Shown here: piece by piece, positions 1 through 64,000 of the stretch
How the letters are laid out: each line of letters starts with the position of its first letter
Numbering within the stretch: position 1 is the first letter of the stretch
IMG/VR virus record: IMGVR_UViG_3300048861_000143
Location: 25,078 to 89,077 of that record
Strand: one strand, 5' to 3'
Length of the DNA stretch: 64,000 bases
Origin: a virus
Translations under genes and position numbers: made by a program
Notes under the pieces: generated by a model
Told to the model about the DNA's origin: nothing
The model's input: only the letters and a program-made list of their open reading frames with translations
The model's database searches: none

Positions 1-767
1 GGATTGCCACCGCCTACGCCGGCGAGGAACACGACCATCTTGTTCGGGTCGATCGCGCGAACCGTGTTGTAGACGAGGACATGCTCGCCCGTGATGTCGC
101 CGCCTTGCGGTTCATTCATGCTCCCCATCCAGACGTACGGCGACGGGAAGTGCTGAACGACGCTCCTGATCCAGGCCGCGTACTGGTCTGGATATCCGGG
201 GATCTCGTACTCGAAGAGGGGGCGGTTGTTGACGCTGTCCCAGGGGTGGAACTCGATCAGGCAGACCACGCCTTGCGCAATCAGCGGATTGATGATCGCA
301 TCCCACGAAGACGGGTCATCGTAGGCCCCGCACGGGCAGCGGACGAACGAAATGCCCGGCCACATGCTCAAGAGCTGATCCGCGGAGCCTCCGTTTGAGT
401 ACTCGTTGATGCCAGCGCCGAACCACAAGCGGCCCTGTAGGTCGTAGATCTTGCCGCCAGCGGTCAGAAAGTGACCTGTTGCTGGCTGGGACGCCCCTCC
501 ACCGCTGGAGGCTAGAGGGCTGAGGGTCGTCCCGTTTGCTGGCGACCACGGGGCGGTAGGGCTGCTCTTGCTCCACCAGTAATTGGAGCTGTTCTCCTGC
601 CACACGGCTCCGGAGACGTAGGCTAGTTCGATGACGTTTGCCGTGGTGGTGTCGATGGTGCCGTTGATGGTGACCTGGGCTGAGGGCGAGATCGCCCACA
701 CGTTTCCGCTGGCGTCCGTGATGGTGCCAGTGCCTGGCGTCACCACCGTCCGATCTGGCGATGCCAT
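1..767 (-). CDS. GH5 (clan GH-A) glycoside hydrolase with N-terminal Trp/Thr-rich module; C-terminus runs off the window edge
   Basis: Manual translation from ATG at 767 is open to base 1 (~255 aa): MASPDRTVVTPGTGTITDASGNVWAIS... then HFLTAGGKIYDLQGRLWFGAGINEY, FVRCP, VCLIEFHPW, VWMGSMNEPQ (NEP acid/base motif). Missing from the ORF track because no stop codon lies in the window. Confidence 0.8.
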   Translation of the reverse strand, partial: MASPDRTVVTPGTGTITDASGNVWAISPSAQVTINGTIDTTTANVIELAYVSGAVWQENSSNYWWSKSSPTAPWSPANGTTLSPLASSGGGASQPATGHFLTAGGKIYDLQGRLWFGAGINEYSNGGSADQLLSMWPGISFVRCPCGAYDDPSSWDAIINPLIAQGVVCLIEFHPWDSVNNRPLFEYEIPGYPDQYAAWIRSVVQHFPSPYVWMGSMNEPQGGDITGEHVLVYNTVRAIDPNKMVVFLAGVGGGN

Positions 768-815
768 GGGCGGTAGTTCCGGCTGAAAGGTTATTGGAGG
801 GCCGCGAAGCCAGGA

Positions 816-836
816 TCCCCCGCCTCAGGCGGGGGA
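816..836. terminator. Intergenic hairpin, possible terminator or processing site
   Basis: TCCCCCGCC-TCA-GGCGGGGGA perfect 9-bp stem between the baseplate gene and the GH5 gene; no clear U-tract. Confidence 0.35.
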
Positions 837-840
837 GTTC

Positions 841-1632
841 TCAGGAAAGCTCTGAGACGTTGAGGACGAAATTGACGTCGAGCAGTGGCGCCGCGGTCTG
901 GATCGGTCCGGTCTGGTCAGAGCTCTTGTCAGTCACGGCCACCCAAAGAACCGTCGCGATCGGCCTGACGTCATTCGCAGCCTCTATGATCTGCTCGTCT
1001 CCGATCGAGATGGCTCCGCCAGATTGGCCTACCATGAACTCGAGGGCTCCCGCGCCGTAGCCGCCGATTGCCGGCGCATAAGCGGAGGTCCGGGCGGACC
1101 CATAACCCTGCACGCCGGAGCCGGAGGAGAGGATTGGCCGGTAAGCCGTCACGAATGCCTGGAACGGCAGGTCGTAGCTGCCGTAGCCGCCCGATTTGCC
1201 GTACGCGAGCCCGGTCCATATCGGCTTGCCGGCGCTGCCGTAGCCGCCGGTGTCTGAGGCAAGGGAAGGTTCGAAGATCCCAGGAGCTTGGCCGGTGACG
1301 GTCTCGATAGCGTCGGAGACGGCTTTGCGGGTGCCCATCTCCCGGAAGATCGAAGCCTTGAGGCGCCGGCGGTATGAGTCGTCCCCTTCCCCGGACAGCC
1401 GCGGCAGGCCGGCGCCGAGGAAGTCCATCGCGATCAGGTCAAGGTTGACGTCGGTCGCGGTGCCGATGCGCCGCTGTTTGGCGACGTAGTCCAGGAGAGA
1501 CCACGCCCAGGACCATATGGCTGCGATACCGGAGAGAACGCCGTCCAGGACAGGCGTTTGATCCGGGAACCATCCGACAGGCGTGACCGCCTTCAGGCGT
1601 CGGAGCAGGTCGTCCTGATCGCCGATGGCCAT
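841..1632 (-). CDS. Baseplate wedge protein (P2 gpI / Mu gp48-like)
   Basis: 263 aa directly after baseplate J; LDLIAMDFLG..LPRLSGEGDDSYRRRLKA pattern typical of this family. Confidence 0.7.
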   Translation of the reverse strand: MAIGDQDDLLRRLKAVTPVGWFPDQTPVLDGVLSGIAAIWSWAWSLLDYVAKQRRIGTATDVNLDLIAMDFLGAGLPRLSGEGDDSYRRRLKASIFREMGTRKAVSDAIETVTGQAPGIFEPSLASDTGGYGSAGKPIWTGLAYGKSGGYGSYDLPFQAFVTAYRPILSSGSGVQGYGSARTSAYAPAIGGYGAGALEFMVGQSGGAISIGDEQIIEAANDVRPIATVLWVAVTDKSSDQTGPIQTAAPLLDVNFVLNVSELS

Positions 1633-2798
1633 CAGTTCACCACGACAGACGCGCCAGTCGCCTTCACCACCTGGGTCGGGCCGCCGCCAATGTCAGAGGT
1701 CCCGTTGTTGAGGAGCACATTGCTGACCGTGCTCACGCCGGGAACGCCATAGGCCAGCGCCGACAGGCGGGTATAGGAGAGAGCTTGGCCGATGCCGAGC
1801 CCGTTGATGTAGTTCTGGATCGCGGTGGAGACGAGGCCCTGCAGGGTCGCTTTGCTGTATCCTGCCGCGGCGGAGATCGTCATGTTGACGTTCGCGTAAA
1901 TGACTGCCGGTCCCTGGACGGTGAAGACGCTCCCGATCGGGCGAACCTGGTCAATCGCGGCATACACGGCAGAGATGAGCGTCGAGGACGGGTTTCCGGT
2001 CCCGTCGTCAATCGTCACGGTGAAAAAGCCATTCCGCGCCTGCCCATTCGGCAGAGTGTTCTCGATCGTGGCGTAGCTCAGCCCCTGCTGAACGGAGATA
2101 ATCGCCTCCTCGACTGCCGCGACGGTCGCGCGCGCCCGGGTGGCGATGAAGACCGCAAAGCGCGCCTTCAGCGCGTCATCAGACTCAGCGTCCTTGCCGT
2201 TCCCGAACGCGGCCGTATTGGTCACAAAATCCACGCCAGGGATCGATGTCCCGAGGAGCGAGATCGCCCCCGCCTGGATGTTTCCCGCGGCTGCGGGCAC
2301 GAGGTTCTGGACCGTCAGATCGACGCTCTGCGCTCCGATCGGAAGGAAGTACCCGCCAAGGCCGGTATTCCAGGCGGCGTTGGTCGTATCGGTGACGACG
2401 CCGAACGTCTGAGACCGATCAACAGTGATGACCGTGGTGCCATTCGCGACGGCTGCTACCGATCCATCCCCCGCGAAATAGGGCACGATGAGTGCCGCGT
2501 ATCCGGCCGAAGAACGGGAAAAGGTCACAGTGCCGGTAGACGGCACCGCTGGATCGCGCACCAGCGTGAAGTCGTTGACGAATGAGTCAACGTCAGCGCC
2601 CTGGCTCGTTTTGAGACGTGTGCCCAGGTAGACCTGGACGATCAGGTATTGCAGCCAGAGTGCGACGGATGATGAAGCCTCGATGATCGAGCGCGTCACC
2701 GATCCAACCGCGAGATTGAGGAGTTTGTTGCACGCCTTCTGGCATGCCGCAGAGCCCAGCTGCACGAGCGCCGGGAAATTCAGCAACGAGAGCTGCAC
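1632..2798 (-). CDS. Baseplate J-like protein
   Basis: 388 aa; G..LD/VD..RDPAVPSTGTVTFSR, NGKDAESDDALKARF motifs; synteny. Confidence 0.9.
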   Translation of the reverse strand: MQLSLLNFPALVQLGSAACQKACNKLLNLAVGSVTRSIIEASSSVALWLQYLIVQVYLGTRLKTSQGADVDSFVNDFTLVRDPAVPSTGTVTFSRSSAGYAALIVPYFAGDGSVAAVANGTTVITVDRSQTFGVVTDTTNAAWNTGLGGYFLPIGAQSVDLTVQNLVPAAAGNIQAGAISLLGTSIPGVDFVTNTAAFGNGKDAESDDALKARFAVFIATRARATVAAVEEAIISVQQGLSYATIENTLPNGQARNGFFTVTIDDGTGNPSSTLISAVYAAIDQVRPIGSVFTVQGPAVIYANVNMTISAAAGYSKATLQGLVSTAIQNYINGLGIGQALSYTRLSALAYGVPGVSTVSNVLLNNGTSDIGGGPTQVVKATGASVVVN

Positions 2799-2856
2799 GA
2801 TGGGTCACTCGAATAGAGGGCGAGGACAGATCCTCGCAGGGCTCGCCAGATAGGCT

Positions 2857-3243
2857 TTAGGGCTGAGCGCCTGCAGGGGACACTGTGAACGGGGTCACGC
2901 GGGAAACCTGCTGGGTGGTGGTGTCCACGTACTGGATTGTCTCAAGCACGGTGCCGTCTGGGCGAGCCTGCACCGAGATGATGGGCGCGGGCGAGCGGGC
3001 GACTGAGGCCTCTTGGAACATCTGGGCCCGGGTGACGGCTGCTATGCGGGCCGACGCCATCGGATTGCCCAGGAACCGGGCTAGGCCGGCTCCATAGTCA
3101 GGGGACCAGACGTAGGCGAAAGGGGCGGTGAACAGGCGCCTCAGGACACGCTCCTGGCCAAGCTCGAGGCCGTCGGATGTCTGGATGTCGCCGGTGGCAT
3201 CGACCAGAAGGTCGCTACCCATCGTGTGGGCGATGTCGGGCAT
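2857..3243 (-). CDS. Baseplate wedge subunit (gp25/GPW/Mu gp46-like)
   Basis: 128 aa; RVLRRLFT...YVWSPDYGAGL motif; lies between spike and J. Confidence 0.8.
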   Translation of the reverse strand: MPDIAHTMGSDLLVDATGDIQTSDGLELGQERVLRRLFTAPFAYVWSPDYGAGLARFLGNPMASARIAAVTRAQMFQEASVARSPAPIISVQARPDGTVLETIQYVDTTTQQVSRVTPFTVSPAGAQP

Positions 3244-3245
3244 GC

Positions 3246-3872
3246 TTACTCCGGATCGGGAATGGTCGTGGTGGACGACGTTTCGCCGCCTGATTTGACT
3301 CCGGTGTGGGCATGCGAGTTGAAGTGACCGCGGAAGCGATCCAGGCTTCCATGTCGGTCATAAACGTCGCCGTCACCGATCGTGCCTTTCTCGGCACGGA
3401 TGTCGCCCTGGACGACAAGGTTGCCCTCGATGTTTACGACTGGCGCCTTGATGTAGATCGTGCCATCGGAGCAGAGCCTGAGCACCGCCCCGGCCTTGCT
3501 GACGAAGGTGATCTCGCCCGGCTGGACTGGCGCTCCATTCTGCTGCTGGAACCCGTTTGGCGGCACCGGCGGAGCCGCCTGCGTGCTGTAGGATAGACCG
3601 ATGACGACGGGGTGCTCGCCGTTCCCCATGTCTGGCGCTATGAACGCCTGCATGTTCGGCTCTGGCGGGCATGCGGCGCCCCATCCCGGCCCGACGAAAT
3701 GGCTGAGCACCGGGATCCACCCGGTGGTCACCCCATCCGGCTGGAGCTGCACCTTCACGAGATATCCGCGATCGGAGGTCATGACGCTGGTGACTAGGCC
3801 CCAGCGATTGACGCCGGAAAGGCCGTGAACGCCCTCGGTGACAGAGCGAATGCCGTTGATCAGGCGGTTCAT
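3246..3872 (-). CDS. Baseplate central spike (gpV/gp45-like)
   Basis: 208 aa; OB-fold N-terminus (VKVQLQPDGVTTGWIPVL) and C-terminal HAHTGV iron-binding HxH motif. Confidence 0.85.
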   Translation of the reverse strand: MNRLINGIRSVTEGVHGLSGVNRWGLVTSVMTSDRGYLVKVQLQPDGVTTGWIPVLSHFVGPGWGAACPPEPNMQAFIAPDMGNGEHPVVIGLSYSTQAAPPVPPNGFQQQNGAPVQPGEITFVSKAGAVLRLCSDGTIYIKAPVVNIEGNLVVQGDIRAEKGTIGDGDVYDRHGSLDRFRGHFNSHAHTGVKSGGETSSTTTIPDPE

Positions 3873-4975
3873 GTGGCTAGCACCGTGGTTTGCGCGGAGT
3901 GGTTCTTGCAGCGGACCTCCATGGTGAAGCCCTCTCGCAAAGAGAGGCGCCTTCTCACCCAGTCCACGTAGTAGGGGTTCTCACCCGAGCTATCCCAGGA
4001 CGAGCTGGTGCCCTGGAAGCGAACCATGTTGCGCGCCGAGAGCGTCTGATCGGCGGGGCATCTGAAGGTCAGGATGCGCTCGTTCCTCGTGATGTCTTCA
4101 CGGAGCTTGTTCGCGAGCTCCTGGGCTTGCTGTTCCGTCAGGTTCGGACGGACAACAGAGAACTGCTGAGCCTTGCCGGATTGGATCGAACCGTAGCGGG
4201 CGCCCGTAGGCGCATACTTCGTGATCTCGCGGGCGTGCATGCTGTTCCAAGAGCGAACTGCGACGATGACGTCCTTCGCAACGGTAAGGCTTCGCTCCAG
4301 TGAAATGGAGCTGACGTTGGAGGAGTATGGACGCTCGTTGAAGATCACCACGAAAGGGTCTGAGTCGGGCGGCGTGGACGGGTGAAAGTGGACCGTCGTG
4401 CCGGTGACCCAGATGTCGAACCCCTCATTCTGGGCGAGCGAGCAGAGCAAGTTCCACTCCGTCGTCGTCCGCACGAATTGGTCCATCGAGAGCCGGTCGT
4501 GCTGCGCCTCGTAGTAGCGGCCGACCGGGGTCGTGGTGGGTGTGACGTCCGCCGTGAGGCCCCTCTTGGCGGCGAGCTCCTCGACCACCTGGCTGGCGGT
4601 GCGGTTGAGGTAGGTCTCCTGGGTCTTGTTGTCGATGAAGCGCGCCGTCAGGTCTCGCCCTTCGAGCGAGATGACACCCTTCTCGAGGATGGCGTTGACG
4701 TGGTCGACCTGCCCAAGAATGTGGGACACCCACGTCTGGCCGTCATCAACGCTGCTCTGCAAGTCCAGGAGGATTTCAGTCTGACCGCCCCACCAGGAGA
4801 TACCGAACTCCGGGTCAAGGTATAGCGAAAACTGAGCAGAGAATGTGTCCGACTGATAGTAATTGTTATTCATTACTTCAAATTGGACAAGTGTCGGTAT
4901 CGTCTTGCCCTGCACAACTGCCCTCAGCCGCGGCTTCCTCAGCAGCGGCTGGGCGTTCGGATCGTTGATCGGCAT
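3869..4975 (-). CDS. Baseplate hub / late control D-like protein
   Basis: 368 aa; SLEGRDLTARFID, TEWNLLCSLAQNEGF motifs; synteny. Confidence 0.85.
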   Translation of the reverse strand: MPINDPNAQPLLRKPRLRAVVQGKTIPTLVQFEVMNNNYYQSDTFSAQFSLYLDPEFGISWWGGQTEILLDLQSSVDDGQTWVSHILGQVDHVNAILEKGVISLEGRDLTARFIDNKTQETYLNRTASQVVEELAAKRGLTADVTPTTTPVGRYYEAQHDRLSMDQFVRTTTEWNLLCSLAQNEGFDIWVTGTTVHFHPSTPPDSDPFVVIFNERPYSSNVSSISLERSLTVAKDVIVAVRSWNSMHAREITKYAPTGARYGSIQSGKAQQFSVVRPNLTEQQAQELANKLREDITRNERILTFRCPADQTLSARNMVRFQGTSSSWDSSGENPYYVDWVRRRLSLREGFTMEVRCKNHSAQTTVLAT

Positions 4976-4981
4976 GACGCC

Positions 4982-5176
4982 TCAGAGCTGTGGGATGCCG
5001 CCGGTTTTCACGGGGGATGGGTCGGGGATGACCAGTTCCATGATGCCGCTGATCATTGGATCCGAGAGGCCGTTCGCTTGGGCGATGGTTATCCACTCGG
5101 CTGCGTTCCCGAGATACCGGGCGGCGACATGGAACAGGGTCCGGTCAGCGCCGCTCACCGTGATTGTCTTCGCCAT
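4982..5176 (-). CDS. LysM-like tail protein X
   Basis: MAKTITVSGADRTLFHVAARYLGNAAEWITIAQANGLSDP; start moved to the ATG at 5176. Confidence 0.75.
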   Translation of the reverse strand: MAKTITVSGADRTLFHVAARYLGNAAEWITIAQANGLSDPMISGIMELVIPDPSPVKTGGIPQL

Positions 5177-5177
5177 C

Positions 5178-6011
5178 TCAGCCGGCCCGGCTGATGGTGT
5201 CGGCAGCCCGGCCGGTGTACGCCGCGAGCGCCACCGCACCGCTGGCAACCGCCGTCGCCGCAGCTGCGGTCTGGAGAGCGTTGGCGGCGTCAATGGCCGT
5301 CGCTGCCCCGAGCACGTTGCCGGCGGCCACGGCGGCCGCTGTCAGCCCTCCGATCTGCCCCTCGGCCACGAGGTCCGCTGCGCTGATCACGCCTGTGGCG
5401 GCCCCCAGAGAGGCTGCCACGGCCGCCGTCGCCTTGGTGCCGGCGGTGATCGCCAGGAGAGGCACAAGCAGCCCCTGGGTGGCCGAGATCGCAGCCAGCG
5501 CCGTGGCCAAGGCCGGATCGACCGGGAGGCCGTAGGCCGCCGAGAGATCGCCGGTGACCGCCTCCAGAGGCGAGACATAGGCCGGAATGGTCTGTGAGAG
5601 GTCGGCGACAACCGTGCACGTGATCCGGTACGGCACGTGGGAGATCAGGCGGGTGTCCGCCGCGAACTCCGCGATGACGACCAGGTAGTAGCGGTCCGCG
5701 AAGACGAGCTCCAGCTCGTCCCCGGCCTTGCGCATGAGGTCGACTTGATCTGCCCGGGACGATGCGTCTGGGCCAAGGAATATCCCGCTCCAGCCAACGT
5801 CGGCGTCATCGGGGCCCATCGCGTCAATCTGGCGGAGCCCGCCGATGAGCTTGTGGACCGCGAGGCTCTGCCGGCCGCCCCAGGTGATAACCTCCGGCAC
5901 CTCGAATCCGTCGAACACGAACCCGCCGAGGCTGACCGGCTGAGGCGCGGCAACCGCGTCCAGCGCGGCTGTGCTGGCTGCCGCCAGGGTAGAGGCGAAG
6001 AAGTCGCTCAA
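5178..6011 (-). CDS. Tail tube initiator (P2 GpU-like) with Ala-rich C-terminus
   Basis: 277 aa after tape measure; VSLGGFVF.GFEVPE.ITWGGRQSLAVHKLIGG motif. Confidence 0.7.
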   Translation of the reverse strand: MSDFFASTLAAASTAALDAVAAPQPVSLGGFVFDGFEVPEVITWGGRQSLAVHKLIGGLRQIDAMGPDDADVGWSGIFLGPDASSRADQVDLMRKAGDELELVFADRYYLVVIAEFAADTRLISHVPYRITCTVVADLSQTIPAYVSPLEAVTGDLSAAYGLPVDPALATALAAISATQGLLVPLLAITAGTKATAAVAASLGAATGVISAADLVAEGQIGGLTAAAVAAGNVLGAATAIDAANALQTAAAATAVASGAVALAAYTGRAADTISRAG

Positions 6012-8560
6012 GGGCCTAGTATCCCGTGAAAGGCCGGCGTGAGATCCATCGAGAGGTCGCCGCCCGTGATGCCCGTGGAGGGCCGGTTGAGGCGGTTTGC
6101 TTGGTGCTCGCTTACGCCAGTCGCGATTTCATGGCCGGAGATCTGGTTCTCGACGTGAACCCTCAGGGGGTTGCCCTGAGTTCCGAGATCGCCGCCGGTC
6201 CGCGGGGGCGGAACCCCCGCAGACGTCTGGCCAGGAACCGGAATGCCGCCCGGCGCCGGACCGGACGACGAAGCCCCGCCAAGCCCGGTCAGAGCACTGA
6301 TCAGCTTCCCAGGCAGCGACAGGAGCCACTGCACGAGGTGCTGAATGAGCGTGTGAAGCCCCTCCCCGATGCCGACCCAGGCGTTCAGAAGGTCCGTCTT
6401 GGCGCTGCGCACCAGATCGCCAGCCCAGCCAGCGGCCGCTCCGGCTACCCGGGCCAGCCCTCTGGATACGAGCGACACGAGGTTGTCGAAGCCGCGCGAG
6501 ATGAGCCCCCACCACACGGTCGCGCCTCGGGCTAGGATGGCTCCCCATACTTCCCCGCCGCGCATCAGGATCGCTCCCCAGCGCGCGGCGCCGCGCATCA
6601 GAACCTGTCCCCACGCACTGAAGAACCGGACGAGCAAGTCTTCGAAGATCGGCTCGCCGCGCTTGACAGCGTCGGCCACGCGCGCCGCGCCCCGGAGGAT
6701 CAGAGTGCTCCAGATCCTGGCGCCCCGCAGGATGCCGTCTCCCCAGATCTGGGCGCCCCGCACGATGGCATCGCCCCAGACGATCGCGCCGCGATGGAGA
6801 ATCTCTCCCCAGAGCGGAAGATACTGCGCCAGGAGGTCGCGGGCCCGGTGCGCGCCGCGCCCGAGGATGACGCCCCACTCATGGGCCCCACGCTGCAGGA
6901 CTTGGCGCCAGGCCATCAGGCCCTCCCGGATCTCGCCGCGGGCCAGCAGGCCCTCGATCCGCATCGCGCCCTGCCAACCGCGCAGGTCGGATCCGCCGAC
7001 GCTCGGAAGCGATCCGCTCCAAAGGCCGTACTTGGAACTGAAATACCCAAGCGCGCTGCCCAGGCCGATCAGGATGGTGCTGAAGGCGAGAAGCGTGCCG
7101 CCGCCGGCGATGGCGCCAATGCCCGCGGCAGCGAGCCCGATCGTGCCCAGGACCGTGACCACGGCCGCGAAGCCGGCCGCGGCGGTCAGAAGCCACTTCG
7201 TCGCCACCGGATGGCGCTCGACGACTTCGGAGAGATACCGGAGGCCGGTCGCAAGCTGATAGATCAGCTCAGTCGTCGCCGGGGCGATGGCCTTCCCCAG
7301 GTCCGTCATGAGCCGTTCCCACTGCTCGCTCATAGCCTTCCGGACGAGGTCGGGATCGTTTCTGACCAACTCCCTGTAGGCTGGATCGATCCGCCACGCG
7401 GCCTCGTTGAGGCCACGGTCGCCAGCGATCCGGCTCTGCTGGAACAGCATCATACCGGTGATCTGCTGGGCGGTTCGGTTGGGGAACAGAGCGGCCAAGA
7501 TCGACCGCAACTCGCCCTCGTGTAGGTATTTCCCGTCCTTGTCCTTGTCGAGATAGTTGGTGTGGGCCCGAAGTGACGGCTCGAGATAGTCGTGAACCCA
7601 GGCAAACGGGTTTTCCGAGTCGACGCCGGAGCCTTTGACCGCGCCTGGGCGCAGGGTCACCGTGCCGTGGTCAAACATGACGTCCTTCGGGCTGAGCAGC
7701 CCGAGGCCCTCAAGGGCGCGAACCGTCTTGCGGTTCATCTGTCCGCCAACGACTTCGGCGAACATCGACGCCAGCGGGTTGCCCGCGCCGCCGCCCTGCC
7801 CGGAGCCGCGGCCGGACTTCATCTCCTGCATGAGCGACGGAAGGATCCTGGTCAGGAACTCGAGCGACATGCCCATGCCGGCGCCGCGAAGGTATTTCAC
7901 CGTGCCGAAGAAGTCGGATCCCTGCAGCTTCCCGCCGGAGGCGATGATCGCCTGTGTCCATCCCTCCAGGAGGGCGTCGAACTTCTTGGGGTCCTGAGAC
8001 AGGCCCAGGATTTCAGCGGCCTTCGCCATCTCGAAAGCCTGGCCGGAACCGTCGAAGGTCTTGCCGTCCTTCGACAGCCTCGAAGCCAGAACGCCGGTGA
8101 TCTTCTGGAAGACGCTGAGATGCTCGATTGCCTCCCGCGTCGCGTCCGCCGGATTGGCCTTCCCATCGGCACGGACGTCCGCGCTCGCGAGTGCCATCCG
8201 GAGCTCACTGATGGTCTTCAGGTTCTCTGTCGGCGTCGTGGTGAGGACGTCCGATGAGACCCGGTTCGCGGCGCGGATGGAGGCTTGAATCTCGGCCGCC
8301 TGCATTCCGGCGACCTTCATCTGCTCAAGCTGGTGGATGTACTTCTCGCCGTGCCGCGAGAGGTCAGCCAAACCCTTCAGCATAGAGCCGCCAAGAGCGA
8401 TGCCAGCGACACTGGCGATGGCCAGCTTCAGGCGGCCCATCTTGGCGACCGCTGCGTCGACGGTCTTGTTGAGTTTCAGAACGTCCTTCTGAATAACCGC
8501 CAACGCACCAGACACGCCGTTCGCCAGCGCGATGCTGATGCCGATCTTGTAGACATCCAT
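6008..8560 (-). CDS. Tape measure protein
   Basis: 850 aa, Ala/Gly-rich and helical, hydrophobic segment, 11-residue Trp repeats (WGEILHRGAIV WGDAIVRGAQI WGDGILRGARI). Confidence 0.85.
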   Translation of the reverse strand: MDVYKIGISIALANGVSGALAVIQKDVLKLNKTVDAAVAKMGRLKLAIASVAGIALGGSMLKGLADLSRHGEKYIHQLEQMKVAGMQAAEIQASIRAANRVSSDVLTTTPTENLKTISELRMALASADVRADGKANPADATREAIEHLSVFQKITGVLASRLSKDGKTFDGSGQAFEMAKAAEILGLSQDPKKFDALLEGWTQAIIASGGKLQGSDFFGTVKYLRGAGMGMSLEFLTRILPSLMQEMKSGRGSGQGGGAGNPLASMFAEVVGGQMNRKTVRALEGLGLLSPKDVMFDHGTVTLRPGAVKGSGVDSENPFAWVHDYLEPSLRAHTNYLDKDKDGKYLHEGELRSILAALFPNRTAQQITGMMLFQQSRIAGDRGLNEAAWRIDPAYRELVRNDPDLVRKAMSEQWERLMTDLGKAIAPATTELIYQLATGLRYLSEVVERHPVATKWLLTAAAGFAAVVTVLGTIGLAAAGIGAIAGGGTLLAFSTILIGLGSALGYFSSKYGLWSGSLPSVGGSDLRGWQGAMRIEGLLARGEIREGLMAWRQVLQRGAHEWGVILGRGAHRARDLLAQYLPLWGEILHRGAIVWGDAIVRGAQIWGDGILRGARIWSTLILRGAARVADAVKRGEPIFEDLLVRFFSAWGQVLMRGAARWGAILMRGGEVWGAILARGATVWWGLISRGFDNLVSLVSRGLARVAGAAAGWAGDLVRSAKTDLLNAWVGIGEGLHTLIQHLVQWLLSLPGKLISALTGLGGASSSGPAPGGIPVPGQTSAGVPPPRTGGDLGTQGNPLRVHVENQISGHEIATGVSEHQANRLNRPSTGITGGDLSMDLTPAFHGILGP

Positions 8561-8587
8561 GAAGACGGCTCCGGGCCCGTGGGCCGA

Positions 8588-9094
8588 TCAGGGAATTTTC
8601 GTGTCAGACGAGCTACGCGAGCCTCCGCGCAGTATCTGCACAGTGGTCCAGCCGATCATGTGACCGACTTCGTCCCGCTTGCGGACGGCCGCGCCGCCCA
8701 AGAACGAGCGGGCCGGCATCTTCTCCGTCCCGAGCTCCTGGACGACTGCCACGTCGGAGTCTGAACCGACGTGGGCTTCGTGGCTGGCCGGAATGACCGT
8801 CCTCTCGATGGAGTCGCGCATCTCTCCGGAGCGCTCGAGCGGGTCATAGTCGGGCGGCGTGAAGCCCAACTGACGCTTGCCGGGATGTCCATTGAAGCCG
8901 TTCACGGTAGTGTCGGCCAGAGGCGCCCATGCGGCGAAAGGGCCCGCCGCATCCTGCTTGGTTCCGATCTCAGCCTTCGCTTCCTCCTGGACCATGCGGG
9001 CCGCCCGATCCAGCAGGTGATAGTTCTCTACCTCAGTCGCTATAATCAGCTTGCCGAGATGCGCGGCGAAGCCGGCCAGATTGAAGTCTGCCAC
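8588..9094 (-). CDS. HK97 gp10-like virion morphogenesis protein
   Basis: 168 aa; PLERSGEMRDSI...AHVGSDSDVAVVQELGTEKMPARSFLG motif. Confidence 0.75.
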   Translation of the reverse strand: MADFNLAGFAAHLGKLIIATEVENYHLLDRAARMVQEEAKAEIGTKQDAAGPFAAWAPLADTTVNGFNGHPGKRQLGFTPPDYDPLERSGEMRDSIERTVIPASHEAHVGSDSDVAVVQELGTEKMPARSFLGGAAVRKRDEVGHMIGWTTVQILRGGSRSSSDTKIP

Positions 9095-9265
9095 TCATCG
9101 CTCCTGCCAGCGCATTTCGTTCCAGAGGAAATGATTCCCCTCGAATTGCCCGAAGATGACGACGTAAGCGAACCTCTCTTCCGGAAGGAGAGAGAAGGCG
9201 ACGTCGTAAGGCACCCCGTTCTTCACGAGCCAGAGAGACTCGATCAGCTCGGGGTGCTGCGTCAG
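9095..9265 (-). CDS. -1 frame extension of tail assembly chaperone (gpGT-type)
   Basis: -1 frame after the slippery site reads LTQHPELIESLWLVKNGVPYDVAFSLLPEERFAYVVIFGQFEGNHFLWNEMRWQER* with no own ATG; the stop abuts the next GTG. Confidence 0.7.
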   Translation of the reverse strand: MTQHPELIESLWLVKNGVPYDVAFSLLPEERFAYVVIFGQFEGNHFLWNEMRWQER

Positions 9266-9615
9266 TTTTTTGCTTCAGCCGCGATCGAGACGGAGCGGCG
9301 CTCAGTCTCGTCCTTCAGCCACATCGCAACCGAGTACATGCCCTCATCGGTGAGCTTGAAGATCACGGACTCGACTTGGTCGGCATTGCGGGCCTCAGGA
9401 ACCGGGGTCTCATCGATCCTCGTGACCGCTAGGGCCACGATGGCGTTGCCCCACCACTCCTGGTTCTGCTGCAGATCGGCCCCGATAAAGCGGGCCAGGC
9501 GCATGCGCAGGAAGCTTGTCGGATACCGGAGCGTGAGCAGGCGCCCGAGCGAGTCCCGGACTTCGGCAGTGGCATTCGCGTCACCGACGACGCGGTTCAC
9601 GGGGGAGTCGACCAT
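9262..9615 (-). CDS. Tail assembly chaperone (gpG-type)
   Basis: MVDSPVNRVV...; TGATG overlap with the tube stop; ends at the slippery site. Confidence 0.75.
   Translation of the reverse strand: MVDSPVNRVVGDANATAEVRDSLGRLLTLRYPTSFLRMRLARFIGADLQQNQEWWGNAIVALAVTRIDETPVPEARNADQVESVIFKLTDEGMYSVAMWLKDETERRSVSIAAEAKN
9265..9271 (-). other. Programmed -1 ribosomal frameshift heptamer A-AAA-AAC
   Basis: GCA AAA AAC TGA at the chaperone 3' end; fits X-XXY-YYZ in the correct phase. Confidence 0.75.
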
Positions 9616-10058
9616 CAGACGGGCCTCCGGCGGTTGGCGTGAAAGGTGAGCTTCTGGGTGACGGCGGAGTCCGATTTCCACGACCCGGCATCATCGAGCT
9701 TGATCGCGACGTTATCGAACGAGAAGGTGGTGGTGCTGCCATCCGCCTCATTGATGTACTGGAACATCGTGCCGACGCCGTAGCTGCCCGTGTCGAGCCA
9801 CAGGGCCTCGATCCTGGACATCAGCATATCCAGAGAGTTGGAGCCGCGAGCGACTTCCATCGATCCCGTCCAGCCCTTCGGCAGCTCGGCGTTGAGCTGC
9901 ACGCCGTCCAGGCGGTCGATCTTGAGCGTCGCAGTCTCCTGCTTCGCCTCGAAGTTCGTGACGTTGTCCAGCTGGACCTGACCGACCGCAGGGTGAATGA
10001 GCACGATCGTGCAGTCGCGGCCGGTGTTGAAGCGGCCTTGTGTTTCATTGATTGCCAT
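9615..10058 (-). CDS. Tail tube protein
   Basis: 147 aa directly after sheath; FNTGRDCTIVL, GWTGSMEVAR motifs. Confidence 0.85.
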   Translation of the reverse strand: MAINETQGRFNTGRDCTIVLIHPAVGQVQLDNVTNFEAKQETATLKIDRLDGVQLNAELPKGWTGSMEVARGSNSLDMLMSRIEALWLDTGSYGVGTMFQYINEADGSTTTFSFDNVAIKLDDAGSWKSDSAVTQKLTFHANRRRPV

Positions 10059-10082
10059 TTGGAGCCTCTATGGATCCGAGGA

Positions 10083-11639
10083 TCAGACCGTGACCTGGCC
10101 GCTCTGGAGCGTCTGCCGGGTCACTGTGACGGTCTGGCCGCCTTCCATGTTGATGATGAAGCGCTCGTTGATGGCCTGGTACTGGACCTGAACATCGATC
10201 TGGAAGAAGCCCAGCTTCACGCGCTCTGGCGGGTTGTTCGTGCCGGGGCCGATGCCGCAGACGACCGAGAACGGCAGCCCACCATCATCATAGTCCTGGC
10301 CGAGCATCCTCTGCCCCACGAGGCCCTGCAGGAACGCGCAAACAGTTGCCTTCGCCTGCCGCACGAGGTCGTTATTGATCGGGCGGCCGAGGTAGACGCC
10401 CATGCCCCGGTCGAGGCTCGTGGCGATGAAGTTGGTCAGCCGCGTGTACCAATCTCCGCACACGTCGGCGCTTGAGCTGGAGTTGTGCCCGATGCGGCAG
10501 GTCCACATCGAGAGCCCGCCGCCGCCAGGGTTGGTGATGACGTCGATGCCAGCATTCTGGAGCTGCTGAATTTCAGCGAGGCTGTAGGTCGCGAGCGTGC
10601 TGGCCGACTTCTGAGACCCGGCAATGCCGTAGAGGGCCTTGTTGAGGGCCGACTGCTCCGGCGAGAGGTTCGCGAGCCTGCCGGCGGCGAAGCCCTGGGG
10701 GCTGACGTAGCGGCTCACCTGGTTGAAGGGGTCGTACCACCACAGCCAGTCGCCGAACATCAGCTTGCAGGCATAGGTGTCGAGCCCGGCAGTCTGCTTG
10801 GCTGTGATCGCGTTGGCGATCGTGTCGCCGCTGGGGCCGGTCAGGATGGCTTCCATCGCCTCGGGCCCGGCCAGCGCATCGACTGTCGTCCACTTCGTGG
10901 GGTCGTCCAGATCGGCCGGAACGAGCAGGCTGCATCCCTGGCTCCGCAGAGCATAGATGCCGGTGCGCTGGACAGCATCCACGCCGACGAGCTGCGCGCT
11001 CGTGACGGCTGCGCCGTCAGTGCCGCCGGAGAAGGTGAAGGTCGCCGCGCTCGGCGCCGTCGTGCCCGCGGCCGCGGTGGCAACGATCAGGCTGGACGGG
11101 CCGCGTCGGCCACCAGTCCCCTTGTTGATCGCATTCGCCAGCGCAACCCAGAACGCGTTTCCGGTCCCGACGATGTTGTCGAAGATCTCGGGCTGTCCGC
11201 CCGGCACCCCGACCATCGCCTTCCAGGAGCTCGCCTTCGAGCCAGCCGAGAGGCTGACCTGCAGTGCGTTCCCGGCGGTTCCGGTGTAGCGCGCCGCGAA
11301 GGTGCAGCATGTCGCGACCCCGGTGGAGGACGCGGCCGTGTCGCTGCCGTCGGTGACGCGGACGATCCGGAAGTTGTTGGCGCCCTGCAGCACCGCGACG
11401 GCGACCTGTGTGCCGGCATCGTATTTCCGGGCCACCGGAGAGCCGAAGGTCAGCGCGTAGGACGGCATGTCGCTGACGGTCACCGGCTGGTTCACCGGGC
11501 CCCAGGCCGCGGTCCCAACCACGCCGATGATGTTCGTCGAGGCGCCCGGGATCAGATAGGTCTGCGGCGGAACGATCGTGACGTAGAGATCGGGGACCAA
11601 GTTTGAGGCCGTGTTATACTGGCCTTGGTTCAGGATCAT
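10083..11639 (-). CDS. Tail sheath protein
   Basis: 518 aa; PDLYVTIVPP, GVVGTAAWGPVNQPV, C-terminal sheath domain (YTRLTNFIA...INERFII). Confidence 0.92.
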   Translation of the reverse strand: MILNQGQYNTASNLVPDLYVTIVPPQTYLIPGASTNIIGVVGTAAWGPVNQPVTVSDMPSYALTFGSPVARKYDAGTQVAVAVLQGANNFRIVRVTDGSDTAASSTGVATCCTFAARYTGTAGNALQVSLSAGSKASSWKAMVGVPGGQPEIFDNIVGTGNAFWVALANAINKGTGGRRGPSSLIVATAAAGTTAPSAATFTFSGGTDGAAVTSAQLVGVDAVQRTGIYALRSQGCSLLVPADLDDPTKWTTVDALAGPEAMEAILTGPSGDTIANAITAKQTAGLDTYACKLMFGDWLWWYDPFNQVSRYVSPQGFAAGRLANLSPEQSALNKALYGIAGSQKSASTLATYSLAEIQQLQNAGIDVITNPGGGGLSMWTCRIGHNSSSSADVCGDWYTRLTNFIATSLDRGMGVYLGRPINNDLVRQAKATVCAFLQGLVGQRMLGQDYDDGGLPFSVVCGIGPGTNNPPERVKLGFFQIDVQVQYQAINERFIINMEGGQTVTVTRQTLQSGQVTV

Positions 11640-11806
11640 CAGCTGTGCTCCTGCGCACTGTCAGGCTGAGCTTGATCGGCCACTTGGACCTTGATCACTG
11701 CGCTCGGATTGCTTTCCAGGACACTCTTGACCTGTTCGGGATCGGCGATGCGGTCACCGGTCGCGTGATCTGCGAACGGATGCACCACCACGAGCTCAAT
11801 GCTCAT
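11639..11806 (-). CDS. Small hypothetical protein upstream of sheath (55 aa)
   Basis: MSIELVVVHPFADHATGDRIADPEQVKSVLESNPSAVIKVQV...; stop overlaps the sheath ATG. Confidence 0.6.
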   Translation of the reverse strand: MSIELVVVHPFADHATGDRIADPEQVKSVLESNPSAVIKVQVADQAQPDSAQEHS

Positions 11807-11857
11807 GCGGGGGCCTCTGTGGATTGATGTGGGAGAGAAGGGCGGCGAGAGCCGAGG

Positions 11858-12727
11858 TCAGATCGTGATCTGGAACTCGGTCCCGTCTTCGTTGACGTCC
11901 ATGCCGACGAACAGCACCTCAGGGTGCGTCTCGACGAGGGTGGTGGAGTATTCGACCGTGTATCGAAGATCCCGGCGCCAGGCGCTGGCCTGCTGCGCCT
12001 TGTCGAAAGTCGCGACCGAGTAGTAGCGCAGGTCTCCGAAGGACGAGTCTGGCAGCTGAATGAAGGTCGTCAGCGCGCCGGCTTCATTGGTGAGACCAGC
12101 GAAGCCCGCGTCGACCACGGACATGACTTTGTCCCGGGCCGCTGGCGTGGGCGCCCACCCCATGACCCAGAAGTGCTGCAGCTGTCGCCGGGTCTCGAGC
12201 CACTCCGTCCGGTCGGCAACAACGTGAGCATCGAGCGTCGCTCCGGAAACGGTCACGACGTTCGATGCGACGGCCGCCCCGGGGATCATGACTGCCAGCG
12301 CGGACGCCACGGTCAGGGGGCTGTCGCCGGCCTTGATGCGGTAGGCGTAGGCCGACGGAGGCACTCCTGAGATCGAGACTTTGATGCCGGCTACCTGCCC
12401 CAGATCGGCGTAACCGGTGAAGGTGACGGTGTCTTGCGAGGCGGTTGCCTCAAGTCGGGGCGTGACGGGCGGAGCCGCGTGCCATTGGGGCACGAACTTA
12501 GTCGTGCGCCGAGTGGCGCCGCCGACCGGGAACACGGTCACGGACATGGTGCCTTCGGCGATGTCCTGGTCCAGGGCCGCGGCGATCGGCCAGCCCCGGT
12601 AGACGCGGCACATCACCCCGGTTTTCTGGGACAGGACGGCGGACCCTTCGCGATAGCTCTGTCCGAGGCCGAGCGATCGGGCGGTCTCGCGGACAAGAAC
12701 AGCCTCGACGTCGGAGAGATCGGCCAT
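11858..12727 (-). CDS. Tail completion/terminator-like neck protein
   Basis: 289 aa; position before the sheath. Function assigned from synteny only. Confidence 0.55.
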   Translation of the reverse strand: MADLSDVEAVLVRETARSLGLGQSYREGSAVLSQKTGVMCRVYRGWPIAAALDQDIAEGTMSVTVFPVGGATRRTTKFVPQWHAAPPVTPRLEATASQDTVTFTGYADLGQVAGIKVSISGVPPSAYAYRIKAGDSPLTVASALAVMIPGAAVASNVVTVSGATLDAHVVADRTEWLETRRQLQHFWVMGWAPTPAARDKVMSVVDAGFAGLTNEAGALTTFIQLPDSSFGDLRYYSVATFDKAQQASAWRRDLRYTVEYSTTLVETHPEVLFVGMDVNEDGTEFQITI

Positions 12728-13021
12728 TCAGGCCTCCACCCCGAAAGCGCCGCGGATGTGGCAGTCCCGACCGGTCACCGTCTGCACGTGCAGATCGATG
12801 GTGTACTGGGTGCCGGCAACGCCGCCCGAGACCCATACGACCGCGACCGGACTGGCGAGCACGACAGTTTCAACGGTCGCGCTGCTGGGGGAGATCGTCG
12901 CTGTCGGAGTGCCCAGGACCGCATCGCTGTCACCGAGCCAAGCCGCTAGATCGAAGCCGAACCCATCCTTGTCGGCGGCGCGCTTGTTGTCGAAGACGTA
13001 GACGGGGAGCGCCTTGGACAC
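12728..13021 (-). CDS. Fibre-adaptor-like small beta protein
   Basis: 97 aa; KR.ADKDGFGFDLAAWL...VVWVSGGVAGTQYTIDLHVQTVTGR aligns by eye with the C-terminal domain of 16735-19776. Confidence 0.6.
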   Translation of the reverse strand: MSKALPVYVFDNKRAADKDGFGFDLAAWLGDSDAVLGTPTATISPSSATVETVVLASPVAVVWVSGGVAGTQYTIDLHVQTVTGRDCHIRGAFGVEA

Positions 13022-13120
13022 AGCACAGTCCTATTCAGAAGAGTGGTTTAAGAGCGGATCGCGGGATCGGATCGGCCCTAGCCGCCCCGGCCAGCGGGGC
13101 TTGGCAATCGATAGGCGTCC

Positions 13121-14338
13121 TTATTCGTTCATCAGAAGGGAGAAGTAAGGCTTAGCCCATTCGGCGTAGCCAGTCCCATTGGGATGGAGGGTGTTTGCGT
13201 ATAGCCCGAGCGGGTTGGTTATCTCGTAAGAACCCCAGCGAGCGGAGCCGTCAATGATCACGCAGCCATTGCTCAGGGCAAGCGTCCGTGCCGCTGCGGT
13301 GTATTGGGCTTGCGTTGCAGCAGTTGTCCGGGTGATCGCGGAGGGTGCCGGCGTCACTACCACGCAATCACCCACCGCCTTCGCCGCACTTATGATCGCC
13401 TGCAAGCCCGTGGTATAAGTCGCCACGCTCTCGGAGTTGACCCAGTCGTTAATGCCGAGATCGATGAATGTTACGTCAGGCGTCAAGGCCGCGATCATCA
13501 GCAGCGGAGACCAGGGGAAGCTGCTGTCGTTCCAGTCCGTTACCCTAGAGCCGGACCACCCGGCGTTCATGATGTGAACAACTCCGGTGGACGGGTCTAT
13601 AGCCTCAATAGCAACGACGTAGCAGGGGCCCCCGGATACCCAATTGAGGGAGATGGTGTTGGCTCCCTGACTTGCACTGAAGGTCTGCGAGGCCAATGCA
13701 ACGCTGCCGAAGTTCGTGTTTACGTTCGTCGCCGCGCCGCCGTTGACAGCCACGCTGAATGTCCCGTTACCGCCGTTGGTCGAATACCAGACTTTGAACC
13801 CCGCGTTTGTCCCTCCAGGTGTGAAAACGCTAGGTGTAGTCGCGGTCGTCAGCATGAGGAGTTGAGCACCCGCCGTGGGATGGGTAGCGAAGAATCCCCC
13901 TGACCCGATGGAGAACCTCGGGTCATTGTCCCTTGCATTTTCAAGGGTAGAAACCCCGAGTCCAATTAGATTGTTGTCAGCAGCCGGAAGCCCAGCCCCG
14001 GTCAACATTTGTCCCAAGACGGTCGGGAAGGCATGTATCCGAGCCTGCGAGGTGGTGGCGCTCGCGTAAGCGCCATAAGTGGTGCTGTCCCCGACAAATA
14101 AGAGGCGAGCCGATCCAGTCTGCGCTCGAACTCGCGCCAGAGCGGCGCGGGTTCTCCGGAGATACACCGGGTTCGCGTTCAAGACATAATTGGCCGCCAG
14201 CATGTTGTCGCCCGGGAATACCGTCCCTGACGTTGTTCCCAAAATAGTGGGAGGAAGCTGGGCCGCACGCGACAGCTTCGACAATCCGGCGGAGGCCGCA
14301 AGCGCAGCAGCCCCGGAGATCAGATGGCGACGCTTCAT
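13121..14338 (-). CDS. SGNH/GDSL esterase with twin-arginine-like leader
   Basis: Blocks FVGDSTT, NAGWSG, LGIND, TLHP; N-terminus MKRRHLISGAAALAASAGL. Confidence 0.85.
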   Translation of the reverse strand: MKRRHLISGAAALAASAGLSKLSRAAQLPPTILGTTSGTVFPGDNMLAANYVLNANPVYLRRTRAALARVRAQTGSARLLFVGDSTTYGAYASATTSQARIHAFPTVLGQMLTGAGLPAADNNLIGLGVSTLENARDNDPRFSIGSGGFFATHPTAGAQLLMLTTATTPSVFTPGGTNAGFKVWYSTNGGNGTFSVAVNGGAATNVNTNFGSVALASQTFSASQGANTISLNWVSGGPCYVVAIEAIDPSTGVVHIMNAGWSGSRVTDWNDSSFPWSPLLMIAALTPDVTFIDLGINDWVNSESVATYTTGLQAIISAAKAVGDCVVVTPAPSAITRTTAATQAQYTAAARTLALSNGCVIIDGSARWGSYEITNPLGLYANTLHPNGTGYAEWAKPYFSLLMNE

Positions 14339-14366
14339 CGGTTGGATCTCCTGGCCCGGTCGAGTG

Positions 14367-15737
14367 TCACCGGGGGCGTGTCGCCAGAATTTTGCTCAAC
14401 ACCTGCTGGGCATACACGGCAATGGCCGCAGCCCCGGCATCATTGTAGTGCGGCGGACGGGCACTGCTGTTGTACGCGGATAGAATAGCGGCAGTGTTTG
14501 CCGGATCGCGAACCGCCGCGTCATGATCGACATACAGCCAACCCGAGTTGCGGATGATGGTATTGAGCGCCTGTCGTGCGGTCTCTGCCGATCCGGACAA
14601 AGCCCACGGCTGGGCCGTCGCGAGCACCGGAACAATCCCGCGCCGAACGCACCAATCGCAGAGCGCGAACGCGTTGGCGAGCGAGACGGCATACGGGCCG
14701 GATGTGACCGATGTCGGCACTCCGTCATTAGGGCTTTCCGGCTTGATAATCAGCACATCCGGCCTCAGTACCGGAGCCAGCGTGTATATTTCAGCGTGAA
14801 ATACCGTGGACTTTCTACCCTGGTATCCGCGATTGGCGAATATGACTGGGGTCGTCGGTGTGGATAACGCAGCGCAGGCAATGTGGTAGGGGCTGTCCTG
14901 ATAGGTATCCGTGCCGAACCCCTGGAACAAACTGTCACCCACCGCCATTACGGAAAGACCGCGAGCACGCGAGATGAACTGCATGCCGGAGCTCGCCATA
15001 TAGCTGGTCGTTTGCACCGGGGCTGTGATCGTCCCCGGGGTGGTGGCGGAGTCACCCCCTACATATCCACCCCGCACGATGCGCCCGCTGGCCACGGCAT
15101 CGAAGGCGGTGAAACTGACAGCAGGGAGTGCGCCAGCACCGTAATTGGTCGATGTATAGACACGGATGAACACTAGCGGCAGCGTACCGCCATCCAACCG
15201 GGCAAGCGACTGAACCTTTGTCCAGTCCCCCAGGATTACTGATGGGTTGAGCAGATTGCCGGTGCCGGTCGTTTGTCCCGCTACTCCCGCTGGCTGCGTT
15301 ACGTTGCGCACCGTGCCAGGCAAGGCCGCGTTCGGCCCGAGCGGCGAAGCGTCGCTACCGCCGTTGTTGAAGTAGACCGGAACCCAGAGAGTATTATCAG
15401 CCACTCCCGATGCGTTGGTCGGATTCGCTCCGTCGTTCAAAGTGCTGCTGGGAGCTATGGATACGGCCGTGATAGCCCCGACCGAAGCGGACTCGTTCAA
15501 AAATACTGGACGAACCCAATCGAAAGCGGCTTCGGCCGTGAAGACTCCGCAGATTGTATAGGTCCCCGTGACCTGGATATTGGCCCCGCAAAACGGGATG
15601 CGGGTCTGAACCGATCCGAACGTGTTCGGCCCGAGTGGCGCGGGCGCCGGCGGAAGGCTGGCAGCAGCGGCCAGCTTCGGAAGCCCGGCCGCGATCGCGA
15701 GCCCAGTAGCCCCGGAGATCAGATGGCGACGTTGCAT
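14367..15737 (-). CDS. SGNH/GDSL esterase with twin-arginine-like leader
   Basis: Blocks AVGDSLF, NRGYQG, SPND, PHYN; N-terminus MQRRHLISGATGLAIAAGL. Confidence 0.8.
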   Translation of the reverse strand: MQRRHLISGATGLAIAAGLPKLAAAASLPPAPAPLGPNTFGSVQTRIPFCGANIQVTGTYTICGVFTAEAAFDWVRPVFLNESASVGAITAVSIAPSSTLNDGANPTNASGVADNTLWVPVYFNNGGSDASPLGPNAALPGTVRNVTQPAGVAGQTTGTGNLLNPSVILGDWTKVQSLARLDGGTLPLVFIRVYTSTNYGAGALPAVSFTAFDAVASGRIVRGGYVGGDSATTPGTITAPVQTTSYMASSGMQFISRARGLSVMAVGDSLFQGFGTDTYQDSPYHIACAALSTPTTPVIFANRGYQGRKSTVFHAEIYTLAPVLRPDVLIIKPESPNDGVPTSVTSGPYAVSLANAFALCDWCVRRGIVPVLATAQPWALSGSAETARQALNTIIRNSGWLYVDHDAAVRDPANTAAILSAYNSSARPPHYNDAGAAAIAVYAQQVLSKILATRPR

Positions 15738-16252
15738 CAGTTGTCCCTCACCGCCACCTTGTCGGTGCTGCTGCCAGAGAACACAGACACCCGCCCCTTG
15801 TGCTCATCGCACGCCATGGAGCCGCCCTGGCCGCCGGCTGTGCCGCCCGAAGCGAGCGAGAACACCGTCGGCGACGCGCCCGCGCCATCATCGAAAACCA
15901 CGAGTTGCGCGCCCGCCGACCGGTTCATGATCTGGCAGTTGTGCCGGCCCGGATTTGCGGGAATGGTCGCGATCAGGGTCTGGCCCGCGATCGAGGGCGT
16001 GTAGCTGGGACCAGAGCCGAAGGAGACGCTTTCCTGGTTCGGCGAGTAATCGGTGCCGTTTCCGCCGGCCGTGGTCATCGGCAGACCGTGGATGCTGTCC
16101 ACGCGCTGCGGCTGACTGTTGGTGCCAATGAACCCGGCGACGAAGCCGCCCCAGGTTGCCCCGCTCGCGTCCTTCATCTCGACGACTGCGCTGAGGGCGG
16201 GAACTGCAATGCAAGCCGCCAGAGCGCCAATCAGGAGGGATTTGCTGGTCAT
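15737..16252 (-). CDS. Hypothetical protein with signal-peptide-like N-terminus
   Basis: MTSKSLLIGALAACIAVPALSA...; start overlaps the stop of the upstream gene (ATGA). Confidence 0.6.
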   Translation of the reverse strand: MTSKSLLIGALAACIAVPALSAVVEMKDASGATWGGFVAGFIGTNSQPQRVDSIHGLPMTTAGGNGTDYSPNQESVSFGSGPSYTPSIAGQTLIATIPANPGRHNCQIMNRSAGAQLVVFDDGAGASPTVFSLASGGTAGGQGGSMACDEHKGRVSVFSGSSTDKVAVRDN

Positions 16253-16731
16253 GCGACTTCTCCAGACATCAGAGCCACAGCGGAGGCGGTTTTCTGGAAT
16301 GGGCCGCTCGACGAAAAGACCAGGACGGCGCCGTTCGTCATGGCGAGTGGCGGGTCGAACCGGACGTCGATGGTCTGGGGCTGCGATGCCTGGAACTGCC
16401 ACGCCTTGACGGGCGAAACCGCGCCATCGGCGGGGATCGCCGTAGCGTCCAGAAGCATGAACCAGCCCGTATCGGTGGCATTCAGGTTGACCGCGAACAC
16501 AAGGCATGCGCTGGCCTTCATCACGAGCCCGGAGGAGATCGCGGTATTGGCGACAGGCGCGACCGGATCGCGGTTCTGCACCGGAAGCCGGTTCGTCGGC
16601 GTGACCGGGCCGCCATTCACTCGCGGCGTGCTCTGCAACGAGACGTTTCCGCCCAGGTCAGCAGTAGCGTTGAATGGTTTCGAACCCGAGGGAGTTACCA
16701 GGGATATCGTCGTCGTTGTGTCATTTGACAT
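16249..16731 (-). CDS. Hypothetical beta-rich structural protein
   Basis: 160 aa; FMLLDATAIPADGAVSP...FDPPLAMTNGAVLVFSSSGPFQKT; tight operon spacing. Confidence 0.6.
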   Translation of the reverse strand: MSNDTTTTISLVTPSGSKPFNATADLGGNVSLQSTPRVNGGPVTPTNRLPVQNRDPVAPVANTAISSGLVMKASACLVFAVNLNATDTGWFMLLDATAIPADGAVSPVKAWQFQASQPQTIDVRFDPPLAMTNGAVLVFSSSGPFQKTASAVALMSGEVA

Positions 16732-16734
16732 CTG

Positions 16735-19700
16735 CTAGAAACCCGACACGAGTGCGATGTAGCCGCTGTTGAGCGCCTGAGAGAAATCAGCGCCTGGAGG
16801 CCAGAAAAGGGATGGGCCATAGTCGGTGGATGGCGACGCCGCGGCGGTCTGGCCGGTTGCGCTGCTGACCTCGATCCCCACTAGCCATTCGAAGGTTCGC
16901 CCGCCCGTGGTGCTGGCATCCAGCTTCACCGTGTAGCTGCGCCCGGGAACTCCCCCAGACAGCCACGCGACTACACGAGTGCCGTTCAGCGCCACCGAGA
17001 CAGGCTGAAGTTCGCCGCTTCCCGACGGCGCGATAGAGATCGAGAGATTTGAAATATCATCGCCTGCATCGATGAGTGGCGCTGAGATTTCGAGCTCGTA
17101 GTCGAGAACCTCCGTTGGCCGCTTCTTAGGCCACCACGCTACGGTCGCGGCCAGCGGCGATGCTTGGGCCGGTACCGTTATGAGCCGGGACATCGTCAAT
17201 GCCAGATCACTCCCATCAGGCGGCAAGCAACTCAGGTCGTGAGCGAGGCTGCGTGTGGATCTTTGGGCGGGAAGCCCAACAACGACGAACCGTGCCGGCG
17301 GCACGGTCATGGCTGTTCGGCTGAGAGGTTGAACCTGCACTAGCCGCGCCAGAGGCACTGACAGAGCTGTTCGGCGGAGATGGCCAACCTGCACTTCCCG
17401 CAAAAGCGGAGCGACAAGTACCTGTTGGGTAGCGGTGGCTCCGAACTGACCAAGGCTGGCCTCAGCCGCGATCGCGTTCGAGGGCTGCTGAACCGACAGG
17501 CCGGCGCCGATCACGACCTTGCCGGCGGCGGCTACGCCCTGATTTGATTGGCGGACGCTGAGCGCGAGCCCGGAGAAGACCTTCCCCAGGACTGACGGAG
17601 CGTTGCCGTCCTGAGAGACCGAGATGTGGCCGCCAATCAGGACTTCGGCGGTGGCAGAGGACGCATTGTCCTGCTGGACCGCCGTCAGACGGGCTTCTGA
17701 TATTGGGCCGCCGGCAGCCGAGAGCGCCTGGGCGTCCTGGCTGATTGCGAGGGGGCCGAAGTCGGTCGAGTAATCGGCGGCGAAGGGTCTGGCGGTAACC
17801 CGCCCCTCGATCGCGGAGGCCGCTGAGGCGGATAGGGTCTGACCGGCCTGCTGAGCCGCACCGTTTCCGGCGACGATCGGCTGTCCGGATGCCGACAGAG
17901 ACTGCTGGGGTTGAGCGAGAGCTCCGGAGCCGGAGACTAGGCCGCCCGCACTCCCCTGCACCCCCTGGGACGCCTGACTGGCCGCCAAGGCGACCGAGAT
18001 GGGCGCCGAGCCTGCGGCGGAAAGTGTGTTCGGCCCCTGAGTGGTCGCCAGCGACAGGGCCATGATGGGCCCGGCCGATGCCGCTACTTGCTGCGGCTCC
18101 TGTTGGGTAGCGAGACTGCCGCGGACCCCGAGAACGCCGGATCCGGCGAAGGTGTGGTCGGCCTGGCTCTGGATGAGCCTGGCGCCGGCCACGATGCTTA
18201 CGCCCAGCGCGTTCCGCTGATCGTCCTGGGTGGCGCTGAGCCCCCCAGAGGCAACCACCGACCCAGTGCCCGCCAAGACCTGGGGGCCCTGCGTCGCGGC
18301 CAGCGGCGCTTGCCATCTCGAGATGGCAGAGGCCGAGAGCGCCTGATCAACCTGTATGAACCCGGAGGGGCCGAAGTCGGTCGAATAATCAGGTGAGAAA
18401 GGGGTCCCGGACGCTACCAGGACGGTAGCGTGCGCTGCCAGCTGAGACGCCTGCCCGGCCGCCAGCGCACCGCCCAGGACGACCCCGCCTGTAGCGTTGA
18501 CGGTCTGCGCGTCCTGCACGATGGCAGCGGAGCCTCGCAGACCCACGGCGGACGAGGTGGCCGCAGTATTCGGGGCCTGAGAGACAGAAACCGCGCCCCT
18601 GACCCGGACAGAAACTGCCGTCGATGCAGCGTTGTCGGACTGGAGCGCCGCGAGATGCCCGACCGAGGTTACGCCCCCCGCCGCCGATAGTACCTGATCG
18701 AACTGGACGATGACCGCCGAGGCCGCCCACCCTGCGACAGCCGACGCAGACACTGAGTTGTCAGGCTGGAGCGACGCCAGCGTCGCGTTCCAACTCGCGA
18801 CGGCTGCGGCCGATAGCACCTGATCAGACTGGCTGAGTGCCGAGGCTGAGGGGCCAAAGTCGGTCGAGTAATCGGAGGAGAAGGGGCTGGCGGTGACGCG
18901 CCCCTCGATCGAGAGAGTAGCAGTCGCCGTTAGGGTTTGGTTGGCCTGAGCGGCCGTGACATGCACGCCCGTCGAGGAAATCCCGGCCGCCGTTAGGGCC
19001 TGATCGGCCTGAGCTGCGGTGACATGCCCACTGACCGTGGAACGTGCGGCAGCCGCTAGGGTTTGGCTGGCCTGAGATGCAGTGACGGTGCCTACTGCAA
19101 GCCCCGAACCACCGGTCGCGGATATGGTCTGCCCGGCTTGAGCGACGGCGACGGACCCGCGCACCACGGAACCGGCGGCCGAGGACAGGGTCTGGCCCTG
19201 CTGAGCTGCGGTGAGAGGCCCGCTCACCGTGGAGCTTGCGGCAGCCGCCAGGGTCTGTCCCGCCTGAGTGGCTGCGAGGACGCCCCGCGCTACGGGGCCG
19301 GCAGCGGCCGCTACGGTTTGGCCCGGCTGAGTGGCCGCGAGGACGCCCCGCGCTAGGGTGACGGCAGCGGCCGCTACGGTTTGGCCGGCTTGATTGGTGG
19401 TTACGCTCCCTCGTACCGAAGAAGTGGCGGAGGCGGTTAGGGTCTGGCCCTCCTGGGCGGCAGCGATGCCTCCGCGCACCGCGGGACCGGCAGCAGCCGC
19501 CAGGGTCTGGCCCGGCTGAGTGGCCGCGAGGCCCGCGCGCGACACGGGGCCGGCAGCGGCCGCTACGGTCTGGCCCGGCTGAGTGGCCGTGACGCTCCCT
19601 GAGATCCTAGAAACAGCAGCGGCCGCTACGGTTTGGCCGGCTTGATTGGTGGCTACGCTCCCTCGTACCGAAGAACTGGCGGAGGCGGTTAGGGTCTGGC

Positions 19701-19776
19701 CGGCCTGCGACACAGCCACAGCTGCGGTGACAGCAGCCGACGCGCTCTCGATGGACAGGCCATAGGCATAGATCAT
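16735..19776 (-). CDS. 1013-aa Ala/Ser/Gln repeat fibre/scaffold with PFxxDYSTDFGP motifs and C-terminal adaptor domain
   Basis: Dozens of ~15-aa xTQxGQTLxAxA repeats; three PFxxDYSTDFGP copies; ends in an adaptor-like domain and DFSQALNSGYIALV. Confidence 0.75.
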   Translation of the reverse strand: MIYAYGLSIESASAAVTAAVAVSQAGQTLTASASSSVRGSVATNQAGQTVAAAAVSRISGSVTATQPGQTVAAAAGPVSRAGLAATQPGQTLAAAAGPAVRGGIAAAQEGQTLTASATSSVRGSVTTNQAGQTVAAAAVTLARGVLAATQPGQTVAAAAGPVARGVLAATQAGQTLAAAASSTVSGPLTAAQQGQTLSSAAGSVVRGSVAVAQAGQTISATGGSGLAVGTVTASQASQTLAAAARSTVSGHVTAAQADQALTAAGISSTGVHVTAAQANQTLTATATLSIEGRVTASPFSSDYSTDFGPSASALSQSDQVLSAAAVASWNATLASLQPDNSVSASAVAGWAASAVIVQFDQVLSAAGGVTSVGHLAALQSDNAASTAVSVRVRGAVSVSQAPNTAATSSAVGLRGSAAIVQDAQTVNATGGVVLGGALAAGQASQLAAHATVLVASGTPFSPDYSTDFGPSGFIQVDQALSASAISRWQAPLAATQGPQVLAGTGSVVASGGLSATQDDQRNALGVSIVAGARLIQSQADHTFAGSGVLGVRGSLATQQEPQQVAASAGPIMALSLATTQGPNTLSAAGSAPISVALAASQASQGVQGSAGGLVSGSGALAQPQQSLSASGQPIVAGNGAAQQAGQTLSASAASAIEGRVTARPFAADYSTDFGPLAISQDAQALSAAGGPISEARLTAVQQDNASSATAEVLIGGHISVSQDGNAPSVLGKVFSGLALSVRQSNQGVAAAGKVVIGAGLSVQQPSNAIAAEASLGQFGATATQQVLVAPLLREVQVGHLRRTALSVPLARLVQVQPLSRTAMTVPPARFVVVGLPAQRSTRSLAHDLSCLPPDGSDLALTMSRLITVPAQASPLAATVAWWPKKRPTEVLDYELEISAPLIDAGDDISNLSISIAPSGSGELQPVSVALNGTRVVAWLSGGVPGRSYTVKLDASTTGGRTFEWLVGIEVSSATGQTAAASPSTDYGPSLFWPPGADFSQALNSGYIALVSGF
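19364..19701. repeat. Near-identical ~85-bp duplication, 252 bp apart, inside the repeat protein
   Basis: 19364-19449 vs 19616-19701 (GCAGCGGCCGCTACGGTTTGGCCGGCTTGATTGGTGG...) differ at about 2 positions. Confidence 0.85.
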
Positions 19777-19792
19777 GGCCTACTCCAGGCGG

Positions 19793-20122
19793 CTACATCC
19801 GCAGCAGTTTCCAATCGAAGCTTCTGGCGACACCGGAAATCTGCTTGAGCGTCACCCTGATGCTCTGATCGCTCGGCTGCGGGGGCGATGCGATCACGAG
19901 CGTCGGTGGCAGCGCGGGGCCGACCGAGGTCTTCCAGGTCACCTCAAGCGTGCCGGCGGCGAGCGTCATCGTGTAGATCCGCAGCTCGAGCACATCGCCT
20001 AGGGCGAGGTTGTTGCAGCGGACTTGGAAATAGTAGGTCGCGTTGGTGGTGTCGGTGGCGAGGGTGAACTCAGTCCCGATCGTCGCGGTCTGGCTGCCTG
20101 ATGCGCTAACGGACCATGTCAC
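19793..20122 (-). CDS. Hypothetical structural protein
   Basis: 109 aa, beta-rich, coupled to its neighbours. Confidence 0.6.
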   Translation of the reverse strand: MTWSVSASGSQTATIGTEFTLATDTTNATYYFQVRCNNLALGDVLELRIYTMTLAAGTLEVTWKTSVGPALPPTLVIASPPQPSDQSIRVTLKQISGVARSFDWKLLRM

Positions 20123-20970
20123 ATTCTGACTCCGTAAAACGTAGCGCCGAGGATGCGATCGGGCGAGGTATTGGTCGCGGACTGAGCGCGTACCGCAATG
20201 CGGGTCCCAGCCCTGATCGGCATCGGGATGTAGGGCGTGATCATCGGCAGGGTTTGAACGGTGCCGCCGTAGAAGTCGCCCTGCGTGTAGAAATTGGGCA
20301 GGACCACCTTCTCGGATCCGCCCGCGCCCGCGCCTATGTCGACGAGGAAGTCGATGGCGCCAGTCGTGCCGTCCGTGCGATTTTGGCAGTCGAAGGCCAC
20401 GAAGAACCCGGCGATATCAGCCGTGAGCGAGGCCGCTAGTTGCGTCCACGCGCCCTTGGTGTTCGCCGTTGCGCCCGGATCAAACGCCGTTCCGACGTTC
20501 GTCGCGGAGATGAACCCGTAGGTGTCCACCATAGACGGTGCACCAGCCATGCCCCCGCGATCGTCGAAGATCGTGACCCTGCACCTATCGCCCCACCACG
20601 CCATATCAGACGATTGCCTGACAGACACGCGCGACCCAGCCCTGATGGCTAGGGGGATCATCAGCGACACGCCGTATCCGTTGCTGCCGTGGATCAGAAG
20701 GTTCTGCACCACGGCAACCTCGCTTCCGCTAGGTCCGACGCCGATGTCGAAGGCATAGGACATGCCACCGCTGCTGCTCCCGCCCCCCTTCCGCAAATCG
20801 ACCATGACCCAGGAAGAGTCGCAGCCAGTCGCAGACACCACCTCCGTCCACGGGCCCTTGGTAAAGGCCGTATCTGAGGGTGCGATCCCGACAGTGCCGG
20901 ATGAGGCGAGGAGTGAACCAAGGTCTTGCGACTGGCCAATCTGCGGTCCGAAATTCCAGCCGCCGGCCAT
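20119..20970 (-). CDS. Hypothetical protein of two tandem homologous domains
   Basis: TKGPWTEVV/TKGAWTQLA; FDIGVGPSGSE/VDIGAGAGGSE; IPLAIRAGSRVSVR/IPMPIRAGTRIAVR. Confidence 0.7.
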   Translation of the reverse strand: MAGGWNFGPQIGQSQDLGSLLASSGTVGIAPSDTAFTKGPWTEVVSATGCDSSWVMVDLRKGGGSSSGGMSYAFDIGVGPSGSEVAVVQNLLIHGSNGYGVSLMIPLAIRAGSRVSVRQSSDMAWWGDRCRVTIFDDRGGMAGAPSMVDTYGFISATNVGTAFDPGATANTKGAWTQLAASLTADIAGFFVAFDCQNRTDGTTGAIDFLVDIGAGAGGSEKVVLPNFYTQGDFYGGTVQTLPMITPYIPMPIRAGTRIAVRAQSATNTSPDRILGATFYGVRM

Positions 20971-20971
20971 G

Positions 20972-21373
20972 TCAGGATGCTCCGATGATTGCCGCCCGGT
21001 CCGAGGTCACGAGGTTGAGGGACACCAAATAGGCGATGCCCTGCTGCACGATCGGCTCGGAGAGGTTGACCGTGGCTGCGGTCATGATCGTCGTGAGATA
21101 CTGGCGCACAACAGGGTCGGCACTGGCCTCGATCCCAGCATATTCCGTCGGCGTGAACCGTTGGATGAACTGCCACGTGTTGATGATCGCGGGCTTTGCA
21201 GGAGGGGCGACAAAGGCCCTGCTCGCCACATCCCAGACCTGACCAGCCGGATTGCCAGTGAGCGTCTGAGCCGTGTATCCAGCGGCGGCCAGCGCCTCAG
21301 CATCGGCGATGACGGTTCCGGTCGATACCAGTGCACCAGCCGCATCCACGATGGCGTACCAGGTATCGGTCAT
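20972..21373 (-). CDS. Fibre assembly chaperone-like protein
   Basis: 133 aa; QFIQRFTPTEYAGI...VTSDRAAII C-terminus resembles tail-fibre assembly proteins. Confidence 0.5.
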   Translation of the reverse strand: MTDTWYAIVDAAGALVSTGTVIADAEALAAAGYTAQTLTGNPAGQVWDVASRAFVAPPAKPAIINTWQFIQRFTPTEYAGIEASADPVVRQYLTTIMTAATVNLSEPIVQQGIAYLVSLNLVTSDRAAIIGAS

Positions 21374-21756
21374 CAGGCATTCCCGGCTGTGACCGCGAAG
21401 CTCGTCACCTGAACGGTCTGACCCGAAGCGATGTTGGTGTTATTCAGCACCAAATCGGTCGTGCAGTTTCCTTGGATGTGACAGACGGCGCTACCGTCGT
21501 AAATCCGGAAGGAAGCCGCGATGCCAGCCGCCGCGGCATTCGCCTGCCACGTGCCGCTCAGGGCTGTTGCGCCTCCTGAGCTCGTCAGGAATGTCGATGG
21601 AAGGGGGATCGTGCAAAGGAGCCCGGTCGGGTCCGCCGAGGCGCAGTTTGCGGGCTCTGCGCCCGAGAAGATCTTGAGGACGCCGGACGTGCCGACAGTC
21701 GCCTGCAGCTGCGCGACCTGGTTGGTGCGCAGGGTCGTGCCATACTGAAAAGCCAT
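21373..21756 (-). CDS. Conserved phage structural protein
   Basis: 127 aa; LKIFSGAEPANC...LVLNNTNIASGQTVQVTSFAVTAGNA pattern familiar from phage virion proteins. Confidence 0.6.
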   Translation of the reverse strand: MAFQYGTTLRTNQVAQLQATVGTSGVLKIFSGAEPANCASADPTGLLCTIPLPSTFLTSSGGATALSGTWQANAAAAGIAASFRIYDGSAVCHIQGNCTTDLVLNNTNIASGQTVQVTSFAVTAGNA

Positions 21757-21805
21757 GAGTTTCTCGCTGTAGGAAGCCGCCTGAGCGGAGTGTTGGGAAG
21801 GCGGA

Positions 21806-22444
21806 TCAGGCGCCGGTGTAAGCCGCGGTCAGGCGCCATCCGAGGTCGGTTCGCTCTGGCCCGGAGATCGTCCAGCAGCGGTTCATGTCGTCGTAGACGC
21901 GGTCAAAGGGGCGGAGGACCACGCCGGGCACCGCCGGGACGAGGATGGCCACCCATGGCGCTCGAGAGTCGCCCGGAAGATCCGCCGCGGTGCGCTCGCC
22001 CTTCGTCCCCTGCAAGATGCTGCAGGGCCAGCCCGACATGAGGACTTCTTCGTCCGTTCGGTTGTCCCCGCCGTAGTAGCTCGGGCCCGCGGCAGCCGCA
22101 GACGGTCGCCGGAACTCGGCAACCTGATTGCAGGAGACGCACAGCGGGGGCTTGTTCGGCTCCATGCCGGCGACGAACCATGTGCCCTGATCGGCAATCA
22201 GGTAGTCGCCACGCATGACGTCGGTTGCGTCGAAGAGCCCGTAGTAGGCCGGGTTCGCGTATTTGCCGGGGGCCTTGTAGGAGAAGGTCGGATCGACGTC
22301 GAAGTCGGCCTGAAGGGTGCCGATCCGGTTCGAGAGCGCGTTCAGCGGGTCGGTCGGGCGATAATGTGCGAAGGGAGCCCCCAGGAACCGGGCGGCGATG
22401 CCGTAGCCCCGATTGACCTTGGATTGAATCCCCTGCCTGTTCAC
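21806..22444 (-). CDS. Head closure / head-tail joining protein
   Basis: 212 aa; MNRQGIQSKVNRGYGIAARFLG, LMSGWPCSIL; family recognised loosely, supported by synteny. Confidence 0.6.
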   Translation of the reverse strand: MNRQGIQSKVNRGYGIAARFLGAPFAHYRPTDPLNALSNRIGTLQADFDVDPTFSYKAPGKYANPAYYGLFDATDVMRGDYLIADQGTWFVAGMEPNKPPLCVSCNQVAEFRRPSAAAAGPSYYGGDNRTDEEVLMSGWPCSILQGTKGERTAADLPGDSRAPWVAILVPAVPGVVLRPFDRVYDDMNRCWTISGPERTDLGWRLTAAYTGA

Positions 22445-22447
22445 GTG

Positions 22448-22588
22448 TCAGTCCTCTAGGTCGAAATCCGACAACGGCGGCAGGTTGAGGAAGGGGTATG
22501 CGGCCCGCATGAGCTCGTATCCGATGCCCGCGAGCGCGCCGCAAAGCTCACCAACGCGTTCGCTCTCCTGGTCGGAGAGCCACCACAT
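22448..22588 (-). CDS. Small hypothetical protein (46 aa)
   Basis: MWWLSDQESERVGELCGALAGIGYELMRAAYPFLNLPPLSDFDLED; TGATG coupling. Confidence 0.45.
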   Translation of the reverse strand: MWWLSDQESERVGELCGALAGIGYELMRAAYPFLNLPPLSDFDLED

Positions 22589-22977
22589 CAGGCCCATACG
22601 CCGAGCACCGCGGCACTCTCGTCTGGATCGCTCGGGACGAGGCCGTATGTCGTCGGATCGAAGGTGAGATCCGAGGGGGACACCGTCGCGCGAATGTGGA
22701 TGTACCAGCTGTCGGGATCGCCGCAGGCTGGCACAGTCACGGACTGCTGGGTCATGTCGTCGGTGTAGGTGAACGCTGCCCTGCCCTTTCGTCCGGCAAA
22801 AGCGGCTTCTGGGTCGCCGCGGTCCACGACATTGCCTGTCGCGTCCCGCGCATCGCCCAGCATGTTCTCCGGCAGCCCAGTCGCGCTCAGGATACCGACC
22901 GTGCGCAGCTCCTGCATCGCGCCAAGCGCTTTGGTCAAGTCGGTGAACTTGAAACGGTAGTCGAAGTAATCGCTCAT
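22588..22977 (-). CDS. Hypothetical protein, possible fibre chaperone
   Basis: 129 aa; ATGA-coupled to the end of the head fibre gene. Confidence 0.55.
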   Translation of the reverse strand: MSDYFDYRFKFTDLTKALGAMQELRTVGILSATGLPENMLGDARDATGNVVDRGDPEAAFAGRKGRAAFTYTDDMTQQSVTVPACGDPDSWYIHIRATVSPSDLTFDPTTYGLVPSDPDESAAVLGVWA

Positions 22978-25900
22978 GTCGTTACCTGCTGAAGTTCGGT
23001 ATTGGAGAGAGCACGAGGCCAGTAGCGCAGGCGGCTCAGATAGCCGTTTTCAAGGCTGGTGTTGACCGAGTTCTGTCCGAGACGAAGCGTAGTCAATGAA
23101 GTGGGAAGCGTGCCGCTGATCGCGCCGACCGCGCCACCATTGAACGCGGCAGAAATTGCACTAGCGGCCGCGACCATGCCAGCCTTGAAGGGCACTCCTG
23201 GTGTGAAATTACCGGCAGGTGCCGAAGAGGTAGGCGTGCCTGCGGCGGATGCGGCGGCATTCAATACAGTCGTGCCTTGGTTCCGCAAGATGATGCGGTT
23301 CGCAGTAGTTCCGTCATCCAAAAGCGCAAGACCCCCGAGAAGTGCGCCGGGAAGTGATTGCGGGATCATCGCTGAAACAACAACACTACTGGCGCTCTGG
23401 TTGAACCATGAGCCGAGCGGCATCGCGGCTAGTTCCCCGCTCCGAGTCGCTACGCCGGGCGATCCGGCGGGCGGAAGAATAACAGAAGTTGCAAACGCAC
23501 CTTGTTCAAGCTGCGGAGCACCGATGCGCAGTGTGATATCGACCGGAACGCCCGAGGTCACACCATAGGACATCCATGGCATGACGAAGGCTACATTGGC
23601 TGCGGCAGATGCCAGGGACACGGTATAGCGCTGTGTGGCCAATGGAGCATTGGTCGGCGTTAGCGCCACGCTCACGTCACCGCCGATGGCGACCAGCCCC
23701 GAGTCATACTGACGGATGCGCGAAATGACGTTGTTAAAGCCGGCCAGTGATCCGGCCATAAGGCGGAGATATACAGAATGCGTCCACGCCTGTGATGCTG
23801 CTGATGCGATCGCTCCCGCCTGCTCGAACAGATACACGGCAAAGCCAGTGTTCGTGATGGTCGGAGTTCCCCATATTCGCACGTCGATGTAGGGGATTCC
23901 GGACTCACTACCCGTTCCCAAAATCGAGGCAGACAGTCCGCTCGATACGACGTTCGTCCCGCCCCAATTCGTCGGAGCCGTTCCGGGCGTCCCCGCGACC
24001 GCGCCTTCGCCCCTGGGATTTCGGATCGAGTTTGTTCTCTGCTCTTCGACTAGGAGACCCCGCGCAGCGAGGGTCGCCGGATCGTAGTCGAAGCGCGGCT
24101 GGTTCGCGACAGCTGATTGCAGCGTGCCTGTTCTGTCGAAGTAACTCGCGCCGGACGCCCGTGTGAACGCGATGCGGGGATCGAGCGGCGAGGAGGTCAG
24201 ATCTAGGTCGAGGGTCGTGTCCTGGGCATTGAGGCTCGTCACGATCGGAAGCTCGGTCGCGGAGAGCGCGCGCGGCCAGCAGCGCACGCGGCGCATGTGG
24301 CCGCCGATCTCGGCCCCGGTTCCCCAAGGCGCGCCGCCGATCGACAGCCGCGAAATCCACGGATAGGGGCCGTCGTTCATCGACGCCGAGGTAGCTGCGG
24401 AGCCGTTGCCGGAAGCCCGCATGGTCCCGGAGCCATAGGAAGCCGCCTGCCTATTCAGCACGTCCCCGAGGACGACCGCCCCTGTGTTCACCCCAGCGCT
24501 GGCGTTCTCGCCGATGGCAGCCAAGCCATTACCGACAAAATACAGCGAGTTTCCGAATGTGCCATCCGACATCCCAATTGGAACGGAGCTGCTGGGGGTC
24601 CGGGTGGTGCCGAAATCCGCGCAGAACGCGCCCTCCGCCGGGTTGAACCAGGAGCCCGCAGAGGTCGGGACGTAAGCTTGATCCGCGGCCCGGGTGGCGA
24701 CGGCCGGCGTGCCGGCAGCCGGAAGGATGAGCGAGGTCGGGAATGCGCCGAGTTCAAGCTGGGGACCGCCGACCCGGATTGTGAAATCGGCTGCGGCCGA
24801 CGTATTGAACCGAAGCCCCAAAGCAACAAACGCCGTGCTCGCCGGCGCAGTGGCAGTAATCGCTACGCGCGCCAGCGTGCTTGATGGCGTGAATATCGTC
24901 CACGTCTGCGCCAGGAATGTCTGGGACGCATCATAGAACCGGAGGGTGAGTTCGATATCGGTGAGGTTGGCGATCGAGCCGGCGGCCAGCTTTGCGTAAA
25001 TCGAACCGCTCCAGACCTGCGTAGCCGAGGCTGCGACCGCATTAACGGCCTCGAAAAGAAAAGTTGCCGCAGACATAACGGAGGCAGACGCGAACCGCAC
25101 GTCGGCGCATGTCATGCCCTGCTCAGTAGCGGTCGCAATACTAGTTTGAGCGGTGCCTTGCCCCCAGTTCGTCGGGGACGTCCCGGGCGAACCGGCAACC
25201 GCGCCTTCCGCTCGCGGATTGCGGATGGCATTGGTCCGCTGTTCCTCGATCAGGAGTCCGAGCGCGGTCGCGCCGAGTGTGACGACCGATCCAGAGGTCG
25301 GGATAAAGGGCGTTGCTTCAAAGCCTCGCTCTAGCTGCGGGGAACCGACGCGGAAAGTTGCGTTGATGACAGCACCGGACGTTACTCCGAACCTGTAACC
25401 AACGCTCACCGTAGTCGCCCCGGCATTGGGCGTGTAGGTCATCGAGAAGCGCTGCGTATCAAGGGCGGCGGTTGTCGGGGCTAGGGCGCTTCCATTGGCC
25501 GCGCCTGCGGCATTGTCATCAAAGCGAAGAGACGGGGTAACATTGAGCGTGCCCGAGATCAAACGCGCATAGGAGGAAAGGGTCAAAACCGAGTTGCCGG
25601 CATAGGGCGCTACCGTATCGAACCTCACATAAAGGCCGAAGGTGTTAGTCGCTGTTCCGGCGATGTTGACCTCAATATAAGGGATACCATTCTCAATGCC
25701 AAAGCCCGTCTGAGTCATGGTGACACCGAAGCCGGCAGTCCCCATTGCAGGGCTGGCCGCCCAGTTCGTGGGCAGTGTTCCGGCGCCGACGCCCTGCAAT
25801 GTCGAGTTACGTATCCAGTTCGTCCGCCCAGCCGGCGTCGGCCCGTAGTCGATCCGCGGCGCGTTGTTCGCTGCGGTCTTGAGGGTGCCCGTCGCGTCGA

Positions 25901-27860
25901 AGTATGTCCCGCCGCTCGCCCTCGAGAAAGTGATGCTCGGATCGAGAGCGGGTTGCGTCAGGTCGAAGTCTAGCGCAACGTCCGACACGTTCGGGTTGGT
26001 GACGAGCGAAAGCTCGGTAGCGGATAGAGCTCGGGGCCAGTAGCGGATGCGGCGGACGTAGCCATTCATAGGCGACCCTGTGTTGTTGCCAACACGCAGG
26101 GTCGTTACACCCGCAAGCAGCCCTTGAGAGTTGGCGCCCGAGACTACCGCGCCGCCATTTAGGCACACGGCAACAGTCGCAGCCTGGAACACCGCTCCCA
26201 TCTTGATCGTGGAGTTTACGGTTGCGGCGCCTGTGGTAGCAGATCCGCCAACAGTGCCGTTTACCTGCGGGAATGCCGCAACCGTGCCAACTGCTTGGTT
26301 GATGTATTGGACGTAACGGCTCGAGGCGACCCCATTGTCAACCTGATACGCCACCTGATTTGCGCCCGGCAGGATGCCCTCGAAGGAACCTTCCCAGGTA
26401 AACGAAGCGGGCACCCCCTGGATGAACCACGGCGTCGCCGCAGTGCTCGCCATCTCCGCCGCCCGCGTGCTGGCCGCCGGAGCGCCGGCCGTTGGCAGGA
26501 TCAGCGAGGTTGCGAACGCGCCAAGCTCGAGCTGCGGGGCGCCGATACGGAGGGTGAAATCGACCGTAACGCCCGACGCATAGCTGAAATAGATGTAGCT
26601 GAAGGCATAGGCGGTTGCTGCATTGTTGAATGTGCGCGTCGCCACAACACGCTGCGTCGCCAGGGGCGCTGCGGTTGGAACGAACGGAACATCAGTGGCT
26701 ATAAGCCCATTGCCGGAAACGTCCCGCTCGAATATCCGGAGCAGCGGATTGATGTTGGCGGCGCTGCCTCCGACCACCCTCACATATGCCGATCCGGTCC
26801 ATATCTGGCCGGAGACAGCCGGCACCTGGGTATTCCCCTCAAAGGTGCATATCGTAATGCCGAGCGTGCCCGTCGTGGTGCCGCTATAGCGGAAGTCCAC
26901 ATAAGGCACGCCGCTCTCGGTTCCGGTCCCGACAATCTGGCGAGACAGTCCATCGCCGTTCGAGTTGCCGGTGTAAAAGGTCGGCAGGGTTCCCGGCGAT
27001 CCGGCTACCGCGCCCTCCATGCGGGGATTGCGGATCTGGTTCGTCCGCTGCTCCTCGATCAGGAGCCCGAGCGGACTCGCTGCAACCGTGGCGATGGAGC
27101 CGGAGGTTGGGATAAAGGCCGTTGCCTGATAGCCGCGCTCAAGCTGAGGCTGCGAGATCCGAAGGGTGAAATCAACGACGGCCCCGGAAGCGCAGCCCCA
27201 GCGGAATATCGGCTGAACGTATGCGGCGCTCGCGGCGGTTGTCGTCGCGGTCGTCACGAACTGAGTATCCACGCCGGTTGGCGAGATCACCACGGAATGG
27301 CTTGCAACCAGCGCGACGGAGGCCGAGCGCTCGGCTATATCCTGGGATAGCGTCCCGGACAGGACGCCCGCAACTACCTGGACATTGACGCCAAGTGTCC
27401 AGGCTTGGCCCTGCGCGCCCGGGATGACATTGCCCTGCTCCGGCGAGAGGAAGGCTGTGGAGTTCCCAATAGTGGCGCTGGCCGTCCCGCTGAGGCGTAT
27501 GTCGAAATACGATCGCCCCTGCGCCGTGGTGCCGGTGCCGACGACGGTATAGCCGATGCCAGATCCCGGGGAGAATGCGGCCCAATTGGTCGGGACAACG
27601 CCGGCCCCGCCGCCCTGCATCGTCGAGTTCCGGACCCAGTTCGTCCGGTTGCTCGGCGCCGGACCGTAGTCGATCCGCGGCACGTTGTTCGCTGCGATCT
27701 GCAGGGTGCCGGTCGCATCGAAATAGCTCGCGCCGCTTGCGCGGGTGAACGCGATGCGCGGATCCACCGTCCCGCTGAGGAAGTCCAGCGTCAGAGACTG
27801 ACGCGACTGCCACGAGGTTAGTATGCCTGCGGACCTATGCGCCGCCAGCGAAGGCATCAT
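22974..27860 (-). CDS. Head spike fibre-type protein, three repeated modules (~1628 aa)
   Basis: 3x LD..DPRI.F.RASG.SYFD.TGTL..A.N.PR.DY, 5x RTN.IRN domains, 3x R.RYWPRALS.TEL (LamG-like); start moved to MMPSL. Confidence 0.8.
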   Translation of the reverse strand: MMPSLAAHRSAGILTSWQSRQSLTLDFLSGTVDPRIAFTRASGASYFDATGTLQIAANNVPRIDYGPAPSNRTNWVRNSTMQGGGAGVVPTNWAAFSPGSGIGYTVVGTGTTAQGRSYFDIRLSGTASATIGNSTAFLSPEQGNVIPGAQGQAWTLGVNVQVVAGVLSGTLSQDIAERSASVALVASHSVVISPTGVDTQFVTTATTTAASAAYVQPIFRWGCASGAVVDFTLRISQPQLERGYQATAFIPTSGSIATVAASPLGLLIEEQRTNQIRNPRMEGAVAGSPGTLPTFYTGNSNGDGLSRQIVGTGTESGVPYVDFRYSGTTTGTLGITICTFEGNTQVPAVSGQIWTGSAYVRVVGGSAANINPLLRIFERDVSGNGLIATDVPFVPTAAPLATQRVVATRTFNNAATAYAFSYIYFSYASGVTVDFTLRIGAPQLELGAFATSLILPTAGAPAASTRAAEMASTAATPWFIQGVPASFTWEGSFEGILPGANQVAYQVDNGVASSRYVQYINQAVGTVAAFPQVNGTVGGSATTGAATVNSTIKMGAVFQAATVAVCLNGGAVVSGANSQGLLAGVTTLRVGNNTGSPMNGYVRRIRYWPRALSATELSLVTNPNVSDVALDFDLTQPALDPSITFSRASGGTYFDATGTLKTAANNAPRIDYGPTPAGRTNWIRNSTLQGVGAGTLPTNWAASPAMGTAGFGVTMTQTGFGIENGIPYIEVNIAGTATNTFGLYVRFDTVAPYAGNSVLTLSSYARLISGTLNVTPSLRFDDNAAGAANGSALAPTTAALDTQRFSMTYTPNAGATTVSVGYRFGVTSGAVINATFRVGSPQLERGFEATPFIPTSGSVVTLGATALGLLIEEQRTNAIRNPRAEGAVAGSPGTSPTNWGQGTAQTSIATATEQGMTCADVRFASASVMSAATFLFEAVNAVAASATQVWSGSIYAKLAAGSIANLTDIELTLRFYDASQTFLAQTWTIFTPSSTLARVAITATAPASTAFVALGLRFNTSAAADFTIRVGGPQLELGAFPTSLILPAAGTPAVATRAADQAYVPTSAGSWFNPAEGAFCADFGTTRTPSSSVPIGMSDGTFGNSLYFVGNGLAAIGENASAGVNTGAVVLGDVLNRQAASYGSGTMRASGNGSAATSASMNDGPYPWISRLSIGGAPWGTGAEIGGHMRRVRCWPRALSATELPIVTSLNAQDTTLDLDLTSSPLDPRIAFTRASGASYFDRTGTLQSAVANQPRFDYDPATLAARGLLVEEQRTNSIRNPRGEGAVAGTPGTAPTNWGGTNVVSSGLSASILGTGSESGIPYIDVRIWGTPTITNTGFAVYLFEQAGAIASAASQAWTHSVYLRLMAGSLAGFNNVISRIRQYDSGLVAIGGDVSVALTPTNAPLATQRYTVSLASAAANVAFVMPWMSYGVTSGVPVDITLRIGAPQLEQGAFATSVILPPAGSPGVATRSGELAAMPLGSWFNQSASSVVVSAMIPQSLPGALLGGLALLDDGTTANRIILRNQGTTVLNAAASAAGTPTSSAPAGNFTPGVPFKAGMVAAASAISAAFNGGAVGAISGTLPTSLTTLRLGQNSVNTSLENGYLSRLRYWPRALSNTELQQVTT

Positions 27861-28273
27861 GTCAGGTCGCCCGATACAATCCACTCATCGACGGCGCGCT
27901 GCCTCAGCGACACCGACGAATATTGAGCGCGGGTCGTCAGAGTGGCCGACGGAGTCCGAAGCGTAACGCCCGCTGCGGGTACGATCGTCACTTGGCCTGC
28001 ACCGTATTGGCAGACCTCAAGCACAGTCCCCACATCGAACGGGACGCTGGAGTTCTGTGGAACTGTGACCGTGACAGCGGTCGCCGAGTTCATGTCGACC
28101 GCGCACACCCGATCTGTCAGGCCCAGCGTGTAATTTGCGGTCTGGGTGTTGATCTGAAGAAGCGCCGTGCTCAGAACCAGGTTCCGCATAGTCTGCGGAG
28201 TGATCGAACCAGCAGGCTGGCCATCAGCGAAAGAGGCCAACAGCGCCGCGATCGGCTTTGCCGAGTCTGCCAT
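27857..28273 (-). CDS. Short fibre-tip domain protein
   Basis: 138 aa; TANYTLGLTD...VPFDVGTVLEVCQYGAGQVTI...RAQYSSVSL...WIVSGDL, a domain usually found at fibre C-termini. Confidence 0.65.
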   Translation of the reverse strand: MADSAKPIAALLASFADGQPAGSITPQTMRNLVLSTALLQINTQTANYTLGLTDRVCAVDMNSATAVTVTVPQNSSVPFDVGTVLEVCQYGAGQVTIVPAAGVTLRTPSATLTTRAQYSSVSLRQRAVDEWIVSGDLT

Positions 28274-28303
28274 GTGAAATGTCCGGTCTTGGGCTGGAGT
28301 GAG

Positions 28304-28393
28304 TTAGGGCCCGAAGTCAGGGCTATAATCAGCAGTGAATGGGTTCGGTCTGGCGGTGATGAACCGCCAGATGACAAGGCCTAGGCTTATCAT
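28304..28393 (-). CDS. 29-aa micro-ORF MISLGLVIWRFITARPNPFTADYSPDFGP
   Basis: ATG 9 nt after the spike-base stop; ends in the same motif repeated in the 1013-aa protein. Below the ORF-track cutoff. Confidence 0.7.
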   Translation of the reverse strand: MISLGLVIWRFITARPNPFTADYSPDFGP

Positions 28394-28402
28394 CGCGGCC
28401 GC

Positions 28403-28711
28403 CTACCACATCGCTACGATCGAAGTAGCGGTCGTGGCCGCCATCACCTTGACGGCCTGGACTGGCAAGATCATCCCGGCCCCAACACTGAAGGTCACGA
28501 GGTCGCCGCCCGACGTTGTCAGGACGAGATTGCCACTTCCGCCGACGTAGATGGCGCGGGTTGGCGGAGTCAGTGTCGTGGCGTCGCTGGGAACGACCGC
28601 TACGGCTCGGGTAGCCGGGCCGTCCGACGCCGAGGTGAGACCCGACGAGGGGTCAACCATGATCACCGGCAGCGCCGTCACATTGCCGCTCGGGGCGGGA
28701 AACTGGCTCAT
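28403..28711 (-). CDS. Head spike base protein (RcGTA Rcc01079-like)
   Basis: PATRAVAVVPSDATTL..PTRAIYVGGSGNLVL....G..VTF...AG.ILPVQA.KV.A.TTAT.IVAMW family pattern. Confidence 0.8.
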   Translation of the reverse strand: MSQFPAPSGNVTALPVIMVDPSSGLTSASDGPATRAVAVVPSDATTLTPPTRAIYVGGSGNLVLTTSGGDLVTFSVGAGMILPVQAVKVMAATTATSIVAMW

Positions 28712-29151
28712 CAGGGGCTCCAAGGGGAAGGCCGATCGAGGTGCGGCGATAGGCGCGCAAGCGCCTCAGCCTCCCGTCGCAAATCGACCTGGTATTTGTG
28801 CTCGAAAGTCTTCCAGCCGGTCTGGTGGCCCTCGCCGTGGTGCGCTGCGCAAACCGGTGCGGTCCACTCGTCACCCGGCTTGATCGCCGTCCCGCCACCG
28901 TTTCCGGCCCGCACGTGATGGGCATGGATGGGGGAGCCCGTGCAGCCGAGTACGGCGCACGGGAAAGAGCGGATCCAAGCCAGATGAGCAGGGCATCGGC
29001 CCTTACTCGGCTCTCTTTGAGGGCGTGGTGGGGGAGATAGGCGAACGGCGGCGCGGTCAGCCTTGTACTGCGCCTGGCATCGTCGGCAGCGCTTGCCTAT
29101 GCCGAATATGGCTTGGCCGCACCCACAGGCGCGGCTGGAGGGTGGCGGCAT
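28711..29151 (-). CDS. DUF968/Ref-like Zn-binding nuclease
   Basis: HLAWIRSFPCAVLGC...HAHHVR.G..GG...KPGDEWTAPVCAAHHGEGH. Confidence 0.75.
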   Translation of the reverse strand: MPPPSSRACGCGQAIFGIGKRCRRCQAQYKADRAAVRLSPPPRPQREPSKGRCPAHLAWIRSFPCAVLGCTGSPIHAHHVRAGNGGGTAIKPGDEWTAPVCAAHHGEGHQTGWKTFEHKYQVDLRREAEALARLSPHLDRPSPWSP

Positions 29152-29311
29152 TGCTCAACTCGGTAGAGAGGGGTGAACGGGCAGCATCCGACCGGACGGG
29201 CATTGCCTTTACGGCCACCCATCCCCCTGCCCCACTGCTCGCGGCAGGTCCGCGGCGCGCAACGCGCGCGCCCGTTCACTCTCGCACGCCGGCCGAAGCC
29301 GGCGATCTCGG

Positions 29312-29794
29312 TCAGGCGCTCTTGGCACCTGACGGTTGGATGAGCCCGAACCCGAAGGGCACGCCGAGCGCCTTGGCCAGGACCGAGAGCGTCCGGACGC
29401 CCACGTCGGGCTCCCGGCCGGTCATGATCGAGTAGAGCACCGTCTCGGAGATGCCGGTCGCCTTCGCCAGCTGCTCGGGCACGACGCTGTTGCGCCCCAT
29501 CAGCTGCGTGAGCTGGCCCGCCAGAACGAGCAGGGACATGCGGAGCTGAATGTCGCTGTCCGGCGTCGGAGCCGGCGCGGAAGCCGCAACCGGGAACTTG
29601 CCCAGATCGAGCGCGGCTTCCGACGAGATGGGCGCCATGGTCGCGGCGGCCGAAACAACGGCCGGGGACACGGTGTCAGAGGTCGGGGCAGTGGCGGAAG
29701 CGGTATCGGACATGGGGCCTGCTTTCTGTGTCTGCGGAAGGGTCAGCGTGGGTTCCTGGCGGCGATGCCAGGGCGTCCATGCGGCTGCGGTCAT
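29312..29794 (-). CDS. XRE-family HTH protein (start 29794 or 29713)
   Basis: EQLAKATGISETVLYSIMTGREPDVGVRTLSVLAKALGV. Confidence 0.75.
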   Translation of the reverse strand: MTAAAWTPWHRRQEPTLTLPQTQKAGPMSDTASATAPTSDTVSPAVVSAAATMAPISSEAALDLGKFPVAASAPAPTPDSDIQLRMSLLVLAGQLTQLMGRNSVVPEQLAKATGISETVLYSIMTGREPDVGVRTLSVLAKALGVPFGFGLIQPSGAKSA

Positions 29795-29812
29795 TCATCC
29801 ACCTCGGCGAAG

Positions 29813-30214
29813 TCAGACGGCGAATACCGCCGGGACGATCCCGCCACTCGTGAGAGAGGTCGGCGCGTAAACGCCCGGCCCGGCGGGAACACCCAGGAAG
29901 TTGGCGAGCTGCTGGCGCCAAGAAAAGTAGAGCGCCTGACGATCGCTGAGCTCGTTCTGGTTGTGTGTCCAGACCGCCGCCTTTTCCGTATCGAGATTCG
30001 CGCTCGCGCCCATGATCGCGGCCTCGAGCTGATACAGATTGGCGAGGTAAACCGTCGTGAGGACGGTCTCCTGGTCGGCGGTGAGCTGCCCGAGCAGACG
30101 GTCGAGAGCAGCGCTGTTCTGGACGGTATCCGGGTCGCCAATCCCCACGGCCGCCTGGACCGAGTAGCCGCAGAACCTGCGGGTATCCAAGGCCTGGGCG
30201 GCTGTCAGGGACAT
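29813..30214 (-). CDS. Head-tail adaptor protein
   Basis: 133 aa after MCP; DTRRFCGY, ANLDTEKAAVWTHNQNELSDRQALY. Confidence 0.7.
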   Translation of the reverse strand: MSLTAAQALDTRRFCGYSVQAAVGIGDPDTVQNSAALDRLLGQLTADQETVLTTVYLANLYQLEAAIMGASANLDTEKAAVWTHNQNELSDRQALYFSWRQQLANFLGVPAGPGVYAPTSLTSGGIVPAVFAV

Positions 30215-30217
30215 GGG

Positions 30218-30499
30218 TCAGCCCTTCTTCTTGCTGTCGTCAGCCTTCGGAGCAGGCTCGGAAGCTGCGGGCTCAGCGGCTGGCGCTACCGGAGCCGGTG
30301 CCGGCGCCGCGGCGGGTGCCGGGGCTTCCTGGACCTCGAGCTCCCGGCTCGCCACCATGCCAAGGAACACGGGGCACTTCGGGTCGGCCAGTATCACGTC
30401 CGCAGTCGTCTCTCCGGGATTGATCATCAGCGCGACCATGTCGTCCTCGCCGACAATGTTGATCCCGCGGATGCCCGGCGAGGTGTTCTTGATGATCAT
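30218..30499 (-). CDS. Small protein with Pro/Ala-rich tail
   Basis: MIIKNTSPGIRGINIVG...; typical small gene following MCP. Confidence 0.6.
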   Translation of the reverse strand: MIIKNTSPGIRGINIVGEDDMVALMINPGETTADVILADPKCPVFLGMVASRELEVQEAPAPAAAPAPAPVAPAAEPAASEPAPKADDSKKKG

Positions 30500-30591
30500 G
30501 TAAGTCGGTCTCCCGTTGGTGCCTCCTGCCGGCACCACTCCAGAATTGGAGAAGCTGTCAGCAGGAGATCACTCAGAACGACGACGGAATA

Positions 30592-31551
30592 TCAGATCCC
30601 GTCAACGTAGCGGAACGCGCCGGGGCGACGAATGTCGACGCCACCGAAGCGGAAGATGCCAGGGACTTCCCACAGCATCGGGCCAACGTGCCACGGGGTC
30701 GGGAGGAAGCGGTATGGCATCGGCAGATGCATCTTCACCACCGTCGGATCCTTGCGGTACGCGACGAGGCGAGAGGTCGCGCCGGAGCCGGCCGTGTCGA
30801 GGCCGCGGATGGCCTTGATCGTGAGGCGCTGGCCGGTTTCCGCCGTGTAGACGTTCTTCTCCTGCATCCAGTCGAGGATCGTCTTCTCGCTCAGGTTGTG
30901 CAGGCGAGTCGTCGCGACATACGACCAAACGTTGAGGCCGAGCAGAACGGTGTCGGCCATTTCAACGGTTGCCGACCCGGTCCACACGCCGGTCAGCGTG
31001 TTGTTGACGTCCGAGAGGATCTGGTCAGGGGTCTTCGTCGACCAAGTCGTCGTGCTGCCCGTGCCGGTCGCCGGAGCGGTCGAGGTGGTCACCGTCGAGT
31101 TGTTCAGCAGGCCCTGGTAGCCGACCTTGCTGTCGCCGAAGAGAGCCGCCTGGTCGATGAACTTCTCCGCCGCGAGCCGCGCATAGCGCGCCTTGTCGTC
31201 GGTGAGGTTGCGGCCCAGGAGGGCGCCCTGCGACAGCTCTTCGATGTCGTAGCGGTAGCCGATACCGGCCATCCGCACGGACGTCTCGAACTTGTTGTAG
31301 TTGACGTCGGCGTGCTGCATGTCCTGCGCACCGCCGGCGAACCACGCCGCAGACCCGGCGCCATCGGTCGAGAAGTAGGTGACCGACGGGATCCAGGGGT
31401 TGGCCGAGGTGTCAATCGGGATCAGGCCCGGGTAACGGATCTCGGGGTATTTCACCACGTACACCGACTTCTCGATGTGCGTGAGCTGTGAAATCAGGAA
31501 GGCCTCAGCCTGCTGGGCATCCAGCATGCGGGACGCGTCGTAAACGTTCAT
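30592..31551 (-). CDS. Major capsid protein (DUF2184/HK97-fold)
   Basis: 319 aa; FLISQLTHIE, GIGYRYDIEEL, VPGIFRFGGVDIRRPGA. Confidence 0.92.
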   Translation of the reverse strand: MNVYDASRMLDAQQAEAFLISQLTHIEKSVYVVKYPEIRYPGLIPIDTSANPWIPSVTYFSTDGAGSAAWFAGGAQDMQHADVNYNKFETSVRMAGIGYRYDIEELSQGALLGRNLTDDKARYARLAAEKFIDQAALFGDSKVGYQGLLNNSTVTTSTAPATGTGSTTTWSTKTPDQILSDVNNTLTGVWTGSATVEMADTVLLGLNVWSYVATTRLHNLSEKTILDWMQEKNVYTAETGQRLTIKAIRGLDTAGSGATSRLVAYRKDPTVVKMHLPMPYRFLPTPWHVGPMLWEVPGIFRFGGVDIRRPGAFRYVDGI

Positions 31552-31563
31552 CGGTGCAGGTCC

Positions 31564-32016
31564 TTACGACAGCCGCAGCTTGGCGAGGCCAGCCCCGGAG
31601 GTGGTGCTGTCGAACTTGGCGTTCGGGATGGCGGTATTGCTGGTGGAAACGTTCGTGATCGCGCCAGCGGAGGTGAAGTAGGCCGAGTCGCCGGCGTTGA
31701 CCGCGACAGCGCCATTCACCCACACGCACCCGCGCGTCAGGACCGCAACCACGTCGCCGGGCTGATACTGGTCAGCGGCGTCGGGACGGGTCGCAACGTT
31801 CACCAGGGCAATGCCCAAGAAAGCCGTGCCGAGGGCGCCGTCTTTCACGGTGTTCGCCGGATCGGAGCCACGCACAACCACGCGGCCGAACGCGATGTTC
31901 GTCGCGGCGGCAATGTCGTTCTCGCGGGAAATGACGGTCGCCGGGGTCGCGTCCGCGATCCGGCCAACGAAGCCCGCTACCGGGGCGTCATTGTAGGTGG
32001 GCTGCAGGTTCGGCAT
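31564..32016 (-). CDS. Head decoration/cement protein
   Basis: 150 aa between protease and MCP; IAFGRVVV, VAVLTRGCVWV. Confidence 0.8.
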   Translation of the reverse strand: MPNLQPTYNDAPVAGFVGRIADATPATVISRENDIAAATNIAFGRVVVRGSDPANTVKDGALGTAFLGIALVNVATRPDAADQYQPGDVVAVLTRGCVWVNGAVAVNAGDSAYFTSAGAITNVSTSNTAIPNAKFDSTTSGAGLAKLRLS

Positions 32017-32017
32017 A

Positions 32018-33268
32018 TCAGTTGCCCCCGTTCGGCAGATGCGCCATCTCGAGCGACTTCACGAACGCCAGGTAGGGCGCATCGCGGTCGGAGACGGTCG
32101 CGGGCTTGGTGTTGGAGCGAAGCGCATCGCGCACGGGATCGGCAGCAGCGGCCCCGCCGGCAACGGCGGTCAGGGTGTCGAAGGCTGCGGAGACGTACTC
32201 GTCGCTCTTGTCCTTGACCTGAGCGTCACCGAGGCGCTGAACCACCGCCATGCGGCGGACGTCAGCTGCGGTCTTGCCCGCGAAATCGGCCTTGTCGCCG
32301 AGGATCTTGCGGGCTGCGTCGAACACCCGGGCGCGATCGGCGATCAGAGCGTCCATCGCCGCTGCATCGGGAACCTGAGCCTTGAGAGCGGCGATTTCGC
32401 CGTCCTTGGCTTCGATGGCCGCAGTGTGAGCGGACTTCAGGCCGGCGATCTCGCCGTCCTTCGCCTCGAGCGCCTTGCCGTGGTTCGCCTTCAGGCCGGC
32501 GATTTCACCGTCGCGGGTCGCGAGCTCCTTAGCGTGCGCGTCGCGCAGGCTGGAAATCTCTGCGTCGCGGGCAGCAATTGCCGTCGTGTGCGATGCCACT
32601 GCGTCCGAGATCTGCTTCTGCAGCTTCTCGACGGCCTGTGCGCCTTGGTCGGTCGTGCTGATGGACAGACCATCAATGGTCACTGTCCGGAGTGCCACTT
32701 CTGGCATATCCTTGTCCTTAGTTGTGGGTATGGTGGGCCATGAGTCGCCAATACGCGCCTGCGGGCCGGCCCTCGCCCGATCGACCAAAGCGATGTGATT
32801 CACACGGATGTCGCGCTGTTCCGCGTCGAACTTCTCACCGTCTTCGGTGACGCCTCCCGTCCAATCGAGCTGCGCGGTGTAGCCGACTGACAGCTCGCAC
32901 TTGCCGGACTTGAAGTCATCGATTGCCGACTGATCCATCATGGTCAGTGGCACCCGGATGAAGGTCCCGTCCCGTGCGACGGTGTCACCGACGAACCCGA
33001 TCGAAAGCCGCTTCCAGTTCTTGGAGTCGACCATTTCGGAGGGGTGGTCGTTCGTCATCGGCTTGTAGACGAACGTGCCCATCGACTGCTCGGAGAAGAC
33101 TTCGTCGGCGGAGCGCAAAACGCGCACCACGCTCATCTCCGGCATGCCCATTTCGTCGCCGGTGTAGAGTTGGATGCCGGTCCGCGCGACCCTCGCATCG
33201 GCTACGAGATAGCCCGAGCCGGTCAGTCGCGGCTTACCGTCCAGCACGACGCTGTCTGTGAAAAGCAT
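32018..33268 (-). CDS. DUF2213 prohead protease-scaffold fusion
   Basis: GYLVADARVARTGIQLY, KPMTNDHP, ELSVGYTA, VNHIALVDRARAG; helical repeat scaffold C-terminus. Confidence 0.92.
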   Translation of the reverse strand: MLFTDSVVLDGKPRLTGSGYLVADARVARTGIQLYTGDEMGMPEMSVVRVLRSADEVFSEQSMGTFVYKPMTNDHPSEMVDSKNWKRLSIGFVGDTVARDGTFIRVPLTMMDQSAIDDFKSGKCELSVGYTAQLDWTGGVTEDGEKFDAEQRDIRVNHIALVDRARAGPQARIGDSWPTIPTTKDKDMPEVALRTVTIDGLSISTTDQGAQAVEKLQKQISDAVASHTTAIAARDAEISSLRDAHAKELATRDGEIAGLKANHGKALEAKDGEIAGLKSAHTAAIEAKDGEIAALKAQVPDAAAMDALIADRARVFDAARKILGDKADFAGKTAADVRRMAVVQRLGDAQVKDKSDEYVSAAFDTLTAVAGGAAAADPVRDALRSNTKPATVSDRDAPYLAFVKSLEMAHLPNGGN

Positions 33269-33315
33269 TGCAGTCAGCCCAATAGAAAAAGGCCGCTTGG
33301 GAGCGGCCTGGTGGG

Positions 33316-34794
33316 TTACGCGGTCGGCGCTTTTGCGCGGCGCGGTCGGCGGGGCAGCGGGGTCTGGTCTATCGGCGGCCGCTCAACGTGAGCCGCGACT
33401 GCCGTCTCTTCCCAGAGCTCATCGTGCGAGGCCGTCGGGTCGTTCAGCATCTTCACGGCCAAGTTCGGATCGACGGCCTTTTCCTGAGCCAGCATCGGCT
33501 CGGCCTTTTCGCCCTTGTGGCTCTCGAGGATCTGCTCGAGGCCAGGATATGTGCCGTCGTCGATCAGCTGGGCCTGGACCGCCTCCTGCAGGGCGATCGG
33601 CGGCATAACACCGACCACCGAGTAGATCTGGCTGGTCTGGGCCTTCTGCATGGCCACAGCCGCTTTCTCTCGATCGCTCATCTGCCAGAGCGGGTTCCAC
33701 TCGTACCAGACGTCAGAGGGCTTGGCGCCAGCGTGCCGGATCAGAACCTGGTCGAGCCGGTTGAGCGCCGGCCCCATCTCCGTCTTCTGCTTGCTGCTCA
33801 GCGTGTCGTAGTAGTGCCGAAGATCAGCCTCACCGGTGGAGTTCAAGCCAGTGGGCGACTTGCCTAGCAGCCGGGTGACCGGCATGTTCGCCGCGCCCGC
33901 CGCGATCTCCATGAACTTGGCGATCACCTCCGGGTAGCCCGCGAAGTGAAGCTGCTTCTGGTCCCACTCCTCAAGCGCATCCATCAGCAAGGCCGAGTTG
34001 ATCGACTTGCCGCGCTGAGCCAGCGCGAGACGGGCGAGGAGCTTGTTCCGGTATTCCGGGTTGCTGACGTTCTGCGTCAGGCCCGGGATCTTGATGATGT
34101 CGACCTTCGCTTCGTAGGCGAGCGAGGCGATGTTGGACGTGACCGAGGCGGCGTTACGCACCGCGTCATAGACGCGCTGCAGGATCGGGTGTCCCCAGCC
34201 GTCGATCGACCAGGTGAGCTCGAGCTGCTGGATGCCCTGGAAGCGGACGATCCGGCTCGGGTGAATGAGCACCGGGCCGAAGCTTGACGCCAGGCTGGGG
34301 TCAGCCGCGCCGCCAGCGGTCAGCTGATACATGGTCGGCTCGCCGAACGTGGGCGACACCGGATCACGGTCGAGGTCGCCTGCGAAGATCTCCCACCGCG
34401 AGAGCGAGTGCAGATACTTGATCCCACCCTTCTGGACCGACTCAGGATCCAAAGGCTTCGACGGGTCCGGGTCGCCGGTTCCGATCAGCAGGGCCGATCC
34501 GCCGTAGAGGCGAGCCTGCTTCAGGCAGCGGTTGACCACCTGGACGACGTTGAGCTGCTTTTCCGAGGTCTCGATCGACTTCAGGTGCCGCTTGCCGGCT
34601 TTCCAGGAGCGCCACTCGCGCGTCATGTCGTCCGCGGGAGCGTCGACAATCGTGCCGGCGATCCAGTCCGACGTGTACATGTTCAGCAGCTCGGGGCGGC
34701 CGAGAAGATTGCCGGTGAACGTCGAAAACGTCGCCTTGTCGCGGTCGGTTCCGAGCCCGGAGACTAGGTTCTGGAGCGAGTCGGAGAACTGCAT
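33316..34794 (-). CDS. Portal protein (DUF1073 family)
   Basis: 492 aa; LQNLVSGLGTDRDK, MYTSDWIAGTIVDAPADDMTREW, MPVTRLLGKSPTGLNSTGEADL.HYYD. Confidence 0.92.
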   Translation of the reverse strand: MQFSDSLQNLVSGLGTDRDKATFSTFTGNLLGRPELLNMYTSDWIAGTIVDAPADDMTREWRSWKAGKRHLKSIETSEKQLNVVQVVNRCLKQARLYGGSALLIGTGDPDPSKPLDPESVQKGGIKYLHSLSRWEIFAGDLDRDPVSPTFGEPTMYQLTAGGAADPSLASSFGPVLIHPSRIVRFQGIQQLELTWSIDGWGHPILQRVYDAVRNAASVTSNIASLAYEAKVDIIKIPGLTQNVSNPEYRNKLLARLALAQRGKSINSALLMDALEEWDQKQLHFAGYPEVIAKFMEIAAGAANMPVTRLLGKSPTGLNSTGEADLRHYYDTLSSKQKTEMGPALNRLDQVLIRHAGAKPSDVWYEWNPLWQMSDREKAAVAMQKAQTSQIYSVVGVMPPIALQEAVQAQLIDDGTYPGLEQILESHKGEKAEPMLAQEKAVDPNLAVKMLNDPTASHDELWEETAVAAHVERPPIDQTPLPRRPRRAKAPTA

Positions 34795-34810
34795 GAAGGG
34801 CTTCCAGAAA

Positions 34811-36283
34811 TCAGGTCAATGCCCCCACCCAGCTCATGGAAGCGTCGTAGACGAACTCGCCAAGCTGCCCGAAGGCTCTGGATGTGGCGTCGGCGGTGTC
34901 GTCCTTCGCAGCTACCGGGAAAGCCTCCAGACGCTCAAACCAGGCCTTGTTCCACTCGCCAGGCACGTAGAGCACGTTGCCGGCCTCGCACTGCGCCGAG
35001 AACGGCGAAAAACGGCCGATTTTGGCGGCCTTTGCCGCCGATCCGACCGCGGCCGCAGTGGCGGCGCGGCTCTCCGTCGAGGTCCGAACGTCGTAGCCGA
35101 CCAGCAGCTTCGTGAAGGCTGCCGCCTGCGCTTTCCCCGCCGCCGCAGGGTCCTGCGGGATCGAGATCGTCACGTAGCGGCCGCTGTCCTTGTCCTGCTT
35201 CGCGACACGAAGAATCTCGTTCTCAACTTCGCTCGGGCTGCCTTGAAGGAACGTGTGGTCGGCGATGATGAAGCGTCCATCGAGCGTGCGCCCGATCAGA
35301 ACCGACTCCGTGAAGTCGGGATTGTTCGTCGCGGTCTTCGGTGTCGACGCCAAATCCCAGCCCCGCGCCCAGATAGTCGCGTCGGGGATCATCTGCGGAG
35401 CGATCGGCTTCAGCCATTTGCGCTGGAAGTAGAGCCCGGCTGCTTGCCGGATTTTCCAGTTGCCGCCCAACAGGCGCTCGCGCTCAACCGTCGGCAGGGC
35501 GAGAAGGTTCGCCATGTAGCCGGGATCGGCCTTCATCAGCGCCTTGTTGTCGGTCAAGGTCGCCGGGATGAAGGTCACCGACTTCGGCAGGATCTGCTCG
35601 GCCGGCATCTTGCCGGTGAATTTGTCGACCAGCTCTTGCCGGGTGTCGGCCCAGTGCAGCGTGTCATTGACCCGAAGAAGCCAGCGAAGCACGCCGGCCC
35701 GCTCCTGGATGGGAAGGCCGTCTTCGCCGAGCCACCATTCGATGAAGTTCGCCACCCAACTATCGGCGTCGGGGTTGCACGTCGCTCGGACGTAGCCCTT
35801 CACGCCGGAGGTGGAGCGATTCCGGCTGACCATGTACCAGAACATCGACTCGCTGAAATGCGTCAGCTCGTCGAAACACAGGAGCGGGATTTCCGCCCCC
35901 TGGTATTCGTTCTTCGTCTTCTCGTGCTCAAGGTGAGCGAACTTGATCCGGCCGCCCTTGGGCCAGATCCACTCGAGAGACTGCACGCGAGGATGCGCGC
36001 CTAGCTTGGGGTAGAGATTGCCCGCAGCGTCCCACAAGCCACCAGGGTTTGTGACCTGCGTAGTAGTCCGCCGAAAGAAGACCGCCCGGAATTTCGCGTT
36101 ACTGACAACGTGTCGAAGTGGCTCCAGAAGGAGCGCCCATGTCTTGCTTCAGTGCCCCGCAGATTGCGCCGCGGGGCGTCATAAGCCTCCCCCAGCCGAA
36201 CCGCCGTAAATAGCAATGTCTGCCGAGCTCGACAGGAACACGCTCTGGGGTCCGGGCTGGGGGGAAATCCGTTCGGGAGGCAT
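34811..36283 (-). CDS. terL: Terminase large subunit, interrupted in Walker A by a 39-nt in-frame element (477 aa if removed)
   Basis: MPPERISPQPGPQSVFLSSSADIAIYGGSAGGG [13 codons] KTWALLLEPLRH...; Walker B LCFDELTHF; nuclease RGWDLAS, DDTADA. All in one frame. Confidence 0.9.
36146..36184 (-). other. 39-nt stop-containing hairpin insertion in terL (candidate bypass element or mini-intron)
   Basis: TTA TGA CGC CCC GCG GCG CAA TCT GCG GGG CAC TGA AGC lies between the Gly (GGC) and Lys (AAG) codons of GGGKT. Confidence 0.85.
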
Positions 36284-36374
36284 GCTGGCCCTTCGACGGA
36301 GGGGGCGCCTCCGGTCCTGATCGTGAACTGATTGCGCGCTCGCGGTTCAATCCATTGAACTGCGAATTCGCAGT

Positions 36375-36536
36375 TCAGGGTCGCAGGCGAGCCGCGCGAA
36401 GAGTCACACGGTCCAAATGGTTGCGCAGAGCGTCGGGTCTGATGGGCAGACCGATCCAACACGCCAGGCGAGCGGCGCTCACATAGGGAGCCCACCACCA
36501 AGCGAATCTGATTTCGAACGTGAGTTCAGTCATCAT
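36375..36536 (-). CDS. Small hydrophobic protein between terS and terL
   Basis: MMTELTFEIRFAWWWAPYVSAARLACWIGL...; overlaps the terS stop. Confidence 0.45.
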   Translation of the reverse strand: MMTELTFEIRFAWWWAPYVSAARLACWIGLPIRPDALRNHLDRVTLRAARLRP

Positions 36537-37173
36537 CGTATTCGCTCTCAGGTTCCGCCTCGGGGAAGGCGTCGATCTCAGCGGCGATGTCCGCCAAGTT
36601 CTGTTCGATGGCCGGCATGAGAGCTGGGGAAACATCGCCCCTAGAATTGTCGGGCAGAACAATTTGAATTGCGTGCTCGACCGGGCCGCCCTCTTTGCCG
36701 GTTTGCTCGACGCGGCTGGTTTCGACGAAGCCCATCTTGGTCTTCGCCCAGAAGATCGCGGCAGTGGCAGTCGTTTTCAGCTCGGCCGGCCCGGTCGCCA
36801 TCTCGAACAGCTTCATGCCAACCTTGAGGTTGGCTTCGATCCGGCCGCGCTCGATGTCCTCGGAATAGTGCTTCCTCAGCGTCTCGTCCCCGATGTCGAG
36901 GAACTTCGCGATCGACTCGTTCGCGACCTGCATGCCGGCCAGCATCCAGACCTTCTTCCGATTATCGGGCGTCGGCTCGTGTGGCTTTCGGCCATTGATC
37001 AAGCCGGCGCGCTCGAGCTGCTGTGGGTAGTGCCGCCTCAGCGTCTCTTCGCCAATCCCCAACTGCTTCGCGATCTTCCAGAGAGGAACGTCGGCAGAGA
37101 GAAGCGTTTGGACGGCAAGGCGGTGCGCTTTGTTAGCGCGGTATGGAACTGACATCGGGTTCGTTTTCAGCAA
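36526..37173 (-). CDS. terS: Terminase small subunit with duplicated HTH
   Basis: IAKQLGIGEETLRRHY / IAKFLDIGDETLRKHY; AAIFWAKTKMG; EQTGKEGGPV. Confidence 0.85.
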   Translation of the reverse strand: MLKTNPMSVPYRANKAHRLAVQTLLSADVPLWKIAKQLGIGEETLRRHYPQQLERAGLINGRKPHEPTPDNRKKVWMLAGMQVANESIAKFLDIGDETLRKHYSEDIERGRIEANLKVGMKLFEMATGPAELKTTATAAIFWAKTKMGFVETSRVEQTGKEGGPVEHAIQIVLPDNSRGDVSPALMPAIEQNLADIAAEIDAFPEAEPESEYDDD

Positions 37174-37609
37174 GCCAGCTGGAATCGGTGGCTGAGATTT
37201 CCGGAGCCGAGAGCGCCGCTTCCTTCGGCGCGAACTGGCCGCGAACGCGCGGCCGTGTCGTCATCCTCAGGATCTTGTCGTTCGATCTCGTCAGGCGCTC
37301 GGAGACGCGCCCGAGTTCGGTGGCCACGATCTCCAGGTTCCGCGAGTGCTCGTGGTCCATGGTCTTGATTTCGCGGATCATGGCCTGGCGCGACGCATAG
37401 TCGGCGCTCTCGATCTTCTCCGCGGAGTGTTGGCGCCAAGCCTCGTTGGCGTCCAGGAAGAGCGGCAGGCCGAGTGACACGCAACCGGTGGCCGTGAGCA
37501 CGATGTCGCCCAGAGATCCAAGCATGGCGACCGAGACGGCGTCGCCGACCGCTATTGCGAGGAGGAGGCCGCCGATGCCGTAGAGAACGGCGTGGTGAAA
37601 GCTCCTCAT
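37133..37609 (-). CDS. Membrane protein (two predicted TM segments)
   Basis: Two hydrophobic stretches in the first ~52 aa, then a charged coiled-coil-like tail. Confidence 0.55.
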   Translation of the reverse strand: MRSFHHAVLYGIGGLLLAIAVGDAVSVAMLGSLGDIVLTATGCVSLGLPLFLDANEAWRQHSAEKIESADYASRQAMIREIKTMDHEHSRNLEIVATELGRVSERLTRSNDKILRMTTRPRVRGQFAPKEAALSAPEISATDSSWLAENEPDVSSIPR

Positions 37610-37884
37610 TCTGCAACTCCTGCGTCAGAGACCAGCCTGAGGGCCGGCTTTCCCCGCGGGGCGCCTGTATCGGCTTGGGTCAGTGCAGAGAAGGCGACGA
37701 GGTCCAGCGCGAGGTTCCGCACGGTGAACACCGCCTCAACGAGCCCTTCAGGCTCAATCGGGCGGATTTCGATCTTCGTGATTCCGCTTCGCCCCCACCG
37801 GATCGGCTCGCCGTTACCATCGAGCACGACGGTGCCATTGGCACGGCCGTCGGAGACGATCTTCACCTTGCCGCGGTCGCTCAT
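37606..37884 (-). CDS. Hypothetical protein
   Basis: MSDRGKVKIVSDG...; RBS and ATGA coupling. Confidence 0.55.
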   Translation of the reverse strand: MSDRGKVKIVSDGRANGTVVLDGNGEPIRWGRSGITKIEIRPIEPEGLVEAVFTVRNLALDLVAFSALTQADTGAPRGKPALRLVSDAGVAE

Positions 37885-37913
37885 TTGCCGGTTCCTGTAG
37901 GTCTGTCTGCGCT

Positions 37914-37985
37914 TCAGCGGGAGGCTTCCCAGCAAAGGACGCCGATGATGAGGAGGAAAAGCACGATCGCAACAAGGTGGGTCAT
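37914..37985 (-). CDS. 23-aa single-TM peptide
   Basis: MTHLVAIVLFLLIIGVLCWEASR. Confidence 0.35.
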   Translation of the reverse strand: MTHLVAIVLFLLIIGVLCWEASR

Positions 37986-38011
37986 TGTCTGCGATCCTTC
38001 AGCGACGGCCG

Positions 38012-39403
38012 CTATGCGCGTCGATCCTGCTCTATCTCGTCAAACGAGCGACCATCACCCTCAAGCGTGGCGAACTGCCCGGCGAACTTGCTCCATCGGC
38101 GTATCGCCACATCGACATAGGCCGGTGCGATTTCCATGGCGCGAGCGCTGCGCCCGTTCTTCTGGGCCGAGATCAGCGTCGTGCCGGACCCGCTGAAGGG
38201 CTCGTAGACGATCTGATCCGGCTTGGTGAAAGCGGTCAGCATCTCGGAGACCAGATCGACCGGGAAAACTGCGGGGTGTGCGCCTGCGTCGCCCAGGCCA
38301 CCGGTGTGACGGGTGACGCGGATCACGCTGTCCGGGATCTTGTGGGTGTGCAGAGCGCTTTTGGGCGAGGCATTCACGGAGTTCATGCCGTTGCTGCCGT
38401 CACCCTTGCGGTAGTTCTTGATCCCGGTCTTGTCCTTGATGTTCTCGGGCTTCTTCGGGACGGTCCGGTTCACCTCACCGGCGTGCCGGTTGAAGTGGAA
38501 GACCCACTCGTGGCTCGGCGCCAGTCGACCTTGCCAGTCGCCCTGCATGCCCCAGCCCTGATCCCACACGTACCAGCCAAAGCGGCGCCATCCGGCCGCG
38601 CGCATCCACTCGATCCACCCGTCCCAGTAGGAGATGCATTCGCCCTCCTTGTGCACCAGGCCGAGGTTCACCAGGACCTGCGCGTCAGGCGTGAGAGGCA
38701 GGAGCCCGAAGACGCCCTGCATGAGGGCGTCCCAGTCTGAGATGCCCTCTTCGAGCTCGTATTTCCGCTGCTTGCCGTAGGGCGGGCTCGTGAAGCAGAA
38801 GTCGGCCAGCTCGCCTTGCATGAGGCGCTCGATGTGCTGCGGGTTGGTGCTGTCTCCGCACATCAGCCGATGCCGGCCCATGATCCAGATGTCGCCGGGG
38901 ACGGTGACGGGGATCGCGGGAGGAGCGGAGACCTCGTCTTCCCCTGCAGCGTTTTCGTCCGCCTGCGGCCCAGCGCCGCCCAGGAGAGCGGCAAGTTCGT
39001 CCTCGTTGAAGCCCGTGAGGGAAAGGTCGATTTCCTCGTGTAGATCGCCAAGCTCCATCAGGAGCAAATCTGTATCCCAGCCCGAGTCCAGCGCGCTCTT
39101 GTTGTCCATCAGGACGTAGGCTTTGCGCTGGGTAGCGGAGAGATGGCTCAGATCGACAGTCGGGCCGCTCCATGCATCCGGGTTTCTCGGGATTACTACG
39201 CCTTGCTCTGCCATCTCAAGAGCGGCGATCAGGCGACCGTGCCCAGCGATCATCTGACCGTCCGCCACGAGCATCGGGTTTGCCCAGCCGTATTCCGCCA
39301 GACTCGCCTTGAGCTTCTGAACCTGATGGCGCGGGTGCGTCCTAGCGTTGCGGGAGTAAGGGACCAAGGACTTGAGTGGGCGATACTCGATCTTCAGCGT
39401 CAT
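38012..39403 (-). CDS. ParB-N fused DNA methyltransferase (SPPY type, likely m4C)
   Basis: ParB-like PYSRNARTH, IAGHGRL; MTase FTSPPY and EPFSGSGTT. Confidence 0.9.
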   Translation of the reverse strand: MTLKIEYRPLKSLVPYSRNARTHPRHQVQKLKASLAEYGWANPMLVADGQMIAGHGRLIAALEMAEQGVVIPRNPDAWSGPTVDLSHLSATQRKAYVLMDNKSALDSGWDTDLLLMELGDLHEEIDLSLTGFNEDELAALLGGAGPQADENAAGEDEVSAPPAIPVTVPGDIWIMGRHRLMCGDSTNPQHIERLMQGELADFCFTSPPYGKQRKYELEEGISDWDALMQGVFGLLPLTPDAQVLVNLGLVHKEGECISYWDGWIEWMRAAGWRRFGWYVWDQGWGMQGDWQGRLAPSHEWVFHFNRHAGEVNRTVPKKPENIKDKTGIKNYRKGDGSNGMNSVNASPKSALHTHKIPDSVIRVTRHTGGLGDAGAHPAVFPVDLVSEMLTAFTKPDQIVYEPFSGSGTTLISAQKNGRSARAMEIAPAYVDVAIRRWSKFAGQFATLEGDGRSFDEIEQDRRA

Positions 39404-40307
39404 GCTCGGCTGCTCTCGCTCTCAGGCGCTGCATTCTCCACGCCTGCTTCCATCCGTACGTGTCAGTCTGCTTGTGGCACGACCTACAAAGCGTCCGCCC
39501 GTTGGACAGAACGGTTGCCAAGTCCGGGCGCTCAGATTTCGGCTGTATGTGGTCTGGATCGAGAACGATCCCTGTACCCCGACCGCCCTGAACTCCGCAA
39601 AGGACACAGCGAAAGGCATCGCGCTTGAAAACGGCCTGTCGCCAGTCGCGATATTCGCGGCTTAATCTTAGAAGATCATGGCCGTTCGTCAGGCCCCCGG
39701 CCCAAAAATGGCTGTTCTCTCCCCGTTGTCGGATGCTTGCCGCACGATCTGAACAAACCTTGCTGCAATATTTCCGCTTCGAGTTGGCAGGCTTGAACAG
39801 TGTCTGGCAGTGGGCGCAAGGAATCTCGATGAGGGTTCTCGTGCAGCGCCTTGAACAAAACACTCGCCTAAGAGATGGCTTCGTCTCGAAGACCTTGCCG
39901 CACCCACGGCAAGTGACCGGTTCGCGACGCTTAAGATCTAGCCTGCGGCTTGACTTTTGCGGGCTCGGCTTGCCGACTTTTGACGAGACATAGCACTGTC
40001 GGGAGCAGAAGACCCTAGCTTGGTATCCAACAACCCGGAATGATTGTCCGCAATTCCGACACTGGCGGGTATTGTTCGATCGCGCGACGCCCCGGCACTT
40101 CGGGGTGCAATATCGACCTCCAGACCGACCGAAGAAGGCTGTCCCGCACACGGCACACGGCTTCCATGACCGACCGGCACACTCCCGGCACAATCGGGCA
40201 GGGCTGCCGGATGAAGTCTGAAAGAACTCCGAGGTGCTTTTTTCCAGTCCGCATGCGCCGCATACTTTCGTCCATGCCGCAGCATGGCTATGTCGTTGGT
40301 TAGCCAA
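39342..40307 (-). CDS. HNH endonuclease with multiple Zn-ribbon repeats
   Basis: Repeated CxxCG..F......(F/Y)C(S/T)..C units; C-terminal CVLCG..LDPDHIQP...NGRTLCRSCH. Confidence 0.85.
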   Translation of the reverse strand: MANQRHSHAAAWTKVCGACGLEKSTSEFFQTSSGSPARLCRECAGRSWKPCAVCGTAFFGRSGGRYCTPKCRGVARSNNTRQCRNCGQSFRVVGYQARVFCSRQCYVSSKVGKPSPQKSSRRLDLKRREPVTCRGCGKVFETKPSLRRVFCSRRCTRTLIEIPCAHCQTLFKPANSKRKYCSKVCSDRAASIRQRGENSHFWAGGLTNGHDLLRLSREYRDWRQAVFKRDAFRCVLCGVQGGRGTGIVLDPDHIQPKSERPDLATVLSNGRTLCRSCHKQTDTYGWKQAWRMQRLRARAAEHDAEDRVSPTQVLGPLLPQR

Positions 40308-40377
40308 AGTCGTGCATTCCAGTGCTCGTTTTGGTCAGAGGCCCGTAGGTGTGTCCAGCACCTACGGGCCTCGCAGC

Positions 40378-40752
40378 TTACTTGGCTTTTCGATCCTTAA
40401 ATCGCAAGTCAGGCTCGACATCCGCCGCCGGGTCCTCGTGGGTGATCCAGGCGACCAACACCTTCTCTCGCCCCAGCATCAGGGAAGCGATGAACTGGTG
40501 GCGGCCGTCAGAAACTGAGAATCTTGACCCGCTCCAAGTGCCGGTGATCGGCGGCCAAACGGCGGCGTCGCCCTGGCACAGAAGCTGGCGGTATTTGGCC
40601 TCGACGTCGCCGACAGCCATCCGGGATCTGTTCGCAAGGAAGCAGTCCTCGACCCCAACCCACGCCGTCCTGACGACTTGCCCAGGTTCGATCCGGAGGG
40701 ACCGATCCTCGGCGCTCCATGCGGCGGGAGCCGCGTCCAACGATTGCGGCAA
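40378..40752 (-). CDS. ParB/Srx-like domain protein
   Basis: WPPITG....FSVSDGRHQFIASLMLG. Confidence 0.6.
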   Translation of the reverse strand: MPQSLDAAPAAWSAEDRSLRIEPGQVVRTAWVGVEDCFLANRSRMAVGDVEAKYRQLLCQGDAAVWPPITGTWSGSRFSVSDGRHQFIASLMLGREKVLVAWITHEDPAADVEPDLRFKDRKAK

Positions 40753-40754
40753 GG

Positions 40755-40982
40755 TCAGTTCCTCGCGACTCCGGTTGGCCGACCGCTCAGGCCCGGCATC
40801 TCGGTGCCGGCCCCAGGAGTCAGGCCCTTGACCTCGCCAGTCATGACGAAGTCGGCGATCGCGCCGGCCTGGAGCATCGCGTCCTGCACTGTCCGTGCAC
40901 GTCCGCTCTCGATCAGGCTCAGAGCCGCATCCAAGCGCACGCTCTGGACGGTGGTCAGATTGTCTCGTTTCTGCTGGGGCAT
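40755..40982 (-). CDS. Hypothetical protein
   Basis: 75 aa, compact operon placement. Confidence 0.45.
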   Translation of the reverse strand: MPQQKRDNLTTVQSVRLDAALSLIESGRARTVQDAMLQAGAIADFVMTGEVKGLTPGAGTEMPGLSGRPTGVARN

Positions 40983-41169
40983 CGCGGATCTCGGTAAACG
41001 CTGAGGCTGGGCCTCTCGCGGGGTGTCACTGAAGCGCGGCCGTGTCCGCTGCTCATCAGCGGCGCAGCCTCGTGCCCGACCCCGGTTTTCCGAGCGTCAA
41101 AGCCGCGGCGATTGATGAAGTCCCAAGACGGCCCGTAATTCAGGCCCTCGCGGATCGAGATCAGATGCG

Positions 41170-41361
41170 TCATGCGACCTCCGAGTTCATGTGCGCCTTC
41201 GCCAGAACGTCGCGCGCAAATGCCAGGATGTCGTCCAGGTTCGCTACCGCAGTGCGGCTCGTGCCTGTCCGGTCCGTGTAGCAGGTCTGGACTCGGTTCC
41301 CATCGTCCATCCGGACGACGAACTCCCCTGCCGTCAGCTGCAAACGCACCGTACCGGGCAT
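41170..41361 (-). CDS. Hypothetical protein
   Basis: 63 aa with normal codon pattern. Confidence 0.5.
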   Translation of the reverse strand: MPGTVRLQLTAGEFVVRMDDGNRVQTCYTDRTGTSRTAVANLDDILAFARDVLAKAHMNSEVA

Positions 41362-41424
41362 TCGTCGCGCCTCTCACGCCCGCAGGCGCTCCCTGGATGA
41401 AAATGGGGGTTCATGCCGCTTCGA

Positions 41425-41772
41425 TCAGCTTTTTCGGGCTGAACGAGGGCTTCGATGGGCTTGCGTGGAGGCTGAGATTGGAGGCGTGAGCACTCCGAGC
41501 GCTTTCAAGGCGGCCTGATGTCGGCGCAGAAGGGTCAGCAGAGCTATGACCTCGCCTGGGACACCTGCCCGGCCGATCCACCAGCGCCGGACGCGACGCT
41601 CGACGGACGCTTGTTCGCCGGGATCACCAAGATCCCGGAGCAGTTCAGCGAACTGCTGAGGCTCTAGACCGACGTCACCGAGGGCCTGCTTAAACTGCCC
41701 GCTGTCCATGAGCCCTCGGCGTTCGGTCGGCGTCATGGGCCGGATCGTTCGCGGGGATGAGCACGACGTCAA
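41425..41772 (-). CDS. HTH-like DNA-binding protein
   Basis: QFKQALGDVGLEPQQFAELL...VRRWWIGRAGVPGEVIALL. Confidence 0.6.
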   Translation of the reverse strand: MTSCSSPRTIRPMTPTERRGLMDSGQFKQALGDVGLEPQQFAELLRDLGDPGEQASVERRVRRWWIGRAGVPGEVIALLTLLRRHQAALKALGVLTPPISASTQAHRSPRSARKS

Positions 41773-42088
41773 AGACCCGCATCCAGCGGGCCAAGGCCTC
41801 GCTGGTCACGTCGGGGAGGCTGTAGGCGCTCGGGACGATGTAGAGCCGGGTGCCCGGCCGCAGATGCTCGAGCCGGGCCGGGTCTTCGACCAGGTTCACC
41901 GTCTCGCCGTTCGGCGTGCGCCACCGGTTCCGGACGGCGTTCAGCGGCGTCCAGTGCCAGTCGAACCAAAGGGTCGGCCAGAGCTCGCCAATGCTGGCCG
42001 TGAGGAGGAACGCAGCCGGCCAGGACCGGCGCCCGGAGGCCGGCGGGGCGGCGAGATGCGCGCGCCCAGCGTCAGCACGGTCACACAA
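41690..42088 (-). CDS. Hypothetical protein
   Basis: 132 aa; start uncertain. Confidence 0.35.
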   Translation of the reverse strand: MCDRADAGRAHLAAPPASGRRSWPAAFLLTASIGELWPTLWFDWHWTPLNAVRNRWRTPNGETVNLVEDPARLEHLRPGTRLYIVPSAYSLPDVTSEALARWMRVFDVVLIPANDPAHDADRTPRAHGQRAV

Positions 42089-42404
42089 GGTCGCCTGAAT
42101 GGCTCGTCTCCATCCGATCGGGCCGCGCCGGGCCGGCGCTAAGTCATTGATGATAGCAAGTTAGCAGGCTAGCCGGATAGCTAGACGTGAACTCAGACAG
42201 GAGCCCGTCTGATCCGGGGCAGCCAGCGGACGGCGCCGTCAGCGATCAGGGAAATCTGGATCGTCACGCTCTGCAGGGCCCGCTTTTGACCGTCGGTCAA
42301 CGGATCCGGCCAACGTCTGACCGCCCCCTCGCCGGCGCACACCGCGCGCTCGGTTGCTGCCCGCGGCATCACCCGGGCCAGGTGGCACATCTCGTCGTTG
42401 GTCA

Positions 42405-42794
42405 TCAGAACCGCACGCACATTTCGTCGGCCCCAATGGCCGGGTTCATGAACTGGAGCCGGCTTTCCATCTCCTGAGCCTTCGCCTCGCGCGTCACTGA
42501 CGCCACGATCCGGGCAAGAAGGACGGCCGGCGTGAGGCCGATCGGCTCTAGGCCGACAATCTGGCTGGCCCGGACCCGCTGAAGCGTGTTGCACCGGACC
42601 ACCGGGTAACGGAGGCTCAGCCCGCAGGCCGCAATGTCGGAGAGATCATCGATCTGGACCTCCGCACGGTGCCTCGGCGGCCCGTTCTTCCCCCAAATCG
42701 GCAGCAGCCACACGTCGCCGTCTCGCGCCGTCCAAACGACACCAAGGCCAGCGCGACGCAAGGCTACCACGTGACCTCGTGCATAGGCGGTCAT
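42405..42794 (-). CDS. Hypothetical protein, possible PemK/MazF-like barrel
   Basis: MTAYARGHVVALR...VWLLPI...VVRCNTLQRV; first gene of the leftward arm. Fold call is weak. Confidence 0.45.
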   Translation of the reverse strand: MTAYARGHVVALRRAGLGVVWTARDGDVWLLPIWGKNGPPRHRAEVQIDDLSDIAACGLSLRYPVVRCNTLQRVRASQIVGLEPIGLTPAVLLARIVASVTREAKAQEMESRLQFMNPAIGADEMCVRF

Positions 42795-43061
42795 GGGCGC
42801 TCGCAGATGAAATTGTATGGGGGTCGCCCGGGGTGGGTCGCAACACACGCCAAGCTAGTGTTTTCAAGCCGAGTTCTGCGCTCAAGTCAAGCACTTATGC
42901 GAGAGCATCTACATGCACCCAGCCAAGCGTCTGAAAACACACCCTTACGCGCGTATGTTGTAGCGCGATTGTCACCCGCCGGGCGTAGGAACTCCGGCGC
43001 AGCACAACCATCGCGGGCATTTCTGTCCGGCATCCGGGATATGAACGACCGGATCGATATG

Positions 43062-43153
43062 GCAAAAATTTTGCAAAATTTCAGGGAAAATCCATCTGGG
43101 CTGCTGCACAGCTCCCCTACCCCCCCGGGTGCCCTTTTTCGACATGGGGGGGT
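43062..43153. repeat. AT-rich palindrome plus C7/G7 inverted repeat
   Basis: AATTTTGCAAAATT (43067-43080) perfect palindrome; ACCCCCCC (43119-43126) and GGGGGGGT (43146-43153). Confidence 0.75.
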
Positions 43154-43159
43154 CGAGTC

Positions 43160-43283
43160 CTCGCGCCTCGCCGAGCCGTGACCTGATGCTCGCACCTCGG
43201 CGAGCCGTGATCCCTGACGCACGATCACGCGTCCCAGACCTACCCGATGCCGGACCGAGTGCTCGCGCCTCGGCGAGCCGTTA
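43160..43283. repeat. Three 22-bp direct repeats CTCGCRCCTCGSCGAGCCGTKA
   Basis: Copies at 43160-43181, 43189-43210 and 43262-43283. Confidence 0.9.
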
Positions 43284-43390
43284 CGTTCGATAATGCCCGT
43301 TTCCGAACGTCACGCGTCCGTGATCACTCGCTGCGCCTCCCTGGCAATCGTGCCGGACCCGATCCGGATTCAAGTTTGAGCACGTGCTCC

Positions 43391-43446
43391 GGACATAATG
43401 TCCATACCGACCCGGCAATCCGGGCATATCGCGGACATTATGTCCG
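43391..43446. promoter_or_regulatory. Two operator-like palindromes GGACAT-W-ATGTCC
   Basis: GGACATAATGTCC 43391-43403; CGGACATTATGTCCG 43432-43446. Confidence 0.65.
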
Positions 43447-43600
43447 ATCCCAGCCTCAGCGAACGCACGCGCACATATACGCGCGCGCGCACGTGTGCCT
43501 GATCGCGCGCGCGACGCGGGCAAGCCCGGACAGGCACCAGACGCCAAATCGCCTCGCGAACCAGTTACCAGATTTATTCGTCTTTCCAGTGACCTAGCGC

Positions 43601-43629
43601 TTGCAAAGACGCCACCGTGGCGTCATTCT
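43601..43629 (+). promoter_or_regulatory. Sigma70-like promoter with palindromic operator in the spacer
   Basis: TTGCAA-N17-CATTCT; GACGCCAC-C-GTGGCGTC at 43608-43624. Confidence 0.6.
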
Positions 43630-43635
43630 CCCGTT

Positions 43636-44160
43636 GTCAGCAAGGCACGGCGGGACGGGTTCCCAGGGTAGAGAGGAGTTGCCAAGCGGACGGACGGGAC
43701 AGGATCGGAACCCTGTCAACGTTCACTTGCCCACCCTGATCTTTGACATACCACCGACGCTTGCCGGTAAGCGGGTCGCGGGATGAATAGGAGGGTTCAC
43801 TGCATCGGGTTTCCCCTTTGCGGAGTGCCTACAGGATACAGGGGCGGAAGCTCCCTGGTTACGTCCAGTCTGCTACCGACGCCACACGGACAAGGCGTTA
43901 GGCGCATGACTGCAAGCCTGTAGGTCCGCACGGATTAGGAAGCCGGACAGTCAACCCGACGCATAAGTCTGACAGTGCGCTGTGTGAGAGATGGCGCGTC
44001 AGATGGAGCGTTACCGGCAACGGTAGCGCGATCGGGCGGTAATCAGGTCGCCCGATGGAAGCACTCCAACGGAAGGAATGACGGAACGAAGCCGCGTCAC
44101 GCGATGGCGCGGCAGGTTCCCCACAATCCGCGTCAGTGGGGCGCGGATTATGGGGAGCTG
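43636..44160 (+). ncRNA. Candidate large structured RNA / leader
   Basis: About ten helices by eye, including a 14-bp bulged stem (43819-43835 / 43917-43930) and GNRA loops (GGAA 43846-43849, GCAA 44017-44020). Confidence 0.45.
44031..44056 (+). promoter_or_regulatory. Early-arm hairpin element copy 1
   Basis: ATCGGGCGG-TAATCAGG-TCGCCCGAT; RBS and ATG at 44078. Confidence 0.8.
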
Positions 44161-44165
44161 TTCAT

Positions 44166-44399
44166 ATGCTGAACGTTGAAATCACGATGCGGCCCGCCCG
44201 TGGCGGTGTTGAGATATGCGCATTCGAAGCGTCAAGCGTGGCGGTCGCGATGCAAGTTGCGGCGGAAGCGTTGGCGGATCGTCAGGATTTGCGGAGCGTT
44301 GTCGTGGAAATCGGCCCTATCACCGATCAAAGCGCGACCGACGCGGAAGTGGATGGCGCGACGCTGGAGGCGGAAGCCCCGGCCGACGGAGAGATCTAA
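44166..44399 (+). CDS. Hypothetical acidic protein
   Basis: MLNVEITMRPARGG...; GGGGAG RBS. Confidence 0.6.
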   Translation: MLNVEITMRPARGGVEICAFEASSVAVAMQVAAEALADRQDLRSVVVEIGPITDQSATDAEVDGATLEAEAPADGEI

Positions 44400-44511
44400 G
44401 CCTATGCGGGCGCGGCTTCCGGGTCGCGTCCCGGGGTTCCCACAACGCTTGGCGGACTGGAACGCGCGCGGGCTTCGGACCGTGGCGCTTTCCAGCCTGC
44501 GAAAGCGGGAC

Positions 44512-44531
44512 GCGCGGTAATCGGGCCGCGC
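44512..44531 (+). promoter_or_regulatory. Early-arm hairpin element copy 2
   Basis: GCGCGG-TAATCGGG-CCGCGC; ATG at 44552. Confidence 0.85.
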
Positions 44532-44551
44532 TGCAAACGGAGGATTGGACA

Positions 44552-45226
44552 ATGGCGGACTATGAAAGCCGGGCCGAGGCGGAACAGGCTCTTACTGACT
44601 CCGACCTGCCCGTGGGCTCCCACGTGGAGATGAACCATGCGGAGCGGTACGAGCTCCGCTTGCCGGATGGTTCTCTGCCCGAGGCTCAGGACGCGGCCGC
44701 GGCGGCGGGCGACAAGCCCAAGGCCGAACGCAAGGCAATCACGTTCCACGCGGTGGCGCAGGAGGGCGATTTGGCTTTCCGCCTCCCCGAAGGCGCGGGC
44801 ATTCCGGCGGCGGAGTTGCAGGCGCTGGTTATGCAGATGGCGCGCCGGTTCGGCATCCCGCTGGACGTGGTTGATCCGACCACCGGCAACACGGTTCGGA
44901 CCGTCCAGCCTGGCGAAAAGGCGGAGCGCGCGGCACGGATTGCCGTTCCGACGGAGGCGCAAAAGGTAATCATCAGCCTTTGCACGCGGCCCGAGGGCGC
45001 GGACACGTTCGCGCTTTTCCAGGGTGGCGCCGCGCCGGGCGGGAAGTTCAACACGATTGCATGGTGGCAGCACGTGAAGGCTTGCGAGAAGTTCGGGTAC
45101 GTGGCGCACAAGTCAGCCACGATCAAAAACAACAAGCCGATCTCGGTCTATCACCTCTCCCCAATCGCGGGACAGAACGAAGCGGACGTGGAGGCGGACC
45201 CGGAATACCGGCTTGCGGCGGACTGA
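44552..45226 (+). CDS. Hypothetical protein with winged-helix-like C-terminus (paralog of 51640-52335)
   Basis: MADYESRAEAEQAL...IISLCTRPEGA...KPISVYHL. Confidence 0.7.
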   Translation: MADYESRAEAEQALTDSDLPVGSHVEMNHAERYELRLPDGSLPEAQDAAAAAGDKPKAERKAITFHAVAQEGDLAFRLPEGAGIPAAELQALVMQMARRFGIPLDVVDPTTGNTVRTVQPGEKAERAARIAVPTEAQKVIISLCTRPEGADTFALFQGGAAPGGKFNTIAWWQHVKACEKFGYVAHKSATIKNNKPISVYHLSPIAGQNEADVEADPEYRLAAD

Positions 45227-45269
45227 TCGGCACGGAACGGGCGGGCTTCGGCCTGCCCGCTCCCGACAC

Positions 45270-45295
45270 AACGGGCGGTAATCGGGCCGCCCGTT
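45270..45295 (+). promoter_or_regulatory. Early-arm hairpin element copy 3
   Basis: AACGGGCGG-TAATCGGG-CCGCCCGTT; ATG at 45313. Confidence 0.85.
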
Positions 45296-45312
45296 CTGCG
45301 GGGAGCAAACCA

Positions 45313-45504
45313 ATGGCTATTCGCTTGCTGAACGACAACGATCCGCTTTTCAGCGTGATCGAAGAGGCGATGGAAACCGTCACGCTTTCGGAGGTCGCCG
45401 AGATTGCCGGCCTCGCGCTCGGGCAGATCCTGAGCCAGGCCGAGGCGCCGCAGGATATGACCGTCGGTGAATGGGGCCGAATGCTTTGCGGCGGGCAGGT
45501 CTGA
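45313..45504 (+). CDS. Hypothetical protein (63 aa)
   Basis: MAIRLLNDNDPLFSVIEEAM...; GGGGAG RBS. Confidence 0.65.
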   Translation: MAIRLLNDNDPLFSVIEEAMETVTLSEVAEIAGLALGQILSQAEAPQDMTVGEWGRMLCGGQV

Positions 45505-45507
45505 GCC

Positions 45508-45801
45508 ATGGGCGCGCCAATCCAGTGGCAGGACAAGCGGGAGGTCTTCGGCTTCCCGGCTTATGAGGCCGAGGTCAACGGCCACCGCATGACCGTGTGG
45601 CAGGCCGAGGTCGGAGTGTGGGGAGCGCAGGTCACGATCGGCACGCGCGAGGCGGAGGTCGCGTGCCGGAACAACGGGCACAAGGCGAAGGCGGCCGCGG
45701 TCGCGTGGGCGCTGGAGCACGAGGCTGGCAAGGTGCGGCTTGAACTTACCAGGCGCTTCGGGGCAATAGCCTGGCGTGTGGCCGAGGAGGTCGCGGCGTG
45801 A
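45508..45801 (+). CDS. Hypothetical protein
   Basis: 97 aa; operon-coupled. Confidence 0.65.
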   Translation: MGAPIQWQDKREVFGFPAYEAEVNGHRMTVWQAEVGVWGAQVTIGTREAEVACRNNGHKAKAAAVAWALEHEAGKVRLELTRRFGAIAWRVAEEVAA

Positions 45802-45876
45802 GCGTCGCTATCGTCAGCCTGTTCGATCAGACCTAGCGGGAGGCGCGGGCTTCGGCCCGCTCCTCTCTGGACAGCA

Positions 45877-45894
45877 AGCGGCAATTGGGTCGCT
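45877..45894 (+). promoter_or_regulatory. Early-arm hairpin element copy 4
   Basis: AGCGG-CAATTGGG-TCGCT; ATG at 45915. Confidence 0.75.
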
Positions 45895-45914
45895 CGCTTT
45901 CCAGGGAGGCTTGG

Positions 45915-46100
45915 ATGTTAGTGGTGATAACCGAGGGCGGAGGCTTATGGAGCTACACGGACGAGGAAAGCCTTCACTTCCGGATCTTGCGGGAGGAGGC
46001 GGCCCGAGGAACGCGCCCCAATTTCTATGATGTGTGGTCTTGGGACGAGGTCTGTGACGCTAAGGGCGCGGGCATGATCTCCGGCGAGGAGCTGGCATGA
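45915..46100 (+). CDS. Hypothetical protein (61 aa)
   Basis: MLVVITEGGGLWSYTDEE...; GGGAGG RBS. Confidence 0.6.
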   Translation: MLVVITEGGGLWSYTDEESLHFRILREEAARGTRPNFYDVWSWDEVCDAKGAGMISGEELA

Positions 46101-46363
46101 CCCCGCGCGGCCGCGTTCTGACGTGCGTTTTCTCGACTGGCGTGGCTTGGGCCGATCGGGAGCGCGAGCGCGATGGGGATTACGTCAGGCTGGCGTTCCT
46201 GCCGTTCGACACGCTCGAGCTCAAGGTTGCGCCGGACTGCCCCGAGCACCTCAAGGCGGGCATCCAGCGGGAGGCTGCGGCCGTCCAGGCTCGGCGCGGG
46301 CAGGAATACCAAATCTCGACCAGCGGCCAGACCGTGAGGCTCGGCCAGGAACGGAGGATTTGA
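46097..46363 (+). CDS. Hypothetical protein
   Basis: 88 aa; ATGA coupling. Confidence 0.6.
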   Translation: MTPRGRVLTCVFSTGVAWADRERERDGDYVRLAFLPFDTLELKVAPDCPEHLKAGIQREAAAVQARRGQEYQISTSGQTVRLGQERRI

Positions 46364-46602
46364 TGCCCAAGTTTACGCTCGTGCTCAAGGAGCACCGCAC
46401 CCAAATCCGCTACTTCGAAATTGAAGCGGAGGCTGACACACTAGATCAGGCGGCCGAACTCGCCATTGAGCAGTACGGTCAAGAGGACAAGTTTTTCGAG
46501 CAACTCGACGCCACGCTGCCGGACGATACCTGGTATGAGGCCGAAATCGCCCATCACGACGAGGCCGGCATCTATCACGTTCTGGTCCCAATGGACCATT
46601 AA
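46363..46602 (+). CDS. Acidic hypothetical protein (79 aa)
   Basis: MPKFTLVLKEHRTQIRYFEIEAEADTLDQA...; TGATG coupling. Confidence 0.65.
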   Translation: MPKFTLVLKEHRTQIRYFEIEAEADTLDQAAELAIEQYGQEDKFFEQLDATLPDDTWYEAEIAHHDEAGIYHVLVPMDH

Positions 46603-46793
46603 GGCGCAAGCATTGACCAAGTATAGGTTCGTGCAACACACGGACTGCGAGTTGGTGGAGGAAATGCACCTCCCCTCGCCTCCATCCGTGGGAGCGTATG
46701 TGCGGCTGACCACGGAGCTCGGGCACGTTGGCTTGTGGCTCGTGCGTCGGGTGACACCGCACCGAACCTATACCGAGGTCCGGGTCGAATAGG

Positions 46794-46812
46794 AGGCGGC
46801 AATCAAGCCGCC
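46794..46812 (+). promoter_or_regulatory. Early-arm hairpin element copy 5
   Basis: AGGCGG-CAATCAAG-CCGCC; AGGAGG RBS, ATG at 46831. Confidence 0.8.
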
Positions 46813-46830
46813 GCCTAGAAAGGAGGCACT

Positions 46831-47019
46831 ATGGATCCCCTATCCGAGACGTGGCTTCGCATCTGGTATCCGGGCGAGGAAGTGGATGCCCATGTCGCAG
46901 CGGAGCGCGCCAGGGCCGAGGCTGCCGAGCTCGCGCGGGAGTCGGCGACACTGGCTCAGTGGCGCGCCGCCTCGGCGGCTGGCACGCTCCACACGCTTCT
47001 CCCGCCCGACGAGCTCTGA
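46831..47019 (+). CDS. Hypothetical protein
   Basis: 62 aa; strong RBS. Confidence 0.65.
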   Translation: MDPLSETWLRIWYPGEEVDAHVAAERARAEAAELARESATLAQWRAASAAGTLHTLLPPDEL

Positions 47020-47029
47020 GGAGGAGCGC

Positions 47030-47371
47030 ATGACCGAAGACCAGATGGCGAAGCTGGAGAGCATCAAGAACTTCCACACTCGGTATGAGGTGGAGGTCGT
47101 GCGGACCGCTGACGGGGCGAGGCGGTTGGTTTGCTACACGCCACGCAAGAGCCGTCGCGGACTCGCTGACGCGATCGGCCAACGAGCCTCTTCCATCAAG
47201 GCGTTCTTGGGCCTTGGCGAGCAAGCGATGGGAGATTTTCGCGGCACCACGGAGTATCTCGTTTTCCCGAACGTTGGCTCGATACGGTTCTCGGGCCGGA
47301 CGCAACGGGACGCCATCCTCGCCGGCGAATTGACCTATGTGGTCGAGGAGGTGGCAGACAAGGCCGCGTGA
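47030..47371 (+). CDS. Hypothetical protein (113 aa)
   Basis: MTEDQMAKLESIKNFH...; GAGGAG RBS. Confidence 0.65.
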   Translation: MTEDQMAKLESIKNFHTRYEVEVVRTADGARRLVCYTPRKSRRGLADAIGQRASSIKAFLGLGEQAMGDFRGTTEYLVFPNVGSIRFSGRTQRDAILAGELTYVVEEVADKAA

Positions 47372-47429
47372 CACATCGGCAGCAGGCGGGGCGATGCTCG
47401 GCCTGCTGTCCATGCGCCATGCATGGGCG

Positions 47430-47445
47430 GCGGCAATCAGGCCGC
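47430..47445 (+). promoter_or_regulatory. Early-arm hairpin element copy 6
   Basis: GCGG-CAATCAGG-CCGC; ATG at 47467. Confidence 0.8.
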
Positions 47446-47466
47446 GGCCAGGTGGAGGCAATCGCA

Positions 47467-48027
47467 ATGACCGAGGAAGTCACATACGGGCTGCTGATCC
47501 AGCGGTTTCACCGCTACGGGTCGGAGCATGTCTCGGCGAAGGTAATGCAGAAAAAGCCCGGAGACGATTTCCCAACTCACATCGGAAGCTTCTCGTCGTG
47601 GGATGGTCGGTGGGACCTCGCCGACCTGGGCATTTACGGGATGGTCTCCGACGGCAGCTTCGGCAAGCCTGAGCACTTCCTGTGTGGAAGCGGGATCGAG
47701 TGGGAGGATACCGGCCGCGTGCCACTAGGCCGAGCGAAGGCGATGGCGAAGATGGCCGCCAAGATCGAAAAGGCGCTTTCCGCAGAGGATGCCCGCGAGC
47801 CTGGGGATATGTTCATGGTCCTGGCCAAGATCGCCGGCGCTCGGTGGGTGGCGATGCCCCGCGGCGGCGAGCCGAACGGATCATCTTCGCTCCGGGACGA
47901 GCGGTGGGTCTGGTACACCGTGCCCGAGGGACGGAACCGGTATCGCCAACTGATCCAGGAGGCCGAGGAGGCCGTCCGAAAGCGGATTGGCTGGAAGCCC
48001 AAGGCCGAGATGTCCGAGGCAGCCTGA
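47467..48027 (+). CDS. Hypothetical protein (186 aa)
   Basis: MTEEVTYGLLIQRFHRYG...; GGAGG RBS. Confidence 0.65.
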   Translation: MTEEVTYGLLIQRFHRYGSEHVSAKVMQKKPGDDFPTHIGSFSSWDGRWDLADLGIYGMVSDGSFGKPEHFLCGSGIEWEDTGRVPLGRAKAMAKMAAKIEKALSAEDAREPGDMFMVLAKIAGARWVAMPRGGEPNGSSSLRDERWVWYTVPEGRNRYRQLIQEAEEAVRKRIGWKPKAEMSEAA

Positions 48028-48081
48028 CGAGTTGGGAGCCAGCGGCTCGATCCGCTGTCTCCTCATGCGCCAGGAGCGCAG

Positions 48082-48105
48082 CGCTGCGGTAATCGGGCCG
48101 CGGCG
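48082..48105 (+). promoter_or_regulatory. Early-arm hairpin element copy 7
   Basis: CGCTGCGG-TAATCGGG-CCGCGGCG; ATG at 48121. Confidence 0.85.
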
Positions 48106-48120
48106 AGGTGGGAGATCCCC

Positions 48121-48891
48121 ATGGACCGAGAAGCCATCCTGAACCGCCTTCGCGCCTTGGCCGCGAGGACGACGGACAACGGATGTACCGAGGCCGAGGC
48201 GCTCATGGCCGCCTCCAAGCTGGCGAGCATGATGGACCGCTACGACTTCGACCAGGCCGACCTCGCCACATCCGGTGAGCCCGAGGAGGTGGTCAACAGG
48301 AACCACTTCGTCCCGCGCACGAAGACGCTGGGAAACCTCAAATTCGTGCTGAAAGCCACGGCCGAGTTCTGCGACTGCCGGGTGTGGGGATCCAATGCGC
48401 AGGTCGAGAAGCGTGGACGTGTCGAGGTTGGTGTCTACTTTGGGCGCGAGAGTGACGTGCTGATGGCGGTCTACCTTACGCACCTGTTCGAGACCGCTGC
48501 ACGTACGGGCTGGTCCGAGTATCGCGCCAGTCTTGGAGCCGTGCTCGATCCTGTCACGGGTCGGCCGAAGGCGAACGGCAACAAGATGGACCGAAACTCG
48601 TTCGAGTGCGGCATGATGAAGCGGTTGAGCGAGCGCCTGCGCGAGATGAAGGCGGCGCGGAATGCTCATGTAGACGATCAGACCGGGCGCACCGGACAGA
48701 GCCTCGTGGTCACGAAGAACCGGCTTGTCGAGCAAGCCTTTCAAGCGCTGTCGGTCAAGCTTCACAGCCGGAACTACAAGACGAGGTTCAACGTGGCTGG
48801 ATACGACGCGGGCCGAAGCGCGGCCGATCGGGTCAACATCACCACAGGGATCGGCGGCAGCTCGCGCCAGTCGGCGGCGTTGCTGACATGA
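48121..48891 (+). CDS. DUF2786 domain protein
   Basis: ILNRLRALAARTTDNGCTEAEALMAASKLASMMDRYD N-terminus. Confidence 0.85.
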   Translation: MDREAILNRLRALAARTTDNGCTEAEALMAASKLASMMDRYDFDQADLATSGEPEEVVNRNHFVPRTKTLGNLKFVLKATAEFCDCRVWGSNAQVEKRGRVEVGVYFGRESDVLMAVYLTHLFETAARTGWSEYRASLGAVLDPVTGRPKANGNKMDRNSFECGMMKRLSERLREMKAARNAHVDDQTGRTGQSLVVTKNRLVEQAFQALSVKLHSRNYKTRFNVAGYDAGRSAADRVNITTGIGGSSRQSAALLT

Positions 48892-48949
48892 TCCGCACGC
48901 TTGCATTGGCGCTGCTCGGACTCACGACGTTCAGGAAAGGAGGTTCAAT

Positions 48950-49399
48950 TTGCGTACCCTGACACAAGATGAAATCAAGGCCGCGCTCGCCACGCTGATT
49001 AGCAATGGCCTCACGTTTAGTCAGTGCGTGCAAGCCTTCCATGATCGCTCGCTCCCATATGAGAAGATCTATATCAGGCACGCGAAAACCAAGGCAGGCG
49101 AGGTCGAGGTAGACTCCAACGCCATAGTCTCGGTGAGCGATGACAACGGCGCCTACGTCATGGCGTGGCTCTGGGTGGCTGACTCTGACATCTGGAAGGG
49201 TCCGACCGACAGTGACGGCGAACCATGCCGGTTCGTAAACCACTACCACTGCGAGGAGTGTGACCAAACATGGTCGGACCAGTGGTCGTGCGCTTGCAAT
49301 GACGAGTGTCCTTCATGCGGCGCCGAGATCGAGCCAACCGAAAGCACTGAGCTGGATCTCGAGGGCAGTCCAATAGACGAGCTTGAAGTCACAGCCTGA
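48950..49399 (+). CDS. Hypothetical protein with Zn ribbon
   Basis: FVNHYHCEECDQTWSDQWSCACNDECPSCG. Confidence 0.7.
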   Translation: MRTLTQDEIKAALATLISNGLTFSQCVQAFHDRSLPYEKIYIRHAKTKAGEVEVDSNAIVSVSDDNGAYVMAWLWVADSDIWKGPTDSDGEPCRFVNHYHCEECDQTWSDQWSCACNDECPSCGAEIEPTESTELDLEGSPIDELEVTA

Positions 49400-49450
49400 C
49401 CGTTGGGGAGTGGCCGCCGAGTGCGGCCCCTCTCTATGGGCCAGCCCATA

Positions 49451-49472
49451 CGAGCGGCAATCGAGCCGCTCG
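49451..49472 (+). promoter_or_regulatory. Early-arm hairpin element copy 8
   Basis: CGAGCGG-CAATCGAG-CCGCTCG; AAGGAG RBS, ATG at 49489. Confidence 0.85.
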
Positions 49473-49488
49473 ACCAAGGAGAAATCAG

Positions 49489-49662
49489 ATGGCGAAGACC
49501 TCGAGGGTGAAAAATCGCAAGCGCGCGGCTGAAATGTTGCGTAAGCTCGTGGACGGCGAGTGCGGCGAGGGCCTCCGCCGGTCTGCCCTGCGGATGGCCG
49601 AACGCCTTGAAGGCCGGCCGGTCCCGCGGGTTCGCCAGATCGTTTTCCTCTCCAACTCGTAG
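49489..49662 (+). CDS. Basic small protein (57 aa)
   Basis: MAKTSRVKNRKRAAEMLRKLVDGECGEGLRRSALRMAERLEG...; below the ORF-track cutoff. Confidence 0.6.
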   Translation: MAKTSRVKNRKRAAEMLRKLVDGECGEGLRRSALRMAERLEGRPVPRVRQIVFLSNS

Positions 49663-49698
49663 CCGGGGGCGCATCGCCTCCGACCAGGATTACCCGAA

Positions 49699-50019
49699 AT
49701 GCGGAACGACAACATTCGCAGGCTGGCCGAGATGGTCAGCCGCCAGAGAGACGGCGAGCACGCCAGCAAGGTTGTGCTCGCTGGGTGTGTAGCGTGGCCC
49801 GAGCAAATGCGCCCGATCCTGGACATTCCCGGACTGTCCGAGAGGTCGCTTGCGGCGCTGGTGCCGATCGCAACCGGTCTCGCCTTGAGACGGCCGACCT
49901 GCCAGCCCCAGGTTCGAGCGATGTGGCTCGCAGTGCAGCGGGATCACCCTTCTGCGCGGCCAGCCGAGGATCTGCGGCTCCAAAAGCGTGACCTCGGCGC
50001 GCGCTACCTCTGCGGATGA
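49699..50019 (+). CDS. Hypothetical protein
   Basis: 106 aa ORF in operon orientation. Confidence 0.4.
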   Translation: MRNDNIRRLAEMVSRQRDGEHASKVVLAGCVAWPEQMRPILDIPGLSERSLAALVPIATGLALRRPTCQPQVRAMWLAVQRDHPSARPAEDLRLQKRDLGARYLCG

Positions 50020-50030
50020 GGGAGGAAATC

Positions 50031-50228
50031 ATGCCAGCAGACAAGTATGAGATCGACGCTGCGGTTCTGGGCTTCTACAGGGACGAGAACACGGGGAAGT
50101 GGAGGCACCCAGACTGCCGGGAGTATGCCACCACGAAGGCTCGTTACGCCGTTGAGGATTACGGCATGATCCAGGTGCAGAAGATACAGCTTGCCAAGGC
50201 GAACGAACCACGGAGACACACGTCGTGA
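50031..50228 (+). CDS. Hypothetical protein
   Basis: MPADKYEIDAAVLGFYRDE...; GGAGG RBS. Confidence 0.6.
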   Translation: MPADKYEIDAAVLGFYRDENTGKWRHPDCREYATTKARYAVEDYGMIQVQKIQLAKANEPRRHTS

Positions 50229-50301
50229 GCCCGAGCGCTCGCGCGCAAACGAGTTGATGTCTCCAGCCCTGCCGCTATCGTGGCGGGGCGCTGACGCATT
50301 G

Positions 50302-50335
50302 CCTTGCAGACGAGTGGATTGTCTCGTCTGCAAGG
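50302..50335. terminator. 13-bp perfect hairpin
   Basis: CCTTGCAGACGAG-TGGATTGT-CTCGTCTGCAAGG upstream of element copy 9. Confidence 0.55.
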
Positions 50336-50357
50336 TCATACGCCAGAACAGCGTAGG

Positions 50358-50381
50358 CGCTGCGGTAATCGGGCCGCAGCG
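50358..50381 (+). promoter_or_regulatory. Early-arm hairpin element copy 9
   Basis: CGCTGCGG-TAATCGGG-CCGCAGCG; ATG at 50402. Confidence 0.85.
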
Positions 50382-50401
50382 AAGCAAGAGAGAGTGGGCA
50401 C

Positions 50402-51580
50402 ATGCCGCTCGAGGTAACTGCAAAATTCGACGTTTCCCAGGACACGGGTCGCACCGACTGGTCGCTGTCGCGCCAGTGGGCGTCTCGCCCGAAGGACCAG
50501 CGCTTTGTCACGCTGGAAGAGATGCGGACCATGCTCGACGCGCGCTCTGCCAAGTCCAGCACCATCGACCTGCCGATCGGTCGCATCCGGCCCGAGCTGG
50601 ACAGTGACGGAGAGCTCGGGTTCGAGGCGGAGGGTAAGCTGTTCCGACCGACGAATTACAGCTTCCAGCAGCTCTGCCGTTCGATCGACGTGCCGTCATT
50701 CTTCCTGACGAACACGCTCAAGGACGCACCCTGGTTGGTGGCCGAAAACCTCCGGTACGGTGTCAAGGCGCACCCGGATCAGGACAAGGATGTTCAGTTC
50801 TACGTCTCGGGCGACAACCTCCGGGCCGTGACCGGCCCCAACTACGGCCGCATCGAAGATCGTGAGGTGCTGCGCGCGGCGATGGAGGCTTTCGCCGAGA
50901 GCGGGTGCAACTGGCAGGTGCCAACCGCATTCGCCCGGCCAGGGACGCCATACAAGTGCATTGACCCCTCCCTCGAGGAGACGACGCTCTACGCCTCCGA
51001 CCGGGACATGTACCTCTGCCTCGTCGATCAGGAGAACCCGATCGAGGCCGGCTTCATCACAGATCCCCGGACCGGGGCGCGCATCCCTGACCTCTATTCG
51101 CGGGGCGTCATCATCAAGCATGGCGAGTGCGGTGATCGGAAGGGCGAGATCTGGTCCTTCCTGTATCGCTGGATCTGCTGCAACCGCTCGATCCGCGAGC
51201 AGAAGCTGCTGCAGAAGCTCTCATGGCGGCACACCGCGAACGTGCGCGACCACTTCCACAGCAACGTGGTTCCCGCCCTTCAGGCGTTCGTCAACGGCTC
51301 GGCCGCTGGCGTGGCTGGAGCAATCAAGTCGGCACGCGAGGCAACCGTCGTGAGAACCGTCGAGGAGTCGATCCCCTGGATGGTTGAGACCCTGAAGATC
51401 TCGGCCGACAAGGCCACGGAGGTCGCGCGCATCGGCCTCGAGGAGGAAGGACGCCCGATCGAGACGCTCTACGATGTTGTGCAGGCAGTGAGCGCGTTCG
51501 CCCGCCGCATGCCCCATCAGGATGAGCGCGTCCTGGTCGAGCGCCAGGTTGGGCGCCTGCTCGACAAAGTCGCGGCCTAA
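50402..51580 (+). CDS. DUF932 family protein
   Basis: LSRQWASRPKDQRFVTLEE, LRAVTGPNYGRI, TLYASDRDMY.CLVD, R.ICCNRSI. Confidence 0.85.
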   Translation: MPLEVTAKFDVSQDTGRTDWSLSRQWASRPKDQRFVTLEEMRTMLDARSAKSSTIDLPIGRIRPELDSDGELGFEAEGKLFRPTNYSFQQLCRSIDVPSFFLTNTLKDAPWLVAENLRYGVKAHPDQDKDVQFYVSGDNLRAVTGPNYGRIEDREVLRAAMEAFAESGCNWQVPTAFARPGTPYKCIDPSLEETTLYASDRDMYLCLVDQENPIEAGFITDPRTGARIPDLYSRGVIIKHGECGDRKGEIWSFLYRWICCNRSIREQKLLQKLSWRHTANVRDHFHSNVVPALQAFVNGSAAGVAGAIKSAREATVVRTVEESIPWMVETLKISADKATEVARIGLEEEGRPIETLYDVVQAVSAFARRMPHQDERVLVERQVGRLLDKVAA

Positions 51581-51587
51581 GCAAAGC

Positions 51588-51607
51588 GGCGCACCGCGAG
51601 GTGCGCC
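51588..51607 (+). terminator. GNRA-capped hairpin followed by pyrimidine tract
   Basis: GGCGCACC-GCGA-GGTGCGCC just after the DUF932 stop. Confidence 0.5.
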
Positions 51608-51639
51608 ATCCCCTTCCCTCTGTTCCAAGGATTGCACCA

Positions 51640-52335
51640 ATGACCCACCCGAATGACACGTTCCGCTATGCCAGCCGCGGCGCTGCGATCGAGGCCGCGG
51701 AGATGGCCGGACTGGATCTCGACGATCTCGTGGTCAAGCAGCTCGGCGGCGTGTGGGGCTGGCTGGTGGAGGGTGCCGATGATGCCCCGCCTTCCCCGCC
51801 CCAGAACCCCGCCCAGACGGCCCCTGAGCCGTCCCCCGGGGTGGTTGTGCGGTTGCCGCCGGTGAACCGCCCGGCCCCCTCCCCTGCGCCATCAGTGAGC
51901 GCCACGATGGACCCTTCCCGTCAGCCTGAGCCGGGCGATCTCGTCCTCCAGTATCTCGGTCCTCAGCCGGCGATGGGCGCCATCCTGATGGCGGAGGAAA
52001 TGGCGAAGCAGCATGAAGGCTTCTTCGTCTTGAAGAATGCCATCACGGGCGAGGTGGTGAAGATCGTGCAGGGCAAGAAGCCACGCAACTCCAGCGGGCT
52101 CACCGCCGAGCAGCACGCCAAGATGATCGAGATGTGCTGCGACGATGGCGGCACCACAGCTCGTCGGCTGGACCAGGAACTTGGGGTCAAGAAGACCGGC
52201 CCGCAGTGGGTCAAGATCCTGACTGCCTGCGCCGACTACGAGTTCGATGGCAGCACTGCGATCCAGGAGAACGGACGCCCGACACAGGTTTACATCCTGC
52301 GCCGCAAGGCGGAGTTGGAAGAAAAAGCGGCGTGA
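51640..52335 (+). CDS. Hypothetical protein with winged-helix-like C-terminus (paralog of 44552-45226)
   Basis: MTHPNDTFRYASRGAAIEAA...MIEMCCDDGGT...RPTQVYIL. Confidence 0.7.
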   Translation: MTHPNDTFRYASRGAAIEAAEMAGLDLDDLVVKQLGGVWGWLVEGADDAPPSPPQNPAQTAPEPSPGVVVRLPPVNRPAPSPAPSVSATMDPSRQPEPGDLVLQYLGPQPAMGAILMAEEMAKQHEGFFVLKNAITGEVVKIVQGKKPRNSSGLTAEQHAKMIEMCCDDGGTTARRLDQELGVKKTGPQWVKILTACADYEFDGSTAIQENGRPTQVYILRRKAELEEKAA

Positions 52336-52672
52336 TGCGTCGGAGCGACCGGCCGGCGGGGAGCTTAGCTCCCCGAGTTCTGTTACTAGCCATGGCGACG
52401 GCGTTCCTCATCGAGGTGACGCCCGTTGACTGGCTCAACGACCTGATGACGAGCGAGGGCTGCGGCGGAGCGCCCGCAATCCAGATGGGATACCGAACGG
52501 GCTGGCGCTGCGATGTCCCGGACTATGGCAGCGCTCCTCCGCACAAGCGCCGGCATAGCAAGCGCGAAGACCGCGATACCAGGAGACGGGAGCAGGATTT
52601 CGGCCAGCGCTGAGGCCGAAAGGCATGGGGAGCGTGCGCGTTACGCGGCGCTCTCCCTATGCCACGCGAACA

Positions 52673-52692
52673 CTGCGGCAATCGGGCCGCAG
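52673..52692 (+). promoter_or_regulatory. Early-arm hairpin element copy 10
   Basis: CTGCGG-CAATCGGG-CCGCAG; GTG at 52714. Confidence 0.8.
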
Positions 52693-52713
52693 GAACGATC
52701 GGAGGAATGAACC

Positions 52714-52902
52714 GTGCCACGGTTTAACATCGAGGGAATCGTCCACCTCGCCGAAGGCTTTCAGATATCGGTGGAAGCCGAAGACGAAAGAGCCGCTGAG
52801 AAACTGGCAATGCGGATGCTCAATCGTTGTGCCTTTCGCGAAGCTGAGCTCCAGGAAGTGTGCATCTCGACTTGTCAAGAGGTCACATCAGAGAAGCGGT
52901 AA
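52714..52902 (+). CDS. Hypothetical protein
   Basis: 62 aa; GGAGG RBS. Confidence 0.6.
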   Translation: MPRFNIEGIVHLAEGFQISVEAEDERAAEKLAMRMLNRCAFREAELQEVCISTCQEVTSEKR

Positions 52903-52998
52903 CTTCACGCAACGGAACAAGCCCAGGCAACGCAAGGAGATAACTACCAGCGAGCGACGCCGCGCGGCTCTTTTGGGCTTGGCGCGCGCGCCGTTGGC

Positions 52999-53014
52999 GT
53001 GGTAATTTTACCAC
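52999..53014. promoter_or_regulatory. Operator-like palindrome next to TTGACG
   Basis: GTGGTAA-TT-TTACCAC immediately 5' of a -35-like TTGACG. Confidence 0.5.
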
Positions 53015-53049
53015 CTTGACGGCTAGGCGGGACACGAGAGATCACCACG

Positions 53050-53283
53050 ATGCAAGCAAAAGCACCTGAGAACCAGGACCTATTTGCGCCTTCGCCGTCG
53101 GCGCCAGCGGCGATCCGCGAGGAGTTCACAACAGTCGCGCAGGCGCACGCGTGGATTGACCGCAACGGTTGGCTTCCTCGCCACGGCGGCGGCTATGAGC
53201 GGGCCGGTTCAGGCGTTGGCAAGCTCTTCGGTGAGAAGAGCAAGAACAGTGACGCTACGGTGCTGGTGTTCGAGGCGCCCTGA
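53050..53283 (+). CDS. Hypothetical protein
   Basis: 77 aa. Confidence 0.55.
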   Translation: MQAKAPENQDLFAPSPSAPAAIREEFTTVAQAHAWIDRNGWLPRHGGGYERAGSGVGKLFGEKSKNSDATVLVFEAP

Positions 53284-53311
53284 TCCGCGCCCGTGCACCA
53301 CTACTCAGGAC

Positions 53312-53329
53312 TGCGGTAATCGGGCCGCA
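53312..53329 (+). promoter_or_regulatory. Early-arm hairpin element copy 11
   Basis: TGCGG-TAATCGGG-CCGCA; ATG at 53349. Confidence 0.8.
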
Positions 53330-53348
53330 ATCAAGCGAGAGCATCATC

Positions 53349-56300
53349 ATGCAGGGAACACCATCGGGTGCCATCGAGGGCTCCGCAGACACGCTGGAAG
53401 GCCCCGTGACCACTTCTCAACTCAGCTTCTTCTCTACTCATGCACCGGAAGCGGCCGACGTTCCGGCCACGGACTACCGGCTGTTCGGTCGCCGCGCCCT
53501 GGCCTCCGGCTGGAAAGCCCGGGCGCTCGACAACATCGTGGCGGTCGAGCTCTCCAAGAGGATCGAGAGCGAGGGCCGCCCGGCCACGGATGAGGAAAAA
53601 GACCAACTCATCAAGTTCGTCGGGTTCGGGGCCACCGAACTGGCCACGAGCATCATCTCTAAGCCGTTTCGTGCCGGGTGGGAGAAGATCGGCACGCGCC
53701 TCCACCGCGCGATTACAGCGGAGGAACTGAAAGAGCTCGCGCGCGCGACGCAGTATGCGCACTACACGCCCGAGTTCATCATCAAGGCGATGTGGAAGGG
53801 AATGCGCCGCCTGGGGTTCACTGGCGGCGCCGTGCTCGAGCCTGGGTGCGGAACCGGCCTGTTCCTCGCTCTCATGCCGGAGGGGATGAAGAGCCGGTCC
53901 ACCTTCCTTGGTGTGGAAGCGTGCTCTGTCACAGCCCGGATCTCGCGGCTGCTCTATCCCGAGAGCGACATTTGGTGCGGCGACTTCACGCGGGAGACGA
54001 TCCCGCCGGCCTTCGACCTGGCGATCGGCAACCCGCCGTTCTCGTCAGTCTCCATCCAAGGACGGGACGAAATCGGCAAGCTGGGCCTGTCTCTCCACGA
54101 CTACTTCATTGCCCGATCCATCGACGCGTTGCGGCCGGGCGGTCTCGCCGCCTTCGTGGTCTCCCGCTACACGATGGACAAGTCGGACACGACGGCTCGC
54201 GAGTTCATCGCCGACCGCGCCGATCTACTCGGCGCCATTCGGATGCCCCACGGCGCGATGAGCGCTGAGGCTGGGACCGAGGTCGTGGTTGACCTGCTGT
54301 TCTTCCAGCGTCGTGAGACTCTGCTCGGCGCCGACGCGGCGCGGCCCGAGTGGGTGAACGTCGGCCCGACCTACCTGTCGATCGACGGCAAGCCCGCGCA
54401 CATCAACGAATACTTCCTCTCCAACCCGCACATGATGTTGGGCGAGGGCGCGATCGTCAGCAGCCAGCACGGCCCGACATGGACCTGCAAGGGAAGCGTC
54501 ACCGACCTCGACATCCTTCTGGCCGATGCGATCCGCATGCTGCCAGAGAAGATCTACCAGCCAACGACGCTGCCTCGGCCGGCCCCGGCGGCCGGACCGC
54601 GCGTCCGGATCGGCACCGCGGCCGACCGCGCCCGCATCAAGGAAGGCAGCTACTTCGTCCAGGACGACACGCTTTTCCAGGTGATCGACGGCGCGCCTAT
54701 GACGGTGCAGGTCAAGGACGGAAAGGGCACCGAGGGTATTTTCAAGAAAACGGCCAAGATCATCCGCGGGATGATCGGGCTGAGGGATGCCGTCCGGGAC
54801 ATTCTCGCCGCTCAGGAAGCGGATCTACCCTGGCAGGAGCACCAGGCCCGGCTTCGGACGCTCTACGCGGGGTTCGTGCACGAGTTCGGGCCGGTCAACC
54901 TCACCACGGTCTCGGAGCGGCCGGACCCAAAGACCGGCGAGCCACGGCAGTATTTCAGATACCCGAACGTCGCGGCGTTCCGGGACGATCCTGACTGTCC
55001 GCTGGTGCAGGTCATCGAGGACTATGACCCGACCACGGGGATCGCAACCAAGGGTCCGATCTTCACTGACCGGGTGATCTCTCCTCCAACCGAGGTGATC
55101 ATATCCTGCCCTGCCGACGCCCTGGTCGTGGTTCTCAACGAGCTCGGTAAGGTCAACCTGGGCCGCATCGGGGAGCTGCTCGGGGTGCCGGAGCCAGCCG
55201 TCATCTCGGCTCTCGGTGACCTGATCTACCTGAACCCGTCATCCGGCGAGTGGGAAACGGCCGATGCCTACCTGTCGGGCAACGTTCGCAGAAAACTCGC
55301 GGAGGCAAAGGAAGCCGCGGCCACGGACCATCGCCTCGAAAGGAATGTGAAGGCGCTGCAGGAAAAGCTGCCCGTCGATCTGCTTCCGAGCGAGATCACC
55401 GCGCGCTTGGGCGCATCGTGGATCCCGGTGGATGTTATCGAAGCGTTCAGCCTCGAGGTGCTCAAGATCAGGGCTCGCGTATTCCACACGCCGGAGATCG
55501 GTCTGTGGTCAGTGGACGCGGCCGCGTTCAAGTCGTCAGCAGCCGCTCTTGCGGACTGGGGCACTCGGCGGCGCCACGCGGGCGACCTACTGCTGGATGC
55601 GCTGACGTCCAACATCCCGCAGATTTACGACACGATCAGGGACATCAACGGCGAGGTCCGTGTCCTCAACGTGAAGGAGACGCAGGCAGCCCAGGACAAG
55701 CTCGCGGCCATCAAGGAGGCATTCTCCGAATGGGTTTGGAAGGAGCCCAAGCGCGCCGATCGGTTGGCCGGGATCTACAACGAGACCTTCAACAACATCG
55801 TGCCTCGGTCATTCGACGGAAGCCACCTGGTGCTGCCGGGCGCGTCCGACACGGTGCAGCTCCGGCAGCACCAGAAGCGAGGCGCATGGCGCATGGTGTG
55901 CGCCGGCTCGACGTATCTCTCGCACGTCGTCGGAGCTGGCAAGACCATGTGCCTTATCGCTGGCTGCATGGAGCAGAAGCGCCTCGGCCTGATCACGAAG
56001 CCAATGATCGTCGTGCCGGGCCATACGCTCTACCAGTGGGCGCGCGAGTTCCTGCAGCTTTATCCGAACGCGAACATACTGCTGGCCGACGAGGAGAACT
56101 TCTCCAAGGAGAAGCGCAAGCGCTTCGTGGCGCGCGCCGCCACCGGCAACTGGGATGCGGTCATCATCACGCACTCAGCCTTCAAGTTCATCTCGGTCCC
56201 GACGGAATTCGAGGCCGGCATGATCGAAGCCCAGCTCGATACCTACGACGAGATGCTAGAGCACGCGGACAAGTCGGATCGGACTTCCGTCAAGAAGCTC

Positions 56301-58451
56301 GAACGTCTCAAAGAGGGCCTGCAGCGTCGGCTCGACGCCCTCTCCGCGATCAAGGACGATCTGCTGACCATCGGAGAGATGGGCGTGGACAGCCTTGTGG
56401 TGGACGAGGCGCAGCAGTTCCGCAAGCTGCCGTTCCCAACGAACATGAGCGGCCTCAAGGGAGTGGATCCCGAGGGGTCGCAGCGGGCCTGGGATCTCTA
56501 CGTCAAGTCCAAGTATCTCGACGAGCGGAACCCTGGTCGCGCGCTGTTCATGGCATCGGGCACGCCCATCACCAACACGATGGGCGAGCTGTTCACACTG
56601 CTCCGCTTCATGAACGAGCCGGCCCTGTTCGAGCGCAACATCCAGTACTTCGATGCCTGGGCGTCGTGCTTTGGTGAGACCAAGACGGAGCTCGAGCTTC
56701 AGCCGTCGGGGCAATACAAGGCTGTCACTCGGTTCAGTCAGTTCGTGAACATCCCTGAGCTGACGTCGATGTTTCTCGATGTGGCTGACGTCGTGCTCTC
56801 CGATGACCTTGCCCAGTTCGTGAAGCTGCCTGCGATACTGGGCGGCCAGCGGAAGGTATTGACCTTCGACGGCGGCTCGGGGTTCCGGGCGGCTCAGAAG
56901 CTGCTCGCGACCCGTCTGGAAAAGATCAAGCAGCGCTCAGGTAAGCCGCAAAAGGGAGACGACATCATCCTGACCGTCATCAATGACGGCAGGCTCGATG
57001 CGATCGACCTGCGTCAGGGCGGCCTTGCGAACAGCGTCAGGGTGCTCGGCAAGGACTCCTCGGATGGCTGGTATACCGAGGTTATGCGGCGTCTCAACAG
57101 CATGGAGGCGTTCGCCAACAACCCCGGGAACAAGCTGAATGGGATGATCGACAACGTCATCTCCATTTGGCGGGAAACAGCGAACGATCGGTTCGTGAAC
57201 CCGGCCAACGGCGAGTACTATCCACGTCCGGGCGGGGCTCAGATGATCTTCTGCGACATCGGAACCCCGGCCACTGCCGAAAAGCATGGGTTCAGCGCTT
57301 ACGACTGGATCGTGAGGCGGCTGGTGGCGGCTGGCATCCCGCGAGAGGAAATCGCGGTCATCCACGACTTCAACAAGCTCGAGGCCAAGCTCCGGCTGTT
57401 CAGCGCGGTCAACCAGGGCAGCGTTCGCATTTTGCTCGGTTCCTCCGAGAAGATGGGCACGGGCGTCAATGCGCAGCAGCGCCTCGTAGCGATGCACCAC
57501 CTGGATGCTCCGTGGCTGCCAGCCTTGGTGGAGCAGCGCGAGGGCCGCATCCGGCGGCAGGGAAACCAGAACGAGACGATCCGCATCTTCGCCTACGCGA
57601 CTCTCGGATCAATGGACGCCACGATGTGGCAAATTCTGGAACGCAAGATGCGGTTCATCGACGCCGTGATGCGCGGCGACAAGTCGGTGCGCCGTCTCGA
57701 CGACCTGGATACAGACAGTCAGGCAGATCAGTTCGCGATGGCGAAGGCCATGGCGAGTGGTGACGACCGCCTGATGCAGAAGGCGGGTCTCGAGGTGCAG
57801 ATCGCCAGGCTCCAGCGCCAGCGGGCCGCCTATTACGATGCGCAGTCGCTGATCCGGCGCGAGATCAAATACGCCGAGGAGTCGCTGCTCAGCGCCCGGT
57901 CGGATCTGGAGAAGATCGCTGCTGACGAGGCGATCATGCAGGTTCCGGAGCCGTTCAGCATCACGGTCGCCGGCGAGGTGCACACGGAGCGGAAGCCCGC
58001 GGCCGAATCGCTTATGGGCTGGATCCGGACCGCTGACCTCGAAAAGCGGGTCGGGACCTTCACGATCGGAGATTACGCGGGCTTCAAACTGGAAGCGCGC
58101 GGGTCTCGATACGAGAAGGCCAAGGGAGAGCTCGGCTACGCCCTGACCCTGAGGGTCATGCGGACCGGCCTCAGCAAAGGCGTGTACGACATGGACATCT
58201 CCGATCCGCTCTCGCTGCTGCGGCGGATCGAGCACGCGGTGGTTCCCGGCATCGCCGATCACCGCGCGCAAGTAGAGATGGTCATTGAGGCCGCCGAGAA
58301 GCGCATCGCTGAATTCAAGCCACGCATCAGCGATGCGCCGTTCGATCACCAAGCAGACCTGGACGAGAAACAGGAACGCCTCAGGGAGATCGAGGAGAGC
58401 CTTGCCGCCTCGGAGCAGGCGGAAACCCAGCAGGAGCAGAAAGCCGCCTGA
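53349..58451 (+). CDS. N6-adenine methyltransferase-SNF2 helicase fusion (DarB-like)
   Basis: LEPGCGTGLF, IGNPPF; helicase HVVGAGKT, VDEAQ, ASGTPITN, HHLDAPW..ALVEQREGRIRRQGN. Confidence 0.92.
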   Translation: MQGTPSGAIEGSADTLEGPVTTSQLSFFSTHAPEAADVPATDYRLFGRRALASGWKARALDNIVAVELSKRIESEGRPATDEEKDQLIKFVGFGATELATSIISKPFRAGWEKIGTRLHRAITAEELKELARATQYAHYTPEFIIKAMWKGMRRLGFTGGAVLEPGCGTGLFLALMPEGMKSRSTFLGVEACSVTARISRLLYPESDIWCGDFTRETIPPAFDLAIGNPPFSSVSIQGRDEIGKLGLSLHDYFIARSIDALRPGGLAAFVVSRYTMDKSDTTAREFIADRADLLGAIRMPHGAMSAEAGTEVVVDLLFFQRRETLLGADAARPEWVNVGPTYLSIDGKPAHINEYFLSNPHMMLGEGAIVSSQHGPTWTCKGSVTDLDILLADAIRMLPEKIYQPTTLPRPAPAAGPRVRIGTAADRARIKEGSYFVQDDTLFQVIDGAPMTVQVKDGKGTEGIFKKTAKIIRGMIGLRDAVRDILAAQEADLPWQEHQARLRTLYAGFVHEFGPVNLTTVSERPDPKTGEPRQYFRYPNVAAFRDDPDCPLVQVIEDYDPTTGIATKGPIFTDRVISPPTEVIISCPADALVVVLNELGKVNLGRIGELLGVPEPAVISALGDLIYLNPSSGEWETADAYLSGNVRRKLAEAKEAAATDHRLERNVKALQEKLPVDLLPSEITARLGASWIPVDVIEAFSLEVLKIRARVFHTPEIGLWSVDAAAFKSSAAALADWGTRRRHAGDLLLDALTSNIPQIYDTIRDINGEVRVLNVKETQAAQDKLAAIKEAFSEWVWKEPKRADRLAGIYNETFNNIVPRSFDGSHLVLPGASDTVQLRQHQKRGAWRMVCAGSTYLSHVVGAGKTMCLIAGCMEQKRLGLITKPMIVVPGHTLYQWAREFLQLYPNANILLADEENFSKEKRKRFVARAATGNWDAVIITHSAFKFISVPTEFEAGMIEAQLDTYDEMLEHADKSDRTSVKKLERLKEGLQRRLDALSAIKDDLLTIGEMGVDSLVVDEAQQFRKLPFPTNMSGLKGVDPEGSQRAWDLYVKSKYLDERNPGRALFMASGTPITNTMGELFTLLRFMNEPALFERNIQYFDAWASCFGETKTELELQPSGQYKAVTRFSQFVNIPELTSMFLDVADVVLSDDLAQFVKLPAILGGQRKVLTFDGGSGFRAAQKLLATRLEKIKQRSGKPQKGDDIILTVINDGRLDAIDLRQGGLANSVRVLGKDSSDGWYTEVMRRLNSMEAFANNPGNKLNGMIDNVISIWRETANDRFVNPANGEYYPRPGGAQMIFCDIGTPATAEKHGFSAYDWIVRRLVAAGIPREEIAVIHDFNKLEAKLRLFSAVNQGSVRILLGSSEKMGTGVNAQQRLVAMHHLDAPWLPALVEQREGRIRRQGNQNETIRIFAYATLGSMDATMWQILERKMRFIDAVMRGDKSVRRLDDLDTDSQADQFAMAKAMASGDDRLMQKAGLEVQIARLQRQRAAYYDAQSLIRREIKYAEESLLSARSDLEKIAADEAIMQVPEPFSITVAGEVHTERKPAAESLMGWIRTADLEKRVGTFTIGDYAGFKLEARGSRYEKAKGELGYALTLRVMRTGLSKGVYDMDISDPLSLLRRIEHAVVPGIADHRAQVEMVIEAAEKRIAEFKPRISDAPFDHQADLDEKQERLREIEESLAASEQAETQQEQKAA

Positions 58452-58455
58452 GCAG

Positions 58456-58483
58456 CGGCGGGTGGCGATCAGGCCACCCGCCG
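58456..58483 (+). promoter_or_regulatory. Early-arm hairpin element copy 12
   Basis: CGGCGGGTGG-CGATCAGG-CCACCCGCCG (compensatory GTGG/CCAC); ATG at 58504. Confidence 0.75.
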
Positions 58484-58503
58484 AAGAAATAGGAGCCACG
58501 AGA

Positions 58504-58842
58504 ATGCACTGCACGCCAACATACCGCTTCCACATCCGTCGCCTGCAGGCTGGAAGCAATGTCTTCGGGGACTGCGAAGTCTGCGGGAAGCCCGTTGCCA
58601 CGGTCTACCAGCAGATCAGGGAATGCGCGATCGCACTCGAGCGCGACGACGCCGCGCGGCTCTGGAAGATTTACCCCAGCGGTACGGCGTGGGCTCCAGC
58701 AGGTGACCTCTACGGGCACTTCGACTGCCTCTTGAAGGTCAGGACGCAGGGGTGCCGCGGCACCCAGGAGCCGTCCTTTCTCGCTGCGACGATCGCCCCC
58801 GCCGGGCGCATGCACCAACAGCAGGACGGAGGCACGGCATGA
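58504..58842 (+). CDS. Hypothetical protein with CxxC
   Basis: MHCTPTYRFHIRRL...FGDCEVCGKP; AGGAG RBS. Confidence 0.6.
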   Translation: MHCTPTYRFHIRRLQAGSNVFGDCEVCGKPVATVYQQIRECAIALERDDAARLWKIYPSGTAWAPAGDLYGHFDCLLKVRTQGCRGTQEPSFLAATIAPAGRMHQQQDGGTA

Positions 58843-59114
58843 CCGAAGAACTCATCGAGCTTCGCCGGCCACTGCCGGACTTGGCGCTGTCGATCCAGGG
58901 ACTGCCTCCCGATCTGCCGCGACCCTACGAGAGCGTCCGGCTCAGAGTGCCAGGTCGCCGCGTGCCAATCGCCTACGTCCTCACCGGTTATTCGAAGGAC
59001 GATGAAGGCGAGTGGCACTTCAATGCTCGCGATGCTTTCGGCCGCGAAGTGCCCGGGCACATCGACCAGCTGCGGCCTCTCACCAAGCTGGAGTCCCACC
59101 ATGCTGACAGATGA
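58839..59114 (+). CDS. Hypothetical protein
   Basis: MTEELIELRRPLPDL...; ATGA coupling. Confidence 0.6.
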   Translation: MTEELIELRRPLPDLALSIQGLPPDLPRPYESVRLRVPGRRVPIAYVLTGYSKDDEGEWHFNARDAFGREVPGHIDQLRPLTKLESHHADR

Positions 59115-59355
59115 ACCGAAGAGCCTCACGGGCGTCGAAGAAGACGTCCAGAATATCCTGACAGCCCTCGCCCCGCTTCGGCTCACGGCGCGGTCTGTCA
59201 TCGGTGCGGCGATCGTCGGGCAGCCGAGCGTCATGCGGATGCTGATCAAGGACCTCTCCGACCAGGCCACTCATCTCGCTGAGTGCTGCGAGGCGCTCCT
59301 CAACACCACGGATCACCTCGAGCTGGAACCGGCTGAGGATGTCCCGTCATGCTGA
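59101..59355 (+). CDS. Hypothetical helical protein
   Basis: MLTDEPKSLTGVEEDVQNIL...; GGAG RBS. Confidence 0.55.
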   Translation: MLTDEPKSLTGVEEDVQNILTALAPLRLTARSVIGAAIVGQPSVMRMLIKDLSDQATHLAECCEALLNTTDHLELEPAEDVPSC

Positions 59356-60356
59356 TAACCGCAGGGGAAAGGGGACTGGCCGAGCGCGTCGCGGAGCTGC
59401 AGGAGCGTTCGGCCGAGTATGCGGCCCAGGCCTACGGCGAGGGCACCCGGGCAGTGTACCGGCGTTCCGGGGTGGCCTACCAGGATTGGTGCCGCCGGCA
59501 TGCCCGCGCGGCTTACGACGGAGATCCTGAGACCGTCGCGCTCTACATCACCGACTGCGCCGAGCGTGGGTTCTCTGTCAGCACCATCCGGATCCATCTC
59601 GCGGCGATCCGTACGGCCCACAAGCTGGTCGGCGTCCCGCTTGATCTGAGCCATCCCCGTCTGGCCATGGTGCGGGAGGGTATCGCCCGGTCAAAGGGCG
59701 TGGCGCCGCGCCGCAGGGCGGCTGCAGCGGTCCCGGACGTGCTCCGGGCCATGCTGGGCACCCGGCAGCCTGCGACGGCCCCAGCGGGCGCCAGAGACCG
59801 CGCAATGCTGCTGATCGGGTTTGGGGCCGGGCTCCGCCGATCGGAGCTGGTCGGGCTGCACATCGGCGACGTCGAGATCGTCCCTGGCCGTGGCCTGCGC
59901 GTGAATATCCGCCGGTCGAAGACGGATCAGCGTGGCACGGGGTGTACGGTCAACGTGTGCGCCAACCCTAAGGATCCTGATTTCTGCCCAGCAGAGGCGC
60001 TCGACCGATGGATGGAGCACCGCTCGGCCGCCGCCGATGGCGCGCCTCCTGATGGGCCGCTCTTCTGTGGTGTGCGCCGGTCGGGGAGACTGAAGGCCGA
60101 GCCGTTGTGCGACCAGACTGTCGCTCTGCTGGTCAAGGACGCGGCCCGCAAGGCGGGATACGACCCGACCTCGTTCTCCGGGCACTCCCTGCGGCGCGGC
60201 CTTGTCACGACCCTGGCCGGCCGGGGCGCCTCGCTGTCGGGCACGATGGAGCACGTCCGGCATGCCGATCCGAAGAACACGATGATCTACATCGAGCAGC
60301 AGCGGGGCTGGGAGAGCAACGTCACGGGCCTGATCTTCGGGGGAGAGCGGCCATGA
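59349..60356 (+). CDS. Tyrosine recombinase (Cre/Xer-like)
   Basis: SAM-like N-domain; RDRAMLLIGFGAGLRRSEL, SKTDQ, FSGHSLRRG, RH, MIY catalytic residues. Confidence 0.92.
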   Translation: MLITAGERGLAERVAELQERSAEYAAQAYGEGTRAVYRRSGVAYQDWCRRHARAAYDGDPETVALYITDCAERGFSVSTIRIHLAAIRTAHKLVGVPLDLSHPRLAMVREGIARSKGVAPRRRAAAAVPDVLRAMLGTRQPATAPAGARDRAMLLIGFGAGLRRSELVGLHIGDVEIVPGRGLRVNIRRSKTDQRGTGCTVNVCANPKDPDFCPAEALDRWMEHRSAAADGAPPDGPLFCGVRRSGRLKAEPLCDQTVALLVKDAARKAGYDPTSFSGHSLRRGLVTTLAGRGASLSGTMEHVRHADPKNTMIYIEQQRGWESNVTGLIFGGERP

Positions 60357-60724
60357 AGGCGCCCCTCGCCGTGGCTGCGCTCCTCATCCTGACCCTTGGA
60401 CCCGCTCTGGCCCAGGATGACGAGGCGATCGACGTCTCTCCGGGCCCATCTCATCTCGAGCTGTCGCTCATGACAAAAGGCGAGCAGCTGATGGATCAGG
60501 GCGACATCAGCGGCGCCAGAAAGGCGCTCTTGCCAGCAGCAAACCATGGGGCGGCCGAGGCGCTGCGCTGCCTGGCTCAGACCTACGATCCGAAGTGGCT
60601 CGCTGACCACAACGTGGTCGGCCTCGAGGGACTGACCGACCTCGGGAAGGCTGCCGAGCTCTACGCCAAAGCCAAGGCTGCCGGCGACAAGATCGCGGCG
60701 GCGCGTTTTCCAGGAGACCGATGA
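60353..60724 (+). CDS. Exported Sel1/TPR-like protein
   Basis: Signal peptide MKAPLAVAALLILTLGPALA; QGDISGARKALLPAA..G.AEAL..LAQTYDP...AAELYAKAK. Confidence 0.75.
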   Translation: MKAPLAVAALLILTLGPALAQDDEAIDVSPGPSHLELSLMTKGEQLMDQGDISGARKALLPAANHGAAEALRCLAQTYDPKWLADHNVVGLEGLTDLGKAAELYAKAKAAGDKIAAARFPGDR

Positions 60725-61758
60725 TGATGAAGCGCGTTCTTGCGGCCCTTCTCGGGGCAACCATGCTCGCCTCCCCTGCGCTGGCCGACCAGGGCCCCGT
60801 TGGCGTGATCACCGGAATGCCGAGCGGCACTTACGCGGCGACCGGGTGGAATCTGACTAGCCTGGACACGCCGCAAATGCGCGTCGTCGTCATGCTGGGA
60901 AAGGGCTCCCTCCAGAACCTCAGTGACCTGCTCCACCTCCGCGGGGTCGATGCGGCCTTCGTGCAGGGTGACGCACTCGCCTACGCTCGAGCTCACAACC
61001 TGTTCCCTCCGTCGGACCTGGCGCAGATCCAGTATGTCGCGAAGCTCTACGATGAGGAGGTGCACGTCCTCGCTCGCGCCGGCGTCGAGCGGATAGCGGA
61101 TCTCGCGGGGAAGACGGTGAATGTGGACGTGGAAGGCAGCGGATCCGCCATGACTGCGGAGATCCTGCTTCAGGCGCTCGGGGTCAACGCGAACGTCACC
61201 CACAGGCGCCAGGCCGACGCCGTTGTCGCTCTGAAGAACGGCGAGATTGACGCGATCATTCACGTCGGCGGCGCGCCGATACCGGTGCTCAGCAGCCTCC
61301 CGACCGGGACGCTGCACTTCGTGCCGGTGGCCCTGACGGACACCCTCATCAACACCTATCTGCCAGCCGAGATCACACACGACGAATATCCGAATCTGAT
61401 ACCGGCCGGGGCCGATCCGGTTCAGACGATCGCCGTGAGCGACGTGCTCGCTGTCTTTGGATGGTCGCCGAGCAACCCGAGATACGCCAATGTCGCCCGG
61501 CTGGTGCACGAGCTCTTCGCCCATATCTCCGACCTACAGCAGCCGCCGAACCATCCGAAGTGGCGCGAGGTCAATCTTGCCGCAACTGTGCCCGGGTGGA
61601 CGCGCTTTGCTGGGGCTCAGGCGGAACTCGATAGCGTCTCGCAGCTCCGGCAGTTCAAGGCATTCGCCCAGGCCAGGGACATCCCACCTCCGGTCGTGGA
61701 GCAGCTCTTCCAGGCCTACACGGACTGTGTGCGGAAGCACCTCGCTGCCTGCCAATGA
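60721..61758 (+). CDS. TAXI-family TRAP solute-binding protein
   Basis: Signal peptide; ITGMPSGTY, KGSLQNL.DL, DAAFVQGD, KLYDEEVHVLA, VNVDVEGSGSAMTA. Confidence 0.88.
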   Translation: MMMKRVLAALLGATMLASPALADQGPVGVITGMPSGTYAATGWNLTSLDTPQMRVVVMLGKGSLQNLSDLLHLRGVDAAFVQGDALAYARAHNLFPPSDLAQIQYVAKLYDEEVHVLARAGVERIADLAGKTVNVDVEGSGSAMTAEILLQALGVNANVTHRRQADAVVALKNGEIDAIIHVGGAPIPVLSSLPTGTLHFVPVALTDTLINTYLPAEITHDEYPNLIPAGADPVQTIAVSDVLAVFGWSPSNPRYANVARLVHELFAHISDLQQPPNHPKWREVNLAATVPGWTRFAGAQAELDSVSQLRQFKAFAQARDIPPPVVEQLFQAYTDCVRKHLAACQ

Positions 61759-63086
61759 GTGCGGCCGCGTCGCTGGAGCGGCCTCGGGAGGAGGCCTTCC
61801 AGCTCACCAACGACCAGAAGATCGCCCGGCTCGAGATCCTGAAGAACATGAAGCCGCGCCGACGGCATTTGCTTGAGGGCGAGGCCGGGACCGGCAAGAC
61901 GTTCCTCACACAGGAGGTCGTGCGCGAGGCTCAGAGGCAACGGAAGTCCGTTGCGTGGCTCGCGCCCACCCACAAGGTCGTCGGCGTCGGCGCGCGCAAG
62001 ATGCGCCAGGCTGGGTTAGAGGTGCCTTGCGCTACCGCCGCCAGCTTCCTCGGTCTCGATCTGAAGCCCGGGCCGGAAGGCCGGCTCCGCTTGGAGCGGC
62101 GGAAGTATGCCGAAATCCCCAAGGTTGATGTGGTGATACTCGACGAGGGCTCGCTGATCGATAGTGGATTGTGGGGCCACTGCGAGAGGCTTCTCAGTCA
62201 CGCATTCATCCTGGTGACGGCCGACTTCTGGCAGCTATGGCCGGTCGAAGACAATCAGATCAGCCCGACGTCCGCAATCCCCCATCGGAGCGTCCTAACG
62301 GAGACAGTTAGGCAAGCCGAGGACAATCCCATCCTGCACGTCGCCCGCGCGATCAGGCGACTGCAAGAGGTAGAGGGTATGGACCGGTCCTGGTGCAAGC
62401 CATGCCGGGTGAATGGCAAGGGCGTGTACTTGCCCAGCGATCCCGATGCATGGATGCGCAAAGCCTTCACGTCCCCGGACTTCGCTGCTGATAACGACGC
62501 GTTTCGCTACCTGTGCTGGACAAATGATCGAGTGACGCAGGTCAACGCTCGGGTGCGCCAGTGGATCTATGGAGAGACCGACACCCCGTTTGCGCCCGGC
62601 GAGCGTGTGTTGGCACGCCAACCCATCACGCGCGACGACACAGTGATCCTGAACAACAACGACGAGGCCGTGGTCAAATCGATCAGGCCCAGCGTTTATA
62701 GGCAGCGCTTCCAAACTAAGGGCGATTTCGCCGAGTGGTCTACCGAGATAGACTCTTGGGAGATCGAGCTGATCGCTCCAGAGCAGGAGATCAAAGTCCA
62801 CATCCCGCGTGATGATCGAGCGGTTTCCAACGTCCTGGATCGTCTCGCATCCGAAGCGCGCGGGGTCTGGGCGCGATGGAAGGACTACCACTCGTTCAGA
62901 AACGGCATGGGCCGCCTACAGGCGATTTATGCTCAGACAATCCATACCGCCCAGGGCTCGACACATGCCCACGACTTTGTCGATCTGGGCGACATTTCGC
63001 GCTGTCGTGACGAACAGACGTTGAAGAAGCTTCTCTACGTGGCTGCTTCGCGCCCGACGACGGCGCTGATGTTCGTCGGAACGTAG
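61755..63086 (+). CDS. Dda/RecD-like SF1B helicase
   Basis: GEAGTGKT, LAPTHK, LDEGS, VRQAEDNPI, YAQTIHTAQGST, LYVAASRP. Confidence 0.92.
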   Translation: MSAAASLERPREEAFQLTNDQKIARLEILKNMKPRRRHLLEGEAGTGKTFLTQEVVREAQRQRKSVAWLAPTHKVVGVGARKMRQAGLEVPCATAASFLGLDLKPGPEGRLRLERRKYAEIPKVDVVILDEGSLIDSGLWGHCERLLSHAFILVTADFWQLWPVEDNQISPTSAIPHRSVLTETVRQAEDNPILHVARAIRRLQEVEGMDRSWCKPCRVNGKGVYLPSDPDAWMRKAFTSPDFAADNDAFRYLCWTNDRVTQVNARVRQWIYGETDTPFAPGERVLARQPITRDDTVILNNNDEAVVKSIRPSVYRQRFQTKGDFAEWSTEIDSWEIELIAPEQEIKVHIPRDDRAVSNVLDRLASEARGVWARWKDYHSFRNGMGRLQAIYAQTIHTAQGSTHAHDFVDLGDISRCRDEQTLKKLLYVAASRPTTALMFVGT

Positions 63087-63112
63087 AGGCTTAACCGAAC
63101 GGGATAAGCAAA

Positions 63113-63976
63113 ATGGTTGGCAACTGCCCAGCGCAGGACGGCAAATGCCGACCTGCGGAGGATATCCTGTTTCCCGAAGTCTGCAGCTCCTGCGGTGAAG
63201 CCTTCCATCTCGAGATTTCCGAGGTGTGGCACGGCCGGGACTTCACGGTGGCCGGCTGTTGCGAGGCGACTGAGACCGAGGCCCTGGAGTGGCTGCAGGA
63301 CCCAACCGACGGCGCTGCGCTCATGCGCGCGCTGGGCATCGAGCATCTGAGCCCCCTGGGCTCCCTCCGTCGCGTGGCGGACGACGGCATGGGCCATCTC
63401 GAGTTGGATTGGCAGATCTCGGTCGAGCTCGCTGGCCCTGGCCATCGGGTCAGCTACGGCGAAGTGAAGCGGTTCATTCAACAGCACCACGGGCACGCGA
63501 AGAACACGAATGCGACCTGGCGCTTCGGCGGAGCGATTTGGAACGGCCCCACCATGCTGGGCGTGATCTGGGTGGGCAATCCGGTGAGCAAGGAGCTGAT
63601 GCTGCGCGACCGGGGACTGATCGAGGTGAACCGACTCTGCCTGGACTTCGGCATCCCTGATCACCTGCGATGGAAGGCTGCGAGCACCGCGTATCGCTGG
63701 GCAGCCAGCGAAGCGGAGCGCAGAGGGTTCACGTCGATCCAGACCTACACGCTGGCCGACGAAGAGAGCGGCATGTCGCTCCGGTACGCCAGGTGGAAGG
63801 TGCTGGACGAAAACGCCGGCGGAAAATCCTGGAACAGCAAGAGCCGGCACCGGCCGAACAAGACCACGCCCGGCCGCAAGATCAGGTGGGGCAAGAAGCT
63901 CCATCCGACCGTCGCTCGCATCGTCAATCGGCCGCTGACGCCGAGTCAGCAGCTTTCGTTCCTTTTCGCAGCTTGA
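63113..63976 (+). CDS. XF1762/Mom-like DNA modification protein with Cys-rich N-terminal extension
   Basis: VKRFIQQHH.H, GVIWVGNPVS, LIEVNRLC, RGFTSIQTYTL..ESG.SL...RW. Confidence 0.75.
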   Translation: MVGNCPAQDGKCRPAEDILFPEVCSSCGEAFHLEISEVWHGRDFTVAGCCEATETEALEWLQDPTDGAALMRALGIEHLSPLGSLRRVADDGMGHLELDWQISVELAGPGHRVSYGEVKRFIQQHHGHAKNTNATWRFGGAIWNGPTMLGVIWVGNPVSKELMLRDRGLIEVNRLCLDFGIPDHLRWKAASTAYRWAASEAERRGFTSIQTYTLADEESGMSLRYARWKVLDENAGGKSWNSKSRHRPNKTTPGRKIRWGKKLHPTVARIVNRPLTPSQQLSFLFAA

Positions 63977-64000
63977 GGGTTTCGAATGAGCGCTCACACG

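Follow-up and report, generated by a model that had tools for sequence, protein, structure and literature searches.

The locus described here raises the question of why a phage would encode the same 12-residue peptide three times within a single long repeat protein, and what such a protein would do on the phage particle. The window, which is the whole stretch of 64,000 nucleotides that was analysed, is part of the 149.8-kb genome of an uncultured soil phage, and the open reading frame at 16735-19776 on its minus strand encodes a product of 1013 residues (P0001) in which a shaft of repeats is followed by anchor strands and an adaptor unit of the Gp77 type. This reading frame is a real gene at the full length first proposed for it, with a Shine-Dalgarno-like GGAG approximately 7 nt 5' of the ATG at 19776; the gene-caller record holds only a 743-residue product that starts from a GTG at residue 271.

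The C-terminal part of P0001 contains an Ig-like fibre-tail adaptor domain of the Gp77 type (residues 885-963; 16888-17124, minus strand), which matches PF23148 with an E-value of 3e-16 and 60.1 bits against a gathering cut-off of 27, and which matches PDB chain 8jou_D by sequence with an E-value of 5e-8. The stand-alone gene at 12728-13021 on the minus strand, encoding a protein of 97 residues without a tail, also matches PF23148 (E 2e-13, 51.2 bits), and an alignment of the two domains covers 79 residues with 30% identity (E 2e-7), in agreement with the homology that the initial annotation had proposed between them. AlphaFold2 modelled the adaptor unit with a pLDDT of 86, rising to approximately 95 in the Ig-like domain, and the best Foldseek match of this model was gp77 of GP4 (8jou_B; target TM-score 0.84, rmsd 1.9 Å, 88 columns, 33% identity), followed by the Bas63 connector (9mt4_G). 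The last 150 residues as a whole constitute a complete member of the Gp77 family, with an RxxxVP strand, the Ig-like domain and a conserved tail. The strand that opens this unit is SRLITVP (residues 864-870); a similar RT[IL]x[IV]P strand starts stand-alone adaptor proteins, and the same kind of strand closes two other proteins with 21-residue repeats, P0020 and P0055. The tail (residues 964-1013; 16738-16887, minus strand) consists of PSTDYGPSLFW and a terminal helix ending in NSGYIALVSGF, and is conserved in stand-alone homologues; in the model, the 10-residue block with STDYGPSLFW has a mean pLDDT of 97 and the last 20 residues have values of 60-68. The PSTDYGP in this tail (16813-16833, with STDYGP at 16813-16830) had been regarded as a degenerate copy of the shaft motif, but it matches instead the PSxGFGxPxxW tail that is conserved after the Ig domain in stand-alone members of the adaptor family of about 150 residues. 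This adaptor form of about 150 residues, with Ig domain and tail, is widespread in metagenomes and undescribed.

It has been reported that 15 copies of gp77 ring the head-to-tail adaptor of GP4, where three sets of fibres are attached through them (PMC11445570). Fibre-holding rings of this type on the head-to-tail adaptor, with 12 or 15 members, are known from GP4 and, for a related fold, from the Ig-like collar of Bas63 (PMC12609058). The Ig-like domain of P0001 is a member of the gp77 family (PF23148; PDB 8JOU) by both sequence and fold, the window's stand-alone 97-residue gene is of the same size and type as GP4 gp77, and Gp77-type genes adjoin fibre genes here as is the case for Bcep22 gp63. 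In contrast to the stand-alone gp77 of 93 residues, which is without the 50-residue tail that P0001 carries, the domain of P0001 is fused behind an extension of 860 residues to give 1013 in total, and its phage differs from GP4 in being contractile-tailed. The earlier description of P0001 as a long fibre that ends in an adaptor domain is supported, and we consider it very probable that P0001 is a fibre anchored through its Gp77 unit, which would attach it to the phage particle. With regard to the site of attachment, the solved structures point to the neck, whereas the synteny of relatives points to the baseplate, as the adaptor family lies in the baseplate fibre module in 13 of 29 loci; the seat of the fibre would be the neck or a baseplate fibre hub. 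In relatives, the adaptor gene is followed by a tailspike N-terminus (MPTIDELPAA) that was not found in this genome.

The shaft that precedes this unit (residues 24-784; 17425-19707, minus strand) has about 34 units, of which 13 clean units occupy residues 24-297 (18886-19707, minus strand) and approximately 21 degenerate units continue up to about residue 784. Its period is 21 residues (63 bp), as determined by Tandem Repeats Finder and by Q..Q anchor spacing, and not the approximately 15 residues previously ascribed to these Q-anchored repeats, and the unit profile yields the consensus QAGQTLAAAAgSsVRGsVAAa. Each unit is a 21-residue two-strand beta repeat, aromatic residues are entirely absent between residues 6 and 298, and the protein, of which this shaft takes up the first 780 residues or so, has no receptor-binding head of its own. 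A linker (17164-17421, minus strand) of five 9-residue RxxxxVxxP strand units (approximately residues 792-836) and the SRLITVP strand leads on to the adaptor domain. Four of the repeat units, or 84 residues, are duplicated (residues 26-109 and 110-193; 19198-19701, minus strand), and are detected by Tandem Repeats Finder as a 252-bp period over 19241-19701 with 1.8 copies and 87% matches. The four-unit copy therefore exists as had been noted, but it is not very recent as had been supposed, since identity is 81-87% across measures (205 of 252 nucleotides without gaps) and the copies differ by 13 synonymous and 21 non-synonymous codons.

The approximately 34 units would form a long, thin shaft or rope. 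They are similar to the triple beta-spiral shafts of adenovirus and reovirus in being slender and in having short two-strand repeats with a small or hydrophobic residue at every other position. The adenovirus type of shaft repeats about every 15 residues; the 21-residue (63-bp) period of P0001 differs from this, and there is no sequence relation. In an AlphaFold2 monomer model, shaft residues 213-520 form low-confidence strands with a pLDDT of 44.5, a value at which the exposure or burial of the peptide cannot be read from the model. Low-confidence strands of this kind would suit a rope and an oligomeric shaft alike. The same repeat (QAxQTLxAxG...VxGxL) occurs in dozens of the 150 metagenomic matches listed, from 821 in all, and is matched by no Pfam, NCBIfam or PHROG model, and as a family it is widespread in metagenomes and undescribed. 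In other proteins with this repeat, LamG heads lie upstream of a C-terminal repeat shaft, and many of these proteins close with short RVxVxP or QARVMVMA strands, an arrangement which we take to support the orientation of P0001.

The peptide PFxxDYSTDFGP occurs in exact form three times in P0001, as PFSSDYSTDFGP at residues 298-309 (18850-18885), PFSPDYSTDFGP at residues 459-470 (18367-18402) and PFAADYSTDFGP at residues 664-675 (17752-17787), all on the minus strand and within one base of where the initial annotation had located three spaced motifs. All three copies are placed between repeat units, and residues 1-790 contain 19 aromatic residues in all, 9 of them inside these copies. On the basis of composition, the probability of meeting the 8-mer DYSTDFGP at a given site is 6e-12. 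Codon differences among the three copies are synonymous (TAC/TAT, TTT/TTC, CCC/CCT), and the flanks have diverged. A relaxed pattern matched only four times in the six frames of the 149.8-kb genome, three times in P0001 and once at the end of a 29-codon open reading frame, MISLGLVIWRFITARPNPFTADYSPDFGP (28304-28393, minus strand), situated between a putative head-spike base gene and a knob-like gene. This fourth copy shares 23-26 of 36 nucleotides with the fibre copies and encodes serine by AGC rather than TCG, and it is therefore the peptide that is conserved. The product of the 29-codon frame is putative and may serve the head spike as a plug peptide; the putative head-spike module that houses it was compared with the head spike of RcGTA, with its GhsA base and GhsB fibre. 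The motif was also considered as the usual junction before the 138-residue knob domain (27857-28273), and this was rejected, as it is absent before the knob in the fused homologues of Gordonia phages.

In other genomes, exact and near-exact DNA patterns of the motif gave no match in viral contigs, two antisense chance matches in metagenome contigs and four chance matches in reference genomes, and shorter proteins gave no match in a word-based search with the protein sequence around motif 1. Variants of the peptide are nonetheless found, including among proteins that share the 21-residue repeat: P0020 has at least eight variants of the form [ND]PFxxDFSxDFG, irregularly spaced between its repeats, and P0055 has one ahead of its repeats. 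A relaxed viral scan produced 12 matches, approximately the number expected by chance on a rough estimate, of which those at two loci (L134 and L137) are distinguished from the rest solely by their context. At L137, a gpI-like baseplate wedge protein has two adjacent variants behind APPPA at its C-terminus, and its orthologue in the window (841-1632, 41% identity) is without the extension that bears them. At L134, a gp6-like connector, so called on a score under the Pfam cut-off (19.6 against 21.2 bits), carries a variant at its N-terminus, ahead of a Pro-rich linker; the GTG start of its gene overlaps the upstream stop codon. Neither of these two proteins has 21-residue repeats. Motif and locus searches found no partner protein or co-occurring partner family for the peptide, and within 10 kb of the Gp77-type genes of 43 viral loci there was no motif-bearing open reading frame. 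For this last reason the tail-less Gp77 protein was discarded as a general socket for the peptide, although in this phage it may still be one; alignment of the adaptor profile to the motif regions was weak (E 1.8 and 21).

We favour the interpretation that PFxxDYSTDFGP is a portable docking tag, because it ends a separate 29-codon reading frame and because its variants lie at the free ends of proteins in other phages, and we judge this interpretation to have about an even chance of being correct. The three copies in P0001 would recruit a partner protein, which a single fibre could thereby present several times over. The repeated docking stations originally envisaged are thus supported in part, in that the motif acts as a portable tag would, and no partner was found. 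It is conceivable, though unlikely, that the motifs are instead structural parts of the shaft with no partner at all, acting as aromatic and acidic register knots, as hinges, or as D-x-S-x-D metal sites. Their location inside the repeat array between units would fit such a role, as would their being the only aromatic clusters in a shaft otherwise of Ala, Ser, Gly and Val, the many irregularly spaced copies in P0020, which resemble a second type of repeat, and the lack of any partner or co-occurring family in our searches. Arguing against it, the identical type of peptide closes the separate 29-codon frame with different codons, variants occur at free termini, behind Pro-rich linkers, in baseplate wedge and connector-like proteins that have no repeats, and the same repeats in P0003, which aligns to those of P0001 at 38% identity over 291 residues, stand without any motif like PFxxDYSTDFGP. 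It is very improbable that the motifs bind host surface glycans, by aromatic stacking and Asp hydrogen bonds, with the bare fibre acting as a multivalent adhesin of low affinity. The aromatic and acidic composition of the motif and the lack of a head domain in P0001 would be compatible with this by inference, but 12 residues make a small peptide for glycan binding, and the host would be out of reach of a tag on the N-terminus of the L134 connector-like protein or in the putative head-spike plug peptide.

A different explanation, which concerns the repeats more than the motifs, is that P0001 is the giant rope of a chain-like fibre, in which each 21-residue unit docks a dimer of a small protein by beta-strand augmentation and the motifs punctuate the rope or recruit something else. 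The bead would be the product of ORF160, the next gene downstream of P0001 (16249-16731, minus strand), perhaps together with that of ORF171 (15737-16252, minus strand), which has a Sec-type leader. In Bas63, whisker dimers are held by a rope at the N-terminus of Ig-like collar proteins (PMC12609058), and ropes on Ig-like collar domains have been found to hold 2, 5 or 11 fibre dimers (PMC12609058; PMC13730344). The rope of A1002 uses 268 residues for 11 dimers, or approximately 24 for each, close to the period of 21 in P0001, and there the rope is followed by fibre proteins of 147 and 171 residues, as P0001 is by ORF160 and ORF171. ORF160 has the size and position of a bead protein of 140-171 residues, and its family, of approximately 150-165 residues ending in FSGEVA, recurs beside Gp77-type genes, namely at L086, at L107 and probably on an 1829-nt NCBI contig (the ORF160 homologue P0163 and the Gp77-plus-tail protein P0017 each lie on a contig of this length, probably the same one). 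The N-terminal part of ORF171 is also common to an L107 protein with an ORF160-like C-terminal domain, and AlphaFold2 yields no confident fold for the shaft as a monomer. On the other hand, ORF160 matched nothing in PDB by sequence and profile search, or in PHROG and NCBIfam, and in the ESM Atlas it matched an unnamed viral family only; the ORF160-like proteins of L086 and L107 have Sec-type signal peptides, unlike a virion bead; and other proteins with 21-residue repeats bear their own LamG heads, as ordinary fibres do. We consider this explanation rather doubtful.

As an analogy, the collar-rope fibres of GP4 (rope and Fiber I gp80), Bas63 (collar and whisker gp5) and A1002 (nozzle-rope gp39 and gp40/gp41) are nevertheless a closer precedent for P0001 than the cellulosome scaffoldin to which it had been likened, as they too are scaffolds that hold several copies of a partner. 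As in Bas63, a long N-terminal extension precedes an Ig-like domain of the collar type, and as in A1002, small genes (160 and 171 residues) follow the scaffold gene. The extension of P0001, however, consists of regular sequence repeats and is approximately 17 times longer than that of Bas63; sequence and profile searches detected no bead-protein homologue, and the discrete 12-residue tags of P0001 have no described counterpart. The likeness to a cellulosome scaffoldin is one of logic only, in that one long protein has several spaced docking points, and in P0001 the scaffold would bear the short peptide and the partner the socket. This comparison is an analogy and does not extend to the domains themselves, because the Pfam matches are limited to Gp77 for P0001 and to GDSL lipase domains for the pair of esterases nearby, with no cohesin or dockerin domains in either; these SGNH esterases have export-type leaders and no common docking module. 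We have also considered a more ambitious arrangement with one universal 12-residue plug. A single kind of free protein, whether a lectin-type fibre, a knob or a small bead, would hang from the capsid vertices by way of the 29-residue plug peptide and from the fibre at three points, while the 21-residue units would string dozens of ORF160 dimers. Such a modular display scaffold of the virion, with a dockerin-like tag common to head and tail, is not something that we expect to be the case.

Returning to the docking-tag interpretation, the overall proposal of a Gp77-anchored fibre bearing three docking tags in common with a 29-codon reading frame beside putative head-spike genes is, in our estimation, as apt to be right as wrong. 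The host range of a phage hinges on how the particle is fitted with its receptor-binding and enzyme modules, and collar-rope fibres bearing small proteins in strings have been described only from 2023 to 2026. P0001 would extend this principle to a very long scaffold of regular repeats on a contractile-tailed phage, and it points in addition to a short transferable peptide tag present on several unrelated structural proteins. The tag and its socket, if identified, would explain how appendages are swapped and multiplied in such phages, and could serve for the attachment of selected proteins to phage particles.

The window covers bases 25078-89077 of an IMG/VR virus record that is 149.8 kb long with an estimated completeness of 97%, and its minus strand carries a contractile-tail structural module that includes a maturation protease, the major head protein (30592-31551, minus strand) and the tail sheath (10083-11639, minus strand). 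The 1013-codon open reading frame at 16735-19776 on the same strand is a genuine gene, starting with ATG at 19776 with GGAG approximately 7 nt upstream. Its product, P0001, joins in a new combination an undescribed shaft of 21-residue repeats to a complete adaptor unit of the Gp77 type, the Ig-like fibre-tail adaptor family. The public gene call for this gene is only 743 amino acids long, beginning at the GTG of residue 271, and leaves out the 13 cleanest repeat units despite the upstream start.

The repeat period of P0001 is 63 bp (Tandem Repeats Finder) and its Q..Q anchors are spaced by 21 residues or multiples of 21 from residue 24 to approximately 784, and the length of about 15 residues given in the initial annotation was therefore wrong. 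Units 1-13 are almost perfect, with the consensus QAGQTLAAAAgSsVRGsVAAa, and are followed by approximately 21 degenerate units in which the register is kept. The duplication at an offset of 252 bp is real and copies four units, but it had been thought recent, and with 87% matches (Tandem Repeats Finder), 205 of 252 bases identical without gaps and codon differences of which 13 are synonymous and 21 non-synonymous it is a higher-order duplication that is not fresh. Pfam, PHROG and NCBIfam contain no model for the repeat. Searched exhaustively with HMMER, a set of 1.84 billion representative proteins yielded 821 matches, which fall into two classes, large 21-residue-repeat proteins and proteins of approximately 120-310 amino acids that span residues 860-1013, and among the best 150 of these matches no protein besides P0001 combines the repeat with the adaptor unit. 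Relatives such as P0003, P0007 and P0008 carry LamG domains upstream of a C-terminal shaft of 21-residue repeats, and a short terminal strand (QARVMVMA, RVVRIP) closes many such proteins; from these features the family would appear to be attached through its C-terminus, with the N-terminus distal. P0020, another repeat protein, begins with approximately 250 non-repeat residues that have no Pfam match. P0001 itself lacks a distal head; after its shaft come five 9-residue RxxxxVxxP units and then the SRLITVP strand, with which the adaptor unit begins. The strand ...QARV[ML]VMA is the common end of P0003, P0011, P0018, P0027, P0030, P0050, P0054, P0070 and P0115, and is probably a shared attachment peptide.

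Residues 885-963 of P0001 match Pfam PF23148, the fibre-tail adaptor gp77 of podophage GP4, as does the 97-residue product of the stand-alone gene at 12728-13021; the homology first proposed between the two was upheld, with 30% identity when aligned. The C-terminal unit is also matched by PDB 8jou_D (E 5e-8). Alignment of the class of shorter proteins among the HMMER matches delineates an N-terminal RT[IL]x[IV]P strand, an Ig domain and a conserved PSxGFGxPxxW tail, and these proteins often end in a fourth part, ...NSGYIALxxGF. As P0001 carries the entire four-part unit, its PSTDYGP, initially taken for a degenerate copy of the shaft motif, is the conserved tail of the adaptor family. AlphaFold2 with this alignment gave a pLDDT of 86 overall, approximately 95 for the Ig domain and 97 for a 10-residue block over STDYGPSLFW, and the top Foldseek match of the model was 8jou_B (TM 0.84, rmsd 1.9 Å), followed by the Bas63 connector 9mt4_G. 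Three tandem Gp77-type units occur in one metagenomic protein of 451 amino acids (P0004), and viral loci L087 and L088 have three Gp77-type copies within 2.7 kb.

The three PFxxDYSTDFGP peptides reported in the shaft are present, each at most one base from where it had been placed. Judged by composition, the probability of the 8-mer common to them is 6e-12 per site; synonymous codon differences separate the copies, and their flanks have diverged. Aromatic residues are absent from residues 6-298, and the three motifs hold 9 of the 19 found in residues 1-790. In an AlphaFold2 monomer model of residues 213-520, each unit forms two short strands and the motifs are coil of the lowest confidence, with a pLDDT of only 44.5, too poor a model to distinguish exposed from buried. 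A relaxed pattern has only four matches in the 149.8-kb genome (six frames, no ORF length limit), the fourth being the C-terminus of a 29-codon ORF (MISLGLVIWRFITARPNPFTADYSPDFGP, then stop) at 28304-28393, between genes for 106 and 138 amino acids. The codons of this copy differ (Ser AGC versus TCG in the fibre; 23-26 of 36 nt identical), so that what is conserved is the peptide and not a recent DNA copy. Across 27857-28393 the 29-codon ORF shares its reading frame with the 138-residue knob-like gene, separated from it by one TAA stop and nine sense codons. ORF283 (20119-20970), which has no family match, begins MAGGWNFGPQ, resembling half the tag, and appears to consist of a beta-rich domain in two tandem copies, both of which end in ...P[LM][AP]IRAG[ST]R[VI][SA]VR.

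Variants of the tag occur in other proteins. P0020 has at least eight between its repeats, of the form [ND]PF[SA]xDF[SA]xDFG, in which every fourth position is aromatic, P0055 has one directly before its repeats, and P0003, with 21-residue repeats, has none. Scanning viral contigs at the DNA level with a relaxed pattern produced 12 matches, approximately the chance level by rough estimate and most of them clearly spurious, from which two stand out by context. One lies in L137, in a gpI-like baseplate wedge protein that is 41% identical to the window ORF at 841-1632 and ends in APPPADPFTADFSSDFGGGTGQTITTTNPFSSAFNSQFG, within a tag-bearing extension of 130 residues that the window ORF lacks. The other is in L134, where a gene whose GTG start overlaps the stop codon before it opens with MTDNPFAKDFSIDFGPLAAPPPDEPTLP and runs on into a gp6-like connector domain (E 1e-3, slightly under the Pfam cut-off). 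A building block of the shaft would be hard to explain at the free termini of virion proteins that are unrelated to one another, set off by proline-rich linkers. The same placement is easily explained if PFxxDYSTDFGP is a portable docking tag, the likeliest reading, to which we give about an even chance because the L134 and L137 cases have no statistical footing.

No partner for the putative docking tag was found among the candidates examined, namely the knob, Gp77-type neighbourhoods, the esterases and cohesin or dockerin domains. Gordonia phage proteins with a fused C-terminal 138-residue knob lack the motif before it, and a role of the motif as the usual junction to the knob was rejected. 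A survey of 43 viral loci turned up no motif-bearing ORF within 10 kb of their Gp77-type genes, and the co-occurring partner families that the initial annotation envisaged were not seen there. The two SGNH esterases and ORF171 (15737-16252) downstream of P0001 have Tat- or Sec-type leaders, and Sec-type leaders are found on the ORF160-like proteins of L086 and L107, on the esterase-like protein beside the one in L086, and on a small protein at the matching position in L155; judged by these leaders, the esterases, ORF171 and the ORF160-like relatives appear to be exported and not enzymes docked on the virion. Clear Sec signal peptides are frequent in small proteins beside Gp77-type adaptor genes (window 15737-16731; L107:9026-9556; L086:12931-13467; L155:5578-6018). 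ORF160 (16249-16731) is a possible bead protein on a P0001 rope: members of its family are encoded close to Gp77-type genes in L086 and L107, its homologue P0163 and the Gp77-plus-tail protein P0017 (an adaptor with the conserved C-terminal tail) are each on a 1829-nt NCBI contig, probably the same one, and in an L107 protein an N-terminal part resembling ORF171 is joined to a C-terminal domain resembling ORF160. The order P0001, 160 and 171 amino acids also recalls the rope, 147 and 171 amino acids of A1002 (PMC13730344). However, no sequence relation to known bead proteins was found, and the signal peptides on ORF160 relatives speak against a virion role.

Across 80 relatives the homologues of ORF212 and ORF289 are immediate neighbours in that order, with the sheath gene next; the ORF289 homologue is present in 78 loci and the sheath gene in 72. 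The window has approximately 9 kb (12728-21756) inserted between ORF212 (21806-22444) and ORF289 (11858-12727), containing ORF127, the DUF4376-like ORF133, ORF283, ORF109, P0001, ORF160, ORF171, two esterases and the 97-residue Gp77 gene. Baseplate modules of relatives have a conserved order of gpI-like protein, 417-residue fibre, small protein, Gp77-plus-tail adaptor and large tailspike; in 13 of 29 loci the distance from the gpI-like gene downstream to the adaptor is 1.5-2.3 kb. This conserved position of the adaptor would point to a baseplate fibre hub as the site of P0001, while solved structures and its present gene position point to the neck. In L145, L152, L166, L155 and L091 (at approximately 8.0-8.8 kb in the first three) the Gp77-plus-tail adaptor directly precedes large tailspikes that all begin MPTIDELPAA..., and in several of these loci its C-terminus bears short repeats (TDQNGNPVLT, for example) that are possibly small docking ropes. 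The gpI-like wedge protein of L091 (1575-3041) has an insertion of approximately 250 residues that resembles the fibre/LamG-like modules of the 1636-residue protein of the window (...GLLLQEPAGANQVRNPR...).

The initial annotation likened P0001 to a cellulosome scaffoldin; with no cohesin or dockerin domains found, that comparison is not supported, and the logic of a fibre with repeated docking stations is supported in part. In GP4, 15 copies of a 93-residue Ig-like protein surround the dodecameric head-to-tail adaptor and attach three fibre sets (PMC11445570), and a rope that is a separate protein holds five Fiber-1 dimers (PMC12609058). Myophage Bas63 has twelve Ig-like collar proteins between adaptor and head-completion protein, each with an N-terminal "rope" round which whisker dimers wrap "such as beads on a string" (PMC12609058). 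The nozzle-rope protein of A1002, with an Ig-like end, has 11 docking sites that work by beta-strand augmentation, its guests being dimers of two small proteins of 147 and 171 amino acids and 268 residues of rope being used, approximately 24 per dimer (PMC13730344). P0001 has the same topology, in which an Ig-like domain comes after a long extension on its N-terminal side, and these three systems are genuine precedents for a virion scaffold with repeated docking stations.

Follow-up and report, generated by a model that had tools for sequence, protein, structure and literature searches.

First contact with capsular polysaccharide is made through head spikes, both in phages and in gene transfer agents. 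The spike locus of an uncultured soil phage, a myovirus, raises the question of how a head fibre is held when the anchor is not continuous with the fibre body. On the minus strand of its 149.8-kb contig, an open reading frame of 29 codons (hereafter the micro-ORF) begins like the anchor of a spike fibre but is closed by TAA after codon 29, and the fibre homologue is encoded apart from it. The initial annotation of this DNA had proposed that the anchor has become a free bifunctional linker, with one end plugged into the spike base and the other recruiting partners through a motif. This proposal is kept here in part: the plug for the base and a meaningful motif stood, and the 138-aa protein as the partner of that motif did not. 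On the whole, the micro-ORF may encode a free two-ended linker peptide for a head spike of the RcGTA type, a reading to which we give just short of an even chance. The earlier remark that no description of this arrangement is known also held for the searchable literature. The genes of the locus are arranged in the order HNH, base, 29-codon ORF, 138-aa gene and 1628-aa lectin-type fibre. Their positions in the window, that is, the whole stretch of 64,000 nucleotides that was analysed, are as follows.

28711..29151, minus strand: HNH/DUF968 nuclease gene whose translation is coupled to that of the base (PF06147, E 3.8e-9)
28403..28711, minus strand: head-spike base protein, homologue of Rcc01079, 102 aa (PDB and phrog matches)
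28304-28393, minus strand: 29-codon micro-ORF, with its ATG at 28393, 9 nt past the base TAG
28361..28393, minus strand: residues 1-11 of the micro-ORF, M-I-S-L-G-L-V-I-W-R-F, presumed five-point-star plug (by likeness to Rcc01080)
28304..28360, minus strand: residues 12-29 of the micro-ORF and TAA, one (I/V)TARP..PFxxDYSxDFGP unit (copies in the 1013-aa ORF)
27857..28273, minus strand: 138-aa mini-fibre or adaptor, with a helical N-terminal segment and a beta-sandwich knob (AF2 model, pLDDT 90.6)
22974..27860, minus strand: 1628-aa triple-module LamG fibre with no plug of its own (PF13385, phrog_5939)

First, the base is identified by homology. Its product matches PDB 6tb9, 'Head spike base Rcc01079' (phmmer, E 1.5e-10, residues 33-102), phrog_12296 (E 1.9e-17) and 8cjz, 'Spike Base Protein' (E 0.02); no mention of PDB 8CJZ was found in the searched literature. 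The ORF spans 28403-28723 when it is opened at an alternative TTG at 28723. ATG 28711 is the likely start; GGAG is located 8 nt upstream, and the codon overlaps the end of the HNH gene ahead of it as ATGA. Identity of base homologues is at most 57% in IMG/VR and at most 62% in a set of 5.8 billion proteins, none being closer. The capsid gene alone was matched in a blastn comparison with phages, and a search of sequencing runs for the stretch matched only the probable source run and no RNA run.

In RcGTA, the head spike consists of a pentamer of Rcc01079 (GhsA) and one fibre of Rcc01080 (GhsB) (6TB9/6TBA/6TSU; PMC7296036, PMC10218006), and residues 2-10 of Rcc01080 (I-A-L-G-L-G-L-G-L) are arranged inside the base pentamer as a five-point star (PMC7296036). 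The initial annotation had stated this anchoring of the fibre N-terminus correctly. It had also described an Rcc01079-like base, followed after 9 nt by a 29-aa ORF with a plug-like N-terminus and then by the 138-aa protein, and the base type and the layout were borne out, the sequence being exactly that quoted. I2, L4, L6 and I8 of the micro-ORF correspond to the Ile/Leu residues that alternate within positions 2-10 of Rcc01080, and the fifth star position (10) is occupied by Arg, not Leu, flanked by W9 and F11. Four of the five star positions are thereby filled, which is the score of most homologous loci, and judged by its residues the N-terminus conforms to the alternating Ile/Leu anchor of an RcGTA-type spike. 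Among the 9402 open starts of the contig, only 16 (0.17%) fit the pattern M-[ILVMF]-x-[ILVMF]-G-[ILVMF], so that its appearance 9 nt after the base is not attributable to chance. No match was returned by a PDB search with the micro-ORF peptide. The locus is similar to that of RcGTA in that the base is homologous, the next gene starts with alternating Ile/Leu, and head genes adjoin. However, the anchor of RcGTA is the N-terminus of a 325-aa fibre, whereas here it is a 29-aa protein that ends after a docking-type motif, and the 1628-aa protein of the fibre family, whose gene is the second one downstream, lacks an anchor. From these likenesses, the micro-ORF probably acts as a plug for the base.

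The second half of the micro-ORF is shared with another protein of the same phage.

16735..19776, minus strand: 1013-aa Q-repeat shaft protein with three motif copies, a Gp77 domain and a tail of its own
18850-18885, 18367-18402 and 17752-17787, minus strand: the motif copies in the 1013-aa protein (pattern search)

In all six frames of the whole contig, P-F-x-x-D-Y-S-x-D-F-G-P has only four copies, one at the end of the micro-ORF and three within the 1013-aa ORF, where they start at residues 298, 459 and 664. When the 18 C-terminal residues were searched against the contig by tblastn, the three copies were recovered with E-values of 5e-8, 4e-6 and 3e-5. Thus, the motif that had been noticed in the micro-ORF and, 10 kb away, in the 1013-aa protein is a meaningful repeat and not noise. 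The likeness extends into the preceding (I/V)TARP, and the stop of the micro-ORF falls exactly where the conserved unit ends. Since the Ser codon differs between the micro-ORF and the 1013-aa copies (AGC against TCG), and DNA identity is about 73%, the motif is kept at the protein level and is not a recent DNA copy. The strict motif (DYS form) had no match in viral_contigs or in genome_contigs. An F-variant gave nine viral matches, three of them convincing (L043, L044 and L047), and 70 matches in prokaryote genomes, nearly all by chance. In L047, the motif is located at the end of a baseplate protein, and a fibre gene comes directly after it. A recruiting role of any kind for the micro-ORF tail is given a chance somewhat below even.

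Free plugs are also encoded at other base loci. The ORF next to the base has a plug-type N-terminus in 25 of the 34 viral loci with a base homologue, and the plug is a separate gene of 42-81 aa in 15 of the 34; these genes fall into six unrelated families. Two free plug families, both other than the micro-ORF, are under purifying selection: pN is 0.00-0.13 against a pS of 0.12-0.88 in the 67-aa family, and pN/pS is roughly 0.3-0.6 in the 42-45-aa family. The idea of an anchor existing as a free small protein is thus supported by its recurrence under selection beside base homologues. One fibre is known in two forms, fused in L017 (466 aa) and split in L023 (68 aa + 413 aa). The micro-ORF has the position and the N-terminus of a plug split from its fibre, and selection is seen in the two other families.

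The 138-aa gene and the fibre gene follow the micro-ORF, and the stop of the former overlaps the start of the latter (ATGA). The best fold match of the 138-aa model is the capsid spike knob of Pa223 (9ny6_C, E 6e-7, with an rmsd of 2.0 A across 101 columns), and weaker matches are the N-domains of T4 gp9/gp10 and CBA120 TSP4 (Foldseek E 2e-3 to 2e-2). Pa223 gp52, a protein of 295 aa with a triple beta-helix, binds the three-fold axes of the capsid directly (PDB 9NY6; bioRxiv 10.1101/2025.06.11.659172). It has a short N-terminal attachment segment and a C-terminal knob with the fold of the 138-aa protein, but the latter is without the helix body. The 138-aa protein resembles the branched tailspike adaptors T4 gp9/gp10 and CBA120 TSP4 in its beta-domain and in being encoded ahead of a large receptor-binding protein with which its translation is coupled; however, the similarity is moderate (TM 0.4-0.5), and the Pa223 knob is the better match. 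The 138-aa family has more than 100 homologues, with a large receptor-binding gene downstream of each one inspected, and a search of viral_contigs with the protein gave no match. Normally, the family is found in phages without base, plug or motif. The 138-aa protein had been taken as the partner of the motif in the initial annotation, and this was rejected, as the motif is present in only one of seven inspected contexts of the family (L035). Complex prediction of the micro-ORF with three 138-aa copies gave a score of 0.02, which is neutral as to binding. Over 431 aa, the 1628-aa fibre is 39% identical to its L023 counterpart, and it also matches the fused L017 head fibre; its family elsewhere includes head fibres that bear a plug. 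It contains three repeats of a LxLDF..FTRASG..RYWPRALS unit.

A leftover 5' gene end is a serious rival to a linker, though unlikely on balance. The micro-ORF would then be the stump of a plug-bearing head fibre displaced by the 138-aa and LamG module, and its C-terminal residues would recruit nothing; the stump may still be translated, capping the base pentamer as a fibre-less spike. Indeed, the 138-aa and fibre pair is a mobile two-gene module, which neither base nor plug accompanies in L035-L037 and L119-L121. GC3 is 0.80 in the base, the micro-ORF, 138-aa gene and 1628-aa fibre have values of 0.66-0.71, and this drop, from 0.80 to 0.70 at the base-to-138-aa junction, fits a recombination scar. 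HNH genes flank such loci (they also come after the 67-aa plug gene in L007, L009 and L011), and the HNH gene is a possible driver of cassette exchange at the spike locus. The codon usage of the micro-ORF is not gene-like, and the first ~30 residues of the fused L017 fibre (plug, about 10 residues, NPF.., GP) resemble the entire micro-ORF. However, a stop exactly at the end of the conserved unit, with Ser from the other codon family, would be rare under random truncation, and in other lineages selection preserves plug proteins that are free.

It is improbable that the 29 codons are not a gene but an untranslated intergenic stretch whose likenesses are due to chance or to decayed sequence. The micro-ORF is absent from the source annotation, and the Shine-Dalgarno match ahead of it is weak. 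Its codon score of 0.00 is intermediate between in-frame gene windows (0.22 +/- 0.16) and open off-frames (-0.09 +/- 0.16), rare ATA, CTA and AGA codons are present, and GC3 is 0.66 against 0.79 in genes. Against these signs stand the rarity of the plug pattern, which nevertheless occurs directly past the base, the strength of the best motif match, and the plug ORFs that occupy the same position in most base loci.

Base, micro-ORF and 138-aa ORF share one reading frame, in which the base TAG is followed by three Ala codons and the micro-ORF ATG, and the micro-ORF TAA by ten codons and the 138-aa ATG. This layout would allow read-through of TAG and/or TAA, giving base-plug or plug-138-aa fusions and possibly setting a 1:5 stoichiometry. 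At three of the four loci of the 42-45-aa plug family, the fibre frame runs through the small ORF with no stop, and recoding at such junctions is therefore conceivable. Even so, read-through is very unlikely here: both ORFs would be in frame by chance in about one case in nine, aragorn found no tRNA and hence no suppressor tRNA in the contig, and TAA is a strong terminator. The in-frame placement is not conserved either, as plug ORFs at other loci overlap the base stop out of frame (ATGA). Hardly any weight falls on a coupling role, in which translation of the micro-ORF mainly brings ribosomes to the 138-aa gene and the peptide itself is irrelevant: no recognisable ribosome-binding site precedes ATG 28273, 30 nt downstream, and the operon is otherwise tight (ATGA overlaps at HNH/base and 138-aa/fibre), yet 30 nt is long for termination-reinitiation and the plug sequence and the conserved motif would be left unexplained.

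For the two-ended linker, the evidence points to a Gp77-type adaptor domain, rather than the 138-aa protein, as the putative counterpart of the motif. The relevant features are as follows.

16888-17124, minus strand: Gp77 domain of the 1013-aa protein, residues 885-963 (PF23148, E 3.2e-16; 8jou_D, E 6.8e-8)
16801-16833, minus strand: tail PSTDYGPSLFW of the 1013-aa protein (modelled at pLDDT about 97)
12728..13021, minus strand: 97-aa stand-alone Gp77-type domain, tail-less, candidate socket (PF23148, E 1.8e-13)

Both domains exceed the Pfam cut-off for PF23148. The 97-aa protein stops just past the last strand, and its alignment to the family profile (hhalign, 97.7%) ends 9 residues before the stop. 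The consensus tail of the Gp77 family is PPSx(G/D)FGxPxxW. The micro-ORF motif has S-x-D-F-G-P in common with the ordered tail (STD[FY]GP), and the dispersed motif is without the conserved Trp strand. In another genome, G001, a 993-aa spike opens with the F-variant motif, and a tail-less PF23148 gene is located 10 nt downstream. PF23148 and the motif thus co-occur in both motif genomes, the only two on which the link is based, and PF23148 is found in none of 24 other viral records, 8 of which are at least 90% complete. That a Gp77-type domain is the socket for the micro-ORF tail, with the 97-aa protein as the best candidate, is a tentative assignment from motif and domain likeness, and on balance we consider it unlikely.

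The linker would work as follows. By homology and position, residues 1-11 would form a star reaching all five hydrophobic pockets of the base pentamer, with a single peptide at each capsid vertex, as the N-terminus of Rcc01080 does in RcGTA. At the sequence level, residues 12-29 are a further copy of the unit that recurs three times in the 1013-aa shaft, with a core, S-x-D-F/Y-G-P, that copies the ordered tail of Gp77-type collar/fibre-adaptor domains. The exposed tail might then dock in trans on a tail-less Gp77-type domain, most likely the 97-aa protein, and the same adaptor, with whatever fibre it bears, could be mounted on both head vertices and the shaft protein. As for the origin, an ancestral LamG head fibre that carried its own plug probably had its body either replaced or cut off from the plug, and import of the two-gene module (138 aa + fibre) is the proposed cause of the change. 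In a wider and quite doubtful generalisation, phage appendages would be wired by a small repertoire of portable terminal peptides (the star plug, the Gp77-type tail and LLxExG tails), two of which this phage would have fused in the micro-ORF to bridge the vertex socket and a collar-type adaptor. If this 'double plug' is true, the same set of fibres would be displayed on head vertices and along the 1013-aa neck/tail shaft, and no structural adaptor protein known from virions would be smaller than the 29-residue peptide.

A comparable system has been described in the podophages GP4, VP1 and A1002, in which fibre dimers attach by beta-sheet augmentation to docking sites that stand in series on a rope or nozzle-rope protein, and gp77 of GP4 is the 'fiber-tail adaptor' (PDB 8JOU; PF23148; PMC13730344). 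As in these chain-like fibres, a long repetitive protein here contains a Gp77 domain and a short peptide in several spaced copies, a separate small Gp77-type protein is encoded as well, and short strands would be the serial docking sites. In contrast, the phage here is a myovirus, its peptide resembles the Gp77 tail and not the fibre-dock domain of A1002, no fibre-dimer homologue was identified, and a copy of the peptide is placed on a head-spike plug, which is not described for GP4, VP1 or A1002.

These observations suggest that phages can hang head appendages through a tiny two-ended linker peptide. If a free anchor carries a second docking peptide, receptor-binding modules could be swapped with the capsid interface untouched, and genes of fewer than 30 codons, which annotation pipelines skip, would be structural components of virions. 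The motif and the Gp77-type adaptor domain are a concrete, testable peptide-domain pair, which could explain the recruitment of cargo by 'rope' or 'chain' fibres and could be an engineering handle for phage display on capsid vertices.

Some minor results follow. The 109-aa protein encoded upstream of the shaft gene was considered as a second base and rejected, as BLASTP gave no alignment, and PDB searches with the neighbouring 127-aa and 283-aa proteins gave no match. The homologues of the shaft protein (P0124 and P0125) have Q-repeats and LamG domains in common with it, and the motif is absent from them. The source gene caller opened the 1013-aa gene at an internal GTG, giving a product of 743 aa.

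The window belongs to a soil viral contig of 149.8 kb. The genes that matter here all form part of a late operon on the minus strand, in the following order:

Minus strand: terminase, portal, protease, major capsid protein (PF09950), two small head genes
Minus strand: HTH gene, HNH/DUF968 gene, gene for the head-spike base protein
28304-28393, minus strand: micro-ORF
27857-28273, minus strand: 138-aa gene
22974-27860, minus strand: 1628-aa fibre
Minus strand: six small structural genes
16735-19776, minus strand: 1013-aa Q-repeat protein
Minus strand: two SGNH esterases
12728-13021, minus strand: 97-aa PF23148 protein, tail-less
Minus strand: sheath, tube, tape measure

This order identifies the phage as a myovirus in which a large group of fibre-type genes separates the head module from the tail module. 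Translated from ATG 28711, the base protein has 102 aa and is similar to the RcGTA head-spike base of known structure, Rcc01079 (E 1.5e-10). Nine nucleotides past its TAG stop, ATG 28393 starts the micro-ORF of 29 codons, whose TAA is followed after 30 nt by the 138-aa ORF; the stop of the latter and the probable fibre start (27860) overlap as ATGA. On re-reading the sequence, the initial annotation was accurate in every detail of what it had observed, namely the base, the 9-nt gap, the 29-codon ORF, the 138-aa ORF and the motif copies. Base, micro-ORF and 138-aa ORF occupy one frame (28273-28723, minus strand), interrupted by TAG (+9 nt) and TAA (+30 nt), and a recognisable ribosome-binding site was not found upstream of the 138-aa gene.

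The RcGTA head spike consists of a Rcc01079 pentamer and a single Rcc01080 fibre, of which only residues 2-10 (I-A-L-G-L-G-L-G-L) are ordered in the structure; they form a five-point star with Ile/Leu side chains in hydrophobic pockets of the five base subunits (PMC7296036, PMC10218006). The micro-ORF product starts M-I-S-L-G-L-V-I-W-R-F, with I2, L4, L6 and I8 in register with this star and Arg as the fifth star residue. Of the 9402 start codons in the whole contig with at least 12 open codons behind them, 16 fit the start pattern M-[ILVMF]-x-[ILVMF]-G-[ILVMF]. We compared 34 loci with base homologues (32 from IMG/VR and two phage records) by reading the ORF after the base gene in each, and in 25 this ORF begins a few bases from the base stop with a plug-type N-terminus (MLSLGL.., MLLGLNLKL.., MGLGLGIGLGL.., MDGLSLSIP.. 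or MSFGIAF..). Thus, the N-terminal half of the micro-ORF is most likely a plug on the basis of position, pattern and a solved homologous complex, and the plug-like N-terminus claimed earlier is borne out by star register, rarity of the pattern and position.

In ten of these loci the plug is the N-terminus of a long fibre (144-1531 aa), and in fifteen that of a separate small ORF, belonging to six unrelated families (67 aa, six loci; 81 aa; 68 aa; 42-45 aa, four loci; 51 aa, two loci; 42 aa). In most split-plug loci, a separate fibre gene lies 2-12 nt downstream; three loci of the 67-aa family have an HNH gene in its place, and in locus L023 plug and fibre ORFs overlap by 10 nt. One fibre is found in both layouts, fused in L017 (466 aa) and split in L023 between a plug protein (68 aa) and a body (413 aa). 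The 67-aa family has pN of 0.00-0.13 vs pS of 0.12-0.88, and the 42-45-aa family pN of 0.08-0.17 vs pS of 0.19-0.36. Free plug proteins are thus a recurrent arrangement, with purifying selection in the two families just named. A description of a class of split head-fibre anchors was not found in the literature searched, and the micro-ORF most likely belongs to this class. In the 42-45-aa family (L016:5334-5480, L027:4068-4210, L029:1332-1470), the fibre frame is open for 83-90 codons before its ATG, spanning the small ORF, so that a -1 shift would join plug to fibre; this could be programmed frameshifting, or merely high GC content. HNH-type nuclease genes adjoin head-spike cassettes in unrelated phages (28711-29151, minus strand, in the window; directly past the 67-aa plug gene in L007, L009 and L011), possibly as homing elements that favour exchange of spike modules.

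The 1628-aa fibre is 39% identical to the L023 body over 431 aa and also matches the L017 fibre. It consists of three tandem copies of a complete LamG-type unit, each starting with LxLDF..(I/A)FTRASGxxYFDxTG and ending with RYWPRALSxxEL, and single-unit versions are the stand-alone head fibres of L023 and L017. A plug N-terminus is absent from its sequence. This combination suggests that the head-fibre family is present here in unplugged form, with the plug as a separate 29-aa product.

The other half of the micro-ORF ends in the motif PFxxDYSxDFGP, of which a six-frame translation of the whole contig contains four copies, the remaining three being in the 1013-aa ORF. In tblastn of the last 18 micro-ORF residues against the contig, those three were recovered (E 5e-8, 4e-6 and 3e-5), and the similarity takes in a preceding (I/V)TARP. 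DNA identity between copies is only ~73%, and the codon of the conserved Ser is TCG in all copies but one, which has AGC; this points to conservation of the peptide, not of the DNA. In the source annotation, the 1013-aa gene begins at an internal GTG (18966), which shortens the product to 743 aa and places the first motif 29 residues from its start; the longer reading of 1013 aa seems the more likely one, because the Q-repeats extend over the 270 codons upstream of that GTG. The N-terminus of the 1013-aa product (M-I-Y-A-Y-G-L-S-I) shows alternating hydrophobics reminiscent of a plug. In the 283-aa protein encoded beside this shaft gene (20119-20970, minus strand), the two halves resemble each other (..KGxWTxxxxxxT..DIGxGxxGSExxV..IPxxIRAGxRxxVR..). 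This internal duplication suggests a fused pseudo-dimer of jelly-roll-like domains; a family or PDB match to the protein was not found.

The case for the micro-ORF has several weak points. It was not called by the source gene caller, its ribosome-binding site is weak, its fifth star residue is Arg, its codon score is intermediate and a little closer to that of non-coding than of coding windows, and no close relative was found in the collections searched with the locus proteins. A stump left by recombination would have most of the features of the micro-ORF too, but it leaves unexplained the exact ending at the motif and the conservation of the motif at the protein level. Read-through fusing the three ORFs, which their shared frame would allow, is given little weight because a suppressor tRNA was not found in the contig and the in-frame placement is not kept in other loci. 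We consider it probable that the micro-ORF does encode a free plug peptide for a head spike of the RcGTA type.

The 138-aa protein was modelled with pLDDT 90.6 as two short helices (8-12, 26-37) followed by a beta-sandwich. Structurally it is closest to the knob at the C-terminus of the Pa223 capsid spike, a trimer (9ny6_C, E 6e-7, rmsd 2.0 A; bioRxiv 10.1101/2025.06.11.659172), and it matches T4 gp9/gp10 and the attachment domains at the N-terminus of CBA120 TSP4 more weakly. Its family has more than 100 members of ~137 aa each. In six contexts from other contigs, the gene lies directly 5' of a large receptor-binding or depolymerase gene, mostly overlapping it; in L121 an HNH gene lies between the two. 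The conserved N-segment (GQPxGSIxxQTxRN) also begins an 824-aa tailspike of another phage. Most simply read, the two genes for the 138-aa protein and the fibre were imported together as a module, the small protein serving as anchor or adaptor of the large one, and import is supported by the drop in GC3 from 0.80 in the base gene to 0.70 and 0.71 in the 138-aa and fibre genes. A base or plug gene 5' of the family gene was found in none of the six contexts, and the motif is also present only in L035. The 138-aa protein, which the initial annotation had proposed as the partner of the motif, is thus poorly supported in that role.

At its C-terminus, the 1013-aa protein carries a Gp77 domain (PF23148, labelled 'podophage GP4 fiber-tail adaptor', E 3e-16; PDB 8jou_D, E 7e-8). 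GP4 gp77 has been classed with collar proteins, and rope proteins have serial docking sites that bind fibre dimers via beta-sheet augmentation (PMC13730344). The 702 relatives of this domain among 1.84 billion representatives searched have the consensus PPSx(G/D)FGxPxxW past the last strand. The corresponding tail of the 1013-aa protein, PSTDYGPSLFW, is predicted to be an ordered part of the domain, given its pLDDT of ~97 in an AF2 model of the region (84 sequences). The dispersed copies in the same protein (YSTDFGPS) and the micro-ORF end (YSPDFGP) appear to be copies of this tail minus its Trp strand.

Another form of the motif, the F-variant, begins large spike-like proteins of L035 and L043 and a connector of L044, at the extreme N-terminus in each case; in L047 it is at the C-terminus of a baseplate protein, directly followed by a fibre gene. 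In G001, the 94%-complete record of L043 (locus L123, 378-3728, minus strand), a motif-headed 993-aa spike starting M-A-G-P-F-T-T-D-F-S-S-D-F-G is followed after 10 nt by a 119-aa PF23148 protein, which stops directly past the last strand and is devoid of the C-terminal tail of the family. These two look like a natural 'peptide plus bare domain' pair. PF23148 was found in none of 24 other viral records, including eight at least 90% complete and four with chance motif matches. Therefore, both near-complete genomes with a genuine motif (2/2, vs 0/24 controls) pair it with a Gp77 domain, located either in the motif-bearing protein or in the gene that follows. The head-tail connector-like protein of L044 (3296-3688, plus strand), with its motif (NPFAKDFSIDFGP) at the extreme N-terminus, has an apparent GTG start overlapping the stop of the preceding 402-aa gene; the 402-aa protein ends in ..SLGLASVTP, encoded in another frame of the same DNA.

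The motif may then be a trans-acting Gp77 tail that would dock onto tail-less Gp77 domains. As a beta-strand, it would have F, S/A, Y, T and F pointing one way and its Asp residues the other, an arrangement suited to strand addition. That the micro-ORF tail recruits some partner is a tentative proposal, about which we are slightly doubtful; should it do so, an adaptor of the Gp77 type without a tail would be preferred to the 138-aa protein.

Similar reuse is suggested by other peptides. The L023 plug protein has the C-terminal motif LNLEFLTQQY, which is found again at the C-end of a tail protein of 173 aa (L023:5200-5721) encoded upstream of a tailspike. This 173-aa protein has a tail (..LTENGDELLTEDG..) similar to the C-end of the L018 plug protein of 42 aa, and both genes lie 5' of spikes with N-terminal ISxLP..VQGGxTKK. 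Multi-domain Gp77-type proteins (P0127-P0132, P0155, P0179) share a conserved tail, xLExGxGxWxLExGxGxWLWG. Thus, short terminal peptides appear to be reused on head-spike plugs and tail adaptors. The general idea of the earlier 'plug-and-socket' proposal survives in this form, with a candidate socket other than the one it had put forward. LLxExG tails, like the ends of the multi-domain Gp77-type proteins, close both the 173-aa protein of L023 and the 42-aa plug of L018, and may be another portable docking peptide.

Follow-up and report, generated by a model that had tools for sequence, protein, structure and literature searches.

In the 64,000-nucleotide stretch of soil-phage DNA analysed here (the window; positions 25,078 to 89,077 of IMG/VR record IMGVR_UViG_3300048861_000143), the gene for the large terminase subunit, terL, is split within its Walker A motif by 39 extra bases. 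From comparative analysis of the sequence, we conclude that these bases probably form a non-coding gap in a working terL, skipped by programmed translational bypass from a GGC codon to an AGC triplet, with decoding resumed at the following AAG. Since gaps of between 4 and 45 nt occur at this site in relatives, and terL is kept under selection, ribosomes most likely hop the interruption.

The Walker A motif of terL is interrupted between Gly and Lys codons

terL lies on the minus strand, from an ATG at 36283 to a stop codon ending at 34811. Its first coding segment (36185-36283) consists of 33 codons, MPPERISPQPGPQ...YGGSAGGG, the last of which is the Gly codon GGC (36187-36185). The encoded peptide aligns with that of intact relatives, and these 33 N-terminal residues are conserved across the whole family, with or without a gap. 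The 39 bases (36146-36184) fall between this Gly codon and the Lys codon of the motif; read after GGC, they comprise TTA (36184-36182), TGA (36181-36179), a hairpin, a second TGA (36151-36149) and AGC (36148-36146). Directly 3' of the gap, from 36145, follows AAG ACA TGG (KTW). The second coding segment (34811-36145) starts with that AAG (36145-36143), the Lys of GK[ST], and remains open for 444 codons to the stop codon at 34813-34811, with a dN/dS to relatives of 0.12-0.23. Omitting exactly 36146-36184 gives a TerL of 477 aa (33 + 444 residues) with the P-loop GGSAGGGKT, which is colinear with intact relatives and matches Terminase_6N and Terminase_6C over their full length.

TTA is the rarest Leu codon in the phage (2 of 5479 codons, 0.37 per 1000), and no tRNA gene able to decode UUA or suppress UGA is present in the window. 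With the TGA that follows (together 36179-36184), it lies directly 3' of the take-off codon, so that a slow codon would occupy the A site; the stop is the second codon of the gap and does not itself adjoin GGC. A Shine-Dalgarno-like run, GGGGGAGG (36186-36193), ends within the take-off codon, and a GGGG run lies 6 nt upstream of AGC. The proposed landing triplet AGC (36146-36148) differs from GGC, pairing with the Gly-GCC anticodon at two of three positions (2 and 3). Two fully cognate GGC triplets occur inside the gap, both in the stem of the hairpin.

The interrupted gene is the sole copy: the record, which is 97% complete, holds no second terL, and no PF03354-type terL is present. The gene for the small terminase subunit (TerS; 36526-37173, minus strand) is separated from terL by a 242-nt spacer, with no homing endonuclease gene in between, and the portal gene (33316-34794, minus strand) lies on the other side. 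Downstream of terL, the genes for the portal, protease, major head and tail proteins are each of full length. Owing to gene-caller truncation, the database product of the window terL has 408 aa, and at least 10 of the approximately 30 closest database relatives are N-truncated by a gap at the same site. Phages with a gapped terL thus risk being scored as defective.

The gap folds into a single-copy hairpin

Between a 7-nt leader (TTA TGA C) and the 5 nt that precede AGC, the gap forms a hairpin (36154-36177) beginning 7 nt 3' of the take-off codon. Its arms, 36177-36169 and 36162-36154, make 9 bp, including one G.U, around a loop at 36168-36163. The hairpin has a folding energy of -19.2 kcal/mol (z = -3.0). 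When flanks are included, an outer GCUU/AAGC helix draws both gap junctions together and the energy reaches -23 kcal/mol (z = -3.4; 0 of 200 shuffles were as stable).

A first-pass annotation of this DNA had pointed to the insert with its TTA and two TGA codons, to the canonical P-loop and 477-aa product left by its exact removal, to the position of the GGGG run, to the hairpin with its outer pairing and to the apparent intactness of the other essential genes. The minus-strand reading, the full-length domain matches, the folding and the full-length morphogenesis module bear out each of these observations.

Several identities for the hairpin were rejected. It is not a repeat element such as a repetitive palindrome of the REP/MITE kind, because it occurs once in the 149.8-kb record, with no further copy there or in the window. 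It does not match a transcription terminator, and an Rfam search of the gap returned a chance-level hit only.

Related phages carry gaps at the same junction

Seventeen distinct gap forms (4, 5, 6, 7, 8, 39, 41 and 45 nt) were found in related terL genes, all of them between the third Gly and the Lys of Walker A. The signatures were tallied over 16 forms, the 41-nt gap of relative L251 having been found later. The first gap codon is a stop in 13 of the 16 (2.7% expected, p ~ 2e-18), and every one of the 16 has, just before Lys, a triplet that agrees with the take-off Gly codon in at least two of its three bases. This triplet is itself a Gly codon in 8 of the 16, with GGT/GGT and GGC/GGC covarying; the cognate take-off/landing pairs seen are GGT/GGT, GGC/GGC and GGC/GGT. 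Typical short junctions read GGT-TA-GGT-AAG, GGC-TA-GGC-AAG and GGA-TAG-CGA-AAG. In an unbiased sample of uninterrupted relatives, a Gly codon directly precedes Lys in 144 of 144. GGGGG is present at the take-off site in 8 of 8 gap-bearing genes that had been found without use of this motif, versus 41 of 144 intact relatives (Fisher p = 8e-5), and the intact sisters L244 and L245 lack the Shine-Dalgarno-like run.

Every complete frame 3' of a gap in the relatives is open, over 409-490 codons, and dN/dS values of 0.06-0.16 denote purifying selection. Individual short gaps persist as well: TAGGC is common to L022 and L076 at a dS of 1.14 (dN/dS 0.058), and TAGCGA to L002 and L007 at a pS of 0.67 (dN/dS 0.09). 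Given that the gap lengths span all three frame classes, a jump to the Lys codon would be the only rescue common to them all.

The closest counterpart of the window gap is that of L251, whose TerL is 65% identical in amino acids to that of the window, with fourfold sites only 39.5% identical (silent sites near saturation) and a dN/dS of 0.16. The L251 gap is homologous to the 39-nt gap but is 41 nt long and out of frame; both frames are open. It has the same GGGGGAGGC take-off and the same AGC, which is the last gap triplet in L078 and L081 too. While the leader (2/7) and the loop have diverged, the stem is identical at 17 of 18 positions, the single C-to-U change keeping the pairing. As only one substitution separates the homologous stems, there is no true compensatory covariation, and conservation of the stem sequence could reflect a DNA- or protein-binding role instead. 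Aligning terL from relatives, the check that the first-pass annotation had proposed, thus recovered same-site inserts, including this homologous hairpin and an unrelated 45-nt hairpin gap in L003 with a like layout: a 7-nt leader, a GC stem, 4-5 nt and a landing triplet. The annotation had also allowed for a lesion unique to this genome, which the L251 gap refutes. Judged by these alignments, the window gap is old and conserved, and is one of a set of gaps, 4-45 nt long, that recur at a single codon junction.

Long-gap scans yielded L003 only, and an exact-pattern scan of viral contigs for further window-type hairpins yielded none. A single origin of the gaps was ruled out, at least 8-10 changes being needed on the TerL trees, on which the window phage and L251 are not sisters even though both carry the hairpin gap. 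No cultured phage of the family with a gap was found; the closest isolates are 57% identical and look uninterrupted, as judged by a single tblastn piece starting at the Lys codon and by terL annotation. Separately, the L003 terL holds a genuine 385-aa intein at another place.

Gaps are associated with homing endonuclease genes

Several gap-bearing terL genes have a free-standing homing endonuclease gene just upstream. Such a gene adjoins the gap at 8 of 24 gap loci versus 2 of 178 intact loci, the former including L002, L007, L022, L070 and L078, and the enzymes are of the GIY-YIG or I-HmuI-like HNH type. In the window, the only HNH gene is 3 kb from the terL gap. The first-pass annotation had conceived of a switch that would gate DNA packaging. 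This association suggests instead that the gaps may be nuclease-immunity scars in origin rather than regulators: a site in the conserved P-loop DNA that a homing endonuclease recognized was likely disrupted, as in T4 mobA/gene 60, and the endonuclease gene would since have been lost from the window phage. The link suggests that selfish nucleases may, as a general mechanism, generate recoding sites in essential phage genes. A recent co-conversion tract around the L002/L007 gap was considered and rejected, identity near the gap (0.8) being equal to that in the rest of terL; the endonuclease gene of these two phages, at an identity of about 0.5, is more diverged than terL.

A model for the proposed bypass of the gap

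We envisage the following course of events. A ribosome would translate the first 33 codons and arrive with peptidyl-tRNA-Gly on GGC (36187-36185), its A site holding the very rare UUA with UGA next, and GGGGGAGG abutting its P site. The peptidyl-tRNA would then unpair and the mRNA slide. With both cognate GGC triplets of the gap hidden in the 9-bp hairpin, the anticodon would re-pair at AGC, the first accessible near-cognate triplet, and decoding would resume at AAG to give the 477-aa TerL with its normal GGSAGGGKT P-loop. The GGC triplets of the gap, if sampled, would lead to dead-end products, a point against bypass. The non-cognate GGC/AGC pair, the separation of the stop from the take-off codon and the start of the hairpin 7 nt beyond that codon, rather than at it as in gene 60, also count against bypass. 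The gap probably also throttles TerL output, since ribosomes that fail to take off would make a 34-residue peptide.

A broader proposal, for which we put the chances at slightly less than even, is that these gaps constitute a natural class of hops at the Gly|Lys junction of TerL Walker A, with 4-nt stop-hops at one extreme and 39-45-nt hairpin gaps at the other, and that homing endonucleases both seeded the class and spread it. The window phage would then represent a second independent long-range bypass lineage after T4 gene 60, one with near-cognate landing and a Shine-Dalgarno-like run abutting the P site, in which terminase supply is tied to rare-codon and release-factor kinetics. A graded natural series at one site, spanning 4 to 45 nt, provides comparative data on ribosome take-off, sliding and landing: some members have a hairpin and others none, and the landing triplet is cognate in some but only near-cognate in the rest.

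Alternative explanations

The rival that survives best, though we regard it as unlikely, is that terL has been killed by an inactivating insertion in a decaying or helper-dependent element, its likeness to a bypass site reflecting no more than a site prone to mutation, for instance one scarred by repair after homing-endonuclease cleavage. The non-cognate landing triplet with competing GGC triplets inside the gap, the lack of a cultured gap-bearing relative, the scatter of gaps on the TerL tree, as repeated independent damage would produce, and the endonuclease genes adjoining several gaps would all fit such an account. Yet L251 keeps its hairpin gap across saturated silent-site divergence with open frames and a dN/dS of 0.16, its stem held while leader and loop drifted, and identical short gaps persist at dN/dS 0.06-0.09. 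Random scars would give neither stop-first gaps in 13 of 16 forms nor a matching end triplet in 16 of 16, and the gene concerned is the sole terL of an otherwise intact genome.

Less probable still is removal of the gap before translation, by hairpin-guided RNA cleavage and ligation (a mini-intron) or by precise DNA excision in lytic growth; we know of no such mechanism in bacteria. The outer GCUU/AAGC helix, which brings the junctions together, and the preservation of the stem's very sequence, which a recognition site would call for, speak for it. However, the gaps of 4-8 nt that occupy this very junction in relatives lack any structure that could direct splicing, and cannot be introns. A 242-nt contig from a second study's RNA library retains all 39 nt, unspliced and with no joint, at a depth of 2.6, although it could be contaminating DNA. 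No gap-less variant is seen in the DNA contig either, albeit contigs drop rare variants. The first-pass annotation had offered bypass or a mini-intron as joint candidates; the former is strongly supported by the same-site gaps and the conserved L251 stem, while the short gaps, the RNA-library contig and the want of an Rfam family tell against the latter. A self-splicing intron or intein was rejected too, the insert being 39 nt long, with in-frame stops, no Rfam match and an unspliced RNA-library contig.

We find it highly improbable that stop-codon read-through or frameshifting yields a working TerL with extra P-loop residues. TGA is the leakiest stop codon, and the 39-nt gap is in frame; nevertheless, two TGA codons would have to be passed, and the product would carry 13 additional residues between the G and the K of GxxxxGK[ST], where 144 of 144 uninterrupted relatives have a Gly codon directly before Lys. 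Moreover, the homologous gap of L251 is out of frame, and gaps occur in all three frame classes. Finally, an assembly or sequencing artefact, raised out of general caution as the best-matching run may be the source assembly, can be practically dismissed, given that the stretch, gap included, is identical in a 106.7-kb contig (the probable source) and in the second study's RNA-library contig, and dozens of independent contigs have related gaps.

Relation to known recoding systems

To our knowledge, T4 gene 60 was for decades the sole model of efficient long-range bypassing, with the Streptomyces phage phiHau3 terminase a little-known candidate. These two are the closest precedents for the bypass that we propose in terL.

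T4 gene 60 has a 50-nt translational bypass and an associated cassette with the homing endonuclease mobA (Huang 1988; Bonocora 2011, cited in bioRxiv 10.1101/2022.08.31.505936), and the preprint describes mobA elements as reported exclusively in the topoisomerase gene. As in gene 60, a non-coding gap of tens of nucleotides lies in an essential phage gene after a Gly take-off codon, with a stop or slowly decoded codon next; the gap contains a hairpin, and a Shine-Dalgarno-like purine run precedes landing by 6 nt. Both systems also have an endonuclease gene directly upstream (here in relatives), and some genomes keep the gap having lost the endonuclease. The two differ in that the present gap lies in terL Walker A rather than a topoisomerase gene and has no sequence similarity to that of T4, the window take-off and landing triplets are unmatched (GGC/AGC), and the relatives' endonucleases are GIY-YIG or I-HmuI-like HNH enzymes, not MobA. 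The gene 60 stem contains the take-off codon, whereas that of the window starts 7 nt after it, and no counterpart of the nascent-peptide signal is evident in the window.

Candidate bypasses in the large terminase have been described in phiHau3, prophage StrepC.1 and one other prophage (Smith 2013; PMC10732093; PMC5009743). [quoted passage not shown] A Shine-Dalgarno-like element and local structure were proposed as stimulators. We take KGWG|K to be Walker A, a reading that is ours and not the paper's. In both terminases the gap directly follows the Gly of G-x-G|K, with UUA first and AAG at resumption. The phiHau3-type gaps are 10 nt, out of frame, present in 3 of 100 genes and tied to the Streptomyces bldA/UUA system. 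By contrast, the window gap has 39 nt of other sequence with a conserved hairpin, with no homology to that of phiHau3, and falls within a 4-45 nt series that is mostly stop-headed. The terminase families differ too, that of the window being Terminase_6N/6C with phage relatives that are prophages of Alphaproteobacteria, and the phiHau3 gene is interrupted a second time at another place.

The short gaps of the relatives have the exact geometry of synthetic stop-hops in E. coli, in which peptidyl-tRNA crosses a stop by a +5 or +6 hop and lands on a matched codon (Weiss et al. 1987, reviewed in PMC5009743). Natural in-frame stop-hops were not known to the same 2016 review. The short relatives are, unlike the synthetic constructs, natural and conserved, and the window gap is far longer and structured. 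Lastly, the byp elements of Magnusiomyces capitatus mitochondria are short GC-rich inserts (27-55 nt) skipped by ribosomes (Lang 2014, cited in PMC5009743). They share with the terL gaps an A site that contains an unused or slowly decoded codon, and a mobile, patchy distribution; however, byps are spread over numerous sites and genes of a single organelle and have matched take-off and landing codons, whereas the gaps described here occur at one junction of one gene across many phages.

A 39-nt hairpin gap splits the Walker A motif of terL

The record holding the window (149.8 kb, 64% G+C, rated 97% complete) carries terL on the minus strand, from an ATG at 36283 to a stop at 34813-34811. Read in frame, the gene runs from MPPERISPQPGPQSVFLSSSADIAIYGGSAGGG into a Leu codon, a stop, nine sense codons, a second stop and a Ser codon before resuming as KTWALLLEPLRHV..., after which 444 codons are open. 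Exact omission of 36146-36184, which lies between the last Gly codon and the Lys codon of Walker A, gives a 477-aa TerL with GGSAGGGKT and full-length matches to Terminase_6N (1e-29) and Terminase_6C (5e-14). On folding, this gap forms a 9-bp hairpin (36154-36177, minus strand; -19.2 kcal/mol, z -3.0), to which the flanks add an outer GCUU/AAGC helix (-23 kcal/mol, z -3.4). TTA, its first codon, is found twice among 5479 codons of the phage's large genes. The first-pass annotation, which proposed ribosomal bypass or a mini-intron here, had described the gap correctly in all details, as re-reading, translation and folding confirm. Gene callers start terL at an internal TTG and report a 408-aa product (P0001; window 34811-36037); many TerL relatives are likewise stored N-truncated, and gap-bearing terminases are thus systematically mis-annotated.

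Around terL, full-length PHROG matches identify HNH, ParB-methyltransferase, TerS, portal, protease, major head and tail proteins. The gap hairpin occurs once in the 149.8-kb record, which contains no other terminase gene of either major family. Between terS and terL lie 242 nt of spacer, with a perfect 20-bp palindrome, GAACTGCGAATTCGCAGTTC (36357-36376), and then a small GGAGG...CCTCC hairpin (36298-36312); in one intact relative (L244) the two genes abut and the spacer is missing. What lies in the spacer could be an operator or what a lost cassette has left behind.

Related terL genes carry gaps at the same junction

The first-pass annotation had feared an insert unique to this genome, and would have taken a structure-conserving insert at the same site in relatives as support for function. 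Such an insert is present in L251, a 26.8-kb metagenome contig whose TerL is 65% identical to the window's across 441 codons (fourfold-degenerate sites 39.5% identical, pS 0.685, dN/dS 0.16). Its gap of 41 nt is homologous to that of the window: the two share the take-off context GGGGGAGGC, 17/18 stem positions (the sole change, C-to-U, converts a C-G pair to U.G) and the tail A-N-U-N-A, AGC, then AA(G/A) ACA TGG, with just 2/7 bases in common in the 7-nt leader and a loop differing in sequence and length. By this comparison, the gap of the window is old, has been conserved and is not confined to this genome. A third long gap (45 nt), in L003 (IMGVR_UViG_3300018046_000142), is unrelated in sequence but alike in layout: its take-off codon is followed after 7 nt by a GC-rich stem-loop (-21.7 kcal/mol, z -3.4), then by 4 nt, a Gly codon and AAG.

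The closest database TerL proteins (60-74% identity) are frequently N-truncated, and more distant ones (56-59%) all have an intact P-loop. The DNA of truncated relatives was read, and two scans were run with degenerate patterns anchored on the motifs that flank the junction. This survey gave 17 distinct inserts, all placed directly after the third Gly codon and before the Lys codon: TGAA, TGAC and TAGC (4 nt); TAGGT, TAGGC, TAGGA, TGAGC, and TAGGT again behind another take-off codon (5 nt); TAGCGA and TGACGC (6 nt); AGTAGAC and TAAGGGC (7 nt); TGACTGGT and TGAATGGA (8 nt); and the three long gaps. Wherever it is complete, the frame after the gap runs on for 409-490 codons without a stop. Since 144 among ~150 relatives in an unbiased sample are intact, gaps are the less common state and are concentrated in the clade of the window. 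An identical TAGCGA is found in six diverged lineages (L002, L007, L075, L118, L250, L252; TerL identity down to 57%) scattered over the tree, which implies transfer or strong convergence; the L118 copy lies in an Acidocella MAG.

Signature tallies were made on 16 forms, before the L251 gap was found; the latter agrees with them in all but its first codon, which is a sense codon. A stop codon immediately follows the Gly codon in 13/16 forms (2.7% expected from composition; p ~2e-18). The triplet preceding Lys matches the take-off codon at two or three positions in all 16, and is itself a Gly codon in half of them (8/16), with GGT..GGT and GGC..GGC covarying. The three glycines are coded GGG-GG(C/A)-GGN in 8/8 gap-bearing genes found independently of the motif, so that a GGGGG run adjoins the take-off codon, against only 41/144 intact relatives with such a run (p = 8e-5); the run is absent from intact sisters of two gap-bearing genes. 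In RF2 (prfB) frameshifting, an SD-like sequence very near the P site together with an A-site stop favours forward mRNA movement. By these sequence features, the gaps look like recoding sites and not like random damage.

Probable bypassing and its alternatives

On comparative grounds, the best explanation for this old, conserved hairpin gap, and a probable one, is that ribosomes skip it by programmed translational bypassing. That terL is a dead gene is unlikely. Selection maintains gap-bearing terL genes: dN/dS is 0.058 for L022/L076 (common gap TAGGC, dS 1.14), 0.09 for L002/L007 (common gap TAGCGA, pS 0.67) and 0.09 for L063/L078 (differing gaps, dS 2.2). L002 and L007 also have a common upstream endonuclease gene, and since its copies have diverged to ~50% DNA identity, the arrangement is old. 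Besides its P-loop gap, L003 terL has an in-frame 385-residue intein at Walker B (L003:1638-2792; starting CCQEDERV and ending ...VNQN ahead of CFDELTHF), and its downstream frame runs 843 codons with no stop. The N-terminus of another stored TerL (P0024, locus L249) is the C-terminus of a similar intein.

Removal of the gap from RNA or DNA is decidedly improbable. Against removal at the RNA level, the 39 nt are retained in a 242-nt contig assembled from another study's metatranscriptomic library (run X2), which covers 36053-36293 without difference, alignment gap or joint. This contig is the sole piece of the phage seen in that run; it reaches from 10 nt before the terL ATG to ~90 nt beyond the 39 nt, and it could stem from a short transcript, from a stable fragment or from carried-over DNA. 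Stop read-through is very hard to sustain: it is excluded in L251, 41 not being a multiple of three, and related gaps occupy all three frame classes, so that no single frameshift or read-through rescues them, while jumping to the Lys codon would restore every one. An artefact is scarcely credible, given that the gap stretch is identical in both the run X2 contig and a soil-metagenome contig of 106.7 kb that is probably the source.

If bypassing does take place, peptidyl-tRNA-Gly (GCC anticodon) would sit on GGC (36187-36185) with the rare UUA, then UGA, coming next, and would take off as GGGGGAGG pairs with the anti-SD immediately behind the P site. The gap's two cognate GGC triplets, both within the stem, would be hidden by the hairpin; past it, the accessible triplets would be those inside ACUGAAGC, with AGC (36148-36146) the best anticodon partner. 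A GGGG run stands 6 nt upstream of AGC, as GAG does in T4 gene 60, and decoding would restart at AAG (36145-36143). Ribosomes that decode UUA would terminate at UGA, so the gap should lower TerL yield; speculatively, yield could thereby depend on tRNA-Leu(UAA) and release-factor activity.

The only terminase precedent in the literature searched is that of phiHau3 and two related prophages, where, as in the window, a gap follows a Gly codon (of KGWG), UUA comes first and decoding restarts at AAG (PMC10732093). Those gaps are 10 nt rather than 39 nt, and the phiHau3 junction peptide has been detected by MS in E. coli (PMC10732093). No natural stop-hops were known as of a 2016 review (PMC5009743), and a survey of mobA/gene 60 elements reported them in the topoisomerase gene only (bioRxiv 10.1101/2022.08.31.505936).

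Distribution and possible origin

On TerL trees, the gaps require at least 8-10 changes of state. The window and L251 are not sisters, L251 grouping with the intact P0019 (support 100/99), and TAGCGA lies on widely separated branches. The trees suggest that gaps either move between terL genes or are often lost through precise deletion or recombination.

A free-standing homing-endonuclease-like gene lies directly upstream of terL, ~100 bp from the gap, in L002 (L002:2-1051) and L007 (L007:734-1831), both GIY-YIG + DUF4096, in L022 (L022:5141-5770; NUMOD4 + HNH_3, I-HmuI-like) and in L078 (L078:2388-3086, minus strand; GIY-YIG). L070 likewise has one directly upstream of its gap-bearing terL. 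Endonuclease homologues occur within 1.6 kb upstream at 8/24 gap-bearing and 2/178 intact loci, a somewhat biased comparison as the queries came from gap loci. Two intact loci with a homologue, L024 and L180, could reveal what spares an unbroken site from being cut. These neighbours offer a lead to the cause of the gaps. In the T4 mobA/gene 60 cassette, a 50-nt gap shields the gene from the neighbouring nuclease, and some genomes have lost the nuclease and retained the gap (bioRxiv 10.1101/2022.08.31.505936). The gap-bearing relatives with an upstream endonuclease gene resemble the complete cassette. No endonuclease gene adjoins terL in the window, where only TerS and the 242-nt spacer lie upstream; on this reading, the phage would have lost its nuclease.

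Finally, the TerL proteins of the Methanoculleus (archaeal) viruses L4768 and Blf4 are 44% identical to that of the window over 97% of its length, closer than those of most bacterial phage isolates.
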